Part shown: positions 1 to 64,000 of the stretch, in pieces
Position numbering within the stretch: position 1 is the first letter of the stretch
Layout of the letters: every line of letters begins with the position of its first letter
Assembly (NCBI RefSeq): GCF_001194135.2
Contig: NC_068981.1
Coordinates: forward strand, 129,381,377 to 129,445,376
DNA length: 64,000 nt
Direction: 5' to 3'
Source: Octopus bimaculoides
Taxonomy: Eukaryota
Notes under the pieces: model-generated
The model's database searches: none
Told to the model about the DNA's origin: nothing
What the model saw: the letters and a program-made list of their open reading frames with translations, nothing else
Translations under genes and position numbers: made by a program

Positions 1-200
1 AGTTATTATTAATATTATTCAGGACCGAGCTCGATTCTAAGCAGTGACCTGAATAATAATAACAACGAAAAATACCTTAGGAATGAGAACTCGGGTTTGA
101 AATTTCCCCAAGACACTTGAAGGCTGGAGAGTGTATCAGCCGAAACATTGTGTTAACAACAAACATGATGAGGACAAATATCTGTCAAATGTAATAATGT
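1..200 (+). mobile_element. Penelope-like element 3' tail fragment with decayed hammerhead (112-154)
   Basis: GACAC-TTGA-A-GGCTG(loop)CAGCC-GAAAC-ATT-GTGTT followed by an AT-rich tail. The family call is inferred from the HHR-type tail. Confidence 0.5.
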
Positions 201-446
201 ATAGGGATGTGAAATCAAGTCTCATGGCCGGCCAGTAACAAATTTTTCTGCAATATATAGATAGGTTATCCTGTTCATGCTATTGTATTAGCACAGTCAT
301 GCTTTTGAGAATAAATTATTTCTGTATCTTTCAATACATCTCAACGCTTCTAAAGCAAACTGTTTTCTTTCATAAGTTGAATTTAACGTTAGCTTCTTAT
401 AAAGCTAGATTTATAAATCCTAAAATTGCAGAACAATTTGTTGCTG

Positions 447-517
447 GGCAGTTTAGCTTAAAGATAAAGCACTTGATGCATAATCACAGGGATGTGAGTT
501 CGAGTCTCATGGCTGGC
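447..517 (+). pseudogene. tRNA-Met(CAT)-like sequence, probably a SINE head or tRNA pseudogene
   Basis: GGCAGTT-TAGC...TG-CAT-AA...GTGAG-TTCGAGT-CTCAT-GGCTGGC: T-arm and B box intact, acceptor stem 6/7 pairs including G-T, anticodon stem only 3/5. Confidence 0.55.
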
Positions 518-898
518 TGGTAATGACTTTTTCTGCAATATATGGATAGTTTATCCTGTTCATGCTATTGTATTAGCATTATGATGTGTTTGAGAATAAA
601 TTATTTCTGTATCTTCCAGTAAATTCTATTTTTTTATCCCTCTTAGCAGTAAGTAAGAGTAGTAAATGTTCAGTGCCTTACTTGGGGAACAGCATACTGT
701 CAGTGTTGGTTATTATACTAATTGATAAATATTCATCTAAAAAGGTACAATTTTATTTCAACCTAGGTCAGATTGAGTATTTTATAACATTTGTTCTTCC
801 ATGCTAAGTGGGTTGGAAAGATCTGCAGTAAAGTGCATTACTATTTTACTTAATTCAGAGAATCTGATCCTAGTATGATTAGTCAGTGTTTAGTTTAA

Positions 899-1107
899 CC
901 CTTTAGCATTTAAACTGGCCCAAACATTCTACTGGTTTTCTGTTTAAACTGGCCAGATCCAGCCTCTCACACCTACTTTTCAATATTGTTCTAAATATAA
1001 ACAATCACATCATCAAAATCTCAAAGCTAAAAGATAATGCAAGATTAATTGAAAACAATGTGAATCAATAAGCATTACATTTGACAGTAAATCTGAATGC
1101 CAGAGGG
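899..1107 (+). mobile_element. piggyBac-type MITE (TTAA-flanked); related copies at 30323-30537, about 40586-40770, about 45823-46033 (reverse)
   Basis: TTAA|CCCTTTAGCATT...AATGCCAGAGGG|TTAA; the copy at 30323 has a perfect 12-bp TIR CCCTTTAGCATT/AATGCTAAAGGG; shared internal sequence. Confidence 0.7.
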
Positions 1108-2126
1108 TTAAATAATTGTAGAGTAAAATTTTGGGTGGGTAGTAGTGAGCAACAAGAGATTTCTTCAAGATTGGAATACGAAAGTTATGAAGTAATAGTA
1201 TATACAATGGAGCAGTAACTACTGAAACTCTCTTTGTATTGTTTCACTGACAGTGTTGCAGATGGGAGATATTAATATTGGCTGTTTTGTAACAATTGAT
1301 TCAATTTGTAATTCAAAAAAATCTGAAAATTAAATGAGGTTGTAGTGCTTCTTGGCAAAAGTAATATTGTTGACACTGCATGAACCATTAAGTAGTATAT
1401 TTTGTGTAAAGAAGACTTTCAATTCCATACAAATATCAATGTAGCCTGATATCATAGCACAGCCAACTTTTGCTGCTAATTGTTGATCATCTCTGTTCTA
1501 TGAAGCACTTAGCTGTGCTCTATTTCACACACAGGAGAAAATAAAGCTTCACATAACATTAAAATAAGCAAAAGGCAAACTTGATGGTGGGTCATCATCA
1601 TCATCAATTAATGTCCACTTGTCCATGTTTGCATGGGTTGGACAAAGTTTACCTAGCCAGATTTTCTACAGCTAGATGCCCTTTCTGTTGTTAACCCATA
1701 CCTGTATAAGGCAATATTCCTTCATGGTGGGCTTATTTCAGTTCCCATTTACCAAATTCTCTTAAGGTTTTGGGGAGCCTGGAGCTATAGCATAGGACAT
1801 GCCCACAATCCCACACTGTAGGACTGAACCTGAAAGCATGTGGTTGGGAAGCAAATTTCTTAACCACACAGCCATATCTGCAGTGAGTACAAAAATTTGT
1901 GATGGGTTTATTTTTCATACAGTTCATGGATTAAGGCCAAAGAATTCCTTTATGATGTGTGACTAATACTTTTAAGCACATCTGGCAAAGGATTAATAAC
2001 TGTCAAGGAGTAAAATAACTGAGTTGAGAATGAAGGCCTTCTTAGAGAGGTGATTAGAGAAAAAAAATGAAGTAGGAAAACAGGCACAGCTTCTGCTGTG
2101 ATGATATCTGAAATAAGACAACTTAC

Positions 2127-2199
2127 TTGTTGTAGACAGATGGGCTTGCAGGAGTATTGGTATAGTTGGAGGGTTGGCTGCATCGAGTGGTAAAAGCAC
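2127..2199 (-). CDS. TMEM131: TMEM131 exon 34 (last one found in window)
   Basis: attttccag acceptor, (G)[23 protein letters not shown], donor GTAAGT; phase 1 to 2. Confidence 0.7.
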
Positions 2200-5100
2200 C
2201 TGGAAAATATTTACGATGTTAGAAAGGGCAAGAGAGAAATATTCCAGAATACATTTAAAAGTAATTTCTTTAAACTAATGCATTTAATTTTTCAAATAAA
2301 GTAAAAAAAAAAAAAGACTTATTTTTGCTGCTCTGTTGCAAAGTTTTGTGAATTATAAAAAAGTGTGTGTGTGTGTGTAATTTATTCTGTTTCAAATGAT
2401 ACAATATTTTTGAAGACGGATCTTTTTTAAAACGGGGGCCACATTTTTCATTAATGTTTTACGTAGTGTTTTTGGTACCGAAAGACTTTCAAACTTCGTA
2501 TACTTATCTATTTTGTGTTATAGAACAGAAAAATATTTTTGTATTCAAATTTATTTCATGTAAAAAATTGTCTTATTTCGATAATTTCAACCAATCACTG
2601 ACAAGTATTCAGTTGTTTACATTTACTCCTTTGGCTGATTAAGCCATAGCTTCGTTTTATTTGCTTTTTTCATTTTCTTTTTTTTCTTCTTCATTTTATT
2701 TGCTTTTTTCTTTTTAAATTTGCTGTTTTACTTTAACCCTAACCCTATCACCGATAGAATTGTTTCAGAATCGTTTGTTTATGTAGTCGGCACTTAATGT
2801 ATATCGGCTGAATGGACGTCAGTGATTGGTTGAAATTACAGAAATACGACAACTTTAACATGGAATAACTTAAGGATTTCTTTTTTTTTTTAAGAAGACT
2901 AAGAGAAAAAGATGTTTTATATGACACATTCTACCAGTGTTCCAAGTTTCAAAGTGTTTCGTTAATGAAAAATGTGGCCCCCGTTTTAAGAAAGATCCTT
3001 GAAGACTTGCAGTGCACACATATTTTCAGTAAAGTAATATCTGTTGTGTCAATAAAAGATTCTCTACATTTTTGTTCAATCTATGAGATACAGCAGCCAC
3101 ACAGTCCTAAATTTCACACTCAGCCATTTAAAATAAAAAAAAACCCAGGATGGTTACATTAGTTTGTTCAGTTGGGGCTGTACTGAGAATAAACGAGTAA
3201 TACCTGATAGTCCATGGTCTGCAAAAAGGTTGAATTCATTCCATTTATTTTCAACTGGACTAGCAGGAGAGCTGCAAGACTTGTTAGACTTCTGTACAGA
3301 AGCTGACGGTCCGATAAGCATGTGAGTGTTGTTAGTATTGTCAATGTTGTTGTTGTTGCTGACCACACTGCTGTAACTGCTTGACCGGCTACTAACAGAA
3401 CTGCTGGCAGGAGAGCTTGGTAATGGAGATGATGAGATCTCTGTGGTGTTGGGATAAAAAGTAGGTGTGCTCAATGCAGTCTGAATTGGAGACGATGTAT
3501 AGGAACGGTTGTGTTGAAGGGCAAAATTTTCTGTTTGACTTGCTAAATCACTGAGGTCTCCTAGAAGAAATAAAACAATGCAGTCAGTGATGAGAAGGGA
3601 AAATTAATATTTCAGGAGAAACATGGGATTACAAATTGACAGCAAAAAGGAACAGCTTCGAAGAGCATTCTTACCAATGGGTGCCACACGAGCTGGTGTG
3701 TCCCATGGATCTTTACATTTCCGCATATAATCATTCTCAGATCGGCTAGAAGCATTATCATCTGGAAAAGGAAAGATTGAGAAGATGAATTAGGAAAATA
3801 TAAAAATTAAAACACGAGGAGCAAAAAATTAAGAAAATAAAAGGGGTAATAGAGAATAAGGCAAGTAACAGTTTACAAAGATATAAAATTAGCGAAGGTT
3901 GGGTAGACTTATTGCTTGTAATGCTGGCAAATAGTGGTTGTTGGTATTATAGTAAAAAGGTTTGGAATGGTGCATACCTTCAGAGCTTGTGGTGTACCCA
4001 AGCCTGGCTTTTCCTTTATTTTGTCTAGGCGCCTTTTTAGTTTTGTTGACCACTTCCACAGTGTATTCCTTTCTCTCAGGAGATTTCTTAGGTTCCAGAT
4101 TATAAGGTAGAGCCAGTGTACTGAAATAAAAAGTAGTCAATATATTAGATAGGGAGTTATGCATCTACAATGTTTACTTAAAATCCCCAAATAGTCTAAG
4201 AAAAGAGGTTTGCCTAACAAAACCCATATTCTTCACTACATTACTTCTTTGGACACCTTAAGAGACAATGGATTTTTACCTTTTAAAAAGATTCCTGATC
4301 TTATCATGTGTCCAACGTGACGATTTAAATGAAGCTCTAATCAACTCATTTTTACTGACCAAACTATTTTGACACCCTTCTCTAAGACAATATTAACCCA
4401 ACAAACTTTATCTTGTTCAGTAACAATCATGCTGCTTTGTCCTGTAGATTTAAATATATGCACAAACTCTCAAAAAATTTTACAGCATTTCTTGTACTCA
4501 AAATCAGTTAAAATTTTGGATATATGTGCCCTCCATAGGCAAGGGATAACATCTGTTCAGCCATCCTGCCAGGATACAGTTAAGTCAGGGGACTGCAACA
4601 TTGTGGACTGTGAAGAGCTCAACTGAGCCAATGGTGCTTCTTACGTTGAAGCTGAGCAGAGGAATCCTAGAAAATCAATGATCAGGATCACAAACTGTCA
4701 AGGGAGTAACTGTAATGCAACCATAGGGGTGGCGTCCATGGTGGTAATCAACTAATGAAAGATTCACTTTGACTCAAGTCCCCAATTCAAATTCATAATG
4801 AAATTGGATGATGACAGAGTTATGGGAAGCTGCAAAAGCAGCAAAAAAAAAATTCTTACTTAGGTTTCCAGATATTTCCACCATAAGTATCTTTGGGGTT
4901 CACTTTTATTTTCTTGTGAGCTTTTGATCGTGTAGTCAACTCAAAATCATCATCAGCATAGACAATGTCTTCAATAATTGGAGAATGTTTCTCAACTGGT
5001 TTGGATTTCTTGGACTTGGATTTTGATACCTCCGAAAAATTGTTGGAATTATTACTTGCTTCCCTGGAACAATTCTAGAAAGGAATAAACAATATTAATT

Positions 5101-8100
5101 TTTAAAATAATCTTTAGTAGTAGGCACAAGGATTGAAATTTTAGGGAAGGTAGGCTAGTTGATTACATTAACTCCATTGCTCAACTGGTATTTATTTTAT
5201 CAACCCCGAAAGGATAAAAGGCAGAGTTGGCCTTGGTAGCATTTGAATTCAGAATATAAAGCTGGATGAAATGCCAGTAAGCATTTTGTCCAATGTGTTA
5301 ATGATTCTGCCAGCTCACCGCCTTAAATTTTAAAAACAACCTGCTAACAGTAGAGCATTCATCCATTTTTTTATAGCATAACTCAACTTATGTTGGATCA
5401 TGCTGTAAATCCAAGACATTTGCATAAGTTACATAACAGATATATAGTTAACAATTTTATTAGGTGTTTAATATCCAGGAGATAATGTAGTAGCTTAGCA
5501 TAATAAAATTGGACGGGAGACTCTAAAGCGAGAAGAAAAAAAAGTGTACAAAACCTTTTCTTCAAAATCACCCGTGGAAGATTCTGTTGTTGTAGATGAT
5601 GTTTCATCTTTCTCATCTGTTACATCTTTCATTGTGGTAAATTGGGACTTCGTATTCTGTTCTTTGTTTTCTTGTTTATTTTTCTTCTTTCTGTTCTTTC
5701 CATTTTTACTTGTTTGGACTGCAGTAAAACAGGACATGAAATATTTGAATAAGAAAAAGGTAAGTGCATATAAGAAGGTGATGTTGTTGATTAAATCAAG
5801 TCCAGTTTATTACTGACAGCTTTATCAACCCAAGAGATAAGTTAACCGGTAATTCAAACAGAAAGCAACAACGCTCAATCTAAGTTTTCTCACAAAACAG
5901 CTGAAGTTGACTTATTTGCATTTTCACTCTACTCCATCATTCAGTTCTAATACATCATCATCATCATCATCATCGTTTAACGTCCGCTTTCCATGCTAGC
6001 ATGGGTTGGACGATTTGACTGAGGACTGGTGAAACCGGATGGCAACACCAGGCTCCAATCTAATTTGGCAGAGTTTCTACGATTGAAAATACATAGTATT
6101 TCCAGTGTCAGGAAGCTAAACACCAAAACATTTGGCAATGTTCGGAGGACAGTAACTGAATAAGAATTATATAAACAACCTGTCCAATCCATGCCTGTAT
6201 GATATGCAAACATAAATGAAGATGATGACTGTAATTAATTTTCATAGAAATCTAACTCTTAACTTGAAAGGATTTAAGAACAATCATCAGCTAACCTGTT
6301 TTAGATTACAAACTCATTGCAAAAGAAGTTTGTAATGAAACTTTGGAGAAATTCAGTCAAAAACAATGAAATCTTAAGACATTGGGATGAGAGTATTATT
6401 TGTAATGCTTTACAGACAATCACAAAGAATGCAAGCTATACTTGGTGGAGTGTAGTCAGAAGCATAAATAACAAAGCAAGTTTAAAAAAAACAAACATTT
6501 TAGTACTAAAAAGAATAAGACTTCTTTACCTTCTGCTTTGACAGGTGTTGGTTTGTCTTCTTCAATTACAGAGCAAGTGTTCCCACGTCGCTCTTCACTA
6601 GATATTCTCCCATTACTGTTTAGCTTTGTTTCAAATGAAGAAGAGTTGAAGTCTTTTGTATCATAATTTGATTTTCTAGATTGGTTTGTGTCAGTGTTAG
6701 AAACATTTTTTTTATCACTGAATTCTGTTGAGTTGAGATCATTGTTGCACCGTTTACCTGGGCGTGTCTTTTTTCTAACTACATTGTTCTGGCCACTGTT
6801 ACTACGTTCATTGAAGTCTTCAGAAGAATTTGCTGAACAGTTTTTCACATCATATATGGCAGCTTTTAAATTGTTTGATAAATCTTTAGTATCTTTTTCA
6901 TGAGAATTCACTTTTAAAATATTTGGCTTTCTCTTGTAACCAAATATTGAAAATATGGTAGGAAGCTTTTTAAATAAATAATTTGCTTTAAATGTCCACT
7001 GTTTGTCCCTCTTGTTATTTGTGTGGTCTGTGTGATTTGTTGAACTCTCAGGAAGCAAGCGTGAAGCACGACCCTCTGTAACTACAGAAGAGTTTTGTGG
7101 TAGCGTTTTAGAAACAGATGAAAGCCCAGAGATATTTTTCAGATCAAATGCTTTACCCTTCTCATATGGCTGTGTACCATTTAACACTTTGAGTTTTCGT
7201 CTGTAAGAGTCTGCCACACAAATGCGCTTTGCTTCAAGATAGGCTGTAATAAATACACACAGAGTGAGCACAACAATTATACAAATAAAGGCATAGTAGA
7301 GACCCATTTCCCAACTTGGGCGAGGTAGGGCAGCAGCGCATCTGGCTAGCATATAGGGAGGTACAGTAGCCTGCAAAGTAAAGTTCACTGGTGGCCCTAA
7401 ACTTGTAGAGATTGTAAGAACACGACGAATACGAGACATGGTGAAGTCAGGAGTGAAACTGAAATAGAAAAAAATAACAAATTTAGTTAGGAAATTGATA
7501 ATAGATTATATAAAATGATGCAACTTCACTGATTAAATACTTACGCAATATCTATTTTCTGACTACCATTAGGGAGCAGCTCAAAGCCAGCACAGTCTAA
7601 CACTTTGAAACCATATCCTTCACAAGGTGAAGAATTTATGCTGAATCCATGTACATAAAATGGTAATTCTCCTGTGTTTCGCATTGTAAACATTCTTTTC
7701 ACAGTAAAATGAGGCAATGAGTTTTTACCCTGCTTTTTTTCTATGGAAAAAAAAAAAAAAAAAAAAAGGAAAAAAATTAGTTTTTTAAAATTTATTTCAA
7801 AGTTTCACATCAAGTAAAACATGTTAAGCAAATAGATTATGATGAATTGTGTGAGTGAACTCTTCTTACAGCTAACTCATCTACCATGAAATAATAGTAC
7901 CCCATTTAACAGGGTAATATATTACATCATGACCAACCTAGTATTAGATCTTCACCAGCAACTGTAATTCACCAGTCCAAAAAGAATACCATTTGTTTAA
8001 CAATCTTTCAACGTTTGCATAGGTTAAGGGGAAGATTGTTTGAAAAGACTTTCTTTATGGCTGGATTATGTCTATTGTGATGGAGCGACAAACTACAGGG

Positions 8101-11100
8101 CAATCTTAATGCAGATATCACTCCTTTGAATAGATAGCTTTCAACAGTAATTCCATGAGGTAAACAGAAAATCAATGCTGGAGAGCAGTAAGCAGTAGCT
8201 GAGTTAACAGAAGCATGGTATTAGAAGGTGGAGACATAATACTTACTATCACAGTTCTTTAAATGTTTCTCTGTCATCTCAAAGAGTAGTGGTGTTCGAG
8301 AGCCAGCCTTTCTGTTACTGAATCTCATTTCTCCCTGACCACCCTGACCCTGTACCACAAGACTGTCTATTATTGTTAAGTTGTTTCTGAAACAAACAAG
8401 ATCCAAGATGTTGCTGAGAATGGCAATAATAATTGAAGACTAATATTTTTCATTAAGAAGATAGGAGAAATGAAAAAAAAAAAAAACTCCTCAATGAAGC
8501 AAAGCATCTCTACCTTGCCAAAGTATAAACAAATTGCTAAGAAATTTATACTACATTGACACTTATTATCAATTGTTACAATGAGCCTAAAATTTATACA
8601 AGACACTTCAGCCGAACATGAACATTTAATTTGATTGGGCACAAAGACATTGACATAAAGGGAAGTATATATGTTGAATGAAAATGTCATTAAAAGCTAA
8701 CTATTTCATTTATCTTGCCTCTGGTATAGGATTTAACTCAAAACTGAAATATACCAAAACTGAAATTTATACAAAGCACACAATAAAGCACCTATCTAAT
8801 TATGTTTACTGTCTACACCTATAAAACTATAATTTGTAACTATATCAAAATGAAAATATATTTTTCTCAGTATCAAGAGTTAGTTGTAGGAAAATACTCT
8901 AACAAACCTTATAATGATTAGAGAAGTTCTAGATAGATCATCTTTAGGACGAAATCCTACTTGGAATTTTAACTTTGTTCCTGGGCTGAGGAGGGCTGTG
9001 ATTGTTTCTTTGTGAGGTTTGATACCTAAAGTGTTTTCTATGTGTTTGCGGTATCGGTGGAGCTGGGAATTTGGCTGCAATTTAAAGGGTTAACATGTTA
9101 CAAAAAGTTTCAAACACAGATATAGCAAAAACACAACGTTTCAATTAATATAATTTTCAGTTAGTAAACAGAACTTAATAATGCAGAAAATTTAACTTTC
9201 AGCTTAATATTTTTCAGAGAAAAATAGATTAAAATACAAACTGTAGAATAGGAGTGTTCAAGATCTGGCAAGATGAAAATATCTCTATCATCTGTTTCTA
9301 TGTAATCTGAGAGATCGGATGCAAGTCTGTTAAAAGAAAACAATTCATCTTAATATGGAATGGTTACTTTTTGTCTATTTACAAGAGAACAAAACCAGCA
9401 CCAGGACTATCAAGGCTGATCTGAAGGCTCAACAACATTAGTAGCATGCCAACAGTGACCTATCCCTTTTTCTTATCCAGTTTTAATTAATTCATTCATA
9501 ACAACCATCATTACTGCATCAAGACTCACTGATTATCTGTTACTATCAACATAGTGTATAGCTAACTGGTTCCTATTTAGATTAGCTGTTAACATATTAC
9601 CAAACCAACTGTGACACTGTAGATAAGAAACTGATAATTTCTAGTTTTCTTAGTTGCACTTAGTGAATTTTGGAACAGCAGTTTGATGTAGATAAAAAAA
9701 ATTTTTTAACCTCAATTATCAATAGTAAGAATGTGATTCCTGATTGCTTGATATGCTGAAGATAACACTCTATATACCCATAGCTCACTTTCAGATTAAA
9801 CCTATCAGTTCCACAATTAACATATGCACTAATAATTTACACATGATATCTTAGTTGCAGAACTAAGGGAACAGAAAACTTGCTCTGTTTCAATAACAAA
9901 ACTTGATCTCACTATAAAATAGATAGGATTTCCTGTGTTGCCATGTCATTTGTAGAGTTATTACAAATAATAATTATACTGCAATGGGGCCTAAAAGAAA
10001 CTTACCTCAATCAATTTAGTTCATAACAAAGACCATAATAAAGTGATTAGTACAGTGTCCCAAAAGTTACTGATGGATTTCAATTTTTAATAACTTCCTT
10101 AACTTAAATAAATGCATGAAATTTTGATACAATATAAAGGACATAATGGAAATTAATATGCACAAGTCAAATTTTGCAATGTCACTGCATCACATATGAA
10201 AAATGACATTGCTTAAACAGCAGCCATTTTCAGCTTCGCATGCTCGTGCTCTTTCCAAAATTTGCACCATAACACCTTCAAGAGTTTCAGACCCCACTTC
10301 TGATTTCTCTATTGATGTTCTGCAGTTGCATCAGGGTCTCCGGTTTGTTGACGTAAACCCTCTCTTTTAGGTATCCAGACAAGAAAAAAATCTGGGCTAG
10401 AGAAGTCTGGGGAACGTGAAAGCCATTCAAAGTAGACTTCACACATTGGTTCCAGCAAGATGTGTCAACTGCTCACATCACAAGAGAAACAATGCAGTTG
10501 CTACGGCAGTGCTTTGGAGAGAGAATAATTTCCTGCTATGGCAATGTTAACTGGCCTTCATGTTCTCCAGACTTTTTCTTGTGGGGATACCTGAAAGAGA
10601 GGGTTTACGTCAACAAACCGGAGACCCTGGTGCAACTGAAGGAGAACAATAGAGAAATCAGAGAAGTGGGGTCTGAAACTCACAAGAGTATTATGGTGCA
10701 AGTTTTGGAAAGAGTACAGGTGTGTGAAGCCGAGAATGGCTGCCATTTAAGTGATGTCATTTTTCATATATGATGTAGTGGTGTTGCAAAATCTGACTTG
10801 TGCATATTAGTTTCCATTATGTCCTTTATATTGTATCAAAATTTCATGCATTTATTTGTAAAGTTAAGGAAGTTATTAAGAATTGAAACCCATCAGTGAC
10901 TTTTGGGACACCCTATTAGCAATGCACAATCATAAAACACCTGCTGTAACAATTCATATCAAATGTTTCAATTTCAAAATTGTCCAACACTAGAAAAATA
11001 ATTTGCTGGTTCCTTCTATTACAGCTACTAGACGTTACTCTTCTAGATAACTACAGAGTTTTCATCCCTATATAATATTGAATGTATCATAGCCTTATAA

Positions 11101-11327
11101 CTAACTGGTTTTTCTTTCCTTTACAAACGAAAGCATAAGATAAAATCAAATATTTAGTAATTTTTGCTCCAGCTGGATCATGATCCACATTTTAAATTAG
11201 AAATAACATACCTATTACTCATAAGGTCGACAATAGTTTGCGGGTTTGGATAGACAGGTAAAGTAAAGATTTGTATCAGAACTGGCACATCCCCAGGGTT
11301 TTCTACAATGAAATCTGATAACTAAAG

Positions 11328-11368
<41 letters not shown>

Positions 11369-12536
11369 AGTTACAAAAATTATACAGCTCACAAAGATTC
11401 AAACAGTAATTGTACAATTTCTGACACTACACATTAAGAATTAGTTAATACATAATTATATGGTTGACAGATCAAGAAATACAAAGGTGAATAGAGAAAC
11501 AGCTAAATCCATAAATAGCTAGAGTTAAAATGGAGATATCTAAAATGTTACTTACTGACACATTTCCAATCTGAGTAAGAGGAAATTTTATTTTACACTT
11601 CCTTATTAAGGCTGGCCAATAGAGATGTGCTTGTGCCGAAAAGAGAAAACCTCGCACTTGATTAGTGTCTAGCTCTATTGTTACATTGGCCCTACAAATA
11701 AGAAAAAAAAAGTTGCAATAGATATAATAGAAGTTAATAAATGAGGAACAAAGAATGCAAAGATTCTGACTACTTGTGAAGATTACTTACGTGCTTTGAT
11801 CCACTCGTGCAACACGATCCCATTTCTGTTGAAGATGTGTATATAAATATTGGTCTGTGTCTGCAACTTCTCTGTCTAACTCCAAACCCAGTAACCATTG
11901 GTGACCAGCTAAAAGAAGACAATGTAAATTCATTTTAATTTTATGTAAGTTAGTGTCTTCAAAATGAGAATTTGTGCACATGCACTAAGATTCTCTCCCT
12001 CTCCCCAAAGGTAAATTAAGTGATGTAGAGAGTGAAACGAGTTTTATACTGTGAGATAAGGCCAGCATTTTGACATAATTTTTTGTCAAAGAGAAGTGAT
12101 TACCAGTTTTGAAAGATAAAGAGATCAGGATTAGTGAGAGTAAAGAGAGGTAAAGGAATAGGAAAGGAAGTAGAGTGAGCAGGGGGAAGAGGCAGTAATT
12201 GTTAGTGGAAAGGTGTAAGGGTTAAATTAAGGAGAAAATAAAAGGAACATTAGACTTGTTACCTATCCCACTTTTCTAACTAATCCCAATTTACCATTTA
12301 AAACAGTGCTTTCAACCATTTGCAGTTCAACACCCCTCTTCACTGTATGGTGCTACCCTCATTTGTGCAGTGGCTTATTACACATTTTCTTATATAGTTG
12401 CATCCAGTATGTGCCTGTTTTCAGGAATTTGCAAGGACTAGAACTCCCCCACTTGTTAAATTTTTATAGAAATAAGAGATAACAAAGACATATATAATCT
12501 CCAAATATAATAATGAGCGTAGTGTTTTTATATATT

Positions 12537-12629
<93 letters not shown>

Positions 12630-13084
12630 AATCACACTACTGCATGGGTGAAGGGAGAGGAGAGGAAACAGTAATTCAGTGAAGGAGAAGTAGTGAGAGT
12701 AATAGCCATGACTGATAGGGAGTGAGAGAAAGTAATAGCAATGAGAGAGAGGAAGTGGCAGAGAGAGCGTCGTGTATCTTCTACTATAATAATACTCTTG
12801 TGCATTTCTCCGACACAACATACGAATGAGAAAGGAAGGGGTGATCCACTGATGGAAGTGGGATGGTGAAAAGTCAACAGTGAAACAAAAATCAAACAGT
12901 GCTTCAACTCTGTGAGTATGTTTGGGTGCATGTAAAAGGGAGGAATGTAAATGTTTGTGTGCGTGCAAAATATATTTATATATTCGGGTGAGTGTATGTG
13001 TATGTTCATTTAGAAAGATACATAGAAAATAGAATTAGACATGCACATTTACACATACATACAAATACATGAACACACACACAC

Positions 13085-13123
<39 letters not shown>

Positions 13124-16100
13124 AGATGCACTTAGAAGGAAGGAAGCGGGCTGTGACAAAGTATAGAAAACCACGCTCGCAACAGACTGTGCTACTCATA
13201 CATATAAATGTATACATATGCACACACAGAGTTGAAGCACTGTTTGATATTTTTCACCTTTTTGTACCCTTTTATATATTACAATTAGCTGTCATTTTTG
13301 ACAGTATGGGACCAGCTAGTGAAACTATAAAGATTAATGCATCACCAGCCATATTTTCTGATTTTTGCTAACACAATGTCATTCATATATTCTAACACCA
13401 ACAAAAGAGTGTTTTTGAAAAAATGTTTAAAATATAAGTGTTCCTTTGCGAGAGCTCACAATGGTCCAGGGGCTCTACTTTCTTGGTTTAGAAGCATTGC
13501 TTTAAAACTAGTGAGCATTTCTTCTCTTCGAAAGAAGGGTTCTGCCTGAAACAGAAGACTTTGTTCAGTATGTTTTCAAATTTACTGTCCCAATTATTTT
13601 TATTCTTGCTGAGGTACAACATCAGTATACATAGATTCTACCATTTATACTAATTATCTAATGTTTGTGTCTGAAAGGCACTGCAGTATTGTAGGGATAT
13701 AACAGGCAAATTATAAGGTCGACAGAAATTAGCAAGAAACAAGTTGAATATGGCCTGTAGGGTGTGCAATAAGAAACATAGAACTGGAAATGATAAAGTG
13801 AGTTAACAGTCAAAATATAAATAAATTGAAATCTAAATTATCAATACACAAACACACACACACACATGCTAAACATACAAAATTTTTGTAGAGTAAAGAA
13901 GAATTAATGACGAAAGTATTCAGTATAAATACCTGGAGTATGTGTGGGTAAACCTACATAGCATTCTTCATCACATCCCCTCTTGGCATCAAAATATATT
14001 CTACCAATCTGGAGTATAAAAAAAAATAGTGCACAGGAATTTTATAAATTATGTGAAAAATTTACAAAGCAAAAACATTACACAAGAAATAGAAAAATAA
14101 GCCAAAATCCCACCCCGCTTATCCCTTGAAATCTTGACTAAACTTTCAGAGGAAAGGGGGAATTTTTTCTTTAAAGAAAAAGGGGAAGAAAACAAAGAAA
14201 AAAATGAAATAGAGAAAGCAAAGGTGACAAAAGAAGTCCCTAAAGCATAGTGTCCCAAAGAGGGTGATATCACCCACTGGTGGGCAAAGAGTGAACTTGT
14301 AGAAAATGGTGGGCGATTTGAGATTTTGATGGGCAATATGAACATTTTGTGGGAGACAATGAATTTATAAAAATTAAGTCTGCATTTACTGACATCTAGG
14401 CATGCCTAGAATAAGGATGCACTTTTATCGATTTGACTAATCGCATGAGACGTCACTTTGTATTAAAAAAGCGGACTTGTTTATCGATTGAATATTTTTG
14501 TCGCAGTCATTGAGATGGTTGTCGTGTGCTAAAAATAGCAGCCAAAAGGCCTAAGCCTTAAATCATACTCCACCAGATTTTTTCTTTTTTGCATAATCGG
14601 ATGAAGTCCTGCCTATAGAATTCAAATTTGCAAAAGTTTTCTGAAAATTCTGAAAAATAAGTTATGTGGGGTTATATGTTGTGCATAATTCTGTGGCTTT
14701 GTATCAAAACAAGTGTTATTTTCAGGAAGTTGGCAAAATGTGCAGCCATGCACAAAATGAAAGCTTTGAAATCATGTTTCTTGACTGGGTGAAAATGATC
14801 AAACTTTAAACCTCTATAACTTTTTAAGAACATTTTTCTGGAAAAAGTCGAATAACTAACAATTTAGCTTGGAAAGGTACATTAATGAGCCAAATTAAAA
14901 AACTTTTGATAAACTTTTAATTTTTGAAATGCTGGCAGCCAAACGAACTAGATCTGTATTTGCTCCAGTAAAGACGTGTCATCTGACTCTGCTCTATCAA
15001 CTTCTCTTTGGGAATACCATACTGCCTTTCTGATGCTGTCTGTAGAAATTTGTTTTCACGTTTTCACTTTACTAAGGCCTCCAGTCAAGAAAATTTGTTG
15101 ACAGTTGTGATTTTTATTCCCTCTCCTTAGAACTGTCAATTACCAATGTGCGTTCTTTGCCATCAAACACTGACCGACGAAGCAATGAAACCTTCACGCA
15201 TGAAGTATCATTTGATGCAAAGCATTCTGACAAGAAGGACAAGCCATTATTATACTTTTTGCAACTGAGCTCCTCTTTCAAAAAGCAAGCATAAACATTC
15301 AACACACTACTCCAGGAAACTAGTAGACAGGAGAATGATGGCCGATTGCATCGTACAACATTGCATTGCTAAGTCTGGGAAGTCTCGCATAACTGAAGCA
15401 ACATTACTTTGCCCAGTTATTGAAGAGGTTTTGTCAACCGTTATGCATGAAAAATCTGATAACATTATGAAGATCCCACTTAGTAATAACACAATTTCTC
15501 GATGCATTGATGAAATGCCCAACAATGTCAAACATCAGCTCATTAATATTTTCCAGTGTTCTGAATTTTCTATACAAGTGGATGAGTCAACTGTTGAGGA
15601 CAATCAATGTTTGATTATGGTATATATTCGGTATTTCAGTGAAGACCTTCAACCTTGTGAGGAAATGCTGTTCACAGAGAAATTGCTGCTTGATTCAAAA
15701 GGTGCAACTATTTTTCAAACTCTCAAGTCTTTCCTTTTTGAACGTAGTATCCCACATAGTAATATTCTTGCCTGTGCATCTGATGGAGCCCCTTCAATGA
15801 TAGGAAGATACAGAGGTTTTTCATCTCTCCTAAAGCGTAAAATTTCCCACCAGATACTAACTGTTCATTGCTTTTAGTGGTAAAAAATATGAACAGTAGA
15901 TTGAATGATGTGCTACAGTTAGTTATCAAGACTTAACAAATTGAAGTCCAGTCCCTTGTCCGATTGAATTTTCCGTCAACTCTGTCTGAGAAATGATGAG
16001 GACCGTACCAAAGTGCAGTGGCTGTCAAAAGGAAACTGTGTTTTACGCTTTGTTGAACTGTTTCATATAATCATATCTTTCTTTGATGATACTCCAGTAT

Positions 16101-19100
16101 CTGCTTCACTATTGGCTGCAAGGTGCAATTTCTTTTTTCTTTGTGATATATTCACAAAATTAAATGATTTGAGTAAGTTATTGCAAGGAAACAGAAAAAC
16201 TCTTGTTGATTGTAAATCATTAATCACTCTGTCATTTCGAAATTGGTGTTGTATAAGACTAACGTTTCAAAACATTAATTTCCACAACTTTTTGAAAGAT
16301 GAATTGGTTGATGAGGATTTAACTACATATCGCAACTATTTACAATCATTGCACAATAACATGGTGGAGCAATTTCAAGATGTTATTGCACTGCATATTC
16401 CAAATTGGTATAGCAATCTGTTTGAGGTCGATGCAGTCAATTGTGAGGATGACGTTCAGGAGGAATTGATAGAATCACAAAATGACAATGATGCCACAAT
16501 GTGATATTGCCATAATGGCAAAGAAGGTTTGTGGTACCAACAGAGTATATTGAATTCCTACCCCAATCTGTGGAAACACCTGAAATTACTTTTGTTTGTC
16601 CTCCCTACCTCATACCTGGTTGAATCTGGTTTTAACTATGTTAGAGCTTTACTTTCCCATAAAAGAATTGGACTGGATGTGATACAACAAGGAAACTTTC
16701 GACTGAAGTTGACAAGTTTGAAACTGAATGTATTTGCAATAGCTGCATTGCACCAGACATGGTTCTCATTAAAAAGTTTTATTCTTTTCCTTTATAATAC
16801 AATCATTAATTATTTTTGCATTGGTAGTTCTGATCAATGGTTCATTTGGGAAAAATGAAAATCAGTGCAAAAGAAAGTGCAAGTTTCCAGAAGTTAATCT
16901 GTCTGCATAATATAGAGTTAACAGAATTTTATTCACCACTGATGGCAAAACTAAACTCACAATAAGGGATTTGTAAACAACCGCATATTTAGTCCAAACA
17001 GCACTAACAGAGCAATGAGTCTACAATATAGTGTATGTCAAATGATACAAGGGGGTGTTTTCCTAGGGGATTTTGCGTTGGGTGTGGTGTCAGGGTAAAA
17101 ATTTCTTTTTTTACACAGGTGGGCAATGGAGTATTTTTTGGCCGAGAGTGCAATTTGAAATGAAAGGTTTGGGAAACACTGCCCTAAAGTAATACACACA
17201 CACTACAGAAAAAAAATTAAGGGAAAAATTTTTTAAATACCCAGAGGAGAGAAAAGTGAAAAATAGAAAATAAAAAGGAGTGAAAATGGAGAAATGAAAG
17301 AAGCCAAGAGTTAAGATGTAGCAGCAGCAAGAGTAAAAGAAACATACTCTATTGTATTTTAAAGGTTCCAATATTACTTGTCCATCTGAAGCTGGTCTGT
17401 AATAGAAGCGTGAGTCTGCTGGTCGAAATGATACTTGTGTCACTTTCATATATGCTTCAAAGGTGCTATGAATTTGTAATACCTTATATGGAATCTTTCC
17501 CTAGTGAAAGAAAGAATAAATAAAAACATTAACTCAGTGGAGAAAGCAGTAATTAGATGGAGATAAGCTAATGAAGAAACCTCTACATAGATAGAAATAG
17601 CAAAATCGCTAAAACCACATCCTTATGACTAAAACTGAATGTAATCTAGATATACAAAGAAACAAAAAGTTCTTGGTTGGAAAGACTTTGAAATCATGTT
17701 AACCCTTTCAAGGTTGGCCTGGGATTAAAGTAGAACTTGGGTGAAAATACTGATGTTTCCATTTCTGATGGAGAATGAAAGAATCAGTCAAGGTAAAATG
17801 GAACAGAGAATGGATTTTAAAGGGATAAATATAGAAGACAAGATACAAATCAGATGGGACCCTCAATGGAAACAGCTGACCTATGAATTAATGTACATAT
17901 TAGTGTATTGAGAGAAAAGTCAAGCATAAGAGGAATTAGATGCAGTATGCAAGAGAGAAACTGCACTGGTTTGGTCATGTGATGTAGCTGGACACCGACA
18001 GCTCCATAAAGAAGTGTCATTCAAAGTGGATAGAATTTGTGGGAGAGGGAAACCCAGTAAGACATGGGATGAAGTAATGAAGGACAACCTCAGGATGCTG
18101 AACTTTTCGGATGAGATGACAAAGGACTGAGATACCTGGTGCCTTGCTGTACTCAAGAAGACCCATCCTCCACAGCAGAAGTATTAAGGCTGCATCTCCT
18201 GGTGAAGAGGATCAGTCTGCAAGAGTCCTGTGCTGGTGCCACATAAAAAGCAATCATGCCAGTGCCATGTAAAAGTGTTTGTGCTGGTTCCATGTTAAAA
18301 GCACCCAGCACACACTAAAATGGTTGGCATGCTCGTGCTCTTTCCAAAATTTGCACCATAACACCCTCAAGAGTTTCAGACCCCACTTCTGATTTCTCTA
18401 TTGATGTTCTGCAGTTGCATCAGGGTCTCCGGTTTGTTGACGTAAACCCTCTCTTTTAGGTATCCCGACAAGAAAAAATCTGGGCTAGAGAAGTCTGGGG
18501 AACGAAGTATAGGAATGGCATCTGGCCATAGAAATTAAACCAGACTAGAACCTGGTGCAGCTCTCTGGCTTGATGGCTCTGGTCAAACCAACCAACCCAT
18601 GTCAGCATGGAAAATGAACATTAAAGGATGATGATTACAGAACTAAAAACTGTGACGTTTTAGAAATAAAACCAGGAGTGTGTATCTTCATATACTAACA
18701 ACTGAGCTATGCATACATATTGGAGTATATAGCAATCACACTAAAATTCTAAAATATTATACTAATCATTATTGGTAATTCTGAAGGATAACTTAGCCAT
18801 ATTGACATCAGAATCAATCACTATATTAAAAAAAAGGAAAAAGTATTTGCAAAACAATGGTTTAACAAAATTAAAATTCCTGTAATTAGTTATAAAATTG
18901 GGAGAAAAAAATCATATGAAACAGGTGTTATCACTTACTGGATATACTCTATCAAAAATAAGTTTTTCTGGAATAGCATTTAAACTTCCTTTTGCAGTTC
19001 TGAGTGATACTGGTATAAATAGGGTCTATAATACAAAAAAAAAAAAAAAAAAAATCCAGTTGGTTAGAACAGCTTCAACAATTTTATATAGAGGAAGATT

Positions 19101-22100
19101 TAATAGTTGTAGCATATGACTCCACGAATTGGTGACCCCACTAGTGCTGGTGCTATAAAAAAAAATACCCAGTACACACTGTAAAGTGGTTGGCATTAGA
19201 AAAGGCATCCAGCTGTAGAAACCTTGCTAAAACAGACATTGGTGACCAACACAGTTGTCAGGATTGTCAGGCCCTGTTGAACCATCCAACCCATACCAGT
19301 ATAGAACATGGATGTTAAATATTGATAATGATGAATTGTAGCAATATAACACTGTGATTGGTGAAGGGTTCATTTATTAATTTCCAATAATACGGTATTA
19401 AATGTGTGATGATTAGTCATTACTCATTAACAATATAACACTAAATGAAAGAGTGTCATTAATTGTTGGCAATAAAAAATCCCAAAGCATATCAAGTGGT
19501 TACCACATGGGTTACTAACCAGTGTAGCACTTTATATGAATATACCTCAAATTGCTAATTTTATCTAATATTTTGGTTATGTGGAATTAAAATGAAAGGA
19601 GTAAATTGCAAACAACTTGCAGAGAGAAGTGCTGCCAGTTGAAAGCTCTGCATGCTAGCAAGCTTATGGGGCAATCAGAAGAGAATGCACGCTGTTTCAG
19701 GTTGGGCCTTCCTCTTGATGGTATCAGAGTGCACTGGCCCTCCTCACTGACATGAGAAATGGAAAAATAAAAAAAAAGGTCTGAACATTATAATAGCATA
19801 CCTGAAATTGAGTGACAATAAGGACTTGTCCAGAGAACATGCCTTCATATAGGGCAGCAGTGACATTCACACTGAACACAGCAATGTGGTAAGGTTTTAA
19901 TATTAACTAGACAAAGAGAAATATAAAATTTTGAAATATTAACAATAAAAAAACGAACACAGGATGGTATATATAGCTTAAAACTTATGAAGAATGCAAT
20001 GGTGTCATGTTATAAGAATCTAATGAAGGTTAGCTGAGAGTACCAAGAATTACAAATGAAAAAGGTTAACAATGAGAATTGTTACCAAATACTAGAAATG
20101 GTTGAAAGAATATTGCTCTGGTGCAGAGAATTCAGTTACATTTAAAGATGTAGAAAACACTGGGTTTGATAAGTGCTTAGCACTAGATCTATGGTTTGAA
20201 GAGGATGGGAAAGATTTTACCTGAATTAGACCCCAGACTATCATGTGACATTTCTAGGAAAATCTGATGCCTATTTGTTGTAGTGAGGCAATTTGAGATA
20301 CAAAGTGTATACCTATATAAACATTTTCAATGGATTTAATTTCAAAACTTACAACATACAAATGACTTATCTACCCAGTCACTTCAATTTATATAGTACG
20401 TTTGTCCAACCCATGCCAGCACTGAAGATGGACATTAAAAGATGGTGATGTTTTAGTTTATCACACATCTACATCTATGCACATAAATCTATATGTAAAG
20501 TATATATAAAAAAAAAAAAAAATCAAACAAGATGCAATACCATTTCATTCAGACTCAATTATCCTGTTAAACAAATTCATGTATAAGAGGAAAAAATTAA
20601 CTGAAAATATTTCCCTTTATTTCATGGCAGATAGTTGAGACTTCTAGTTTGTGGCTAAAGGAGCATTGATTAAAATATTAAAAATCTAATTAAAGGAATC
20701 AAAGGCATATATGAAATAGTCAAGTTGGGAAAAATGTATATGTTTGTATACTGTGAAAATTTGCAAGCACTTGCATCTTTTCAACGCATATACAATATAG
20801 CCAAATTTGCTAACTTAACCAACTGATTCCTGCTAATCCAAACTACAAATAATTTCCACAACTTCTTGTTATTTGCTAAATATGAAATAATTAAAAGTAT
20901 AATGAATATTTCAACAAATATATTAAGAAATTTCAATATATCCTGCAAAACTTTTTATACTTTCTTTCAAAGATCCGATCTCTAAAAGGCAAAAATTAAA
21001 AGGTTTGAGATATATAATCTAAGAATAAAGATATCAACTTTTTCCATTAACATTTAAGTCTAATGAAGTAGGAGCTGGTTTGGAATATAGAGAATTGTAT
21101 AGCATTAACACATAAAAAGTAAATCTATAATGAACTCACTGGATCTGTGTCAATATCGGAAATGTTGTGAAATTTAGTAAGTGTTGTACCATTGCCTTTT
21201 TCTATGCCAAGTAACTGTAAACTGCTCTGGTTCATACTGCAACTAAACTCTGCAATTACAATCTGGAGAAAAGTAAAGAACAATGAACAAATCTAAAGGT
21301 GACAAGGTGATGCAAATGTAAGTAAGGCAATTGTCATAAGAGAAACGAGAGTACCTTCTTTTATAAAAAATGAATAAATAAAAATATTATAATTAAAATT
21401 CAGATATCAAAAGTAGACTAATGTACAATATAACTAAATTTATCAAGTGAGGTTATAATTCAAGTCACTTGTCACTCTTATATTACTAGTGTTTACATGT
21501 GCACTAACAAAATTCCTAGTGAAACAAGATAGAGTAGGTTCTAACTGAAAAATAGTTATGCAGTTATTCAGATGGAAATTGACAAAATACTTACATTTAC
21601 TGGATTGTTATTTTGTATTGTAAATGTTATACTACGGTGTTCCCCAACCCCTGTTGTGCCAAAATCAAGTTGACCCTTGGACTTTTCTGGTCGATGATGT
21701 ATGACCTACAAAAAATAGACAAAAATACAATGAAAAACAGACAAGAAAAAAAACAAAAGAATGCACTAGAATATTAACTAGTTACTGTTGAATGGACATA
21801 AATGAGAAAATGTGGTTTGCTTACCTTAAGAAGACCACTGTATACGATGATAGGAATACTGAAGCTAGATGCATTTGTCTGAATGATTATTTGAGAGGTG
21901 AAATGAAGTGATGTAGTGTTTGGATGGAAATGCAACAAAAATGGCACTAGAATCTCCTGGGGACGAATTATCACAGGCTTAGAGAAGTTTCTGATCTGAA
22001 TAAAACAGAATATTAAGAAAGTTAAAGACACCACTGATAATATTACTAAAATAAAAATACACTGATAACTACTGGAGTAGATGTTCTCTATATCATTACA

Positions 22101-25100
22101 AGTTGTATATTCTTACAAATATATTACAAAGCACAACTGTTTTACATGGTAGCAAACAACTGAATATTTATAATCCATCTTTAAGGGAATGATTCACTGC
22201 AGCACTTGTTTTTTAATTTAGTTCTAGTCATAGCAATACACTTAGACACTATTGCAATGTTATTTTAAAATCTCTTGAGTTTTTAATACTAACACAAGCA
22301 CATCGAAAATTGTCACTGGAGATCCACACACACACCTTTGTAAGAAACTATGAAAAATTACAGTTATCTACAACTAACTGACTGACCTCTAGCAGTTACC
22401 ATTAAAACATTCAAGCATTTCAATATTGTATAGCAACCAGGTGCCTTACAGCCCAACATTATCACATTACCTCATATACAAATACTATATGGTAGAAGGT
22501 ACATTTTCACCCAAGAGAAGATAATAGCGTATTTCATGTGCAGAGTCTATGGATTACTACTTTCAACCTGTAGCCTCTGCACCATATTCTTTCTTGAGCC
22601 AAACTGATTGGGGTTGATTAACAATCACACTATAAAGTGCAAGTTTACAAAATATTTTCTTTTCCTTCACTTTTGCCAGAATGAGTAACCTTTGTAAACA
22701 TAGGGTTGTCCAAATTTAAACTTGTGGTAGCGTTAATTAAATTGACCAAGCAGAGCTTCCAATGAGATCTCACAAACTTCATAAAAGTGAATTTTGAGGA
22801 CATATTTATACACACACACACACACATAGTACAAATACTGTAATATAGATTTCTCAGACACAAACACCTGAGAACAGTATCTCGCAAGGGCAAAATGCTT
22901 ATAGTTGGATATAAACCAATAACTCCTGGCACACCTGATCTACTTTACCATGCGATCATGAAGCTGCTCCAGCTGGAAATCAAGTCTGAGATGTAATGGC
23001 AAAGTGCTAAAAATGTTATACTAATAATACTAAAAAGTTTTCTGAGCAAGTTCCTTTTTATAAAGGTCAAAAGTATAGCTGATTAACTTGTCCTTATAAT
23101 ATTACTAGTATTAACCTCAGTAGGATGAAATCTAATTCAGTACCACAGGATTCTTAATTTACTTTAAAATCATCAGTAATAATAATCTAAGTTATCCTGT
23201 TAGTCATACCTTTATATAAAAGGGTTCTGCATTGCTAAGAAATGCTCATTGTTAATGCTTTCAAACACAGAAGAACAAGATAGAGTGTATTATAGATATA
23301 ATATAGTTACTGCATTTATAAAGCATTAAAGACAAAATTAAGTATTCAAAAATTATGAACTTGAAAATATTAAAACGTTTTAAATTTAACTTTAAAAAAA
23401 TAAAATGTATGGAATATATCTAGGAATATGACAACAGCATGAGGGTGGAATGATCCTCCCTAACAAATAACAACAACAATATAAAAAGAAAGATATTCCC
23501 AAAACAAAAGCACTTTTCAAATACTCACTGAAAAATATTTGTGTATACCATGTGGAAGGCTAACATTATATATGACTATAGAGAAGTTAAAAGTATTAGT
23601 AAAGGCCAGCGATCTGGTATGGTTTCTCATAAATGAGCCACTGTAAAAGTGAGTGCTGTTTGCATTGTAGACTAATGACCTGAAGTAGAGAGCAAAAAAA
23701 AGTTTGTAGAGAAATAATTACAAAAGTTTATTTAATTGAATATCAATTCCAACTAAAAATAAAGAAGTGTCATATCAAATACATACCCATGAAGTACATT
23801 TACTTGGTAAGGGATAGACAATTTATTCATATTATGTTTGGATTTTACAACAATTTTTCCAGACCACTGTCTAGGATTTAAAGCTTTAGTGGCTGGAAAG
23901 AAAGAAAAAAAATTTTCTGAAAAATTGTTTTGAAAAAGTAAAATATACTAATCTACTTATTATTTATCTAAATGTCTAGTTTTACAGAAATGTAAAATAT
24001 ATCTTCGACTAATATTTTTTGTACATAAATCTTGATATCACATCATCTCATCAGAGAAGTCCTATTTCAAATCTGCCTTGCCCTAGCTTTGCTTTGCTTT
24101 CTCAATATCATCACTATCAGCATATGCCACCTACAGCTAACACAATCGCCCCTTTTGCTTACACTAGAAATGTATTTTGTACATTGGTTTTTAGTAAATT
24201 ACTTCCACTCAACCTATCTCTTAGAAACATTTGTTGTTTCTCCTTTATATACAACATCATCCTTTAACGTTCATTTTCCATGCTGGCATGGGTTGAATGG
24301 TTTGACCAGAACTGGCAAGCAGGAGAGCTGCACCAGGTTCCAGTCTGATTTGGTTTGGATTCTATGGCTGGATGTCCTTTCTAATGCCAATCCTTTACAG
24401 AGCATGCTGGGTGCTTTTAATGAGTACACACACAAAAAGTTAAGGAGTAGAAAAGTTTAATTTGTATTGAATGAAATTATTAAGAGGATGCAAATTAGCA
24501 GTCAGAGTAAGGGAAAGAATAACTTGTAGTAGCTGTTCTATCTCTCAGCAATCTGAGTTCAAATTCTGCTGAGGTCAATTTTACTTTTCATCCTTTTGAG
24601 GTTAATAAAAAAAAGTATAAATCCAGGGCAGTGGATTGATAGAACTGTTAGTGATATCTGTTCTGGGATTTTGTTTTCTGACAGCAACACTTGTGATGAT
24701 ACCGGGACGAAGCTGCATTAGCCCTAAAATGGTGGATTTCCCTTGGGACAACATCAGTGGCATCAATAGAGAAGACTTGCATGTACAAGCAGTTGCCAGT
24801 CTTTAGGAAAAATCTTAGCCCATGCCTGTACATGCAAATTACATGGTCAACCCTCACTGATAGAAGCCTTGGAAATTATCAACTAAGTAGGATACACAAG
24901 TTTTTGTGGCAACTATAAAATTAAAATTAGCATTACTAAATTAAACAGAAATATACCCACAATACAAGTTGTTGTCATGCAAAAATCGTGATAAAAGCTT
25001 TCAATGTTAGTATCACTGGAAATCTCACATTACCAATTTCATTTATCCGATGTCAAATTTTGAAATTGGTGCCCAGTCTCCTAAAAGCATTTTAAAAACA

Positions 25101-25814
25101 AGTTCAATTATTTTACATAGCTGTTAACTACAAGATTTGGTAAAATGGTAGTAATAGAACTGCTCGGGTGCTGAACTATTTGCTTGATACTGCTAGATAA
25201 TTTACTTTATCACCATCAGTTTGAGGCTATCTACCTTGGCATTTCTAAGTGAAATAGTTATAATAAAGAGAATGAAATTGAATGGCAAATACCTGATCTA
25301 ACAATATACACAACTGTGTTAGTAGATCAATTATGGAAGGATGTATGAAAAATAATACCTCTAAATGTAATCTGGGCTACTGCTACACGACGTAATACAT
25401 CTGGTTGTAGTTTCATAGGTCGGAATTCTACAGATATAGCATCATTTGGAGGTGATAAGGAAACACCCTGAAAAACAGGACAAGAAATTTCTCAAGCTTT
25501 TTATGTGATCCTAACTGAAACGTTTTGATAGAAATAAAATAGCTTAAAGATTTAAGAAAATATATACATTTTTACTATTATGTTAAACTGTTGTATGTCC
25601 AATGTTGGCCCAATGTGTTCTCACATGCATACACACACAAAATGTGTAGGCATGGTTGTGCAGTTAAGAAGTTTCCATAACATGATTCTGGTCTCAGTCC
25701 ATTCTGCAGCACCTTGGATAAGTGTCCTCTACTATTACACTTGGCCAACCAATTCCTTATAAATATGGTAGATGGAAAGTATACAAAGCCTGCAGTTTCT
25801 ATATGTTTATTTAC

Positions 25815-25855
<41 letters not shown>

Positions 25856-28800
25856 NNNNNNNNNNNNNNNNNNNNNNNNNNNNNNNNNNNNNNNNNNNNN
25901 NNNNNNNNNNNNNNNNNNNCACATATAGAAAAAATTAGTAAGTAAATACATGATAAATAAGTATAATAAAATACAAAGTAAAAATCATAAAATAATGATA
26001 ATAAAACGACTACACGTGTTTCATAACCAAGTTTTCAAATAGAAAATAAAATACATTCAAATCGATTAAATCGATCGAAAATCAATTCTATTAAAAAATA
26101 TAGCTAATCTTCAGGTCAAAATACAACAATAATAAAAAAAGGAATGTATATATATATATCAACCAACAACAAATAACAAATGAATGTATATAAAAATACT
26201 TATTATATTAAGATAGAAAAATGTTAAACAATATTATTAAAAAGAAATTTAATACTAATCTTATTGAAAATTATAAACGTGACATTATTAACTTTACGTT
26301 TATTAGAATATAAACAAACAGAAATATTAAATGCAAATCTTATCTTAACGAATCTTTCATTTAAAATACAATTTAAACGCAGTTTTAGGTTAAACTGAAA
26401 TTATAAACGTAAAATAAATAACTAATTTTAATATAAACTAACAAAAAATTAATTTATATAAAAATAATTATATCACCATTAAATAAAAGAAAAAACATTT
26501 AACAAAATTATTGAAAAGAAATTCAAAATTTATCTAATCTAAGTTAATAGTATAAAGTTTATCATTTTAGTTTAAACCAAAACTTCGATTAGATTAGTGT
26601 TGCATTTATTTCCAATAATATTGTTTAATATTTCTTTTTGATTTATGGGATAAATAAGTAGGTTTTTTTTTATATAATTTCTTTATTAGTTAATATTCTA
26701 ATTAAGGTTAAGAGTACAACATTAAAAATTTTATTTAAACTAAAGATTCGATTAGATAAATTTTACAAAATACATTTTTGTTTATACTATACAAACATAA
26801 AATGAAAGACTATGTGAGAAAAGAAACTAGAGAAAATGGTGACAAAGAGCAAAAGAATAAAAAGGAAATTAATAATAGATTGTTACTTGCAATGAATAAA
26901 TAATAATGTTTATATACAAGTAACCATGTTTAAGCTGTTACAGTTTTGTTCATGTTGGAATAGAAGAGAAGAGGTCTTATGATTGGAATGTAAGATCTCA
27001 TTTTAAGTAAAAGCGATTTCTAAGAAGTTTACTTTGGATAATTAACTCTGTGTTTAGAAGGTCTGATGTAGGTGGAGGTCTTTAATCAGCACAAATGGAA
27101 AACAATGTAAAAGACAAAAAATTCACTCACTGTAACATGAACAGGCCTTGAGCCTGTGTTTACCAGATTCAGCTGTACTGTTTGAGGTTCATCTAAAGTT
27201 CGTAGAATACCAAAATCAATCATCTCTACTGGAGAATATATACCAGGAGCTGCAGTTATAAATAATACAAAATATTACAGTTACTAAGTAGCAGATGTCA
27301 AATACTGGGTTTTATTTAAAACAAATATTAATTTCATACTTGAAAAAAGGGTCACAGTTCACATATAAACTGTAGGCAAAATAGTGGAGAGTTTTTTTGA
27401 TGATGTTAGAGTTTTTATCTCCTATCAAATTTATCCCATTTCATCGTTGTTGTCACTCACTATCAGAAAGAGATGGGTGAACAAGGAAAAAAAAAAAAGA
27501 AGAAGTCTACCAGCACCATCAGAGCCAGGTTTCCTTTTATTTCTAAAAACATATTTAAGATACCTCAGTTTCTCCAGCTATCAAAAACAGGTACTACACT
27601 TTTCTGGGAAGGTTAATTGCAACCATTAAACATTTTATGAGATGGAAATGGCTTTTACCGGTTTGATATTACAAAAACTGGGGCTAAACACTGTCCTACA
27701 GATCTTTGTGATTCATAAAAAGGATTAACTATTTTAAAGTTAGGATAGCAAGAGAATGGCACGTTTTTCCAGATGACTCCAAACTCACAAGCATTTAATT
27801 TGTAGTAGTACAACACATTAAGGAAATTGTGCAATATCATCAAACACAAGAAGTTCATCAATCATTGCAAACACTGCAAAATGAACACACAAAAGAAAAG
27901 GATGCTTTTAAGCATGCAGTTTTCAAGTTCATGACTAATTGAAGCTAGGCTTCCTCCTTAATTTTCAACATCCACCAAAATCCACGAATCCTCAACCACG
28001 ATTGCTCTATAAGTAGCACCCTTGAAGGTAAACCAACAACCACAGTAACCAAGTGTGAAAACCTTCATGTAAACTACATTACTACTAGCCTCTACATGGT
28101 CATTCGACCTGCTAGAAATAACAGCTAAAATTGCCAAAAATCCCATTCTACTACTATACAAAGAGTGAAGACATTGAAGAATGTAGTCCTTGACTAGATT
28201 TGGCATTAGGAAGGGCATCCAGCTGTAGAAACTCTGCCAAATTAGATTGGAGCCTGGTGTAGCCAACCGGTTGCACCAGTCCTCAGTCAAATCGTCCAAC
28301 CCATGCTAGCATGGAAAGCGGACGTTAAACGATGATGATGATGATGATTCAATCCTGTTGAGAATAGTCACAGCTGGAATGCTTTTGTTTATAGATATAC
28401 TCAATCAGAGCAAACTTAAAGCTGAACAATCTTCTAGCTCTTATTTTCACCAACAATAATCATTTCTCTCTAGTGCCTATTTATGTGTAACTGCTACAAT
28501 TAATAACAATATGTGATGGTGTGCCCCAACCACTGAAAAGCAGCCTCTATGACTCAACTACCCTCACTTCAAACATATCAAAAGTGATAAAACAAGCAAT
28601 TAACTATTTTCTTTATGACATTGAATCACTTTCTTTTCCTAGTGATAACCAAAAGCTTCTGAAAAGCTACTATGTCAGGCATGTATGTGTGTGTGTGTGT
28701 GTGTTTCTTTTCCAAGTACTTCAGTAAAAGTAATTGCTGCTCAAGTCAACAGTGAAACGTTTAACTGTAGCTTGCAGAACCTCCAAGCAAAGTTACCCAT

Positions 28801-31800
28801 CTATCTCATTTATTGTCAGAAGTCTACATCTAGAGAGCCCCATTGTAGCAGAGCATTAAAAGAAATGTCATTTTGAGATGATCCTGTTTTTTTTCTTGCC
28901 AAATAAATATACATACTATATATTCCTTCTTCACTTGTTTATTATTGTTGTTATTTTATGTCCATTGTCTGGAAATCTTTTGTCACTTTTTCTGTGACCT
29001 CTTCAGTGACTCTCCATCTCATGTCTCCTGTTCTGTTTAGTCTATTGTTAAAAATTTTTTTTTTCCAGAACACATTCTACTAATTTCAGAGTTTATGTCT
29101 CACACTTTCCTCTTATGCAGACAATACAGCACTTCACTCCTAACAGATTTGTATGATTTTTTTGAAACTACAAACACTATCTCTGATTACGTAACAATTA
29201 TGTCATTTCCAAAAGTACCAAAACTCATTCACTACACATACTAATGAAGTAATATTGCAACACTAAACCCACTTTTTTCATGAACAGTACACTGTTAAAA
29301 TCCTTAAACTCGATACAAATATTAAACCGCAATCTTAGTCAATGTAACCACTCGGTAATATTGCATAAACTAGGATCAGAAAATCAAATGCTCACATTTT
29401 TAAAATTTCAAGCACAACCCACAGACTACACTTAAAAATATCTGTGATGGTGTAGATGCTACAAAATATTCAAGAGAAGATCATATGACTGATTAATAAA
29501 GATACTCTAACCAACAAGTTACAAATTAGTCCTAGTTTCCTGTATCTTTTTTTTTTTTAACTTCTTTAATGGCTTCTGCTCAACTAAACTGTGTTATCAC
29601 ACATCCAAGCCAAATTGATACACCTGCTTCATCTAACCCCCTTGGTGTGTGCCACCTTACAAGCCTTGCATTAACCCTCCTCCCCTCATACTCTGTATAT
29701 ATACCTTCTCATTATTTCTTCTGCAATATTTCCTCTTCTAATTTAAATGCTGAGTACCACACCCAGATAATGCAATCCATTTCTTTTTCTCTCATCATCC
29801 CTTCTGTTTTGCCCTGTACCAAACACTACTCAAACATTTATCCCTAGAATTACTATGATTGGGAACTGTCATCCAGTTTATTATCCTCTAAAATCTAAAA
29901 TGCTAACATCAACTGCCTTAGTCTCACTAGTCTGGGAAGGGTTTTACTAAAGGCAAGAGTACTTTTCCTCTACTCTTAGCAAAAAATCTTTTAAAAGAAA
30001 ACTGCCTACCTGAGGTAACCTCCACTTCGACAGGAAGTATTAATACACCTCGAATATGCTCATGATTTGTTTTGATACGTATAAAAGCTGTATGGTTGGT
30101 TTCTACTCTTCCTATAAAGTTGGCCCGCATTACAGGTTTTGTTTCATATGGTGGAATTTCCTAAAGTGACAGAAAGAAAACATTAGCTGAAATGCAGCTG
30201 GATATCAACTTAAAAATCAACAAGCAGAAATGAACAAAGTGCATGAAATGATTACATGATCAGTAAGAATGACTAGTTAAGAGCTTCTAACCATTTTAGA
30301 CACTGTGTTTGTGTTTTATTAGCCCTTTAGCATTTTAACCCACCATATCCAGCCAAAATATTCTACCTGTTTTATGTTCTAACTGGTCAGATTTGGCCTC
30401 TCACACCAACCCTACATTATCATTCTAAAATTTAAAAGTTATCTCATTGAACTCTCAAAGTTACAAAATAATTTATAATTAATTTAAAACAATGTGAATA
30501 AGCATTACTTTGACAAAATAATGTGAATGCTAAAGGGTTAAATGTGTACAAAATCTACCAGCCACCTGATCATTAACTAATCAGGTGACCATATAAGCCA
30601 GATTGACTTCATACTCATCAAGAAATTGAACAGGCAACTTAAGAAAGCACCTTACAATGTACACTGGTAATCATCAAACTATGGATAAGAGCATGATGGA
30701 CTACAATACACTAGATGGTCAGACAAAAGGGTGATACAGAAAGATTCTTTGGCCAGATATAAGTTCAAAGATGTATTAGTCAAAGCATTTGACAAGAAGG
30801 AGCAAGTAGAAACAAATGCTAAAAGTCTGGAAAGAGTGGAAAGAAAAAGAGAGCAAAGAACAGTATCAATTAGCTAAAAGAGAAGTGAAACAGATGACTG
30901 TTTGCACATGTTCTGCAATGTGAAGACCAGAAGTGTGAAGCATTCTGGATTGCAAAACAGTGTGCCAGTGTGAATTGAGATGTAACTGGGAAACAGTGTG
31001 GGTAGAATAACAATATTGAAAAGAAAGAGAAAGAAATATTATAAGAGTTTGTTGAAGGAGACTGATTAGAAAAGAGATGATCTTCAAGTAGATTCAACAA
31101 AGAGACCAGCTGTATGGTTGAGAGTTTTGATTAAGAATGAAGGCAACCAAGACAGCTGTAATATCAAGAGTGAAGTTGTTGCTGAAATGTAGACAATAAC
31201 ATCTGGCATTAGCCACTTGCATTGTCAATGAAGTAGGACAGATAGGTGAGCCAATGACTGTAGTAGCATCAAAATGAAGCAGCAACTACAAAGGCATCAA
31301 AATGTTGGGTCAGATTTTGAAAGAGTACTAATTATGAAAAAGAATTAGTTTTGACAAGATATAGTGTGGGTTAGTGCTGGGATGGTGTACCACCAATGAC
31401 CTCTTAGTGAAATAATAGAACGTTTTTAACAAAGAATAAGTCCCTCAATCTAGCATTTGTTGACCTGGAGAAGGCTTTGATAGAGTTCTATGTGCTGTAG
31501 CTTGGTAGTTCCGAAGAAAACTAGGTGCAGATAACTGGTGAGTCATACGAGTCACCTAAAGAAAAATCCTCAGCAAGGTGCAGATCAAGAACAAGTTCAG
31601 TGAAGAATTTATGTAAATAGGTGTCCTTCAAGGATCAGGTTTGAGCTATTGTGCTCTGGGGTATAGCAAGAGTACTCTTCCTGTGGGAGGTCCTATATGT
31701 TTATGACTTAGTTCATTTAGCTGATTCTGCCAAAGAATAAAAAAATAAAAAAAAAAAGAATTTTCAAATGTTGAAGCAAAGGCCAGAATGAAAGCCTCAA

Positions 31801-34723
31801 AATAAAACCAAGCAAAGACAAAAGTTCTAGTTAGCAGGGAAGAAGGCAGGACTAATGCCATCAGTGAAATAGACATACTTGATATGTAGAGAGGGAGTAG
31901 GCAGGCATTCTTTACGGAGTATCCGGTGTAAATTACAGCTTTAAAAATGGGTATAGTGCTAGCAAAGACAAGCTGACAGAAAAGGTCAACTTACAAATAC
32001 AGCAGATGTACAGGAATAGCTAACATTAACAGTGTATGACAAACTCCTTTAAATGCTCAGAAGGCTCCCTACTCATAATTGATAGCTTTTGTTACCTAGG
32101 TGATCTAATTAGCAGTGGAGAGGGTTGCTCCAAGAGCATAGAGGCCAGAATAAGAACAAGACTGAAAAAATTCTCTCGAGTGAAAGGAAGTAACACTGAA
32201 TCTATGCCAGCATGGAAACATGGATGTAAAAATAAAGACAATGTGCTAAGATTTTACTTATAAAAATTTCTTGTGTGTTGAAATTTTACTTTTGGTTATC
32301 ATTAAAGTGATTGAAAAATTTCTAAAATTCTACAGAAATTTTTGGAGACAAAACATTTTCCATTCATTAAGACGAAATAATTATGATGAGTATAAAGAGT
32401 GATAGTCACTTCTACTGATTACACTATAAAGCAAAATCATATTTGACACTTTTATAATTTTTAAATATATATATATTACATCACATTAGAATTAGCAGTT
32501 AATGGAAAACTTTATAAAGTGTATAAATAATATAAAGAGTTTACAGTTGAAAACACCAACTGGGTTACAGATCTTTTGATTTCACCAAGAACTTACTAAG
32601 AATATTCTCTAAAACTTTTTTTTTTTTTTTTTTACAGAGTCTCAGATTTATATTAGGAAAGTGATAAATTGTTACATTTTGATAAAATATATTTTAAAAG
32701 AAAATATTTTTAAGTGGAAATGTAAATTCCATCACAAAACTGGCTTGCTGAAACTTACTGATGGTACCACAACCTGTAGTATGTGACAATAAAAATCAAA
32801 AGAGATTCCTTACCCACAATGATGTTATAGCCTCTCTGTCTCCCGTCGGGAGTTCTAAGTGCAGATCCCCAGCACTTGAGAACATTCCCACAACCTAATT
32901 AAAAGAGAGAAGAAAAAAAGAAAGAACATCAAGCACAGTTCAAATTGAGGAACATTTTTTTTAACCCCTTGCCGATGGGAAGTGGTAGTGACTGCATCAA
33001 AATACTATGTGAGCAATGTGAGGTCTCGCTCTTAGCAGCTTTATACCAGTACACAGCACAGACTGTCAGTACTAAATCCATCTGCAAGGAGTTAAAATAT
33101 TCATAACAGCAGTTTTTATACATGACAAAATAAAGTCAATCCACCCCTACACGTTTCCATCAATTACCAACACATATTTCATTATAGATTCACCCTACCT
33201 TTGTTCATCATTCAGTATATTCACTTCACATCCTCATGTCTTATCACCCCCNNNNNNNNNNCTTTCTTGTTCTGCTCCCATCCACTCTTGTATAATATGA
33301 GCAGCCATGTATCTCTGCTACAGAAAGAAACCTGGCCTACTCCCCATTTACTTCATACTGTAACCCTTCACTACCTAGCACAAAGCTGTCTCCCTCTCTA
33401 CTGCAGCCCCACTTGGCTGATGGGGATCTTAGCCTTGCAAGCTCCATGGCAACCTCACTAGTGCTTATGCAATGCCAAAAGAAGAAAAAATAACCCCATT
33501 ATTTGTAAAGAGGTTGGAGTTAAGGTCATCCAGTATTAGAAACCATGCCAAAGCAGACATTGGAGTAAGAGGCAGTTCTTTGGACTTATCGAACTGTCCA
33601 ACCGAAGCCAGTATGGAAGATAGAAATGAAAGAAAAAAATATGATAAAGTCAGTAATGGTGTTCTTGAAGCTGAAGCACAACTGAAAATTTTGGATTAAT
33701 GGAGGATAACTAACTAGAATGATGCCATGATGTTATCTTCAGCTTAATGCAAGGAAATAAGCTCAAGCCAGCATTGATTATACAGTGATGAAATGTACCA
33801 CCTTATGATACCCATTTACAATAGGAATAAACAATTGAAATTTCATTTCTTTCTCTAGAATACAATACATCACTCTTATTAAAACGGGAATCAAGACTTC
33901 AGCTGGATTGACATCTTTTTCTTCACATTAATCAACTTTAAACTGTTACTAAAACAACTGTTGGATATTTCCATCATGAGTGAAAATTACAAAGTTAATA
34001 GCTATTAGATGAGACAGAACTCATTAAGATGTATTTTCTAATCAAAAACTTTTTCAAGTGATGTGCTGTTCACATACTGATATGAAATTAAGTGATTCCA
34101 TTTGGAAATTGAAACTATGCACTTGCATAATACATGTGAGAGTGTGTTGAGAATTTCTCAACATTTTTAGAGGTACAATATGTAATGCCTGCAGTAGGAG
34201 AGGAACATAAAACCTGAAGTCATTGCTGAAATCAGTGAATTATTCATGGCATCACTGAAGTAAATAAGTGAAAAGAATTTTTATTCAACATTTTGCTGAA
34301 AATATAGAAAAATAACTACCTGGAGAGTTGAACTGTGTGGATTATGCATTTCAATTAAAGAAGAAAAGCTACTATTCAAGGGGACTTTGGCACCCAAATA
34401 CGGTCGAAGCCTATAAGGATTTGGAATTCCAACTCCAAACACCTGCAAGAAAAATATAAAATACATTTTATATAAAAACTGGAAGCTGTACTCAGGCTTA
34501 CCTGGGTTTATAGAAAGTATCTCAAAAAGTCACACTGCATATAACCTAATCCCTGAAAATGTGTCCCTATGCAAAATTTTAGATACCCAAGTGCAAAACT
34601 GCAGCCTATGACACAAATATTACAGGCACACACATGTATACACACACACACACACATATATATATATACACATACTTACAAGTATACACATGCATGTGCG
34701 TGCACAAACATACACAGAGTAGG

Positions 34724-34758
<35 letters not shown>

Positions 34759-37274
34759 AATATCAACTGTTCCAGAATATGGTTTGTTAACGAAATTGTT
34801 TCTTACAGAGTAACTGAAATACATATAAGTAGGGGTAACCCCACATAAAGATGTGAGAAGATGTATTTGCAAATCTATCAATAGCAAGAACTAGAAAAGC
34901 ACTGAGAGAGCACAGACCTTCATCAAGCAGCCCATTTCCACCCATACACACGCATGCTGAAAATCGCCCAATTTCCCAAACCAATGCTGGCAAAAACATA
35001 ACCTCCTTGGCGGGGTTCAAAAAAGAAATTACACAGCCATACCGATACTATTTTATCCTCCTCCCATATTTATCTCGGACATCATCATCAACACTGTCTC
35101 TGCTTTCACCACAATCACCACAATCAGTTTCTTTATAGAGTTGAAAATCCATTATCTGATACTCATGGGACTGAGATTGTTGCAGATTATTGATTTTTCT
35201 AATTTCGGAGTGCTTTATTAAAAAAAAAAAAATTAAAAAAAAAAAAAAAGCATCTACAAAACAGAACAGTTTGAGGATAGAAACCAGGTCTAAACACAAT
35301 AGCTTATAGACATACTCTGAATGTAGTTCTATATAAATCTTTAATAATTTTTTTTATACTTAAGACCATCAGAAATGTTAAGATATCAGCCTTTACCCAC
35401 GTTGTCATGCTTTGAGTAAAAGGTTACAGCATAGATTAGATTACTTAGATAAGTTTCAGCTGAAGTGGACTCAGGCCATGTCTAATTCAATAGTACCACC
35501 TGGAAGCTATTGACCACCATGTCTAATTCAATAGCACACAGTCAGCCCTGGGGAACTGTAGCCCATTCAAGCAGAGGGTTATTGTTTTCAGAGACATATC
35601 TGGGTGTGGGTGGTTTATCTGGTATTTGTTGGGGGTAATCATCTAGGGATCGTTTGAATGTCATAAAGTCACTTTCCTCCTTTATGTGTGTCTGGCACGA
35701 CGTTGAAGAGAGCAGGGCCAATTGAGGTGAAATAGTTCTGTCACAGTGTTGTGATACGACAGGAACATTTCTGTAGTGGATGGATGGCACGGGGGCTAAG
35801 CCTCGGACGAATTTTAAAGATGGGCAATGTTGATGGAATATTTTCCACATACAGATGATATAGAGCTCACAGCGGCAGTGGAGGGAGCAAAGACTGAGCT
35901 TTTTGAGTTGATCCCAATAGTCAAGGCTTGTCATGTCATCCTCCACAGACCTCCGCCAAGCAGCTCATTTTAAGATAGATACAAGAGTAAAATTACTAAT
36001 AGAGAAACGAAAATAAACTTCGGAAACAGCAATGCCACTGTAGGTTACGTGGAAACGATGAACGTGTTTTCAAGGGAGATAATCAAAGAACGTAACATTG
36101 CAATACTTCATTTGAAGTAAATATAACAAATGAAAAATCCTTCAAGAATCCATAAAAATTCCTGTATCACTACCAAAATTTCATCGGCTGTGTGGTAAGT
36201 AGCTTGCTTACCAACCACATAGTTCCGGGTTCAGTCCCACTGCATGGCACCTTGGGCAAGTATCTTCTACTATAGCCTCGGGCCAATCAAAGCCTTGTGA
36301 GTGGATTTGGTAGACGGAAACTGAAAGAAGCCCATCGTATATATGTATATGTATGTATGTATGTGTGTGTTTGTCCCTCCAACATTGCTTGACAACCGAT
36401 GCTGGTGTGTTTACGTTCCCGTAACTTAGCGGTTCGGCAAAAGAAACCGATTGAATAAGTACTAGGTTTACAAATAATAAGTCCTGGGGTCGATTCCTTC
36501 GACTAAAGGCGGTGGTCCAGCATGGTCGCAGTCGAATGACTGAAACAAGTAAAAGAGTAATCTGTTCCTTATGTCATTACCAACCTTTCCTGCAAGTTTC
36601 ATCAAATACTGTTCACAACTTTGAGTTATTTTGCACAGACGGACAAACCAAAGCCCATGAAAACATAACCTCCTCCTTTTCGGAGGTAAATATATGTGTA
36701 AGTGTATATACATACACAAGGGTTTTTCTTTCCCCTTTAGTCTTGCTTCTGACAATCCATGGTTAGGTTTTCCGGTATAAAATATGAAAATTTGCAAGCT
36801 ACATGAAATGCTTACATGAATGTTAAGCCATTTGTAAATATACTGTCCGAGCTGTTTATATGCATGAAATAGTCTACTTGTGATTTGTTGTTCAAGAAAA
36901 CTGTTCATTACACAATTTTTTTCATTTAGCAAACCATTCATACATGCTCTGCCAGCACTTATACGTACACACAGACTACTCTTGGTTTATTGTACAAATT
37001 TTACACTGGCTAAATGAATGAGATCTCAATCACTATATGCATGTATAGTCTGTGGTTTGTTGATCAAATTTCAGCTGGTGTAAGTTCACCTTTTTTCAGA
37101 AAGAACATACATATCTATACATATACACACCATTATCATTTAACATCCATGTTCCATGGTGGCATGTGTTGAATGGTTTGACAGGATTGGTTAGGTCTAG
37201 CGGTTGCATTTTGCATAAGTGTCTACTTTGGCAAAGTTTCTAGCTTCCTAATGCCAACCATTTTACAAGACATT

Positions 37275-37305
<31 letters not shown>

Positions 37306-40300
37306 TATCATGCAGTTGAAGGTTTAAAATGCCCTGTATGATATACATAGCTTTGTACATAAACATGAGTATGCATATATATATATATATATANNNNNNN
37401 NNNNNNNNNNNNNNNNNNNNNNNNNNNNNNNNNNNNNNNNNNNNNNNNNNNNNNNNNNNNNNNNNNNNNNNNNNNNNNNNNNNNNNNNNNNNNNNNNNNN
37501 NNNNNNNNNNNNNNNNNNNNNNNNNNNNNNNNNNNNNNNNNNNNNNNNNNNNNNNNNNNNNNNNNNNNNNNNNNNNNNNNNNNNNNNNNNNNNNNNNNNN
37601 NNNNNNNATAGATGAAGTATATTTGCCACTTAAATGTGGCTGACCTCTAAGGGTGGATGTTACTGTTGCTTTTAGCCCTAGGAGAACATCTCCTCCAGCT
37701 GGCTATTGACACACATCTGTGTCCTGTCTGTATTTGCAAAGGAAGTCATCCTTCCCATCATGATCTGCAATACGCACGGACTCGAGTTTCTGGGTATTTA
37801 CCCGTCCTCAGCGTACGACNNNNNNNNNNNNNNNNNNNNNNNNNNNNNNNNNNNNNNNNNNNNNNNNNNNNNNNNNNNNNNNNNNNNNNNNNNNNNNNNN
37901 NNNNNNNNNNNNNNNNNNNTTAGTAAATGAAGTAAAATGCATATGTTAAATGAATTCTTTTATTTCCAATATATGTTTTGAAGATTACAAGATGTACCTT
38001 CCAAAGGAATAGGTGATGCTGATAAGGATGTAATCTTCTCCTCAGGGAAATACATAGGAACCAGCTTAACCCCAAGACATTTTAACCAAATGTGATAACT
38101 GTAGTTAGAGAAGATTGCTACGTAACTTATTTGAAAAAAACCTTTGGAGGTTGGAACGTATGTATTATATATTTGTATATATATATGTATTATATATTTG
38201 TATGCAAGTAGCATTCTTTGTTTCCAATCTGCCATGAAAACATGTCCAGTTATGGAGAATATTAACTTATTTGGAAAAGGCAAGAGTTGGTGACAAGAAT
38301 GGCATTGGCTGTAGAAAGACTGTCTAAAATTGCGCCCCACCCATGCAAGCATGGAAAAGTGGATATTGAAATGATATACACATATACATATATTCACACA
38401 TTTATACACAAACACACACACTAGTGCATCTTGGTAATATATGTTGAATCTACACTCCTGAAAAAAATCACTAAGCAAACTGCAAGCAATCTGAAATTGA
38501 AGCAATTTCTCAGTGAAATATATTAATATATCACACTAAAACACATTTTCGTTTCAATTGTCTGTAGTACAACAAAGAATTTTCAAAGAAACCACCAGCT
38601 CTAAGATGAAGAAACTAAAAAGTGAAATCATACAGCAGCTTTTTCATAGAAGACTCCAACGAATGTATGTCATTTTTTTTTAAAGATACCATAAACTTCC
38701 CAGGTAAGCCAAGTTTCATTAATAGAGCATGATAAATTGACAAAGACTGTTTAGATATCTGTAGTACATCGTTAAACTTGGTCAACTATATTTGGATATG
38801 TTTCACTGTATACAGGTAGGTATATATATTTTGAAGCACATTAAATGCTTATAAACCTTTTTACCACATCTTTACATATCTAGAAGTTTTAGTTATTCTC
38901 TTGAATTTCATTGTATGTAACTGCTAGCCTGAAATACTTCTGCATATAAAAGGATAAGGATGAATCAATATATGATAAAAGATTCTTTTTCTTCCCTCAT
39001 CTCTCCATCACTACCCCAGGTATGATCAACAGTTGGAGAATTTTCAGTTGCATCTGCAATGTCACCTCATATGTACTTTGACTGTTTAGAAAACAAGTCA
39101 GTATTAGTTACACTAACTAGTGTATGCACAAATCTTAACTAGTACAATATGTATGAATAATGCACACAGAGGATATAGTAATTAGAGAGAAAATATTACT
39201 TAGAGCTAAGCCAAAGAAGGATTACAGTGAAATAGTGAGGCTAGGTTAGAAATTTGGGTCTATATAAAACTGAAACACAAATTCTAGAGATAATGAAAAT
39301 AAGAAAAGGAAACAACTAACCTGATATTTAAAAGACCCTTGGGTTGTGTGAATATATAATGTATTTTCAACTGGGCCAACCTGACGCGCTAGAAATACAA
39401 CATCAAATGTTGTGTTTCCTCCAGGAGGAACCATCTGTAAGAGATAGAATAAGAATTTATTACAAATCAGATTCTACAAAGAAATAAAAGATTAATTAAT
39501 TTTCATTAATTCACTCAATGATAGTTTTAATTGACAAAAACAAAGTAATAATTATGTGGTAGTGATGATAACCCAGAAAGGATACACGACTATAAAGATA
39601 GCTTTACAAGACCTAACTTTAAAATGCTAGCACAGAAATTATAGATGTTTATATATAAATACGTACAAATGTATGCCAACATTTCCAACATAAATTTAGC
39701 AAATTTGAATTATTGCTGCAAGGTTCCTACAATTAATGCTCAACTATTTAGCAGGAATGGTATTATTTTCGAAGTTGTATAGCCTGTGAAAAGTTTATTT
39801 GCATCTTGTCTCATTATACAACACAATGTAGCTTTGTTTAAATTGAGGACCTTGACACTGTAGTCATGCTTTTCAACAACAACAAACAAAAATGAAGAGA
39901 CCTGATAGGAAAAACAAAAAAAAAAAAAAAATACATATATAAGTATCTTACTTTATCTTGAAAAAATGAACAGTGAAAATGTGCTGTACTGCCTGATATG
40001 GACAACAGGTGTAAACTGGTTTTTGTGTCAGCATTATGTACAGAAACCTGTTGTAGATGAGGCATACCCACAGGGCTACAAAATAGACAAAATATTTGAT
40101 TTTAGTTATTTACGTAGCAAAAGTTGGTACAATTTGTAACACAAGGGAGAGAGAATAGAGCAATATGCTTTATGATACTTAGTTTGAACTGAAAAGTTTA
40201 ATGGTAATTAAATTTGTTTTGTTCAGAGCATAAAGTTGGTAATGTATAAGTTGAATGTAAGAAAGTTCTAGATACACAATTTTAACAAGAGGATGTGCAT

Positions 40301-43300
40301 GATATAGGGAGATACGTGAAAAGAGATGGGAGTGGATATTTTGAATGAAGTTGGAGTAGAATTTGAAAGTCTGGAAGAGCAAATGTAGTAAGAGAAGAAA
40401 CAAATTTACTACATTATTGGATAAATTACTGAAGGTTGACAATGAGAAAAGAACTGAAGTTGACAGATTACAAAAGATGTACTATCCAGATATTTGCGTA
40501 TCAATCCCTATTAAAATGTATCTAGGCTGCCCTATAAATTCATTAGATAGCAGAAACTGACATTTTTGGCCCTGAAAGATGCCTAACGTTTTAGCATTTA
40601 AACCAGCCATATCTGGCCCATTGGCCTCTCTCACCTTCCCTACAATGTCATTCTAAAAATATAAAATCACATTAAAATCTCAAAGCTATGATCTAATGCA
40701 TGATCAATTCAAAACAATGTGAATAAATAAGCATTAATTTTGACAATAATCTGAATGCTAAAGGACTAAACTCCTGTAGTTACAATTACGACAAACTATA
40801 GCACATGATGAATCAACTCTAGATTTTCTTACTACATATTTTTTTCTACCCTGTCCCGCTCTTCTAAACAATCACATTGGTCATACTTCTCTCACCCAAA
40901 TAAAAACATTTCTTTTTCTCAAAATTTCCATTTCTTGAGATGTCATTGGAAACTATCACATCCAATCTATCACTGAACTTTTTCATAATTTATGTGAAAT
41001 AACTTGGCAAGACTTCTGCTCATCCCCACCCCAAAAACCACTCTTCTTAAAAAATTTTGTTTTTGGACACAAACCGGCATTTTTAAATTACGACCACCCC
41101 CTCCCCGCCATTTTTTACTTTTTTCAGAAATCTTTTTTTTTCAAAATATGTGGAAAAATACAGAGATGAGATTATGATTCTGAAAAATAATTTCCAAAAA
41201 TTTTTGTTAAATTTTTTTAGAATTTTTTTTTCTTCTAAATTTGCGGAAAAATACAGACAAAAATTTCAAAATATTTCTGTAGTTACGGTCAGAGTTAGTG
41301 TTGGGGGGAAAAAAAAAAATCAAAATTGAAGAATTTGGGGTGGGGGAATAATTTAGCAATGCCAATTTTTGGCAATTTTCTGGAACCTCTGTGTCCGAAA
41401 ATGGGGTTTTTGGCAAAAAATTTTTTTTAAATAAACAAATTTGGGAGAAAATGGGGGCACGGAAGTCTTTCCAATAACTTAAATATTTGACTTCAAATTT
41501 CTCAATACTCACTGTTCACCAAAATCTAACATTGTTGGATCAAGCCGAACCCCATTTGGTAAATTATTTTCTTCATGAAAGCTGAAAGAAAAAAATTGTA
41601 AATATGAATAATGTGAAAATTACTACAACTCTAACTCAACAATTGTAAGAAATAACATGCTAAACTTACTTTAATTCTGAATAACTTTCACCTGGTTTTA
41701 TCTGAAATAGAATAGAAAATTGATAATTATAAAAGTTCTCTGAATATCAAATGTAGGAACAAGACAGTGTTAACAGAAAAGTAGACAATAATATTCCAAA
41801 CAGAAAAAATTAAATTACATGCCAGCTTTGCTTAAATATCACTTTTCAGTTTGTAAAAATCATCCTTATTTCAATGCTGAAACATAGTACACAGCTACTA
41901 CTATTGTGCAATTCTAAAGATGTGCTCAAGTACAAGAAAAGGGTAATCATTTCAGCCATACTGAATCAGTAAATACAAGCAAATATTAGGAAATTGTAGT
42001 CCAATGAAATTTCTAAAAGATAGTTGAAATAGATAGGTTTGTCAAGTAAAGGGCTGAACATCTGTCTTAGTACTGAAGGGTTTTCTTGAATTTAATATAG
42101 TCCATTCTTAAACATATACTTCTAAAAAAGAACCGTAGCAATGTGAGCCTGTTTCCAAGAATACTTAAGAAGGGGACTTAAAACCAATTTTAGAAATAAT
42201 GATCTTGGAATAGTTTAAGGATTGTATATTATATGAAACAAAAAGTAATGTTAATCAGATAGACAGATATTAAGCTTTATATTTATACTACAGTTTGAAG
42301 TCTGTACTTAAGGAAATTTGCTTTGACTTGGACAACACAAAATTCCAGTTACTACAACTGAAAATTTAACTTTCTAACATTTTAAAGATCTACTCTCCAA
42401 ACTCAACCAGTCACCAATAGATGTTCAACCACCCTGCATTCTGTACCTAAATATTCCCTTCTAATAAATCATTGGTCTCGTGATCTCAACATTTTCTAGT
42501 TACATTCCATATATGATGGTCAACTCATTCAGAAGCTGAAACTTTCATAACTTACATCTGGTAGACAAGTGACTGCCAGAGCTGTCCCTTTTTTTTGTGT
42601 GCAAATTTAGCTTTTGAGATATCCAATTAGAAATATAAAAATACCATAAATCCTCGAGTATAATCCGCACATTTTCCCCCAAATTTAAAGGTAAAAATTT
42701 CTAGTGCATACTATATACGAGGTTAAAAATGAAAAATATTTTCTAAGCAAAATTTTTTAAGTGATAAATATGTAAAAGCAATTTACTTAATATTTATTTT
42801 TCACTGTTATTTCTTTATTTTCTGCAAACAAAGTGCACAAAAAGCTACATGTTTGCATTATGTTATATATACAATAATAATAAAGGACGTTACTGTATAT
42901 ACGTTTACAAACCAAGGACGTTATATAGACCTTCTTCACTCAAGTTAGAGAATGGGTGCATATTATACACAAGGTTTAGGTTTTTCAGAGGTACAGCCCC
43001 CTAAAAATCCCCTGCGTATTATACTCAAGGGTGGACTATACTCGAGGATTTACAGTCTAAATTTACTACAATTTGAACCAGAGCATAATAGCCATAAGAC
43101 AATATCTGATGATTCACACTAGTTAATTACTTGGAATTTCAATTCTATACAAGCTATTAAATGAGACCACTAATCCTAATAGTCACTATCATTAGCAGAG
43201 AACACTGTTCACAAGTGAGCCGCTTCCTTACTAAATTCTTTCATTTATCTGTCCCAATGTGCAACCTATTGCCAAACAAGGCACTCTTGACTGTTAACCA

Positions 43301-46300
43301 ATCTTAATCACCTCCAAGATTATGACAGATCTTATTTCAGCAATCACTTGTTAAGGTTTCTCAGAGATAGATTTATTGAAGAACTCTTTTACAGGTCAAC
43401 ACAGAGGTCTCTTGTTGGTGTAAATTTCAAGAGACCTTCAGTCAAATATAGCATAAAAACATTTTAGCAATGTAGCACACTTACTGTTTGTACTCAACAT
43501 TAATAATTTGTATTCCTTTGACAGGTGTTGATTCAGCTCTTTTTAGTCATTACAAGTTAATTTTTGTAGCATATCCAGTAGTTAGCTGAGTCTTGCTTCT
43601 TGACATTAATATTGTCATAGACCCCACTAACTACATATTCTTAAAGTAATATCACACAATACCTTAGGCCTCTCTTTCCAAAAGCCTCTTTCACATAGAA
43701 CCTCTCTTTAGGTCTGCACATTCTTCATGAACAGAGACTCCTTAAACATACTTGCAAAGATGATTCAACTGAATGTACACTAGAATAAAAAAAAGGTTAA
43801 AAATGCCTACAACACTATACCCCTTATATTCATATCTAGAACAGTCACCATATTTAATGCCTAATAATCTGATAATTTATTCCAAAATTGATCTTTAGTA
43901 TTTTAGATGGTGCACCATTATATTGCATTTTGAACTGAATCCAGTCATTAAACTGATGAACTTTCACAAAACCTACAACTACTGACATTCTAATCAAATT
44001 ATGGCTCTTTTAGTTGTTTTTCCTTAGAAGGGGAAGGGGAGTGCCATGACTGGAGAGCTTAGCAGGAGGAATAAACCAACAACCGAGCAGATTCTGGTGA
44101 AAGCACCCAAAGTGGTGGTGTTAGATTGAGTAATGGGTTAAGGCTCCTGTTGAAAAATAGATATGGTCCACTGACAGATTTCCAGAGTTTAGTTACCCAA
44201 TTTGACTTATAGACTTGTTGACCAGAGGCTACAATAGAAAACACTTGTCCAAGATGCCGCACAGTAGAATTGAAACTGGAACATGATTGCAGAGCAAATT
44301 TTACAATGATGTCCTCACTTTCTGTACTGTCAGTCATCTCCTACTCTCCCCAACCTTTCAATCATCCCTCCACCCTTATCCACTATTCACCCTATCCAAT
44401 CTCTAGACATCACCTACTCCTTCCAACTCATATTTATCATTAACCACCTTTTAATCCTTGTTCTTCCTTCATTGTACCCTCCACTTCACTCTTACCCCAT
44501 CTCTACCCATCCTTCAGTCACTTCATACACTTTTGCAACTTCTACTTGCCCACACTTGTTCCCTTCTTGTACTTTGAGGGTTCACCCTAACACTTCATCA
44601 CTACCATTTTGCTCTCCAGCACCACACTGTTCTATAATGCAAATAGGCATGTAGTTAACTGCAGGAAGAAACCTGTTCCAGCCCTTTCTTTCATTTGACT
44701 CCTAGTATAAGACTGTCTCCCTTTTTGTGGTATCCCTAATCAGTTGAAAGAAATTATTTTTCTTGTGAGCTATGTAGCAATCTTAATAGCATTAGTACCT
44801 AAAGACAGAAAAGCGCCCAGTACACCCTGTAAAGTGGTTAGCATTAGGAAGGTCATCCAGCCATAGAAACCATGCCAAAGCAGACATTAGAGCATGATGC
44901 AGTCCTCAGGCCAGTCAGATCCTGTCAGACTGTCCAACATATGGAAGAATAAAGGATGAATGTTAAAAGATGATAATGGTGATGTTTGTGCCATGTGCTA
45001 CTTCAACAGCCCTTAAAATTACTGATTATATTGCTGATAATGAGCTGGAAATGAATCTTGTTATTGGAAAAAGGTACAAGCTCTTTACATTTCTTCCAGA
45101 CACTATTCTTTAGGAAACGAAGTTGCCTAATACACACAAAGAGAGAGTGGAGGAGAGAGAAAGAGCTTGCTCGTTGCTATCTTAGCCTTGGCATTAGTCT
45201 ATAATATAGACCGTAACTTTTTATTACAATATAACCCAATAATGTCATGAACAGCTTCACAAATAATCATCTATACCTATTTTTATTAACCATTGGACCA
45301 TACAAGATTATCTAGTGTTTTTTCTGAATAATTGAACAGAATAATCATTTGTTTTAACCCATTACCTACCAGTGATCTTATATGAGATCACTTAAAAATT
45401 ACAAATATCTGTCAATATTTACACATATCTAACCTTTTTGCTATATCTACTAGGTATATTTCTCTGATATTCAAATGAGGTTTGCTAATTTTCCATCCAA
45501 TATCTCGCTTATTTCTATTTAAAATGTTATTTTGATCATTCCAGCAGGTTTCTAAGGTTGTTTTATGCTAAAAATCAAAGTTTCATTAAAAAATTCCAGT
45601 TAATAGAATTATGGGAGGTAATAGGTTAATGAAGTATTTTTCCTGTAGCAGCTTCACCATAGAAAACATTTGTGGCCATAAACTGAATTCAAAACATTGC
45701 AAACCACATGACTAATGTTCAACTCTAGATTTACTTAAAAAATATAATCTGGCTTTATGGCTCAACCTATTTAATGTTATCCTTCATGCTTATCTATCCC
45801 TCTGGTGAATTGTGAGTCTTAACCCTTCAGCATTCAGATTACTCTAATATAATGCTTATTTATTCATATAGTTTTGAATTCATTATGCATTAACTCATAG
45901 CTTTGAGATTTTGATGAAGTGGTTGTTTATTGAAAGAATGACATTGAAAGGTAGGTCTGAGAGATAAGGTCTAGACAGTTTGAACATAAAATAGGTAGAA
46001 TATTTGGACCAGATAATGGCAAGTTTAAATGCCAATTTACTAATTCAAAAATTGTCTCATCTTTTCCATATGTGTGTCTATAATGAAGAGATTGTACTTT
46101 AGAAAGTGGTCAATTTCATCTGTGTGTGTTAATATAGCCTTAGATTCTGTAATGTATAATAGCATCACATATCTTGCTATTATAAAATGTAACCATTTTC
46201 ACTAAAGAATATACCAACTTTTATGTTTAATAAGTTTTACCACTGCATCATGAAATCAAAGTAGACCAAGTCAAAAGGGGGTTGGCTTACAGATCAGAAA

Positions 46301-49300
46301 ATCCGTACCCATTGCTTTTGTGCTGTGTATAGCACCAAGACACTTATCTTTTGCTGGTGTAAGTAGAACTTTATATTGAAACATCTAGAATATTTAGCAT
46401 TTTTTGGGAATTGTGATAAGTTCAAATCATACTAGTCACAGCTAAACAGCTGGGTGGGTTCGCATGAAAAATAGCACACATGTGGAAACAGGTGCATAGA
46501 TTGGAATGCGGTTTGTATTTTTTTCCTAGCCCCCATACTTACTGAGAAAATCAATTAAAACTTTTTCTAATGGAATTCCCGTGTTTGCTCCACCATATAC
46601 CATTTCGCTTAGCAACAAGGGGAGTACAGGATGACAATCAGCCAAAACTTTTGCTATGCTGTCTCTTCTTTCCTCTCTCTGTGGGGTTAATAATCTTAAT
46701 CTTTAGTTACAGTTTCTCCTTCAAAAAGGTAGAATTGTCGGATTAAGACAGTAGGGTGTTTTGAGGGAGATTTGGCTGCTATTCCCACCAGGTCTAGCTA
46801 CCATGTAGAGGTTGGAATTTAATTTTCATTCACATATTTGCATTTCAAAAATTTAACAATCTTTTCTATAAATCAATTATCATAAAAATTTTATATGATG
46901 ACATTTTCTATGTATGTGTGTGTACCTTAAAAGACGTCAATCATCACGACACACGCCTTCACTCACTCACTATCTCTCTTTCTCACCCTCTTTCTCTCAC
47001 ATGTGCAAGCATGCGCGTATGCATGCACACACACAAACACGTCCATTTCATATATCTTCTGTCAATTTCTGCTCTCTGCAAATAAAATTTTTACAGATAT
47101 AACTGCTTACAAAAATAGGGATTAATGTATAATTTCTTTCTATGTTCATAATCAAATCAATGTTTTAATGGTTAGACAGAAGTCCAATAGAATAGCTCTC
47201 AGAAACAGACTACGTACAAATTCATTCTTCACAACTCCTGAAGTTGTTTTCTCCTGGTGGGGTCAGGAAATTTTCATACAGCTGGAGGCTCTAATCAAAA
47301 CAGGGGACCCAAAATGATAAGGTTGAGAAACGCTGTTATAGATTATGTCTAACTGAAAACGATCACAGCCATATCATCCAAACAGACCGGGTGAAACTGG
47401 GCTTAGCTGCTAGACTTGTATATACATGAAGATTCCATAACTTAATGTATCCTCCTATAACAGTTTTTTGGGGGGCACACATTTCTGGGTTGAAAATGAC
47501 TGCTCTTTGTGTGTATGTGCATCAATAGTATCAGTGTTAGTTCGTGATCAATTTGTTTCACTTATTTATATGACATGGATAGATTTAATATTAAATATAT
47601 TGATTTTGTTATTTCTCTCAAAGAGGAGGAATGTACAGTTAGCTGAATCTAATTCAAACTGCATTAGGTTCTATACTATATTCCCTTAGTTGAGGTGAGG
47701 AAAAAAAAAAAAGAAATCAAAGCAAGTAGAATTTGAATTCAGAAACAGGTGATGCCAAACTAGATATTACACAGTGGTATAATGAATTTTTTGAGTACTG
47801 CAGGAAACATTACTAAATAGTATGAATGTAAATATAACAAAATATATTTTCAGGAATGTTTTAAGCCACTCCTACCTATAAAGTGCAAAGTAAGAGATCT
47901 GAGTATGTACTACAATATGAGGATTAGAGATGTGAGGTAGTCTGGATTGCAAAGTAGTATACAGAGAGAATCAAGATACCATTGGTGAAGAGTGTGTATG
48001 GAACAATAGCAGTGCACTTGCTCTCCTTGGTACCAAAAAGAAAGACTGTTGAAAGGAAATGCATAGAAGGGATTGGGTCCACCCCAAGTAGATCCAACAG
48101 AATGACAAGCCAGTTAAATTGACAGCTCTACAGTCAAAAGTGGGATTAAAGACATGGCAGCAGGACCATCAGAGAGATGCTGAAAATGTTTGACACAACA
48201 AGTCAAGTGCTAATCATTTGCACAGTCATCTGGGCTGTACAAGAAGTTGTCATATCCAATAAATGTCGTGATATCAGCATTAACTGCAACAAGAGTAAAA
48301 TAGATGCACTAGAGAGGCAACTATGAAGGCATCAAATAGATGAACTTGGTTACAAAAGTTACTGCACAATTGATTAGGTAGATATTTAAGGCTGAGTGAG
48401 TAGTTTTGATTTAAGCTTGGATGGAGTGCCACTAATACCTTCTTCCTAGTGAGTATTTAGCTAAGAATAAGCTACTCTACCTAACATTTATTGACCTAGA
48501 AAAGACTTTGACAGGGTTCTACACTCTGCTAAAGCTTGTTGATCACTAAAAGAACTGGAAACAAATGAATGGCTCATGAGAGCCATGCAAACAAAGCATG
48601 TAGTACCATCAGTAAAGTGAGAGTTATCAAGAAGTTTGGTGAGAGATTTAGAGTGTAGGCTGGTGTATATCATGGTTAGTGCTGTCTCTTCCTGCTAATT
48701 ATAGTCTTCTGCGTCATAACAGAGAAGTTTAAGACTGGCTGCCAATGAGAACTTGTGTATGTCGAAGTTCTTACAGCTGAATCAGTCAACTATTTAAAAA
48801 GAAAATTCCAAACTTGTAAGCAACAAATAAATTAAAAGGACTTAAAGTAAACCTAGTAAAGACTAAGATTTTAGTTAACAAGAAAGAAGACAAGATTCCA
48901 CTGCCATGAAGAAAGTAGAAATGTTTGATATGAAGTAAAGGAATAGTTAGGATTCTATGATGTAGCTTGTGTAAACTATGAATGTTTAAGTGTAATGCAA
49001 TCACTGGCAGTCTGATAGAGAAGTTAGATGCCATATATGGCAGATGTACAAGGGTAGATAGCCATAAGAATAGGCATAAAATAAATTGCTGCAAAATCTC
49101 AAAAGGCTCCCTAGAAGTTTGGTTAGCCGTTCTGTTGGTCAGTGGAATTCCAGAGACAATAACTAAACCACCTCTGTTGTGTCTGGGTTGTTTCCAGAAG
49201 CAAGTGCCTAGGCTCAAGTATACTTACTGCCTCACTATTCATGGATATGCTACAAAAACACAAGTCAATACTTTTGCAGCATTCACGGAGAAGCAGGGGA

Positions 49301-52300
49301 TGTCAAATACCAGTTAAGTATAACCATACATATTTGCCTTGGGGTCCTTCCCTCTGGATTTTCTGTAGGAGCTTACTCTCTTAGCCCTTTTTTTAAATGC
49401 TCGATAAATTACCCTACAAGGTAGTAGGGTTTCATCATCATTGTGGGAATGGTTTGAGCAGAGCCAGTCTCACTCTCTTGTCCTTCAAACTTGTATTGGT
49501 CTGGTGCAATAAGTTCTATGAGCCCAGGAGTCACCAAGATGTAAGATTTGTAGGGAGTTATCTTCTTCCAGAGGTAGTTCTGTGACAAGCTAATTAACCC
49601 ATGGCTGGGATTCTGACCAGTGCTACCACTCTAGGTCAGAGTAGACCTGGGAACAATAGTGGCTAAAAGGTGGTTCCACACTTCCCAAAACCCTGAAACT
49701 CCTAAACCAGGGCCCCACTACTGGATGCAGTTAAAAATCAAACCTAGACATAGTTAAACATTTGCAACTTTAAGTGACCTAATTAGCAGTGGAATGTGTT
49801 CCAAAAGTGTAGTTGCTGGAGTGAGACTGGCAATGGGAAATATTCAGGGAATTATTACTCCTGCTCATAACAAATGGATTGAGCATGTTCCATTGAATAA
49901 TATGGTAACATTAGTGTGCATGAATGACAACGTAAAAGTGAGCTGGGACCCAAACTGGATGTAAGGGGAATCAGATTTAGGATGCAAGAAAGAAAACTAT
50001 GCAATAACAAGCATATGAAGGACCTCAATTGGATAAAGAGATGCTGCACATGCCAAGTGGATGGAACTAGTGGAAGAGAGAGACCAAGGAAGACAGGATG
50101 AAAAGATCACAAGAAGTTGAAACTTGCAAAACAGATGACAAAGAACTATAACATTGAGCAAAATGCTGTATTGGAAAGGACCCTCCCAAGTCAAGCAAAC
50201 ACAAAATATGATGATGGGAGTGACGGAGATTGGGATGCATACCTATTATGTCCATAATGTTCATATTAAATTTCCATCTCAATCCTTTTCTCATTTATCA
50301 CAGAACTTCTTTACTATCATATTGCACTGAATCTGTGCCATACACCGTTTCTCATTGCCAGTGCCCCTGGACTGGCTCTTGTGCGGGTAGCACATAAAAT
50401 ACACAATTCTGAGCGTGGCTGTTGCCAGTACCGCCTGACTGGCCTTCGTGCGGGTGACACATAAAAGCACCCACTACACTCTGAGTGGTTGGCGTTAGGA
50501 AGGGCATCCAGCTGTAGAAACTCTGCCAAATCAGATTGGAGCCTGGTGTTGCCATCCGGTTTCACCAGTCCTCAGTCAAATCATCCAACCCATGCTAGCA
50601 TGGAAGGTGGACGTTAAACGATGATGATTGCTACCCACCAATCTTTCCCATTGTTTCCACTAGTATTCATTCCTGACAACTATCACTCCCTCTTCTATTA
50701 CTATTTCTTACATTATGCTGCTCAAGCTGTTTCTTTTTGATATTCTTCCCAACAACCATTATGCAGTTATCACTGTCCCCCGTTCTATTACTCTTCTACC
50801 TCACTTTTACTCCTATTCTGATTCCCTTCTGATACTCTATCATCTCACTTTACAGTTCTGTGGAAAAGAAGAATGAATGAAGACAACCTCTCTGGTGCTG
50901 ATGAACAACTTCCATGATAAAAGTATACTTTTGTAAAGAGGTTGTCAATAGGAAGAATATCAAGTCATAGAAGCCTTGCCAAAAATGGAACTTGCAAGCA
51001 AGATATAGTTCCTGGTAAGTCTAAGAAATCAGTAGCTCCAAATAACCTGAATTTTGATGACCCATCCCATCCATGCCAGCATGGAAAAGTGGGCTATGAC
51101 AAAAATGATGATAAACCAAATATTAAATATCAACTTAATTACAATGGCATGATAAAAATTTAAAAAATGTTGAATGTCTATCGTATAACTGGGCACCCTG
51201 GACACTCTGAAGTTTTTTTTTCCCACCTGACTGGCCTTCGTGCTGGTGGCACGTAAAAGCACCCACTACACTCTCGGAGTGGTTGGCGTGAGGAAGGGCA
51301 TCCAGCTGTAGAAACTGCCAAATCAGATTGGAGCCTGGTGTAGCCATCTGGTTTCACCAGTCCTCAGTCAAGTCGTCCAACCCATGCTAGCATGGAAAGC
51401 GGACGTTAAACGACGATAATGATGATGATGATTACATGCTGAATTTTATAAAATCAATGTACAAACAGTCCAAAACAATTTTACTTCAAATAACAATAAC
51501 TCTCAGGAGCTGTAGTTCTAAGTTGCAGTTCACTAGAAATAGTGTTCATATCTAATTTATCAAGCTGCTTTGTAGAACTTAACCATTCATAGCTGACTGA
51601 CTAAATGTAACACAGTCACTGATTTATCACTACTAACATAGGAATTTATATTAATAAAATTACAAGTGTCAACATGAAATAATGAGATGAAAGTACACTT
51701 TGTTGTAAGCGAAATAAAAAACTAAGAAAACTAAGCTTTATGCCTTTCTTTTTAATATTGTTTCTATGCAACATAGTCATCTTGTATCATCTCTTTGTTA
51801 GCCCCCAGTGAGCAATAAAAAATCGAACGACTTGGAAGTTCATATTTAGTAGGTATTTCTAGTTTAGAAGGGAGTTTGATCAATGAAGTAGTTCTTAAAA
51901 CGAAAAACTATACGTAATAGAGAGAAACAGATAAAAGAGAGTAAAAGAAAATAAAAGTGACAAAATAAGGTAAATATATTAGGTACAGTAAACAAGCCTT
52001 TGAACACGTGGATCAGAGTTGGTTATAATTATATAAAGAGATTGATTGAAAACACTTCACAATGGGTCAAGGTTTGACACTGATAATGATGAGGACTTCA
52101 AGATGAGGTAGTAAGATTAAAAATGACAAATATACTGTGCACATTAGATAATTTTATAAACTAAAGCAAATATAGGTAGCTTTTCTAGCGTTAATATGAG
52201 CCAGGCAAACTGTAGCCAAAGATTATATTCAATTTATATAGAAAATAGGATGCGAATGTTTTAAATATCCTGTTTTAATTACCCACCACAAAATGTGTTG

Positions 52301-54307
52301 GATAAAAATGGCTCAAACTCAAGGTTACTCAGCTCTCATCAATTAAGTCGAAAGAAAGACCATTGTGTTTATACTGTGGGTTGTACTGAGAATATATAGT
52401 TCTATATTTAAAATACTTCTTAATACCCTACATGATCGTAAAAAATCGTTTTCGTTCATTTGAATTATTTTAGCTTCTATATGAAAATTATTCTAGTAAA
52501 TAAATATTTAGTTTAATGATCACTTTCATTATTACGATTGGCTAATTGTTGGACCAAATGAAAGTTGCTTAACTTTCTGTGATCCGACTTACCAAGTTTT
52601 ATTTAAGGGAATAATTTTAAAAAATCAGTTGATATTACACATATATATAAAAGACTGTAAACTCATGTGTGGTGTGTGTGTGCGCGCGCGCGGGCCCTAG
52701 GAATGAGGCAGAAAGTTCAGAGGTAATTTTTCAATGAAAACGAAATAGTGAGGGAATCGAATTTTGCACATCAAAAATTCGACAAGTTTAATCTTTTACA
52801 CGCAAGATCTGTTTATGATAAGCGTCATTACACACACAATAGTCTAGATTGTGAAAATAATAGCTAACAGTAGATGATTATCAAACTGAAGGTGTGCACA
52901 GTACTTAGGACATTAATTTAAATTGATTTCAATTAAATGCTGTAATGAGAAAAAAGGAGAAATAATAGATGTCCTTGAGGATAATATGAAAAATAACCAC
53001 GCTTCCAAAGACTAGCAAAATAAAGATGTAAAATAAAAGACAATATTGACGATGATATAGGTGTTTATGCCCAAAGTAATATTTGTTATAAAAATAATAC
53101 TAAGAATAAAATCCCCTCAGATAACGAAAGCTATTTTGGCTCCAAATCCACTTGTTATATTTTCCTAATTGTCCATCTGTCTACATATTAAGACAATTTG
53201 AAGGCTGGAAATAAAAGTAATGACAGGGTTGCTTGATGGAATGCGAGAAATGATAATTGATCAAGTGTGTTATAACGTAGTAATATATCTAAGCGAATCC
53301 TTCCTGTATAACAGTGCTGATATATAAATCACTAAAGGAGAGAATGAAGCTTGAAGCACTGACGACGACGTATGGACGGATAATATACAGCGTGATGTAT
53401 TAAACAGGAGATTTACAATGGGTCATCAACAGACGGGCGCGCGTATATACACATATAAAGGATAAACATACTTACTTCTAATGGTAAATGGTGTAAGTCT
53501 CCAACTATATATGTAAGATGTTTGTCAGTTTGAATAAAAGCTGTGGAGAAGCGATAATAAAAATAAAAATACAGTTACATGAAGATAACATAAAAATAAC
53601 AACAATCACAATTATTAATGTAATTTTATTAAAGTGTCATCCGTTCATTAAGAACTAAACAGTAAATATCAGTCTTGCTGGTAAACAAGCCATATAGTAG
53701 TTCTATAGCCTCCATACACGTTAGCATACAATGAACACAAACACATACGTATATAGAGAACAATTACAAAGATAGGGGACCATTTTTTTCTTTTGTTTAC
53801 CGGAAATTATATCAAATATGTATTCAGATGGAGGATTTTGCTTTTAATTATCATTAATGTAATGTTGTTATGGATAATACAGTAGCGAATTTAAGGAACT
53901 AAGCCAGTCGACTCAATACAATTTCCGTGAGGGAGAGTGTTTCTTTATAACAAACACATGTAAATGCCTAAAGCAATAAAAATATGTAAATCATATGTAA
54001 ATACGACGAAATGGGTATCAAAATTTATTGTTCGTCTGTACATACACAAAAGCACGTTATAAACGACATGAAGTCGAAAAGAAATAAAACCTATTTTAGA
54101 CTGGTAAGTGAACAAGAGAAATTATAGTAAACAGGATATGTTTAAAAGTGGATAGTTTGGTAGTGCAGTGAAAGAAATTAGAGAAAATAAGCAGTTAGAA
54201 ATAACGTACTATTGCAAAAATAGTCGACAGAAAACAGCTGAGGAAAACAGTAATGGGTATTTTCGTTACAAAAACATACAAACAGACCTATAATCAAATA
54301 TATTCTC

Positions 54308-54351
<44 letters not shown>

Positions 54352-55444
54352 AAAAATACCATAAACTTGGGCCAAAAAAAAGGCAAACACTCCGGCAGGA
54401 GATAGNNNNNNNNNNNNNNNNNNNNNNNNNNNNNNNNNNNNNNNNNNNNNNNNNNNNNNNNNNNNNNNNNNNNNNNNNNNNNNNNNNNNNNNNNNNNNNN
54501 NNNNNNNNNNNNNNNNNNNNNNNNNNNNNNNNNNNNNNNNNNNNNNNNNNNNNNNNNNNNNNNNNNNNNNNNNNNNNNNNNNNNNNNNNNNNNNNNNNNN
54601 NNNNNNNNNNNNNNNNNNNNNNNNNNNNNNNNNNNNNNNNNNNNNNNNNNNNNNNNNNNNNNNNNNNNNNNNNNNNNNNNNNNNNNNNNNNNNNNNNNNN
54701 NNNNNNNNNNNNNNNNNNNNNNNNNNNNNNNNNNNNNNNNNNNNNNNNNNNNNNNNNNNNNNNNNNNNNNNNNNNNNNNNNNNNNNNNNNNNNNNNNNNN
54801 NNNNNNNNNNNNNNNNNNNNNNNNNNNNNNNNNNNNNNNNNNNATAATATGACTACCACTAGAAATTTCCATATATTCTAAAGATATTTGAAATTTTCTT
54901 TAATAACCCAAATAATAAACTCAACACATTGTGTCGACAAAAGTTGCGAATTGGTTGGTATATCACTAGCCATGTTGTCATAATGCAAAATAGCAATTGT
55001 CAAACGGAAGAAAAAATCCTGTTCCACTGACTATTATATTTTGCTGAATTTTACAAAATATTACGAATAGGAAAAGTACTATCGTTTGTCTGATGCAATA
55101 ACAGCAGATAGTGCAAGATATAAAATGTATGCAATGTGTAAATAAAGAATTTCAGATGCGTATTTTATAAAATGTGCTAAGTACGTGCCGAAGAGGAAAA
55201 AATCTCTCAAAACATTAGATGAAACCATTGAAATAACGACCTTTCAAAGGATGATATACTCACCTTGACTGTGGCTCTCTACTGCCGCTACATGGGTGTA
55301 ATAGTGTTGAAAATAATGGAAAAGAAAGATTAAGTGAAACAAGTCCAAAGCCATCTTGTCTTTGTTGCGCTGTGGTCGCTGTTGTGTGCTGCTTTCAGTC
55401 CCCGCCACCACCACCACTACTTCCCGACTTGACGCTGCCGCCAT
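2127..55444 (-). CDS. TMEM131: Transmembrane protein 131 (multi-exon gene, 3'-partial; 34 coding exons in window)
   Basis: Spliced peptide contains motifs I recognise from TMEM131 ([68 protein letters not shown] + TM helix, [11 protein letters not shown]). All 34 exons have AG/GT boundaries and matching phases; total 5171 nt, ending in phase 2 with no stop. Confidence 0.95.
2418..2998. mobile_element. Non-autonomous DNA transposon, 37-bp TIRs starting GG, 8-bp TSD (Merlin-like)
   Basis: TIR GGATCTTTTTTAAAACGGGGGCCACATTTTTCATTAA (1 mismatch between ends); TSD TTGAAGAC at 2410-2417 and 2999-3006. Confidence 0.8.
3204..3560 (-). CDS. TMEM131: TMEM131 exon 33
   Basis: (G)[14 protein letters not shown]...[19 protein letters not shown]...FADHGLS; TAG acceptor. 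The GTATTA donor (exon ends 3204) was chosen because it puts exon 34 in a Ser/Pro/Thr-rich frame. Confidence 0.78.
3675..3761 (-). CDS. TMEM131: TMEM131 exon 32
   Basis: (D)[28 protein letters not shown]; CAG/GTAAGA; phase 1 to 1. Confidence 0.85.
3978..4120 (-). CDS. TMEM131: TMEM131 exon 31
   Basis: [19 protein letters not shown]...GYTTSSE; CAG/GTATGC; phase 2 to 1. Confidence 0.87.
4860..5074 (-). CDS. TMEM131: TMEM131 exon 30
   Basis: NCSREASNN...[31 protein letters not shown](N); TAG/GTAAGA; phase 0 to 2. Confidence 0.85.
5555..5718 (-). CDS. TMEM131: TMEM131 exon 29
   Basis: (V)[12 protein letters not shown]...[21 protein letters not shown]; CAG/GTTTTG; phase 1 to 0. Confidence 0.85.
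5953..6080 (-). mobile_element. Abundant Octopus-type SINE, 3' part with (GAT)n tail
   Basis: Reverse complement of the 28200-28348 and 51225-51432 copies; CCATGCTAGCATGG palindrome and (CAT)n. Confidence 0.8.
6530..7458 (-). CDS. TMEM131: TMEM131 exon 28 (929 nt; transmembrane helix and start of cytosolic tail)
   Basis: [12 protein letters not shown]...[33 protein letters not shown]...KAE; CAG/GTAAAG; phase 2 to 1; overlaps ORF 6456..7439. Confidence 0.93.
7545..7740 (-). CDS. TMEM131: TMEM131 exon 27
   Basis: ...[56 protein letters not shown](A); TAG/GTAAGT; phase 1 to 2. Confidence 0.95.
8247..8386 (-). CDS. TMEM131: TMEM131 exon 26
   Basis: [46 protein letters not shown]; CAG/GTAAGT; phase 2 to 1. 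Confidence 0.95.
8908..9074 (-). CDS. TMEM131: TMEM131 exon 25
   Basis: [21 protein letters not shown]...[20 protein letters not shown](R); CAG/GTTTGT; phase 0 to 2. Confidence 0.9.
9242..9326 (-). CDS. TMEM131: TMEM131 exon 24
   Basis: (R)[28 protein letters not shown]; CAG/GTTTGT; phase 2 to 0. Confidence 0.8.
10053..10915. mobile_element. Fold-back Tc1/mariner-superfamily derivative (about 360-bp inverted arms containing the transposase 3' end)
   Basis: TA-flanked ends CAG(G)TGTCCCAAAAGT; ORF 10462..10773 has [19 protein letters not shown]; 10053-10416 is the reverse complement of about 10560-10915. Confidence 0.85.
11212..11321 (-). CDS. TMEM131: TMEM131 exon 23
   Basis: [36 protein letters not shown](R); TAG/GTATGT; phase 0 to 2. 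Confidence 0.93.
11556..11691 (-). CDS. TMEM131: TMEM131 exon 22
   Basis: [45 protein letters not shown]; TAG/GTAAGT; phase 2 to 0. Confidence 0.92.
11791..11908 (-). CDS. TMEM131: TMEM131 exon 21
   Basis: (A)[38 protein letters not shown](T); TAG/GTAAGT; phase 1 to 2. Confidence 0.9.
13933..14008 (-). CDS. TMEM131: TMEM131 exon 20
   Basis: [25 protein letters not shown]; CAG/GTATTT; phase 0 to 1. Confidence 0.93.
14246..17181 (+). mobile_element. Buster/Charlie-type hAT transposon, near full length, transposase disrupted
   Basis: 8-bp TSD CCCTAAAG (central TA) at 14238-14245 and 17182-17189; TIRs CATAGTGTCCCAAAG / CAGTGTTTCCCAAAC; ORF pieces with [46 protein letters not shown]. Confidence 0.88.
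17348..17500 (-). CDS. TMEM131: TMEM131 exon 19
   Basis: [51 protein letters not shown]; TAG/GTATGT. Confidence 0.92.
17760..18170 (+). mobile_element. RTE-like LINE 3' fragment
   Basis: Degenerate RT C-terminal motifs ([10 protein letters not shown]...[12 protein letters not shown]). Confidence 0.6.
18221..18635 (+). mobile_element. (GAT)n-tailed SINE interrupted by a 178-bp transposase fragment
   Basis: SINE sequence GGTTGGCAT...AGGAATGGCATC is split by 18327-18504. Confidence 0.7.
18939..19025 (-). CDS. TMEM131: TMEM131 exon 18
   Basis: [29 protein letters not shown]; TAG/GTAAGT. Confidence 0.92.
19802..19906 (-). CDS. TMEM131: TMEM131 exon 17
   Basis: [35 protein letters not shown]; TAG/GTATGC. 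Confidence 0.9.
21140..21262 (-). CDS. TMEM131: TMEM131 exon 16
   Basis: [41 protein letters not shown]; CAG/GTGAGT. Confidence 0.9.
21595..21705 (-). CDS. TMEM131: TMEM131 exon 15
   Basis: [37 protein letters not shown]; TAG/GTAAGT. Confidence 0.93.
21825..21995 (-). CDS. TMEM131: TMEM131 exon 14
   Basis: [14 protein letters not shown]...[18 protein letters not shown]; CAG/GTAAGC. Confidence 0.93.
23529..23679 (-). CDS. TMEM131: TMEM131 exon 13
   Basis: [50 protein letters not shown]; CAG/GTGAGT; phase 2 to 0. Confidence 0.93.
23787..23892 (-). CDS. TMEM131: TMEM131 exon 12
   Basis: (A)[34 protein letters not shown](G); CAG/GTATGT; phase 1 to 2. Confidence 0.93.
25359..25467 (-). CDS. 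TMEM131: TMEM131 exon 11
   Basis: [36 protein letters not shown]; CAG/GTATTA; phase 0 to 1. Confidence 0.92.
27131..27249 (-). CDS. TMEM131: TMEM131 exon 10
   Basis: (A)[39 protein letters not shown]; CAG/GTGAGT; phase 1 to 0. Confidence 0.95.
28200..28348 (+). mobile_element. (GAT)n-tailed SINE, young copy (others at about 19112-19333, 24255-24420 rev, 44815-44985, 50350-50628, 51225-51432)
   Basis: Near-identical to the 50490-50628 and 51280-51432 copies. Confidence 0.8.
30010..30160 (-). CDS. TMEM131: TMEM131 exon 9
   Basis: [15 protein letters not shown]...[11 protein letters not shown]...[10 protein letters not shown]; TAG/GTAGGC; phase 0 to 1. Confidence 0.95.
30590..32190 (+). mobile_element. 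Degraded RTE-like LINE RT fragment
   Basis: AFVDLEKA motif at about 31452-31475 and [13 protein letters not shown] in ORF 32036..32263; many stops. Confidence 0.6.
32814..32894 (-). CDS. TMEM131: TMEM131 exon 8
   Basis: [27 protein letters not shown]; TAG/GTAAGG. Confidence 0.95.
34320..34442 (-). CDS. TMEM131: TMEM131 exon 7
   Basis: [41 protein letters not shown]; CAG/GTAGTT. Confidence 0.95.
35520..35945 (-). mobile_element. CR1/L2-group LINE 3' end fragment
   Basis: ORF 35542..35946: [29 protein letters not shown]...TFKRSLDDY...QIPDKP. Confidence 0.65.
35949..36687. mobile_element. Non-autonomous element with ACCTCCGCCAAG / (CTTGG)CGGAGGT ends (possibly Helentron-associated), carrying a nested SINE
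   Basis: End motif AAAACATAACCTCC...CGGAGGT; a related end occurs at about 34993-35016. Confidence 0.45.
36186..36558 (+). mobile_element. tRNA-derived SINE with CORE-like segment (OR2/OK-like); partial copies at 1770-1875 rev, 25635-25800, 44130-44330 rev, 56401-56560
   Basis: A/B-box-like TGGTAAG...GGTTCAGTCCC, CCTTGGGCAAGT segment, internal microsatellite, 3' tail. Confidence 0.75.
37394..37919. other. Assembly gaps 37394-37607 and 37820-37919 (other gaps: 25856-25919, 33252-33261, 54406-54843)
   Basis: Runs of N. Confidence 0.99.
37773..37817 (-). ncRNA. Type I hammerhead ribozyme in TMEM131 intron 6 (sense orientation)
   Basis: Minus strand: stem I CGTACG/CGTGCG, core CTGAGGA, stem II (C.A) GGGT-AAAT-ACCC, GAAA, stem III AC-TCGA-GT, triplet GTC. 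Confidence 0.8.
39321..39434 (-). CDS. TMEM131: TMEM131 exon 6
   Basis: [38 protein letters not shown]; CAG/GTTAGT; phase 0 to 0. Confidence 0.95.
39952..40075 (-). CDS. TMEM131: TMEM131 exon 5
   Basis: [14 protein letters not shown]...[11 protein letters not shown]; TAG/GTAAGA; phase 2 to 0. Confidence 0.93.
41513..41581 (-). CDS. TMEM131: TMEM131 exon 4
   Basis: [22 protein letters not shown](H); CAG/GTGAGT; phase 2 to 2. Confidence 0.9.
41670..41701 (-). CDS. TMEM131: TMEM131 exon 3 (32 nt)
   Basis: tctatttcag acceptor, [10 protein letters not shown](N), donor GTAAGT; phase 0 to 2 links exons 2 and 4; no sequence similarity recognised. Confidence 0.7.
42644..43055. mobile_element. pogo/Tigger-like MITE
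   Basis: TIR C(C/T)(A/G)TAAATCCTCGAGTATA(A/G)TCC at both ends, TA on the left flank, subterminal GTATTATAC repeats. Confidence 0.75.
47990..49060 (+). mobile_element. Degraded RTE-like LINE fragment
   Basis: FIDLEKTFDRV motif at about 48487 and [12 protein letters not shown]-like motif at about 48840. Confidence 0.6.
53476..53540 (-). CDS. TMEM131: TMEM131 exon 2
   Basis: ttctccacag acceptor, (A)[21 protein letters not shown], donor GTAAGT; phase 1 to 0; AFIQ resembles the AFVQ start of the mature protein. Confidence 0.85.
55264..55444 (-). CDS. TMEM131: TMEM131 exon 1 (start codon, signal-peptide-like region)
   Basis: [13 protein letters not shown]...[30 protein letters not shown]; donor GTGAGT, phase 1. 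A second in-frame ATG (MALDL) is present. Confidence 0.85.
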
Positions 55445-56655
55445 ACTTGTTTCTTTGCCACGGTCGCAAGCTGGACATTGTAATAATTCGAAACTATCCC
55501 AAGAAATATGTGATTTTCACAAAAAGTAATTTTTTTACAAAAATAGACAAAACAAATAAAGTTTTATTTTATCTTTCGAAATTGGCTTTCTTTTCTATTT
55601 ATAAGTTCGAAACATAAGTCGTTCTTTAGCTCAACATAACTACGGACTAGGCCAGTAGCAATAGAATTAACTCTAAGGATTCATAAATCGTTTTCTCTGT
55701 ATACTTTACTAACGTGAAAACAAAATTCGAAGTTAATACTGACTGTTTTTTCTCTCTTTTGTTCTAACTTTTAAACGATACCACGTTCACATTACTTACA
55801 AATAAAAATTGCATGTTTAATAATCAGAACGAGTCTATTGTTAATGTAGGTAAAGTGGGAGTTCATAACCCATCCACCCCCTACTGTTTGGGCTTGTTCC
55901 ATTAGTCCCCAACTGTAAACATATGTAATTAGATTTAGTTACACATGTTCACAGCTAGCACTCGACGCCATTGACAGCTATAGCGCAGTATCACGGCAGC
56001 CAATTATACATAAATTCTTACTAATGATTACAGTGTATTTTCTTTTAACTACCAGCCTAAAAAATATACATGTTGGAAAATATTTTCACCGCTGAAACAC
56101 TAAATCTGTTGTTTCAATTTCTTATTAAAATTATCCGGTTTTTCTGCCTGTAGCATAGATTCAGAAATTTGTAGTGCTTAAAAGTAATTATAAATTTATT
56201 TTATATTAAAATTTTCTCATTTCATTTTGAGGACTTGAACACAATGTTATACATATTGCCGTGTCACGGGAAAGTGAAACTGAAATTAAGCATTAACCTT
56301 TCTAACTTCAAACATTCCACAAGACCAATAAACATATGGTGCTTATTACATCTGTTTGTATGTGTTACGCACACACGCACACAAAAAATGTACATATATA
56401 GGCCGTGTGGTAAATGGCTTGCTTACCAACCACATGGTTCTGGGTTCAATCCCACTGCATAGCACCTTGGACAAGTGTCTTCTACTATAGCCTCGGGCCG
56501 ACCAAAGCCGCCTTGTGAGTGGATTTGGTAGACGGAAACTGAAAGAAGCCCGACGTGTATATATATATAGGGAGACTTCACAAAAAAACAACAGACGAAG
56601 ACAGGTGGTGTAGAAAACAAACAGATGTATTAGTATAACGCTCGGGAATTGAAAG

Positions 56656-56693
56656 TCTTTAACGTTTCGAGCCTACACTCTTCCACAGAAAGA
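56656..56693 (-). ncRNA. Degenerate minimal hammerhead motif (Penelope-like tail)
   Basis: TCTTT-CTGTGGA-A-GAG(TGTAGG)CTC-GAAAC-GTT-AAAGA; A6>U in core. Confidence 0.55.
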
Positions 56694-56762
56694 AACAAGG
56701 AGAGAGAAAAAAAAGGATATATATATATATAATCAAAATAAGCAGCAGGATATCAAGAGGTG

Positions 56763-56850
56763 ATGCAGTACAACCGTTTCAAGCGACTCCATTTAATTGA
56801 ACAATGCAATCATTACATCAATTTAAATGCAGGGCTATCCTCAGCTGCAT
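56763..56850 (-). ncRNA. Type I hammerhead ribozyme with long stem II (left arm of inverted repeat)
   Basis: Minus strand: ATGCAG-CTGAGGA-[about 55-nt irregular stem II]-GAAAC-GGTT-GTA-CTGCAT; core and GUA triplet intact; U.U at base of stem II. Confidence 0.75.
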
Positions 56851-57688
56851 AAATAAATAGAATTTTCAATCAGTTGGACGCAATATAATTTTACTCAAAT
56901 TCTCTAATAGAGCAAGAAGAGGGAAAAAGTCCATGTTGCTACAATATAGCTCAAAATATACTGCACTTCTAAGAACTGTATGAAGTTTGTTAGGGTCATA
57001 GCTTGTAAAGGATTGTGGTTCATTTTTAATTTATTAGTCTTTTTTTATCAACTACCAAATCTAAGGCTAGAGGACAGTATCTGTTTAGAGCGGATAGACA
57101 GAGTTAGTTGACAGTTCATAGTTGGATATGGTCATAAATATTGTCAGGATTTTAGGAAATGTGGAAGTAATTGTCTATAAAGGAGGCTGGGTAGGGGAAG
57201 ACCCTAAATCAAGATTTTAATTACCAGTTAAAGGGGCAAGACACTAATAAAACCTATGATGTTAATACAGAGGAAATTATCATGGGGTACAATGGATAAT
57301 TGTATATAAACAATATTGTTATGTTGTATGAAGATAAAATTTAAGATTACTAAAAATGATATTGTAACCAGAATAGATAAACTGTGTATATATACCAATT
57401 GTCAACATTAGAAAGGGAAGATTACATAGGATTAGTTTAATATTCATTCTTGTACTTAATTATTTACTTATGAGGTGGTTTCTATAAAGATCACTCTGGG
57501 TATTTACTTATGGAATACATGGGCGATAAATCATGCTATCTTTATATTAATTGTAATCTAAGAATCAGAAAAATAAGTTGTGCACAGATACATATATTTA
57601 ACTATGTTGATTATAACATACCCATAATAAAATACAAATATTTATGTATATTTGCATGTGTCCAACTGATTAAAAATTCTATTTATTT

Positions 57689-57776
57689 ATGCAGCTGATG
57701 ATAACCATGCATTTAAATTGATGTAATGATTGCATTGTTCAATTAAATGGAACCGCTTGAAACGGTTATACTGCAT
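57689..57776 (+). ncRNA. Type I hammerhead ribozyme motif (right arm), 16.2 G>A
   Basis: ATGCAG-CTGATGA-[stem II]-GAAAC-GGTT-ATA-CTGCAT; the C15.2-G16.2 pair is broken. Confidence 0.65.
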
Positions 57777-57914
57777 CACCTCTTGATATCCTGTTGCTTA
57801 TTTTGATTTTATTCACCTTACTTTGAGTTGTATGGATAATACTGCACTAACTTGGTGCTTCTACTTAAGTACCTAATTCAATTCAATATCAAGCGCCGTC
57901 TTATATATATATAA

Positions 57915-58194
57915 GAGCACCATCTTTAGTTGAACGAATCGACCCCAGGACTTATTCTTTGTAAGTCTAGTACTTATTCTATCAGTCTCTTTGCTGAACC
58001 ATTAAGCTACAGGGATGTAAATATATATATATATATATGTTTGTATGTCTGTGTTTGTCCCCTCACCCTCGCTTGACAACCGGTGTGTTTATATCCCCGT
58101 AGCTTAATGGTTCAGCAAAGAGACTGATAGAATAAGTACTAGACTTACAAAGAATAAGTCCTGGGGTCGATTCGTTCAACTAAAGACGGTGCTC
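57915..58194. repeat. 107-bp inverted duplication of a SINE tail with a 66-nt loop
   Basis: 57915-58021 is the reverse complement of 58088-58194 with 3 mismatches. Confidence 0.9.
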
Positions 58195-58659
58195 CAGCAA
58201 GGCCGCAGTCAAATGATTAAACAAATAAAAGACTATATATGTGTGTGTGTATAATGTGTTGTCTAAAAATCCATGAGTCAGGAAAAACTGTGTATGTTGT
58301 CATTAATAAAATACAGTATTATTGTCTCATAATAGGCAAATTACCAACTGGTAATGCTTAGAAATTCCCCTCAACTAAGGGTGATACTTTGACATATTGA
58401 GAGAAGCAAAAGGCCATTCACTTGATAGGCTTAGAATGGCTCTAACCTATGTCCTTAATTCTCTGGGGTTTATAGTCACAATAGAAATCAACTTGAAAAT
58501 TGGTTATTTCTTGAGTGGAACATTAAACAGAAACACTTGTACCTATAAACCTTTTTAGAATCTGAAAGACTGGCTGATACAATTTTCAGGTACTTGGTTG
58601 CCAGGGTTAGCTGAAGAATCTACAGCTATCTTCAAAAGAGATTTTTGACACCACAGTCA

Positions 58660-59170
58660 CATACTACAATGAGCTTATTGTTGCCAGTGGTTTCAAGGGA
58701 AGGATTAGTTACATACTTGACCCTAGCACCATTAAGAGAAAGTGCCACTATAAATAATATAGTAACTAGAATAAGAACTAATCAAGGAAACTTCAGGGAG
58801 CTATTACCACTGCTGGTAACACGAGCCTCCTTTCTCGGAGTGAAGGGTAGATTGTATAATGTTCGTGTTCAGACTACAATGCTGCACGATAGCGAGTTGT
58901 GGGGTTTAAATGCAGAAGGCTTGCAAAAGCTAGAAAGAAATGAAATAAACTTTCTCTGGGTGGGTAAGTAATATCAATGTACATGGAAGTCAGAGCACAA
59001 ATGAAATGAGAGAAAAACTGGGTGAAGGAAATTCAAATATAGTGTAGTGTGCAAGAGAGAAGGCTGCATTGTAGTTGGTATGCAATATGTATGGAAGATG
59101 ATTCCTGCTTAAAGCAAGTTTCATGTGCTCCAAATTAGTGGAAGCCATGGATTTTGGAGTTGGTAGAATT
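58660..59170 (+). mobile_element. RTE-like LINE 3' fragment
   Basis: ORF 58645..58971: LGVKGRLYNVRVQTTMLHDSELW...LERNE. Confidence 0.65.
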
Positions 59171-59254
59171 TTTGAAACAATGCTAATATGCTGGGGAGTA
59201 CATACACACACACATACATTATATCCAAATATATATGTGGATATATTATTATTT

Positions 59255-59297
<43 letters not shown>

Positions 59298-61542
59298 CAT
59301 ATATGTATCCAAATAATAATAAGAAAACAATGAAAATTCTTTAACACATCTTTAATGATTCAATACAATTATTTCTGTACCAACTCTACTGACAACACCA
59401 ATTTACGCAAAAATTTGAAGTGAAAATTTACATAATGTTTTTAGTTTTAGACATAGAGAGGTACTTCATCAGGCTAGTATTCTTGATTTATGTAGTTGAA
59501 ACACCCATGACAAGACAGTTTTACAGGATATTTTTCTGTTTTTGGTTAGGAGAAAGTGGCTGGGCTCAGAGCCTTTGCAGTCCCTTGAGATTGATGAAAT
59601 CAATGCCATTAATGTTCTACTTACACTATTGCAAGTCCACGACTGCAAGAAAGATGTGAAAGGTGGGATTCTAGGAGGCCAATGTTTTGGAAAGAAAGAG
59701 CTGGGATTGTGGTTAATGCAAGCCTGGAAAACTAGATGTAACATAGGTGATGAGCGGAGGAGAGGAGTACATGTTTGAGTAGAGGTAACATGACACTAGT
59801 CAGCTCTCGGAAACACAGAAAAGGCAGGAAGTTAGTATATCTGTGGAACAGCAGTTGAAGTGTGCTTGCAAGTAACTTCATGTCAAACAACAGAGGAACC
59901 TTTCTCTGGATTTGGTCTATGATGTCTGTGTGTGTATAGCAGTAGCACTATTCTAGATGTAGAAGTAATATTTTACTGTGGGTTCACTTTGGCTTTGTAG
60001 AGGATTAGTAGTTGGTGGAGGCTGAAAAATATTATGTTAATTTTTTTTAAATGTCCCTAACTGCAAAAAAGAGGAGTTTGAATTTTTCCAGGTGAAGTTT
60101 AGAAGTATCATCTAAAGAAGTTGTTTAATAAACCTATGATCAAAAGTAATTCTAGTTATGACCATCTTGTCTTTTATTCATGCAGTATATCTCACAGTAC
60201 ATTATCCAATGTATCCTGCTATTTTAAGAAGGCAGGGTGTGATTTGAGGTAGATTTGGTTGTTATTTCTAACAGTTCATTTTAACATATAAAAGAAGTTT
60301 TTTTCTTTCCCTTCTATGTATAAGTGTTCATACATATTTATTTTATGTGTAATCTTTCATTTTGTGAATACACTTGCTAATTCGAGCAGGATAGTTTTCT
60401 TTTGATAATTTAATTATTTGCATGTTGTTGAAGTCATTGCTTTCATTGCTGGTTGTGTTCCCTACTGCAAACTAAACAGTAGAAATTTGTTTGTCACCCA
60501 GGTAGTAGACTGAGGCTAATCTTCTGCAATAATTTTGCTAAGATCTAAAACAAGAATGAAGAAATTATGTTTAGCCTTTAGCACTCTGTATTTTCTCTAG
60601 AAATGTTTCCCCTGCCACTGCCCTGTTACTACAGGGTAGAAAACTCATATGGTGTCATAATGCACCTACAATGTGATAAAAGTTAAGTGTCAGTTGTAGA
60701 AATTGTGAACATTAGAAGAAAAAATATTTAACTGGGGTATTTTCATAGCGCTTTTTTTTTTGCTTTTCTTTTTCCTTTTATAATTTTCCCTTGCACTTGT
60801 AGTTTGAGGATTCAAGACACATGACAGGGAATCTTCAAACATATATCATGCTATTGACATTTGGTCAGCTTCTGTCTCTCATCAACCCTCTATTAAGTAA
60901 CTTGAGTTGGATTAGAACTCAATATGTTTTTGTTCTAACAGTTTTATCAATAACATCTTGCTAGCATTCAAAATATACTGAAGTTGTGCCACTTCCTGAA
61001 ACTTAGAAAGTATTTCATCTTGATCTCTGAGCTCTCTGCCTTTTATTTTCATTCTCACATAGAATACAATCAACAATATTCACTTGTGTTGCACGGTCTT
61101 GTCTATTTGTTGATTTTATTACCTCTTACTCAAAGCAATTTTTGAAATATACTTCAATCTTCAATCAAGTTACATCTCTTCACATTTAATGGTAGACTCA
61201 TATATCTATTACCTAGTTTAACACCATCAACTGCCTTTAGCAATGTTTACTCCATTGCAGGCATTTGAACTAGGTCTCTACTCTGAGGACAGCTCACTAT
61301 TCAAATGTATTGTTTTCTACCATAGTAACTCACAAGCCATGTCATTTCTTCCTTTCTTAATTCCATGTACATTGGGGGCCCTGCAATAGGTAATAGTTGC
61401 CTACTTCTTCCTATGACTAAATCATAATATATATCTCTCTCTCTCACTCACTCACAGAGAGAGAGAGAGAGTGTAGATTCTAGCTAACTGGGTCATTTGT
61501 TAATTGGGACAGCAGTTTATTTGGGACAAATCTTAGAAAGTG

Positions 61543-62828
61543 TTGGGTCATCCCATAAATAATGTGGTTATTTTAATTGCATGCACTAAAAGTCGGAGGG
61601 AGATGGGATAAACTACCTGCATCAACTTGCTATAAAAGCAGGTAGTAATTCTACCTTGACTTATTCTTAATGCAAGCTTTGAAGAGTGTAGTTCAATTTT
61701 AACAGTTATTTTTCCAAAGCTATAATGGAAGTGATAAGGGAGCATATTCAGTATATTTTGCTTTATGAGTTCAATAAAGGCAACAACACAACAGAAAGTG
61801 CAAGGAATATTAATGCAGCATATGGGGATTGGACAATAAGCATAAATCAGTGTCAATGGTGGTTCCAGAAATTCCGAGCTGGAAACTACAGCCTAGTAGA
61901 CAAGCCTCATCCTGGGAGATCTGTAGACTCGGCGAGGACATCCTGCAAATCCTGGTGGAACAAAATCCCATCGTAAATGTTGAGAAACTAGCAGAAAAGC
62001 TTGGATTTGGTCATTCAACTATTCATCAACACCTGTGTGCCATTGGAAAAGTCAGCACATTGGGTCAATGAGTTCCTCACAAACTTTCCAAGTCTAATCA
62101 CATGAAGAGAGTGAATCTGTGCTCTTCTTTGCTGTCACATCTAAGGAATGAACCTTTTTTAGACCGAATAGTGACTGGTGATGAGAAATGGGTTCTCTAT
62201 AAAAATGTCAAGTGCCAAAGACAGTAGGTAGGGAAAGGAGAAACACTGGCAATCCAGACTAAAAAAGGTCTTCACCCACATAAGGTGTTGTTACCTATTT
62301 GGTTGGATATGAAAGGTTTAGTCCATTTTGAACTTTTAAACCCAAACCAAACAATAACAAAGGTTATCTACTGCAAGCAGATTGAGCGGCTTAAGTCAGC
62401 ACAAGAAGAAAAATGATCACTTTTGGTTTCAAGATGAAAGGTGTTTTTCCATCAGGATAATGCTCGGCCACATACAGTGAGGATGACATTCCAAAGGCTT
62501 GAGCAGTTTGAATGGGAAACGATGTCCCGCCCACCATATTCGCTGGACACTGCTCCATCTGATTATCATTTATTCCACAGTCTTCAAAATTATATGGCTG
62601 GAAAAAATATGAATTCTGTAGATGAGGTCAGAACAGTACTGGAGGAGTATTTTTCATCATGGACAAGTGGGTTTTGGAAGATGGTCCTTGCAAGTCTAAC
62701 AAATAGATGGAAGAGCATTGCAGAAAATGAAGGAGAGTATATTTTAGATTAAAAAAGGGCTTTGTTTATCTTAATTTTGAAAAACAAAAGAAATATAAAA
62801 AAACTTCATTATTTATGGGATGACTCAA
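61543..62828 (+). mobile_element. Full-length mariner (DD34D) element, transposase broken by frameshifts and stops
   Basis: TIR TTG(G/A)GTCATCCCATAAATAATG, 1286 bp; motifs LLYEF...WFQKF, TGDEKWV, HQDNARPH, PPYSLDTAPSDYHLF (34 aa between D2 and D3). Confidence 0.92.
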
Positions 62829-63057
62829 TAGAAACATATTGAGATAGTTGCCTCAATCGACCTACATATTCAGGGCATCATACAGGTTGATCAGAATAAT
62901 TATATTTAAAGTGCATGCTTAGAATATGTAAGATAAAAACTTAAGCAATAACCATTTCAACTCCATAATGAACATGTGTGTAAGTGATGTCTTTAGAAAA
63001 TCTTGCTGCATCTTGGTTACAAGGATGAATGTGGTAAAACAGAAAAGATATTAGGCT

Positions 63058-63062
<5 letters not shown>

Positions 63063-63127
<65 letters not shown>
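63063..63127. repeat. (TA)n microsatellite (others at about 12547-12625, 13089-13120, 25817-25855, 54314-54347, 59257-59290)
   Basis: Direct inspection. Confidence 0.95.
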
Positions 63128-63130
<3 letters not shown>

Positions 63131-63420
63131 TAGCAGAGATACCCGGCATTGCCCATGTCACATAGAATTCAAGAATTGGACTTTTCTTTTAAATTTTCTC
63201 TAATGAACTGGAATACCTATGATTTGAATTTCATCAAAATTGCAGATGAAGAATTTTAATGAGGGTTCTTTCCCACTTTACACACCCTAACAAAAATTCT
63301 AATCATGACACATTTATCCCATGCTACTCATCGTTATGACCAAATTCCAAAATTCAAATCTTATGGAATCTATTGAAAAGTTTTTGCTCCTGAAAAATGG
63401 AGCTCTAAAATGTTGGAGTT

Positions 63421-64000
63421 AAGGACACAGGTTCGTGTGTCACATGGCTAGCTAGAGGCGATGGCCTCTTGGAGCTAATCAATGGCAGCATTCGTCCTAT
63501 TTTTTTGGACTGCCATGTTGGCTTGGCGATAACTATTAATATCCAGTACCACTGCCGTAGTCTCCTTTAGAGAGACTTAGAAATATTAATATTTCTATTT
63601 CTGAAAACCAGTGGATGTATTCCATTGAATTTAGGTAAATAATCCTTCGTACAGACGGTCAGTAGCGACGCCTGCTGGGTTCGGCTGCTCTATATTGACA
63701 AGGGGCAATACCCCGAAACTAGTCTGTAGATGCCAGACCAGCAAGGGGAAGCGGCTGACCTCCCCTGTTCGAAGGTTATAAAGGACACAGGTTCGTGTGT
63801 CACATAGCTAGCTAGAGGCGATGGCCTCTTGGAGCTAATCAACGGCAGCATTCGTCCTATTTTTTGGACTGTCATGTTGGCTTGGCGATAACTATTAATA
63901 TCCAGTACTGCTGCCGTAGTCTCCTTTAGAGAGACTTAGAAATATTAATATTTCTATTTCTGAAAACCAGTGGATGTATTCCATTGAATTTAGGTAAATA
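63421..64000 (+). repeat. 360-bp direct tandem repeat (one full unit plus 220 nt of a second; continues past window end)
   Basis: 63421-63640 vs 63781-64000: 5 substitutions and 1 indel. Confidence 0.9.
63689..63730 (+). ncRNA. Type I hammerhead ribozyme, U3-A8 core variant, in a 360-bp repeat unit
   Basis: Stem I TCTATA/TGTAGA, core TTGACAA, stem II GGGG-CAATA-CCCC, GAAA, stem III AC-TA-GT (palindrome ACTAGT), triplet GTC at 63722-63724. Confidence 0.85.

What the first reader, a model, noticed from the sequence alone, without database searches (positions are those of the whole stretch)
63421..64000. Candidate non-LTR retrozyme: 360-nt structured tandem unit with a complete hammerhead ribozyme bearing a compensatory U3-A8 core
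Seen: the unit 63421-63780 repeats from 63781. It contains a type I HHR (stem I TCTATA/TGTAGA, extendable to a distal helix TGCTGG 63673-78 / CCAGCA 63738-43 across an internal loop; core UUGACAA; stem II GGGG/CCCC; GAAA; palindromic ACUAGU stem III; GUC site, cleavage after 63724). The rest of the unit is dense in hairpins: AGAGGC/GCCTCT, ATGGCAG/CTGCCAT, AGTCTC/GAGACT, a perfect 20-nt palindrome at 63578-63597, AGGGGA/TCCCCT, and CCTTCG/CGAAGG enclosing the HHR domain. Established: C3-G8 is a tertiary Watson-Crick pair in HHRs and U3-A8 swaps can retain activity. Metazoan non-LTR retrozymes are tandem repeats of a few hundred nt with one type I HHR per unit, giving monomeric and circular RNAs, and palindromic stem III loops allow dimeric HHRs. 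Inference: this is a cephalopod retrozyme or viroid-like circRNA family with a rare core variant. The double change argues for selection on catalysis. I cannot check whether it has been described.
Basis: partly seen in the sequence, partly recalled or inferred. Interest (0 to 1): 0.92.

Follow-up and report, generated by a model that had tools for sequence, protein, structure and literature searches.

The report
Hammerhead-ribozyme tandem repeat (retrozyme-like), U3-A8 core
The end of the window holds a 360-base tandem repeat carrying a self-cleaving hammerhead ribozyme motif of the kind that makes small circular RNAs in animals ("retrozymes"); a diverged second copy elsewhere in the window shows the motif is conserved, but this kind of element and its unusual core pair were already described.

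Summary

The hammerhead (HHR) motif is not chance:
- A relaxed descriptor finds only this site in both strands of the window (about 0.013 expected per window, about 5e-5 within the repeat).
- A covariance model built only from four experimentally validated retrozyme HHRs ranks it first (25.3 bits).
- The same model found a second HHR at 37773-37817 (-), inside a 212-nt island between assembly gaps. The island is a diverged homologue of the unit (nhmmer E=1.6e-10).
- That copy has the canonical C3-G8 core. Against it, the finding shows U3-A8, three double compensatory changes in helix I, a preserved palindromic helix III and compensated hairpins outside the ribozyme.

So this is a real HHR-bearing, non-coding, highly self-paired tandem-repeat family that best fits metazoan non-LTR retrozymes.

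It is not a new kind. Mollusc retrozymes (350-390 bp) were described in 2020, and natural U3-A8 covariation in 2014 (Schistosoma Penelope-like elements).

Untested: cleavage, circular RNA, the second HHR (beyond 64000), genome-wide copy number and cephalopod origin. Rfam models miss both copies.

The parts
63421..63780 (+). Repeat unit 1 (360 nt, GC 45.8%). It is non-coding and highly self-paired.
   Evidence: repeat; no long ORF, no protein relatives; MFE -129.8 kcal/mol, z -4.8; circular fold 64% paired.
63781..64000 (+). Repeat unit 2, cut by the end of the window. It is 97.3% identical to unit 1. Its HHR would lie at about 64048-64090, outside the window.
63689..63730 (+). Type I hammerhead motif: UCUAUA-UUGACAA-GGGG(CAAUA)CCCC-GAAA-CUAG-UC/UGUAGA. 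Helix I is 6 bp and helix II 4 bp with G10.1-C11.1. Helix III is A15.1-U16.1 over the palindromic CUAG. The predicted cleavage site is GUC, between 63724 and 63725.
   Evidence: 25.3 bits, top hit of the model built from validated retrozyme HHRs; covariation against copy B.
63695..63701 (+). Core box UUGACAA: U3 (63695) and A8 (63700) replace C3 and G8. U4, G5, A6 and A9 are canonical.
   Evidence: Copy B has CUGAGGA at the same alignment columns.
63673..63743 (+). Extended HHR domain: distal helix UGCUGG/CCAGCA and GGC/GCC (63683-85/63732-34) continue helix I across internal loops.
   Evidence: The HHR-compatible fold is -23.4 kcal/mol against an MFE of -25.0 for the 71-nt domain.
63644..63775 (+). 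Long imperfect hairpin closed by CCUUCG/CGAAGG, with the HHR at its tip. It contains the AGGGGA/UCCCCU hairpin (63744-63766).
63424..63441 (+). Hairpin GACACA/UGUGUC. Copy B keeps the stem with a shorter loop.
63454..63469 (+). Hairpin AGAGGC-GAUG-GCCUCU. Copy B has GGAGGA-GAUG-UUCUCC: two double compensatory changes, one G-C to G-U change, and an identical loop.
63482..63516 (+). Hairpin AUGGCAG/CUGCCAU with inner GUCC/GGAC. Its minus strand gives a weak Rfam Hammerhead_1 match (seen in unit 2 at 63838-63881) that lacks a competent core.
63559..63597 (+). Hairpin AGUCUC/GAGACU, followed by a perfect 20-nt palindrome (63578-63597).
37608..37819 (-). Copy B: a diverged member of the same family (GC 46%) in the opposite orientation. 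It is a 212-nt island between N gaps 37394-37607 and 37820-37919.
   Evidence: Smith-Waterman score 56 against 17.3 +/- 2.2 for shuffles; nhmmer E=1.6e-10; 82% identity over the best 120 aligned bases.
37773..37817 (-). Copy B hammerhead with a canonical core: CGUACG-CUGAGGA-CGGG(UAAAUA)CCCA-GAAA-CUCGAG-UC/CGUGCG. Positions 10.1/11.1 are a C.A mismatch, or an extra nucleotide after A9.
   Evidence: (21.8 bits).
63062..63127 (.). (TA)33 microsatellite 293 nt upstream of the array, a possible insertion context. A (TA)n run also lies next to copy B, at 37370-37393.
   Evidence: A (TA)n target preference is reported for some Penelope-like elements. Weak evidence: TA runs are frequent in this window.

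Best explanation
The locus is the start of a tandem array of a non-coding, roughly 360-nt element of the metazoan non-LTR retrozyme type.

Shown: each unit encodes, on the + strand, a type I hammerhead ribozyme of canonical animal architecture. Helix I is 6 bp and helix II 4 bp. Loop 2 ends in AAUA. Helix III is minimal and palindromic, and the cleavage site is GUC. The C3-G8 tertiary pair is replaced by the isosteric U3-A8.

Inferred mechanism, taken from the published retrozyme model:
1. The array is transcribed as a multimer.
2. Helix III of a single motif is only one A-U pair over a CUAG loop, so two ribozymes in a multimer (neighbouring units are the obvious partners) pair through their ACUAGU palindromes to form an active double hammerhead.
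3. Cleavage after C63724 in each unit releases 360-nt monomers with 5'-OH and 2',3'-cyclic phosphate ends.
4. A host RtcB-type ligase circularises them into a compact, highly paired circRNA.
5. The circle serves as a rolling-circle template for a reverse transcriptase supplied in trans (probably from a Penelope-like element), giving new tandem insertions.

The helices, the core conservation, the covariation and the existence of a family are shown. Cleavage, circularisation and mobilisation are inferred.
For: 1. The motif is present and non-random. It is the only descriptor hit in 128 kb. Expectation is 0.013 per window and 5e-5 in the repeat.
2. Model R1 was built only from coral, mussel and axolotl retrozyme HHRs that were shown to cleave (sequences; model). 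It ranks 63689-63730 first in the window at 25.3 bits, full length.
3. R1's second hit, 37773-37817 (-), lies in a 212-nt island homologous to the unit.
4. In the comparison of A with B, 27 of 28 cells are paired. Four pairs change on both sides (three in helix I, plus position 3 with 8). Two pairs change on one side to G-U or back. Slid controls give 18-58% paired and 0-1 double changes.
5. All nine other invariant core positions (U4, G5, A6, A9, G12, A13, A14, A15.1, U16.1) are identical in A and B, although helix I differs at 8 of 12 bases.
6. Helix III stays palindromic across a symmetric 2-nt insertion (CUAG against CUCGAG).
7. Hairpins outside the HHR are also compensated.
8. The architecture matches the validated axolotl Ax330 (GAAA-CAUG-UC) and mussel Mg353 (GAAA-CGCGCG-UC) motifs.
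9. The unit properties match the published definition of metazoan retrozymes (150-450 bp tandem units, GC <50%, no LTR/PBS/PPT, self-paired; mussel units are 350-390 bp). The unit is 360 nt with 46% GC and no ORF longer than 78 codons. Its six-frame translations have no protein relatives, and its folding z-score is -4.8.
10. The HHR-compatible fold is within 1.6 kcal/mol of the MFE. Monomeric helix III costs +5.6 kcal/mol, while the ACUAGU self-duplex gives -4.8.
11. U3-A8 occurs naturally in other HHRs.
Against: - No Rfam hammerhead model reports the site, even at E<=10. This counts for little, because Rfam also misses copy B, which has a canonical core.
- R1's E-values are rough. An unrelated 20.9-bit hit turned up in 570 kb of metagenome DNA, so the bit scores alone are not decisive.
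- Only one complete HHR of the array is visible. The published operational criterion of two consecutive units with complete HHRs cannot be checked.
- Only two family members are available, so the covariation rests on a single pairwise comparison.
- Copy B has a C.A mismatch at the normally conserved G10.1-C11.1 pair and may be a relic.
- No RNA evidence, no target-site duplication and no Penelope-like element were seen in the window.
- PLE-type HHRs, including the family in which U3-A8 was first seen, cleave poorly in vitro.
Confidence: 0.75

Rival explanations
1. It is a decayed satellite. The repeat descends from an HHR-bearing element, but the array is now an inert tandem repeat, and U3 and A8 are two ordinary transition mutations that inactivated the ribozyme or left it barely active.
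For: C-to-U and G-to-A are the commonest kinds of substitution, and all five substitutions between units 1 and 2 are transitions. Unit 2 has already weakened one hairpin, with a C.A mismatch and a G.U pair in the ATGGCAG stem. PLE-type HHRs cleave poorly in vitro. There is no expression evidence.
Against: The two changes fall exactly on the two partners of one tertiary pair and restore a Watson-Crick pair. Meanwhile 0 of 9 other invariant core bases differ between A and B, at about 20-30% overall divergence. Helix I is fully compensated despite 8 of 12 changed bases. That pattern is expected under continued selection on the fold, not under decay.
Confidence: 0.15
2. It is part of a Penelope-like element. 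On this reading the repeated sequence is a pseudo-LTR or partial tandem of an autonomous or truncated PLE, and the HHR is a PLE-type hammerhead.
For: PLE pseudo-LTRs carry type I HHRs with palindromic or absent helix III, and U3-A8 was first seen there. PLEs form tandem and inverted insertions and often target (TA)n, and (TA)n runs flank both loci. Copy B may have the extra nucleotide after A9 that is typical of PLE HHRs. A 2026 preprint derives retrozymes from PLE pseudo-LTRs.
Against: The repeat period is 360 nt head-to-tail with no ORF between units, whereas PLE tandems repeat the whole multi-kb element. No RT- or GIY-YIG-like ORF appears among the long ORFs of the window, though a full domain scan was not done. 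Copy A has the canonical architecture (helix I 6 bp, helix II 4 bp, helix III insert present), not the min-HHR one (helix II 6-8 bp, helix I 4-5 bp).
Confidence: 0.08
3. It is a chance resemblance: a hairpin-rich tandem repeat that happens to contain a hammerhead-like string.
For: Rfam does not report it. The core deviates at two of the conserved positions. Model R1 gave an unrelated 20.9-bit hit in 570 kb of other DNA.
Against: Shuffle expectation is 5e-5 within the repeat. An independent homologous copy keeps the motif with a canonical core and compensatory changes.
Confidence: 0.02

Closest known systems
Metazoan non-LTR retrozymes (Cervera & de la Pena 2020, PMC7229834), especially the Mytilus galloprovincialis family (350-390 bp units)
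   Same: - Head-to-tail repeats of a few hundred bp, GC <50%, non-coding, predicted highly self-paired RNA.
- One type I HHR per unit, with a 6-bp helix I, a 4-bp helix II with a 5-nt loop, a palindromic minimal helix III and a GUC site.
- The host appears to be a mollusc.
   Different: - The core has U3-A8 instead of C3-G8.
- There is no detectable sequence similarity to the published mussel unit outside the core boxes. This is judged by eye; it was not aligned formally.
- Expression, circularity and cleavage are unknown here.
- Only 1.6 units are visible.
Axolotl and newt satellite HHRs (HHR_Amex1 type)
   Same: Helix III is reduced to a single A15.1-U16.1 pair capped by a palindromic tetraloop (Ax330 has CAUG, here CUAG). 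In amphibians this makes the motif weak as a monomer and efficient as a dimer.
   Different: The host phylum and the unit sequence differ. The amphibian core is the canonical C3-G8.
Penelope-like element min-HHRs of Schistosoma mansoni (Cercyon) with U3-A8 (Cervera & de la Pena 2014, PMC4209133)
   Same: Natural covariation of the 3-8 tertiary pair to U-A. Helix III is palindromic or absent, implying dimeric action. Both are associated with retroelements.
   Different: Those motifs have a long helix II (7-8 bp), a short helix I (4-5 bp), an unpaired base after A9 and usually no helix III. They lie in pseudo-LTRs or as dispersed single motifs, not in 360-nt tandem units.
Rfam Hammerhead_1 (RF00163)
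   Same: The topology is the same and loop 2 ends in AAUA, as in the model consensus GUCC-CAAAUA-GGAC.
   Different: Copies A and B are not reported even at E<=10, far below the 34-bit gathering score.

Membership tests
Hammerhead ribozyme, type I | Invariant core bases U4 G5 A6 A9, G12 A13 A14, the A15.1-U16.1 pair, and H17 not G | tested here: met
   UUGACAA / GAAA / U-C at 63695-63724. The same bases occur in copy B.
Hammerhead ribozyme, type I | C3 and G8, which form a Watson-Crick tertiary pair | tested here: inconclusive
   The identities are not met (U3, A8), but pairing potential is kept. Homologue B has C3-G8 at the same columns, which is a change on both sides. Natural U3-A8 HHRs exist. 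Whether this one is active needs an assay.
Hammerhead ribozyme, type I | Three helices around the core with helix I open, supported by covariation | tested here: met
   Helix I keeps 6/6 pairs, with three double and two single compensations. Helix II keeps 4/4 in A and 3/4 in B. Helix III is palindromic in both. Overall 96.4% of cells are paired, against 18-58% for slid controls.
Hammerhead ribozyme, type I | Match to the curated Rfam covariance models (RF00163 and its clan) at gathering score | tested here: not met
   No hit at gathering score, and none at E<=10. Copy B, with a canonical core, is also missed, so the model is insensitive to this family.
Hammerhead ribozyme, type I | Site-specific self-cleavage giving 5'-OH and 2',3'-cyclic phosphate ends | not testable with these tools
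   This needs in vitro transcription of monomer and dimer constructs.
Metazoan non-LTR retrozyme | Short head-to-tail tandem repeat, 150-450 bp per unit | tested here: met
   Period 360/359 at 97.3% identity, with 1.6 units visible. Definition.
Metazoan non-LTR retrozyme | At least two consecutive units, each with a complete HHR (criterion of Li et al. 2026) | not testable with these tools
   The second HHR would lie at about 64048-64090, beyond the window. Criterion.
Metazoan non-LTR retrozyme | GC <50%, no LTR/PBS/PPT, no coding capacity | tested here: met
   GC is 45.8%. The longest stop-free frame is 78 codons, and the six-frame translations have no protein relatives. LTR, PBS and PPT motifs were not searched for. 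Between the visible units the repeat is directly head-to-tail with nothing intervening.
Metazoan non-LTR retrozyme | RNA predicted to be stable and highly self-paired | tested here: met
   MFE -129.8 kcal/mol with z -4.8. The circular fold is -126.8 kcal/mol with 64% of bases paired.
Metazoan non-LTR retrozyme | Multiple dispersed copies or families in the genome | tested here: inconclusive
   A second diverged locus lies 26 kb away. The rest of the genome could not be reached.
Metazoan non-LTR retrozyme | Expression as monomeric linear and circular RNA | not testable with these tools
   No transcriptome access.
Metazoan non-LTR retrozyme | Co-occurrence with autonomous Penelope-like elements in the genome | not tested
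   No RT/GIY-YIG ORF was noticed among the long ORFs. Only nine ORFs were scanned against Pfam, and a 64-kb window cannot decide this.
PLE pseudo-LTR min-HHR | Min-HHR architecture: helix II of 6-8 bp, helix I of 4-5 bp, an unpaired base between 9 and 10.1, helix III absent | tested here: not met
   Copy A has a 6-bp helix I, a 4-bp helix II with no extra base, and a 4-nt palindromic insert. Copy B could be read with an extra C after A9. Definition.
PLE pseudo-LTR min-HHR | Location in direct repeats that flank an RT-GIY-YIG ORF | tested here: inconclusive
   The units abut directly with no ORF between them. Upstream are 293 nt of unique sequence, (TA)33 and a mariner pseudogene. Downstream is unseen.
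Viroid-like RNA with ribozymes in both polarities | A competent self-cleaving motif on the minus strand as well | tested here: not met
   The descriptor finds nothing on the minus strand. The only minus-strand signal is a 15-bit Hammerhead_1 match that lacks C3, G8, A15.1 and U16.1.

The most novel reading that the evidence does not exclude
This would be a previously undescribed retrozyme family of a mollusc (possibly a cephalopod). Within it, sister lineages carry either C3-G8 or U3-A8 in an otherwise canonical, loop-bearing type I hammerhead, and both are catalytically active as dimers. That would be the first natural covariation of the catalytic-core tertiary pair inside a circRNA-producing retrozyme, as opposed to PLE min-HHRs. 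It would offer a natural matched pair for studying how the 3-8 pair tunes cleavage and ligation.
Probability: 0.4. Interest if true: 0.5.

Novelty: new member of a known kind. Interest (0 to 1): 0.42.

Why it matters
If active, the element adds a mollusc lineage to the animals that make abundant ribozyme-processed circular RNAs. It would also give a natural, internally controlled example of the C3-G8 to U3-A8 swap: one family, and apparently one genome, holding both versions. The swap otherwise rests, as I recall, on mutagenesis, and in nature on low-activity PLE motifs.

There is a practical lesson too. The Rfam hammerhead models miss both copies. Genome annotation by Rfam alone would overlook this family, and a model seeded with retrozyme HHRs that tolerates U3-A8 would be needed for a census.

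It does not reveal a new kind of system.

Tried and rejected
- Rfam at gathering score and at E<=10 on ever smaller slices gave no hammerhead hit for A or B. I treat this as model insensitivity, because B has a canonical core.
- A weak minus-strand Hammerhead_1 hit (15 bits, 63838-63881) was examined and rejected as a ribozyme. It lacks C3, G8, A15.1 and U16.1, and unit 1 has a different sequence there.
- Extending the window failed. Exact-protein look-ups of two ORFs near the end were not on record.
- A composite six-frame translation of the unit found no predicted protein anywhere, so no further copies could be fetched that way.
- Pattern scans gave nothing. The copy-A pattern had 0 hits in metagenome and viral contigs. 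A relaxed A/B pattern returned 120 or more metagenome stretches. None of the 80 fetched as loci and screened with model R1 is an HHR at the matched site.
- Organism identification was incomplete. The best relative of a TMEM131-like exon is only 41% identical, from an unnamed ENA assembly. The closest named one is an oyster protein at 33%. Cephalopod origin stays unverified.
- The upstream 293 nt (63128-63420) has no similarity to the unit, to B's flanks or to anything else in the window, apart from TA runs.
- R1 hits at 22028-22078 and 52317-52348 (15.5 and 13.1 bits) lack GAAA or stem II and were dismissed.
- An attempt to score the double-hammerhead dimer in dot-bracket form failed because the structure is not nested. 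Only duplex energies are reported.
- MAFFT misaligned the 3' halves of the six HHRs, so the model-guided alignment was used instead.

Full report
**Observation**

Positions 63421-63780 recur from 63781 to the end of the window, with 97.3% identity over 221 nt and spacing 360/359. The two copies differ by five substitutions, all transitions, and one T indel. Tandem Repeats Finder does not list the repeat, because fewer than two copies are visible.

The part of the unit that holds the ribozyme (63641-63780) occurs only once in the window. The repeat itself therefore offers no internal comparison for the ribozyme.

**Is the hammerhead (HHR) motif more than chance?**

I wrote an RNAmotif-style type I descriptor. 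It accepts C3-G8 or U3-A8, helix I of at least 5 bp, helix II of at least 3 bp, loop 2 of 3-10 nt and any helix III insert up to 14 nt. It hits only 63689-63730 in both strands of the 64-kb window.

Dinucleotide-preserving shuffles give 0.013 hits per window for both cores together. They give 1 hit in 20,000 shuffles of the 580-nt repeat.

Rfam is negative. No hammerhead family reaches gathering score, and none is listed at E<=10 on 901-nt or 141-nt slices.

I therefore built an independent test. I took four retrozyme HHRs that were shown to self-cleave (coral Amil224, mussel Mg353, axolotl Ax353 and Ax330) from the supplement of PMC7229834. I aligned them and turned them into covariance model R1. 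Searched with filters off, R1 ranks the candidate first in the window at 25.3 bits, full length.

R1's E-values are rough. An unrelated 20.9-bit hit appeared in 570 kb of metagenome DNA. I give weight to the rank and to what follows, not to the E-value.

**A second family member**

R1's second hit (21.8 bits) is at 37773-37817 on the minus strand:

- B: CGUACG-CUGAGGA-CGGG(UAAAUA)CCCA-GAAA-CUCGAG-UC-CGUGCG

It lies in a 212-nt island between two runs of N (37394-37607 and 37820-37919). That is the usual fate of repeats in short-read assemblies.

The island is homologous to the unit well beyond the ribozyme:

- MAFFT aligns about 210 nt.
- The local alignment score is 56, against 17.3 +/- 2.2 for shuffles.
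- nhmmer gives E=1.6e-10.
- The best 120 aligned bases are 82% identical.

The alignment runs through the 63780/63781 junction of the array, which confirms that the unit is continuous there. No further copies are present in the window.

**Comparison of A with B**

On the model-guided alignment, 27 of 28 cells form standard pairs.

- Helix I keeps all six pairs although 8 of its 12 bases differ. There are three double changes (U-A to C-G, C-G to G-C, A-U to G-C) and two one-sided G-U changes.
- Position 3 with 8 is U-A in A and C-G in B.
- Helix III is palindromic in both, despite a symmetric 2-nt insertion (CUAG against CUCGAG).
- Slid-partner controls give 18-58% paired and 0-1 double changes.
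- All nine other invariant core bases are identical in the two copies.
- The one blemish is a C.A mismatch at 10.1/11.1 in B. It can also be read as an extra base after A9, as in Penelope-like element (PLE) HHRs.

Outside the ribozyme:

- The hairpin AGAGGC-GAUG-GCCUCU of A is GGAGGA-GAUG-UUCUCC in B. That is two double compensations and one G-U, with an identical loop.
- The GACACA/UGUGUC stem is kept with a shorter loop.

With only two sequences this is a single pairwise comparison. Even so, the pattern is what selection on an RNA fold produces, and not what decay produces.

**What it is**

The unit has these properties:

- 360 nt and 45.8% GC
- no stop-free frame above 78 codons, and no protein relatives for its six-frame translations
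- folding z = -4.8 on the + strand and -5.2 on the - strand
- 64% of bases paired as a circle
- the HHR at the tip of a long imperfect hairpin (63644-63775)

The published description of metazoan non-LTR retrozymes matches. It specifies tandem units of 150-450 bp, GC below 50%, no LTR/PBS/PPT, type I HHRs and highly self-paired circRNAs of 170-400 nt. The mussel family has units of 350-390 bp.

The ribozyme has the "canonical" animal architecture defined by Cervera and de la Pena: helix I 6 bp, helix II 4 bp, and helix III a 1-2 bp stem capped by a small palindromic loop. It does not have the PLE min-HHR architecture. Its GAAA-CUAG-UC segment parallels axolotl Ax330 (GAAA-CAUG-UC) and mussel Mg353 (GAAA-CGCGCG-UC). 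Loop 2 (CAAUA in A, UAAAUA in B) ends in AAUA, like the Rfam type I consensus CAAAUA.

**How it probably works**

- The HHR-compatible secondary structure of the 71-nt domain is within 1.6 kcal/mol of its MFE.
- A monomeric helix III (one A-U pair over a tetraloop) costs +5.6 kcal/mol.
- The ACUAGU self-duplex gives -4.8 kcal/mol. The corresponding ACUCGAGU duplex of B gives -10.7.

As in newt and axolotl satellites and in PLE HHRs, this predicts poor cleavage by a lone motif and cleavage through a double hammerhead in multimeric transcripts. The remaining steps are taken from the published model and are inferred here. They are release of 360-nt monomers, circularisation by an RtcB-type ligase, and reverse transcription in trans, probably by a PLE.

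**Comparison with what is known**

The U3-A8 core is not new. Cervera and de la Pena (2014) reported it as a natural covariation in Schistosoma mansoni Cercyon PLE HHRs, with about 1,300 genomic hits. That is the only paper in the held library that mentions it.

Mollusc retrozymes were described in 2020. A 2026 preprint derives retrozymes from PLE pseudo-LTRs. No held paper that mentions both hammerhead ribozymes and cephalopods describes a cephalopod retrozyme.

The element is therefore a new member of a known kind. Its particular point of interest is that C3-G8 and U3-A8 versions occur in one family with canonical architecture.

**Host**

Cephalopod origin could not be verified. A TMEM131-like exon (6459-7505, minus strand) has its best relative at 41% identity, in an unnamed ENA assembly. 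Its closest named relative is a Crassostrea virginica protein at 33%. The host looks like a mollusc whose genome is not in the protein collection.

**Limits**

- The second HHR of the array lies beyond the window, so the criterion of two consecutive complete HHRs is untested.
- Copy number, target-site duplications, the presence of PLEs, expression, circularity and catalysis are all unknown.
- All attempts to reach more of the genome failed.

**Verdict**

The novelty is modest.

Noticed in passing
window 37608-37819 (-), between N runs 37394-37607 and 37820-37919: A second, diverged copy of the same repeat family with a canonical-core hammerhead (37773-37817). It is flanked by assembly gaps, so an array has probably collapsed or gone missing there.
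   Followed up: yes
window 63838-63881 (-), equivalent to 63479-63522 in unit 1: The minus strand of the ATGGCAG/CTGCCAT hairpin gives a 15-bit Rfam Hammerhead_1 match (GUCC-AAAAAAUA-GGAC-GAA). It lacks C3, G8, A15.1 and U16.1. Unit 1 differs at the core, and copy B has ACC/GGU at the equivalent stem. It is either a coincidence or a relic of an inverted HHR.
   Followed up: partly
window 63421-64000: All five substitutions between unit 1 and unit 2 are transitions (63446 G/A, 63483 T/C, 63513 C/T, 63550 C/T, 63551 A/G). Two of them weaken the ATGGCAG stem without compensation.
   Followed up: partly
window 63062-63127 and 37370-37393: (TA)n microsatellites lie next to both family members. Some Penelope-like elements are reported to insert into (TA)n, but TA runs are common in this window (seven in 64 kb).
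   Followed up: partly
window 63128-63420: There are 293 nt of AT-rich unique sequence between (TA)33 and the first unit. It has no similarity to the unit, to copy B's flanks or to the rest of the window, so its relation to the element (leader, promoter, or simply flank) is unknown.
   Followed up: partly
window 61692-62752 (+): A Mos1-type mariner transposase pseudogene broken into several frames (HTH_48, E=8e-20). It ends about 300 nt before the (TA)33 run.
   Followed up: partly
window 6459-7505 (-): A long open exon with a weak TMEM131L Ig-like match. The closest named relative is an oyster protein at 33% identity, and the best hit overall reaches only 41%, so the host genome seems absent from the protein collection.
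   Followed up: partly
window 15269-16504 (+); 17930-18127 (+); 35545-35964 (-); 58615-58968 (+); 10420-10770 (+): ORF fragments that look by eye like a hAT-type transposase, LINE reverse-transcriptase C-terminal tails and a second mariner-like piece. None matched Pfam at E<=0.01.
   Followed up: partly
window 447-518 (+): A tRNA-like sequence just above the Rfam gathering score (29.8 against 29 bits). ARAGORN does not call it, so it may be a degenerate or SINE-derived tRNA.
   Followed up: partly
window 37700-37819 and 63650-63790: The Rfam hammerhead models miss both copies, even at E<=10, although copy B has a fully canonical CUGANGA/GAAA/GUC core. This is a sensitivity gap for this type of retrozyme HHR.
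   Followed up: yes
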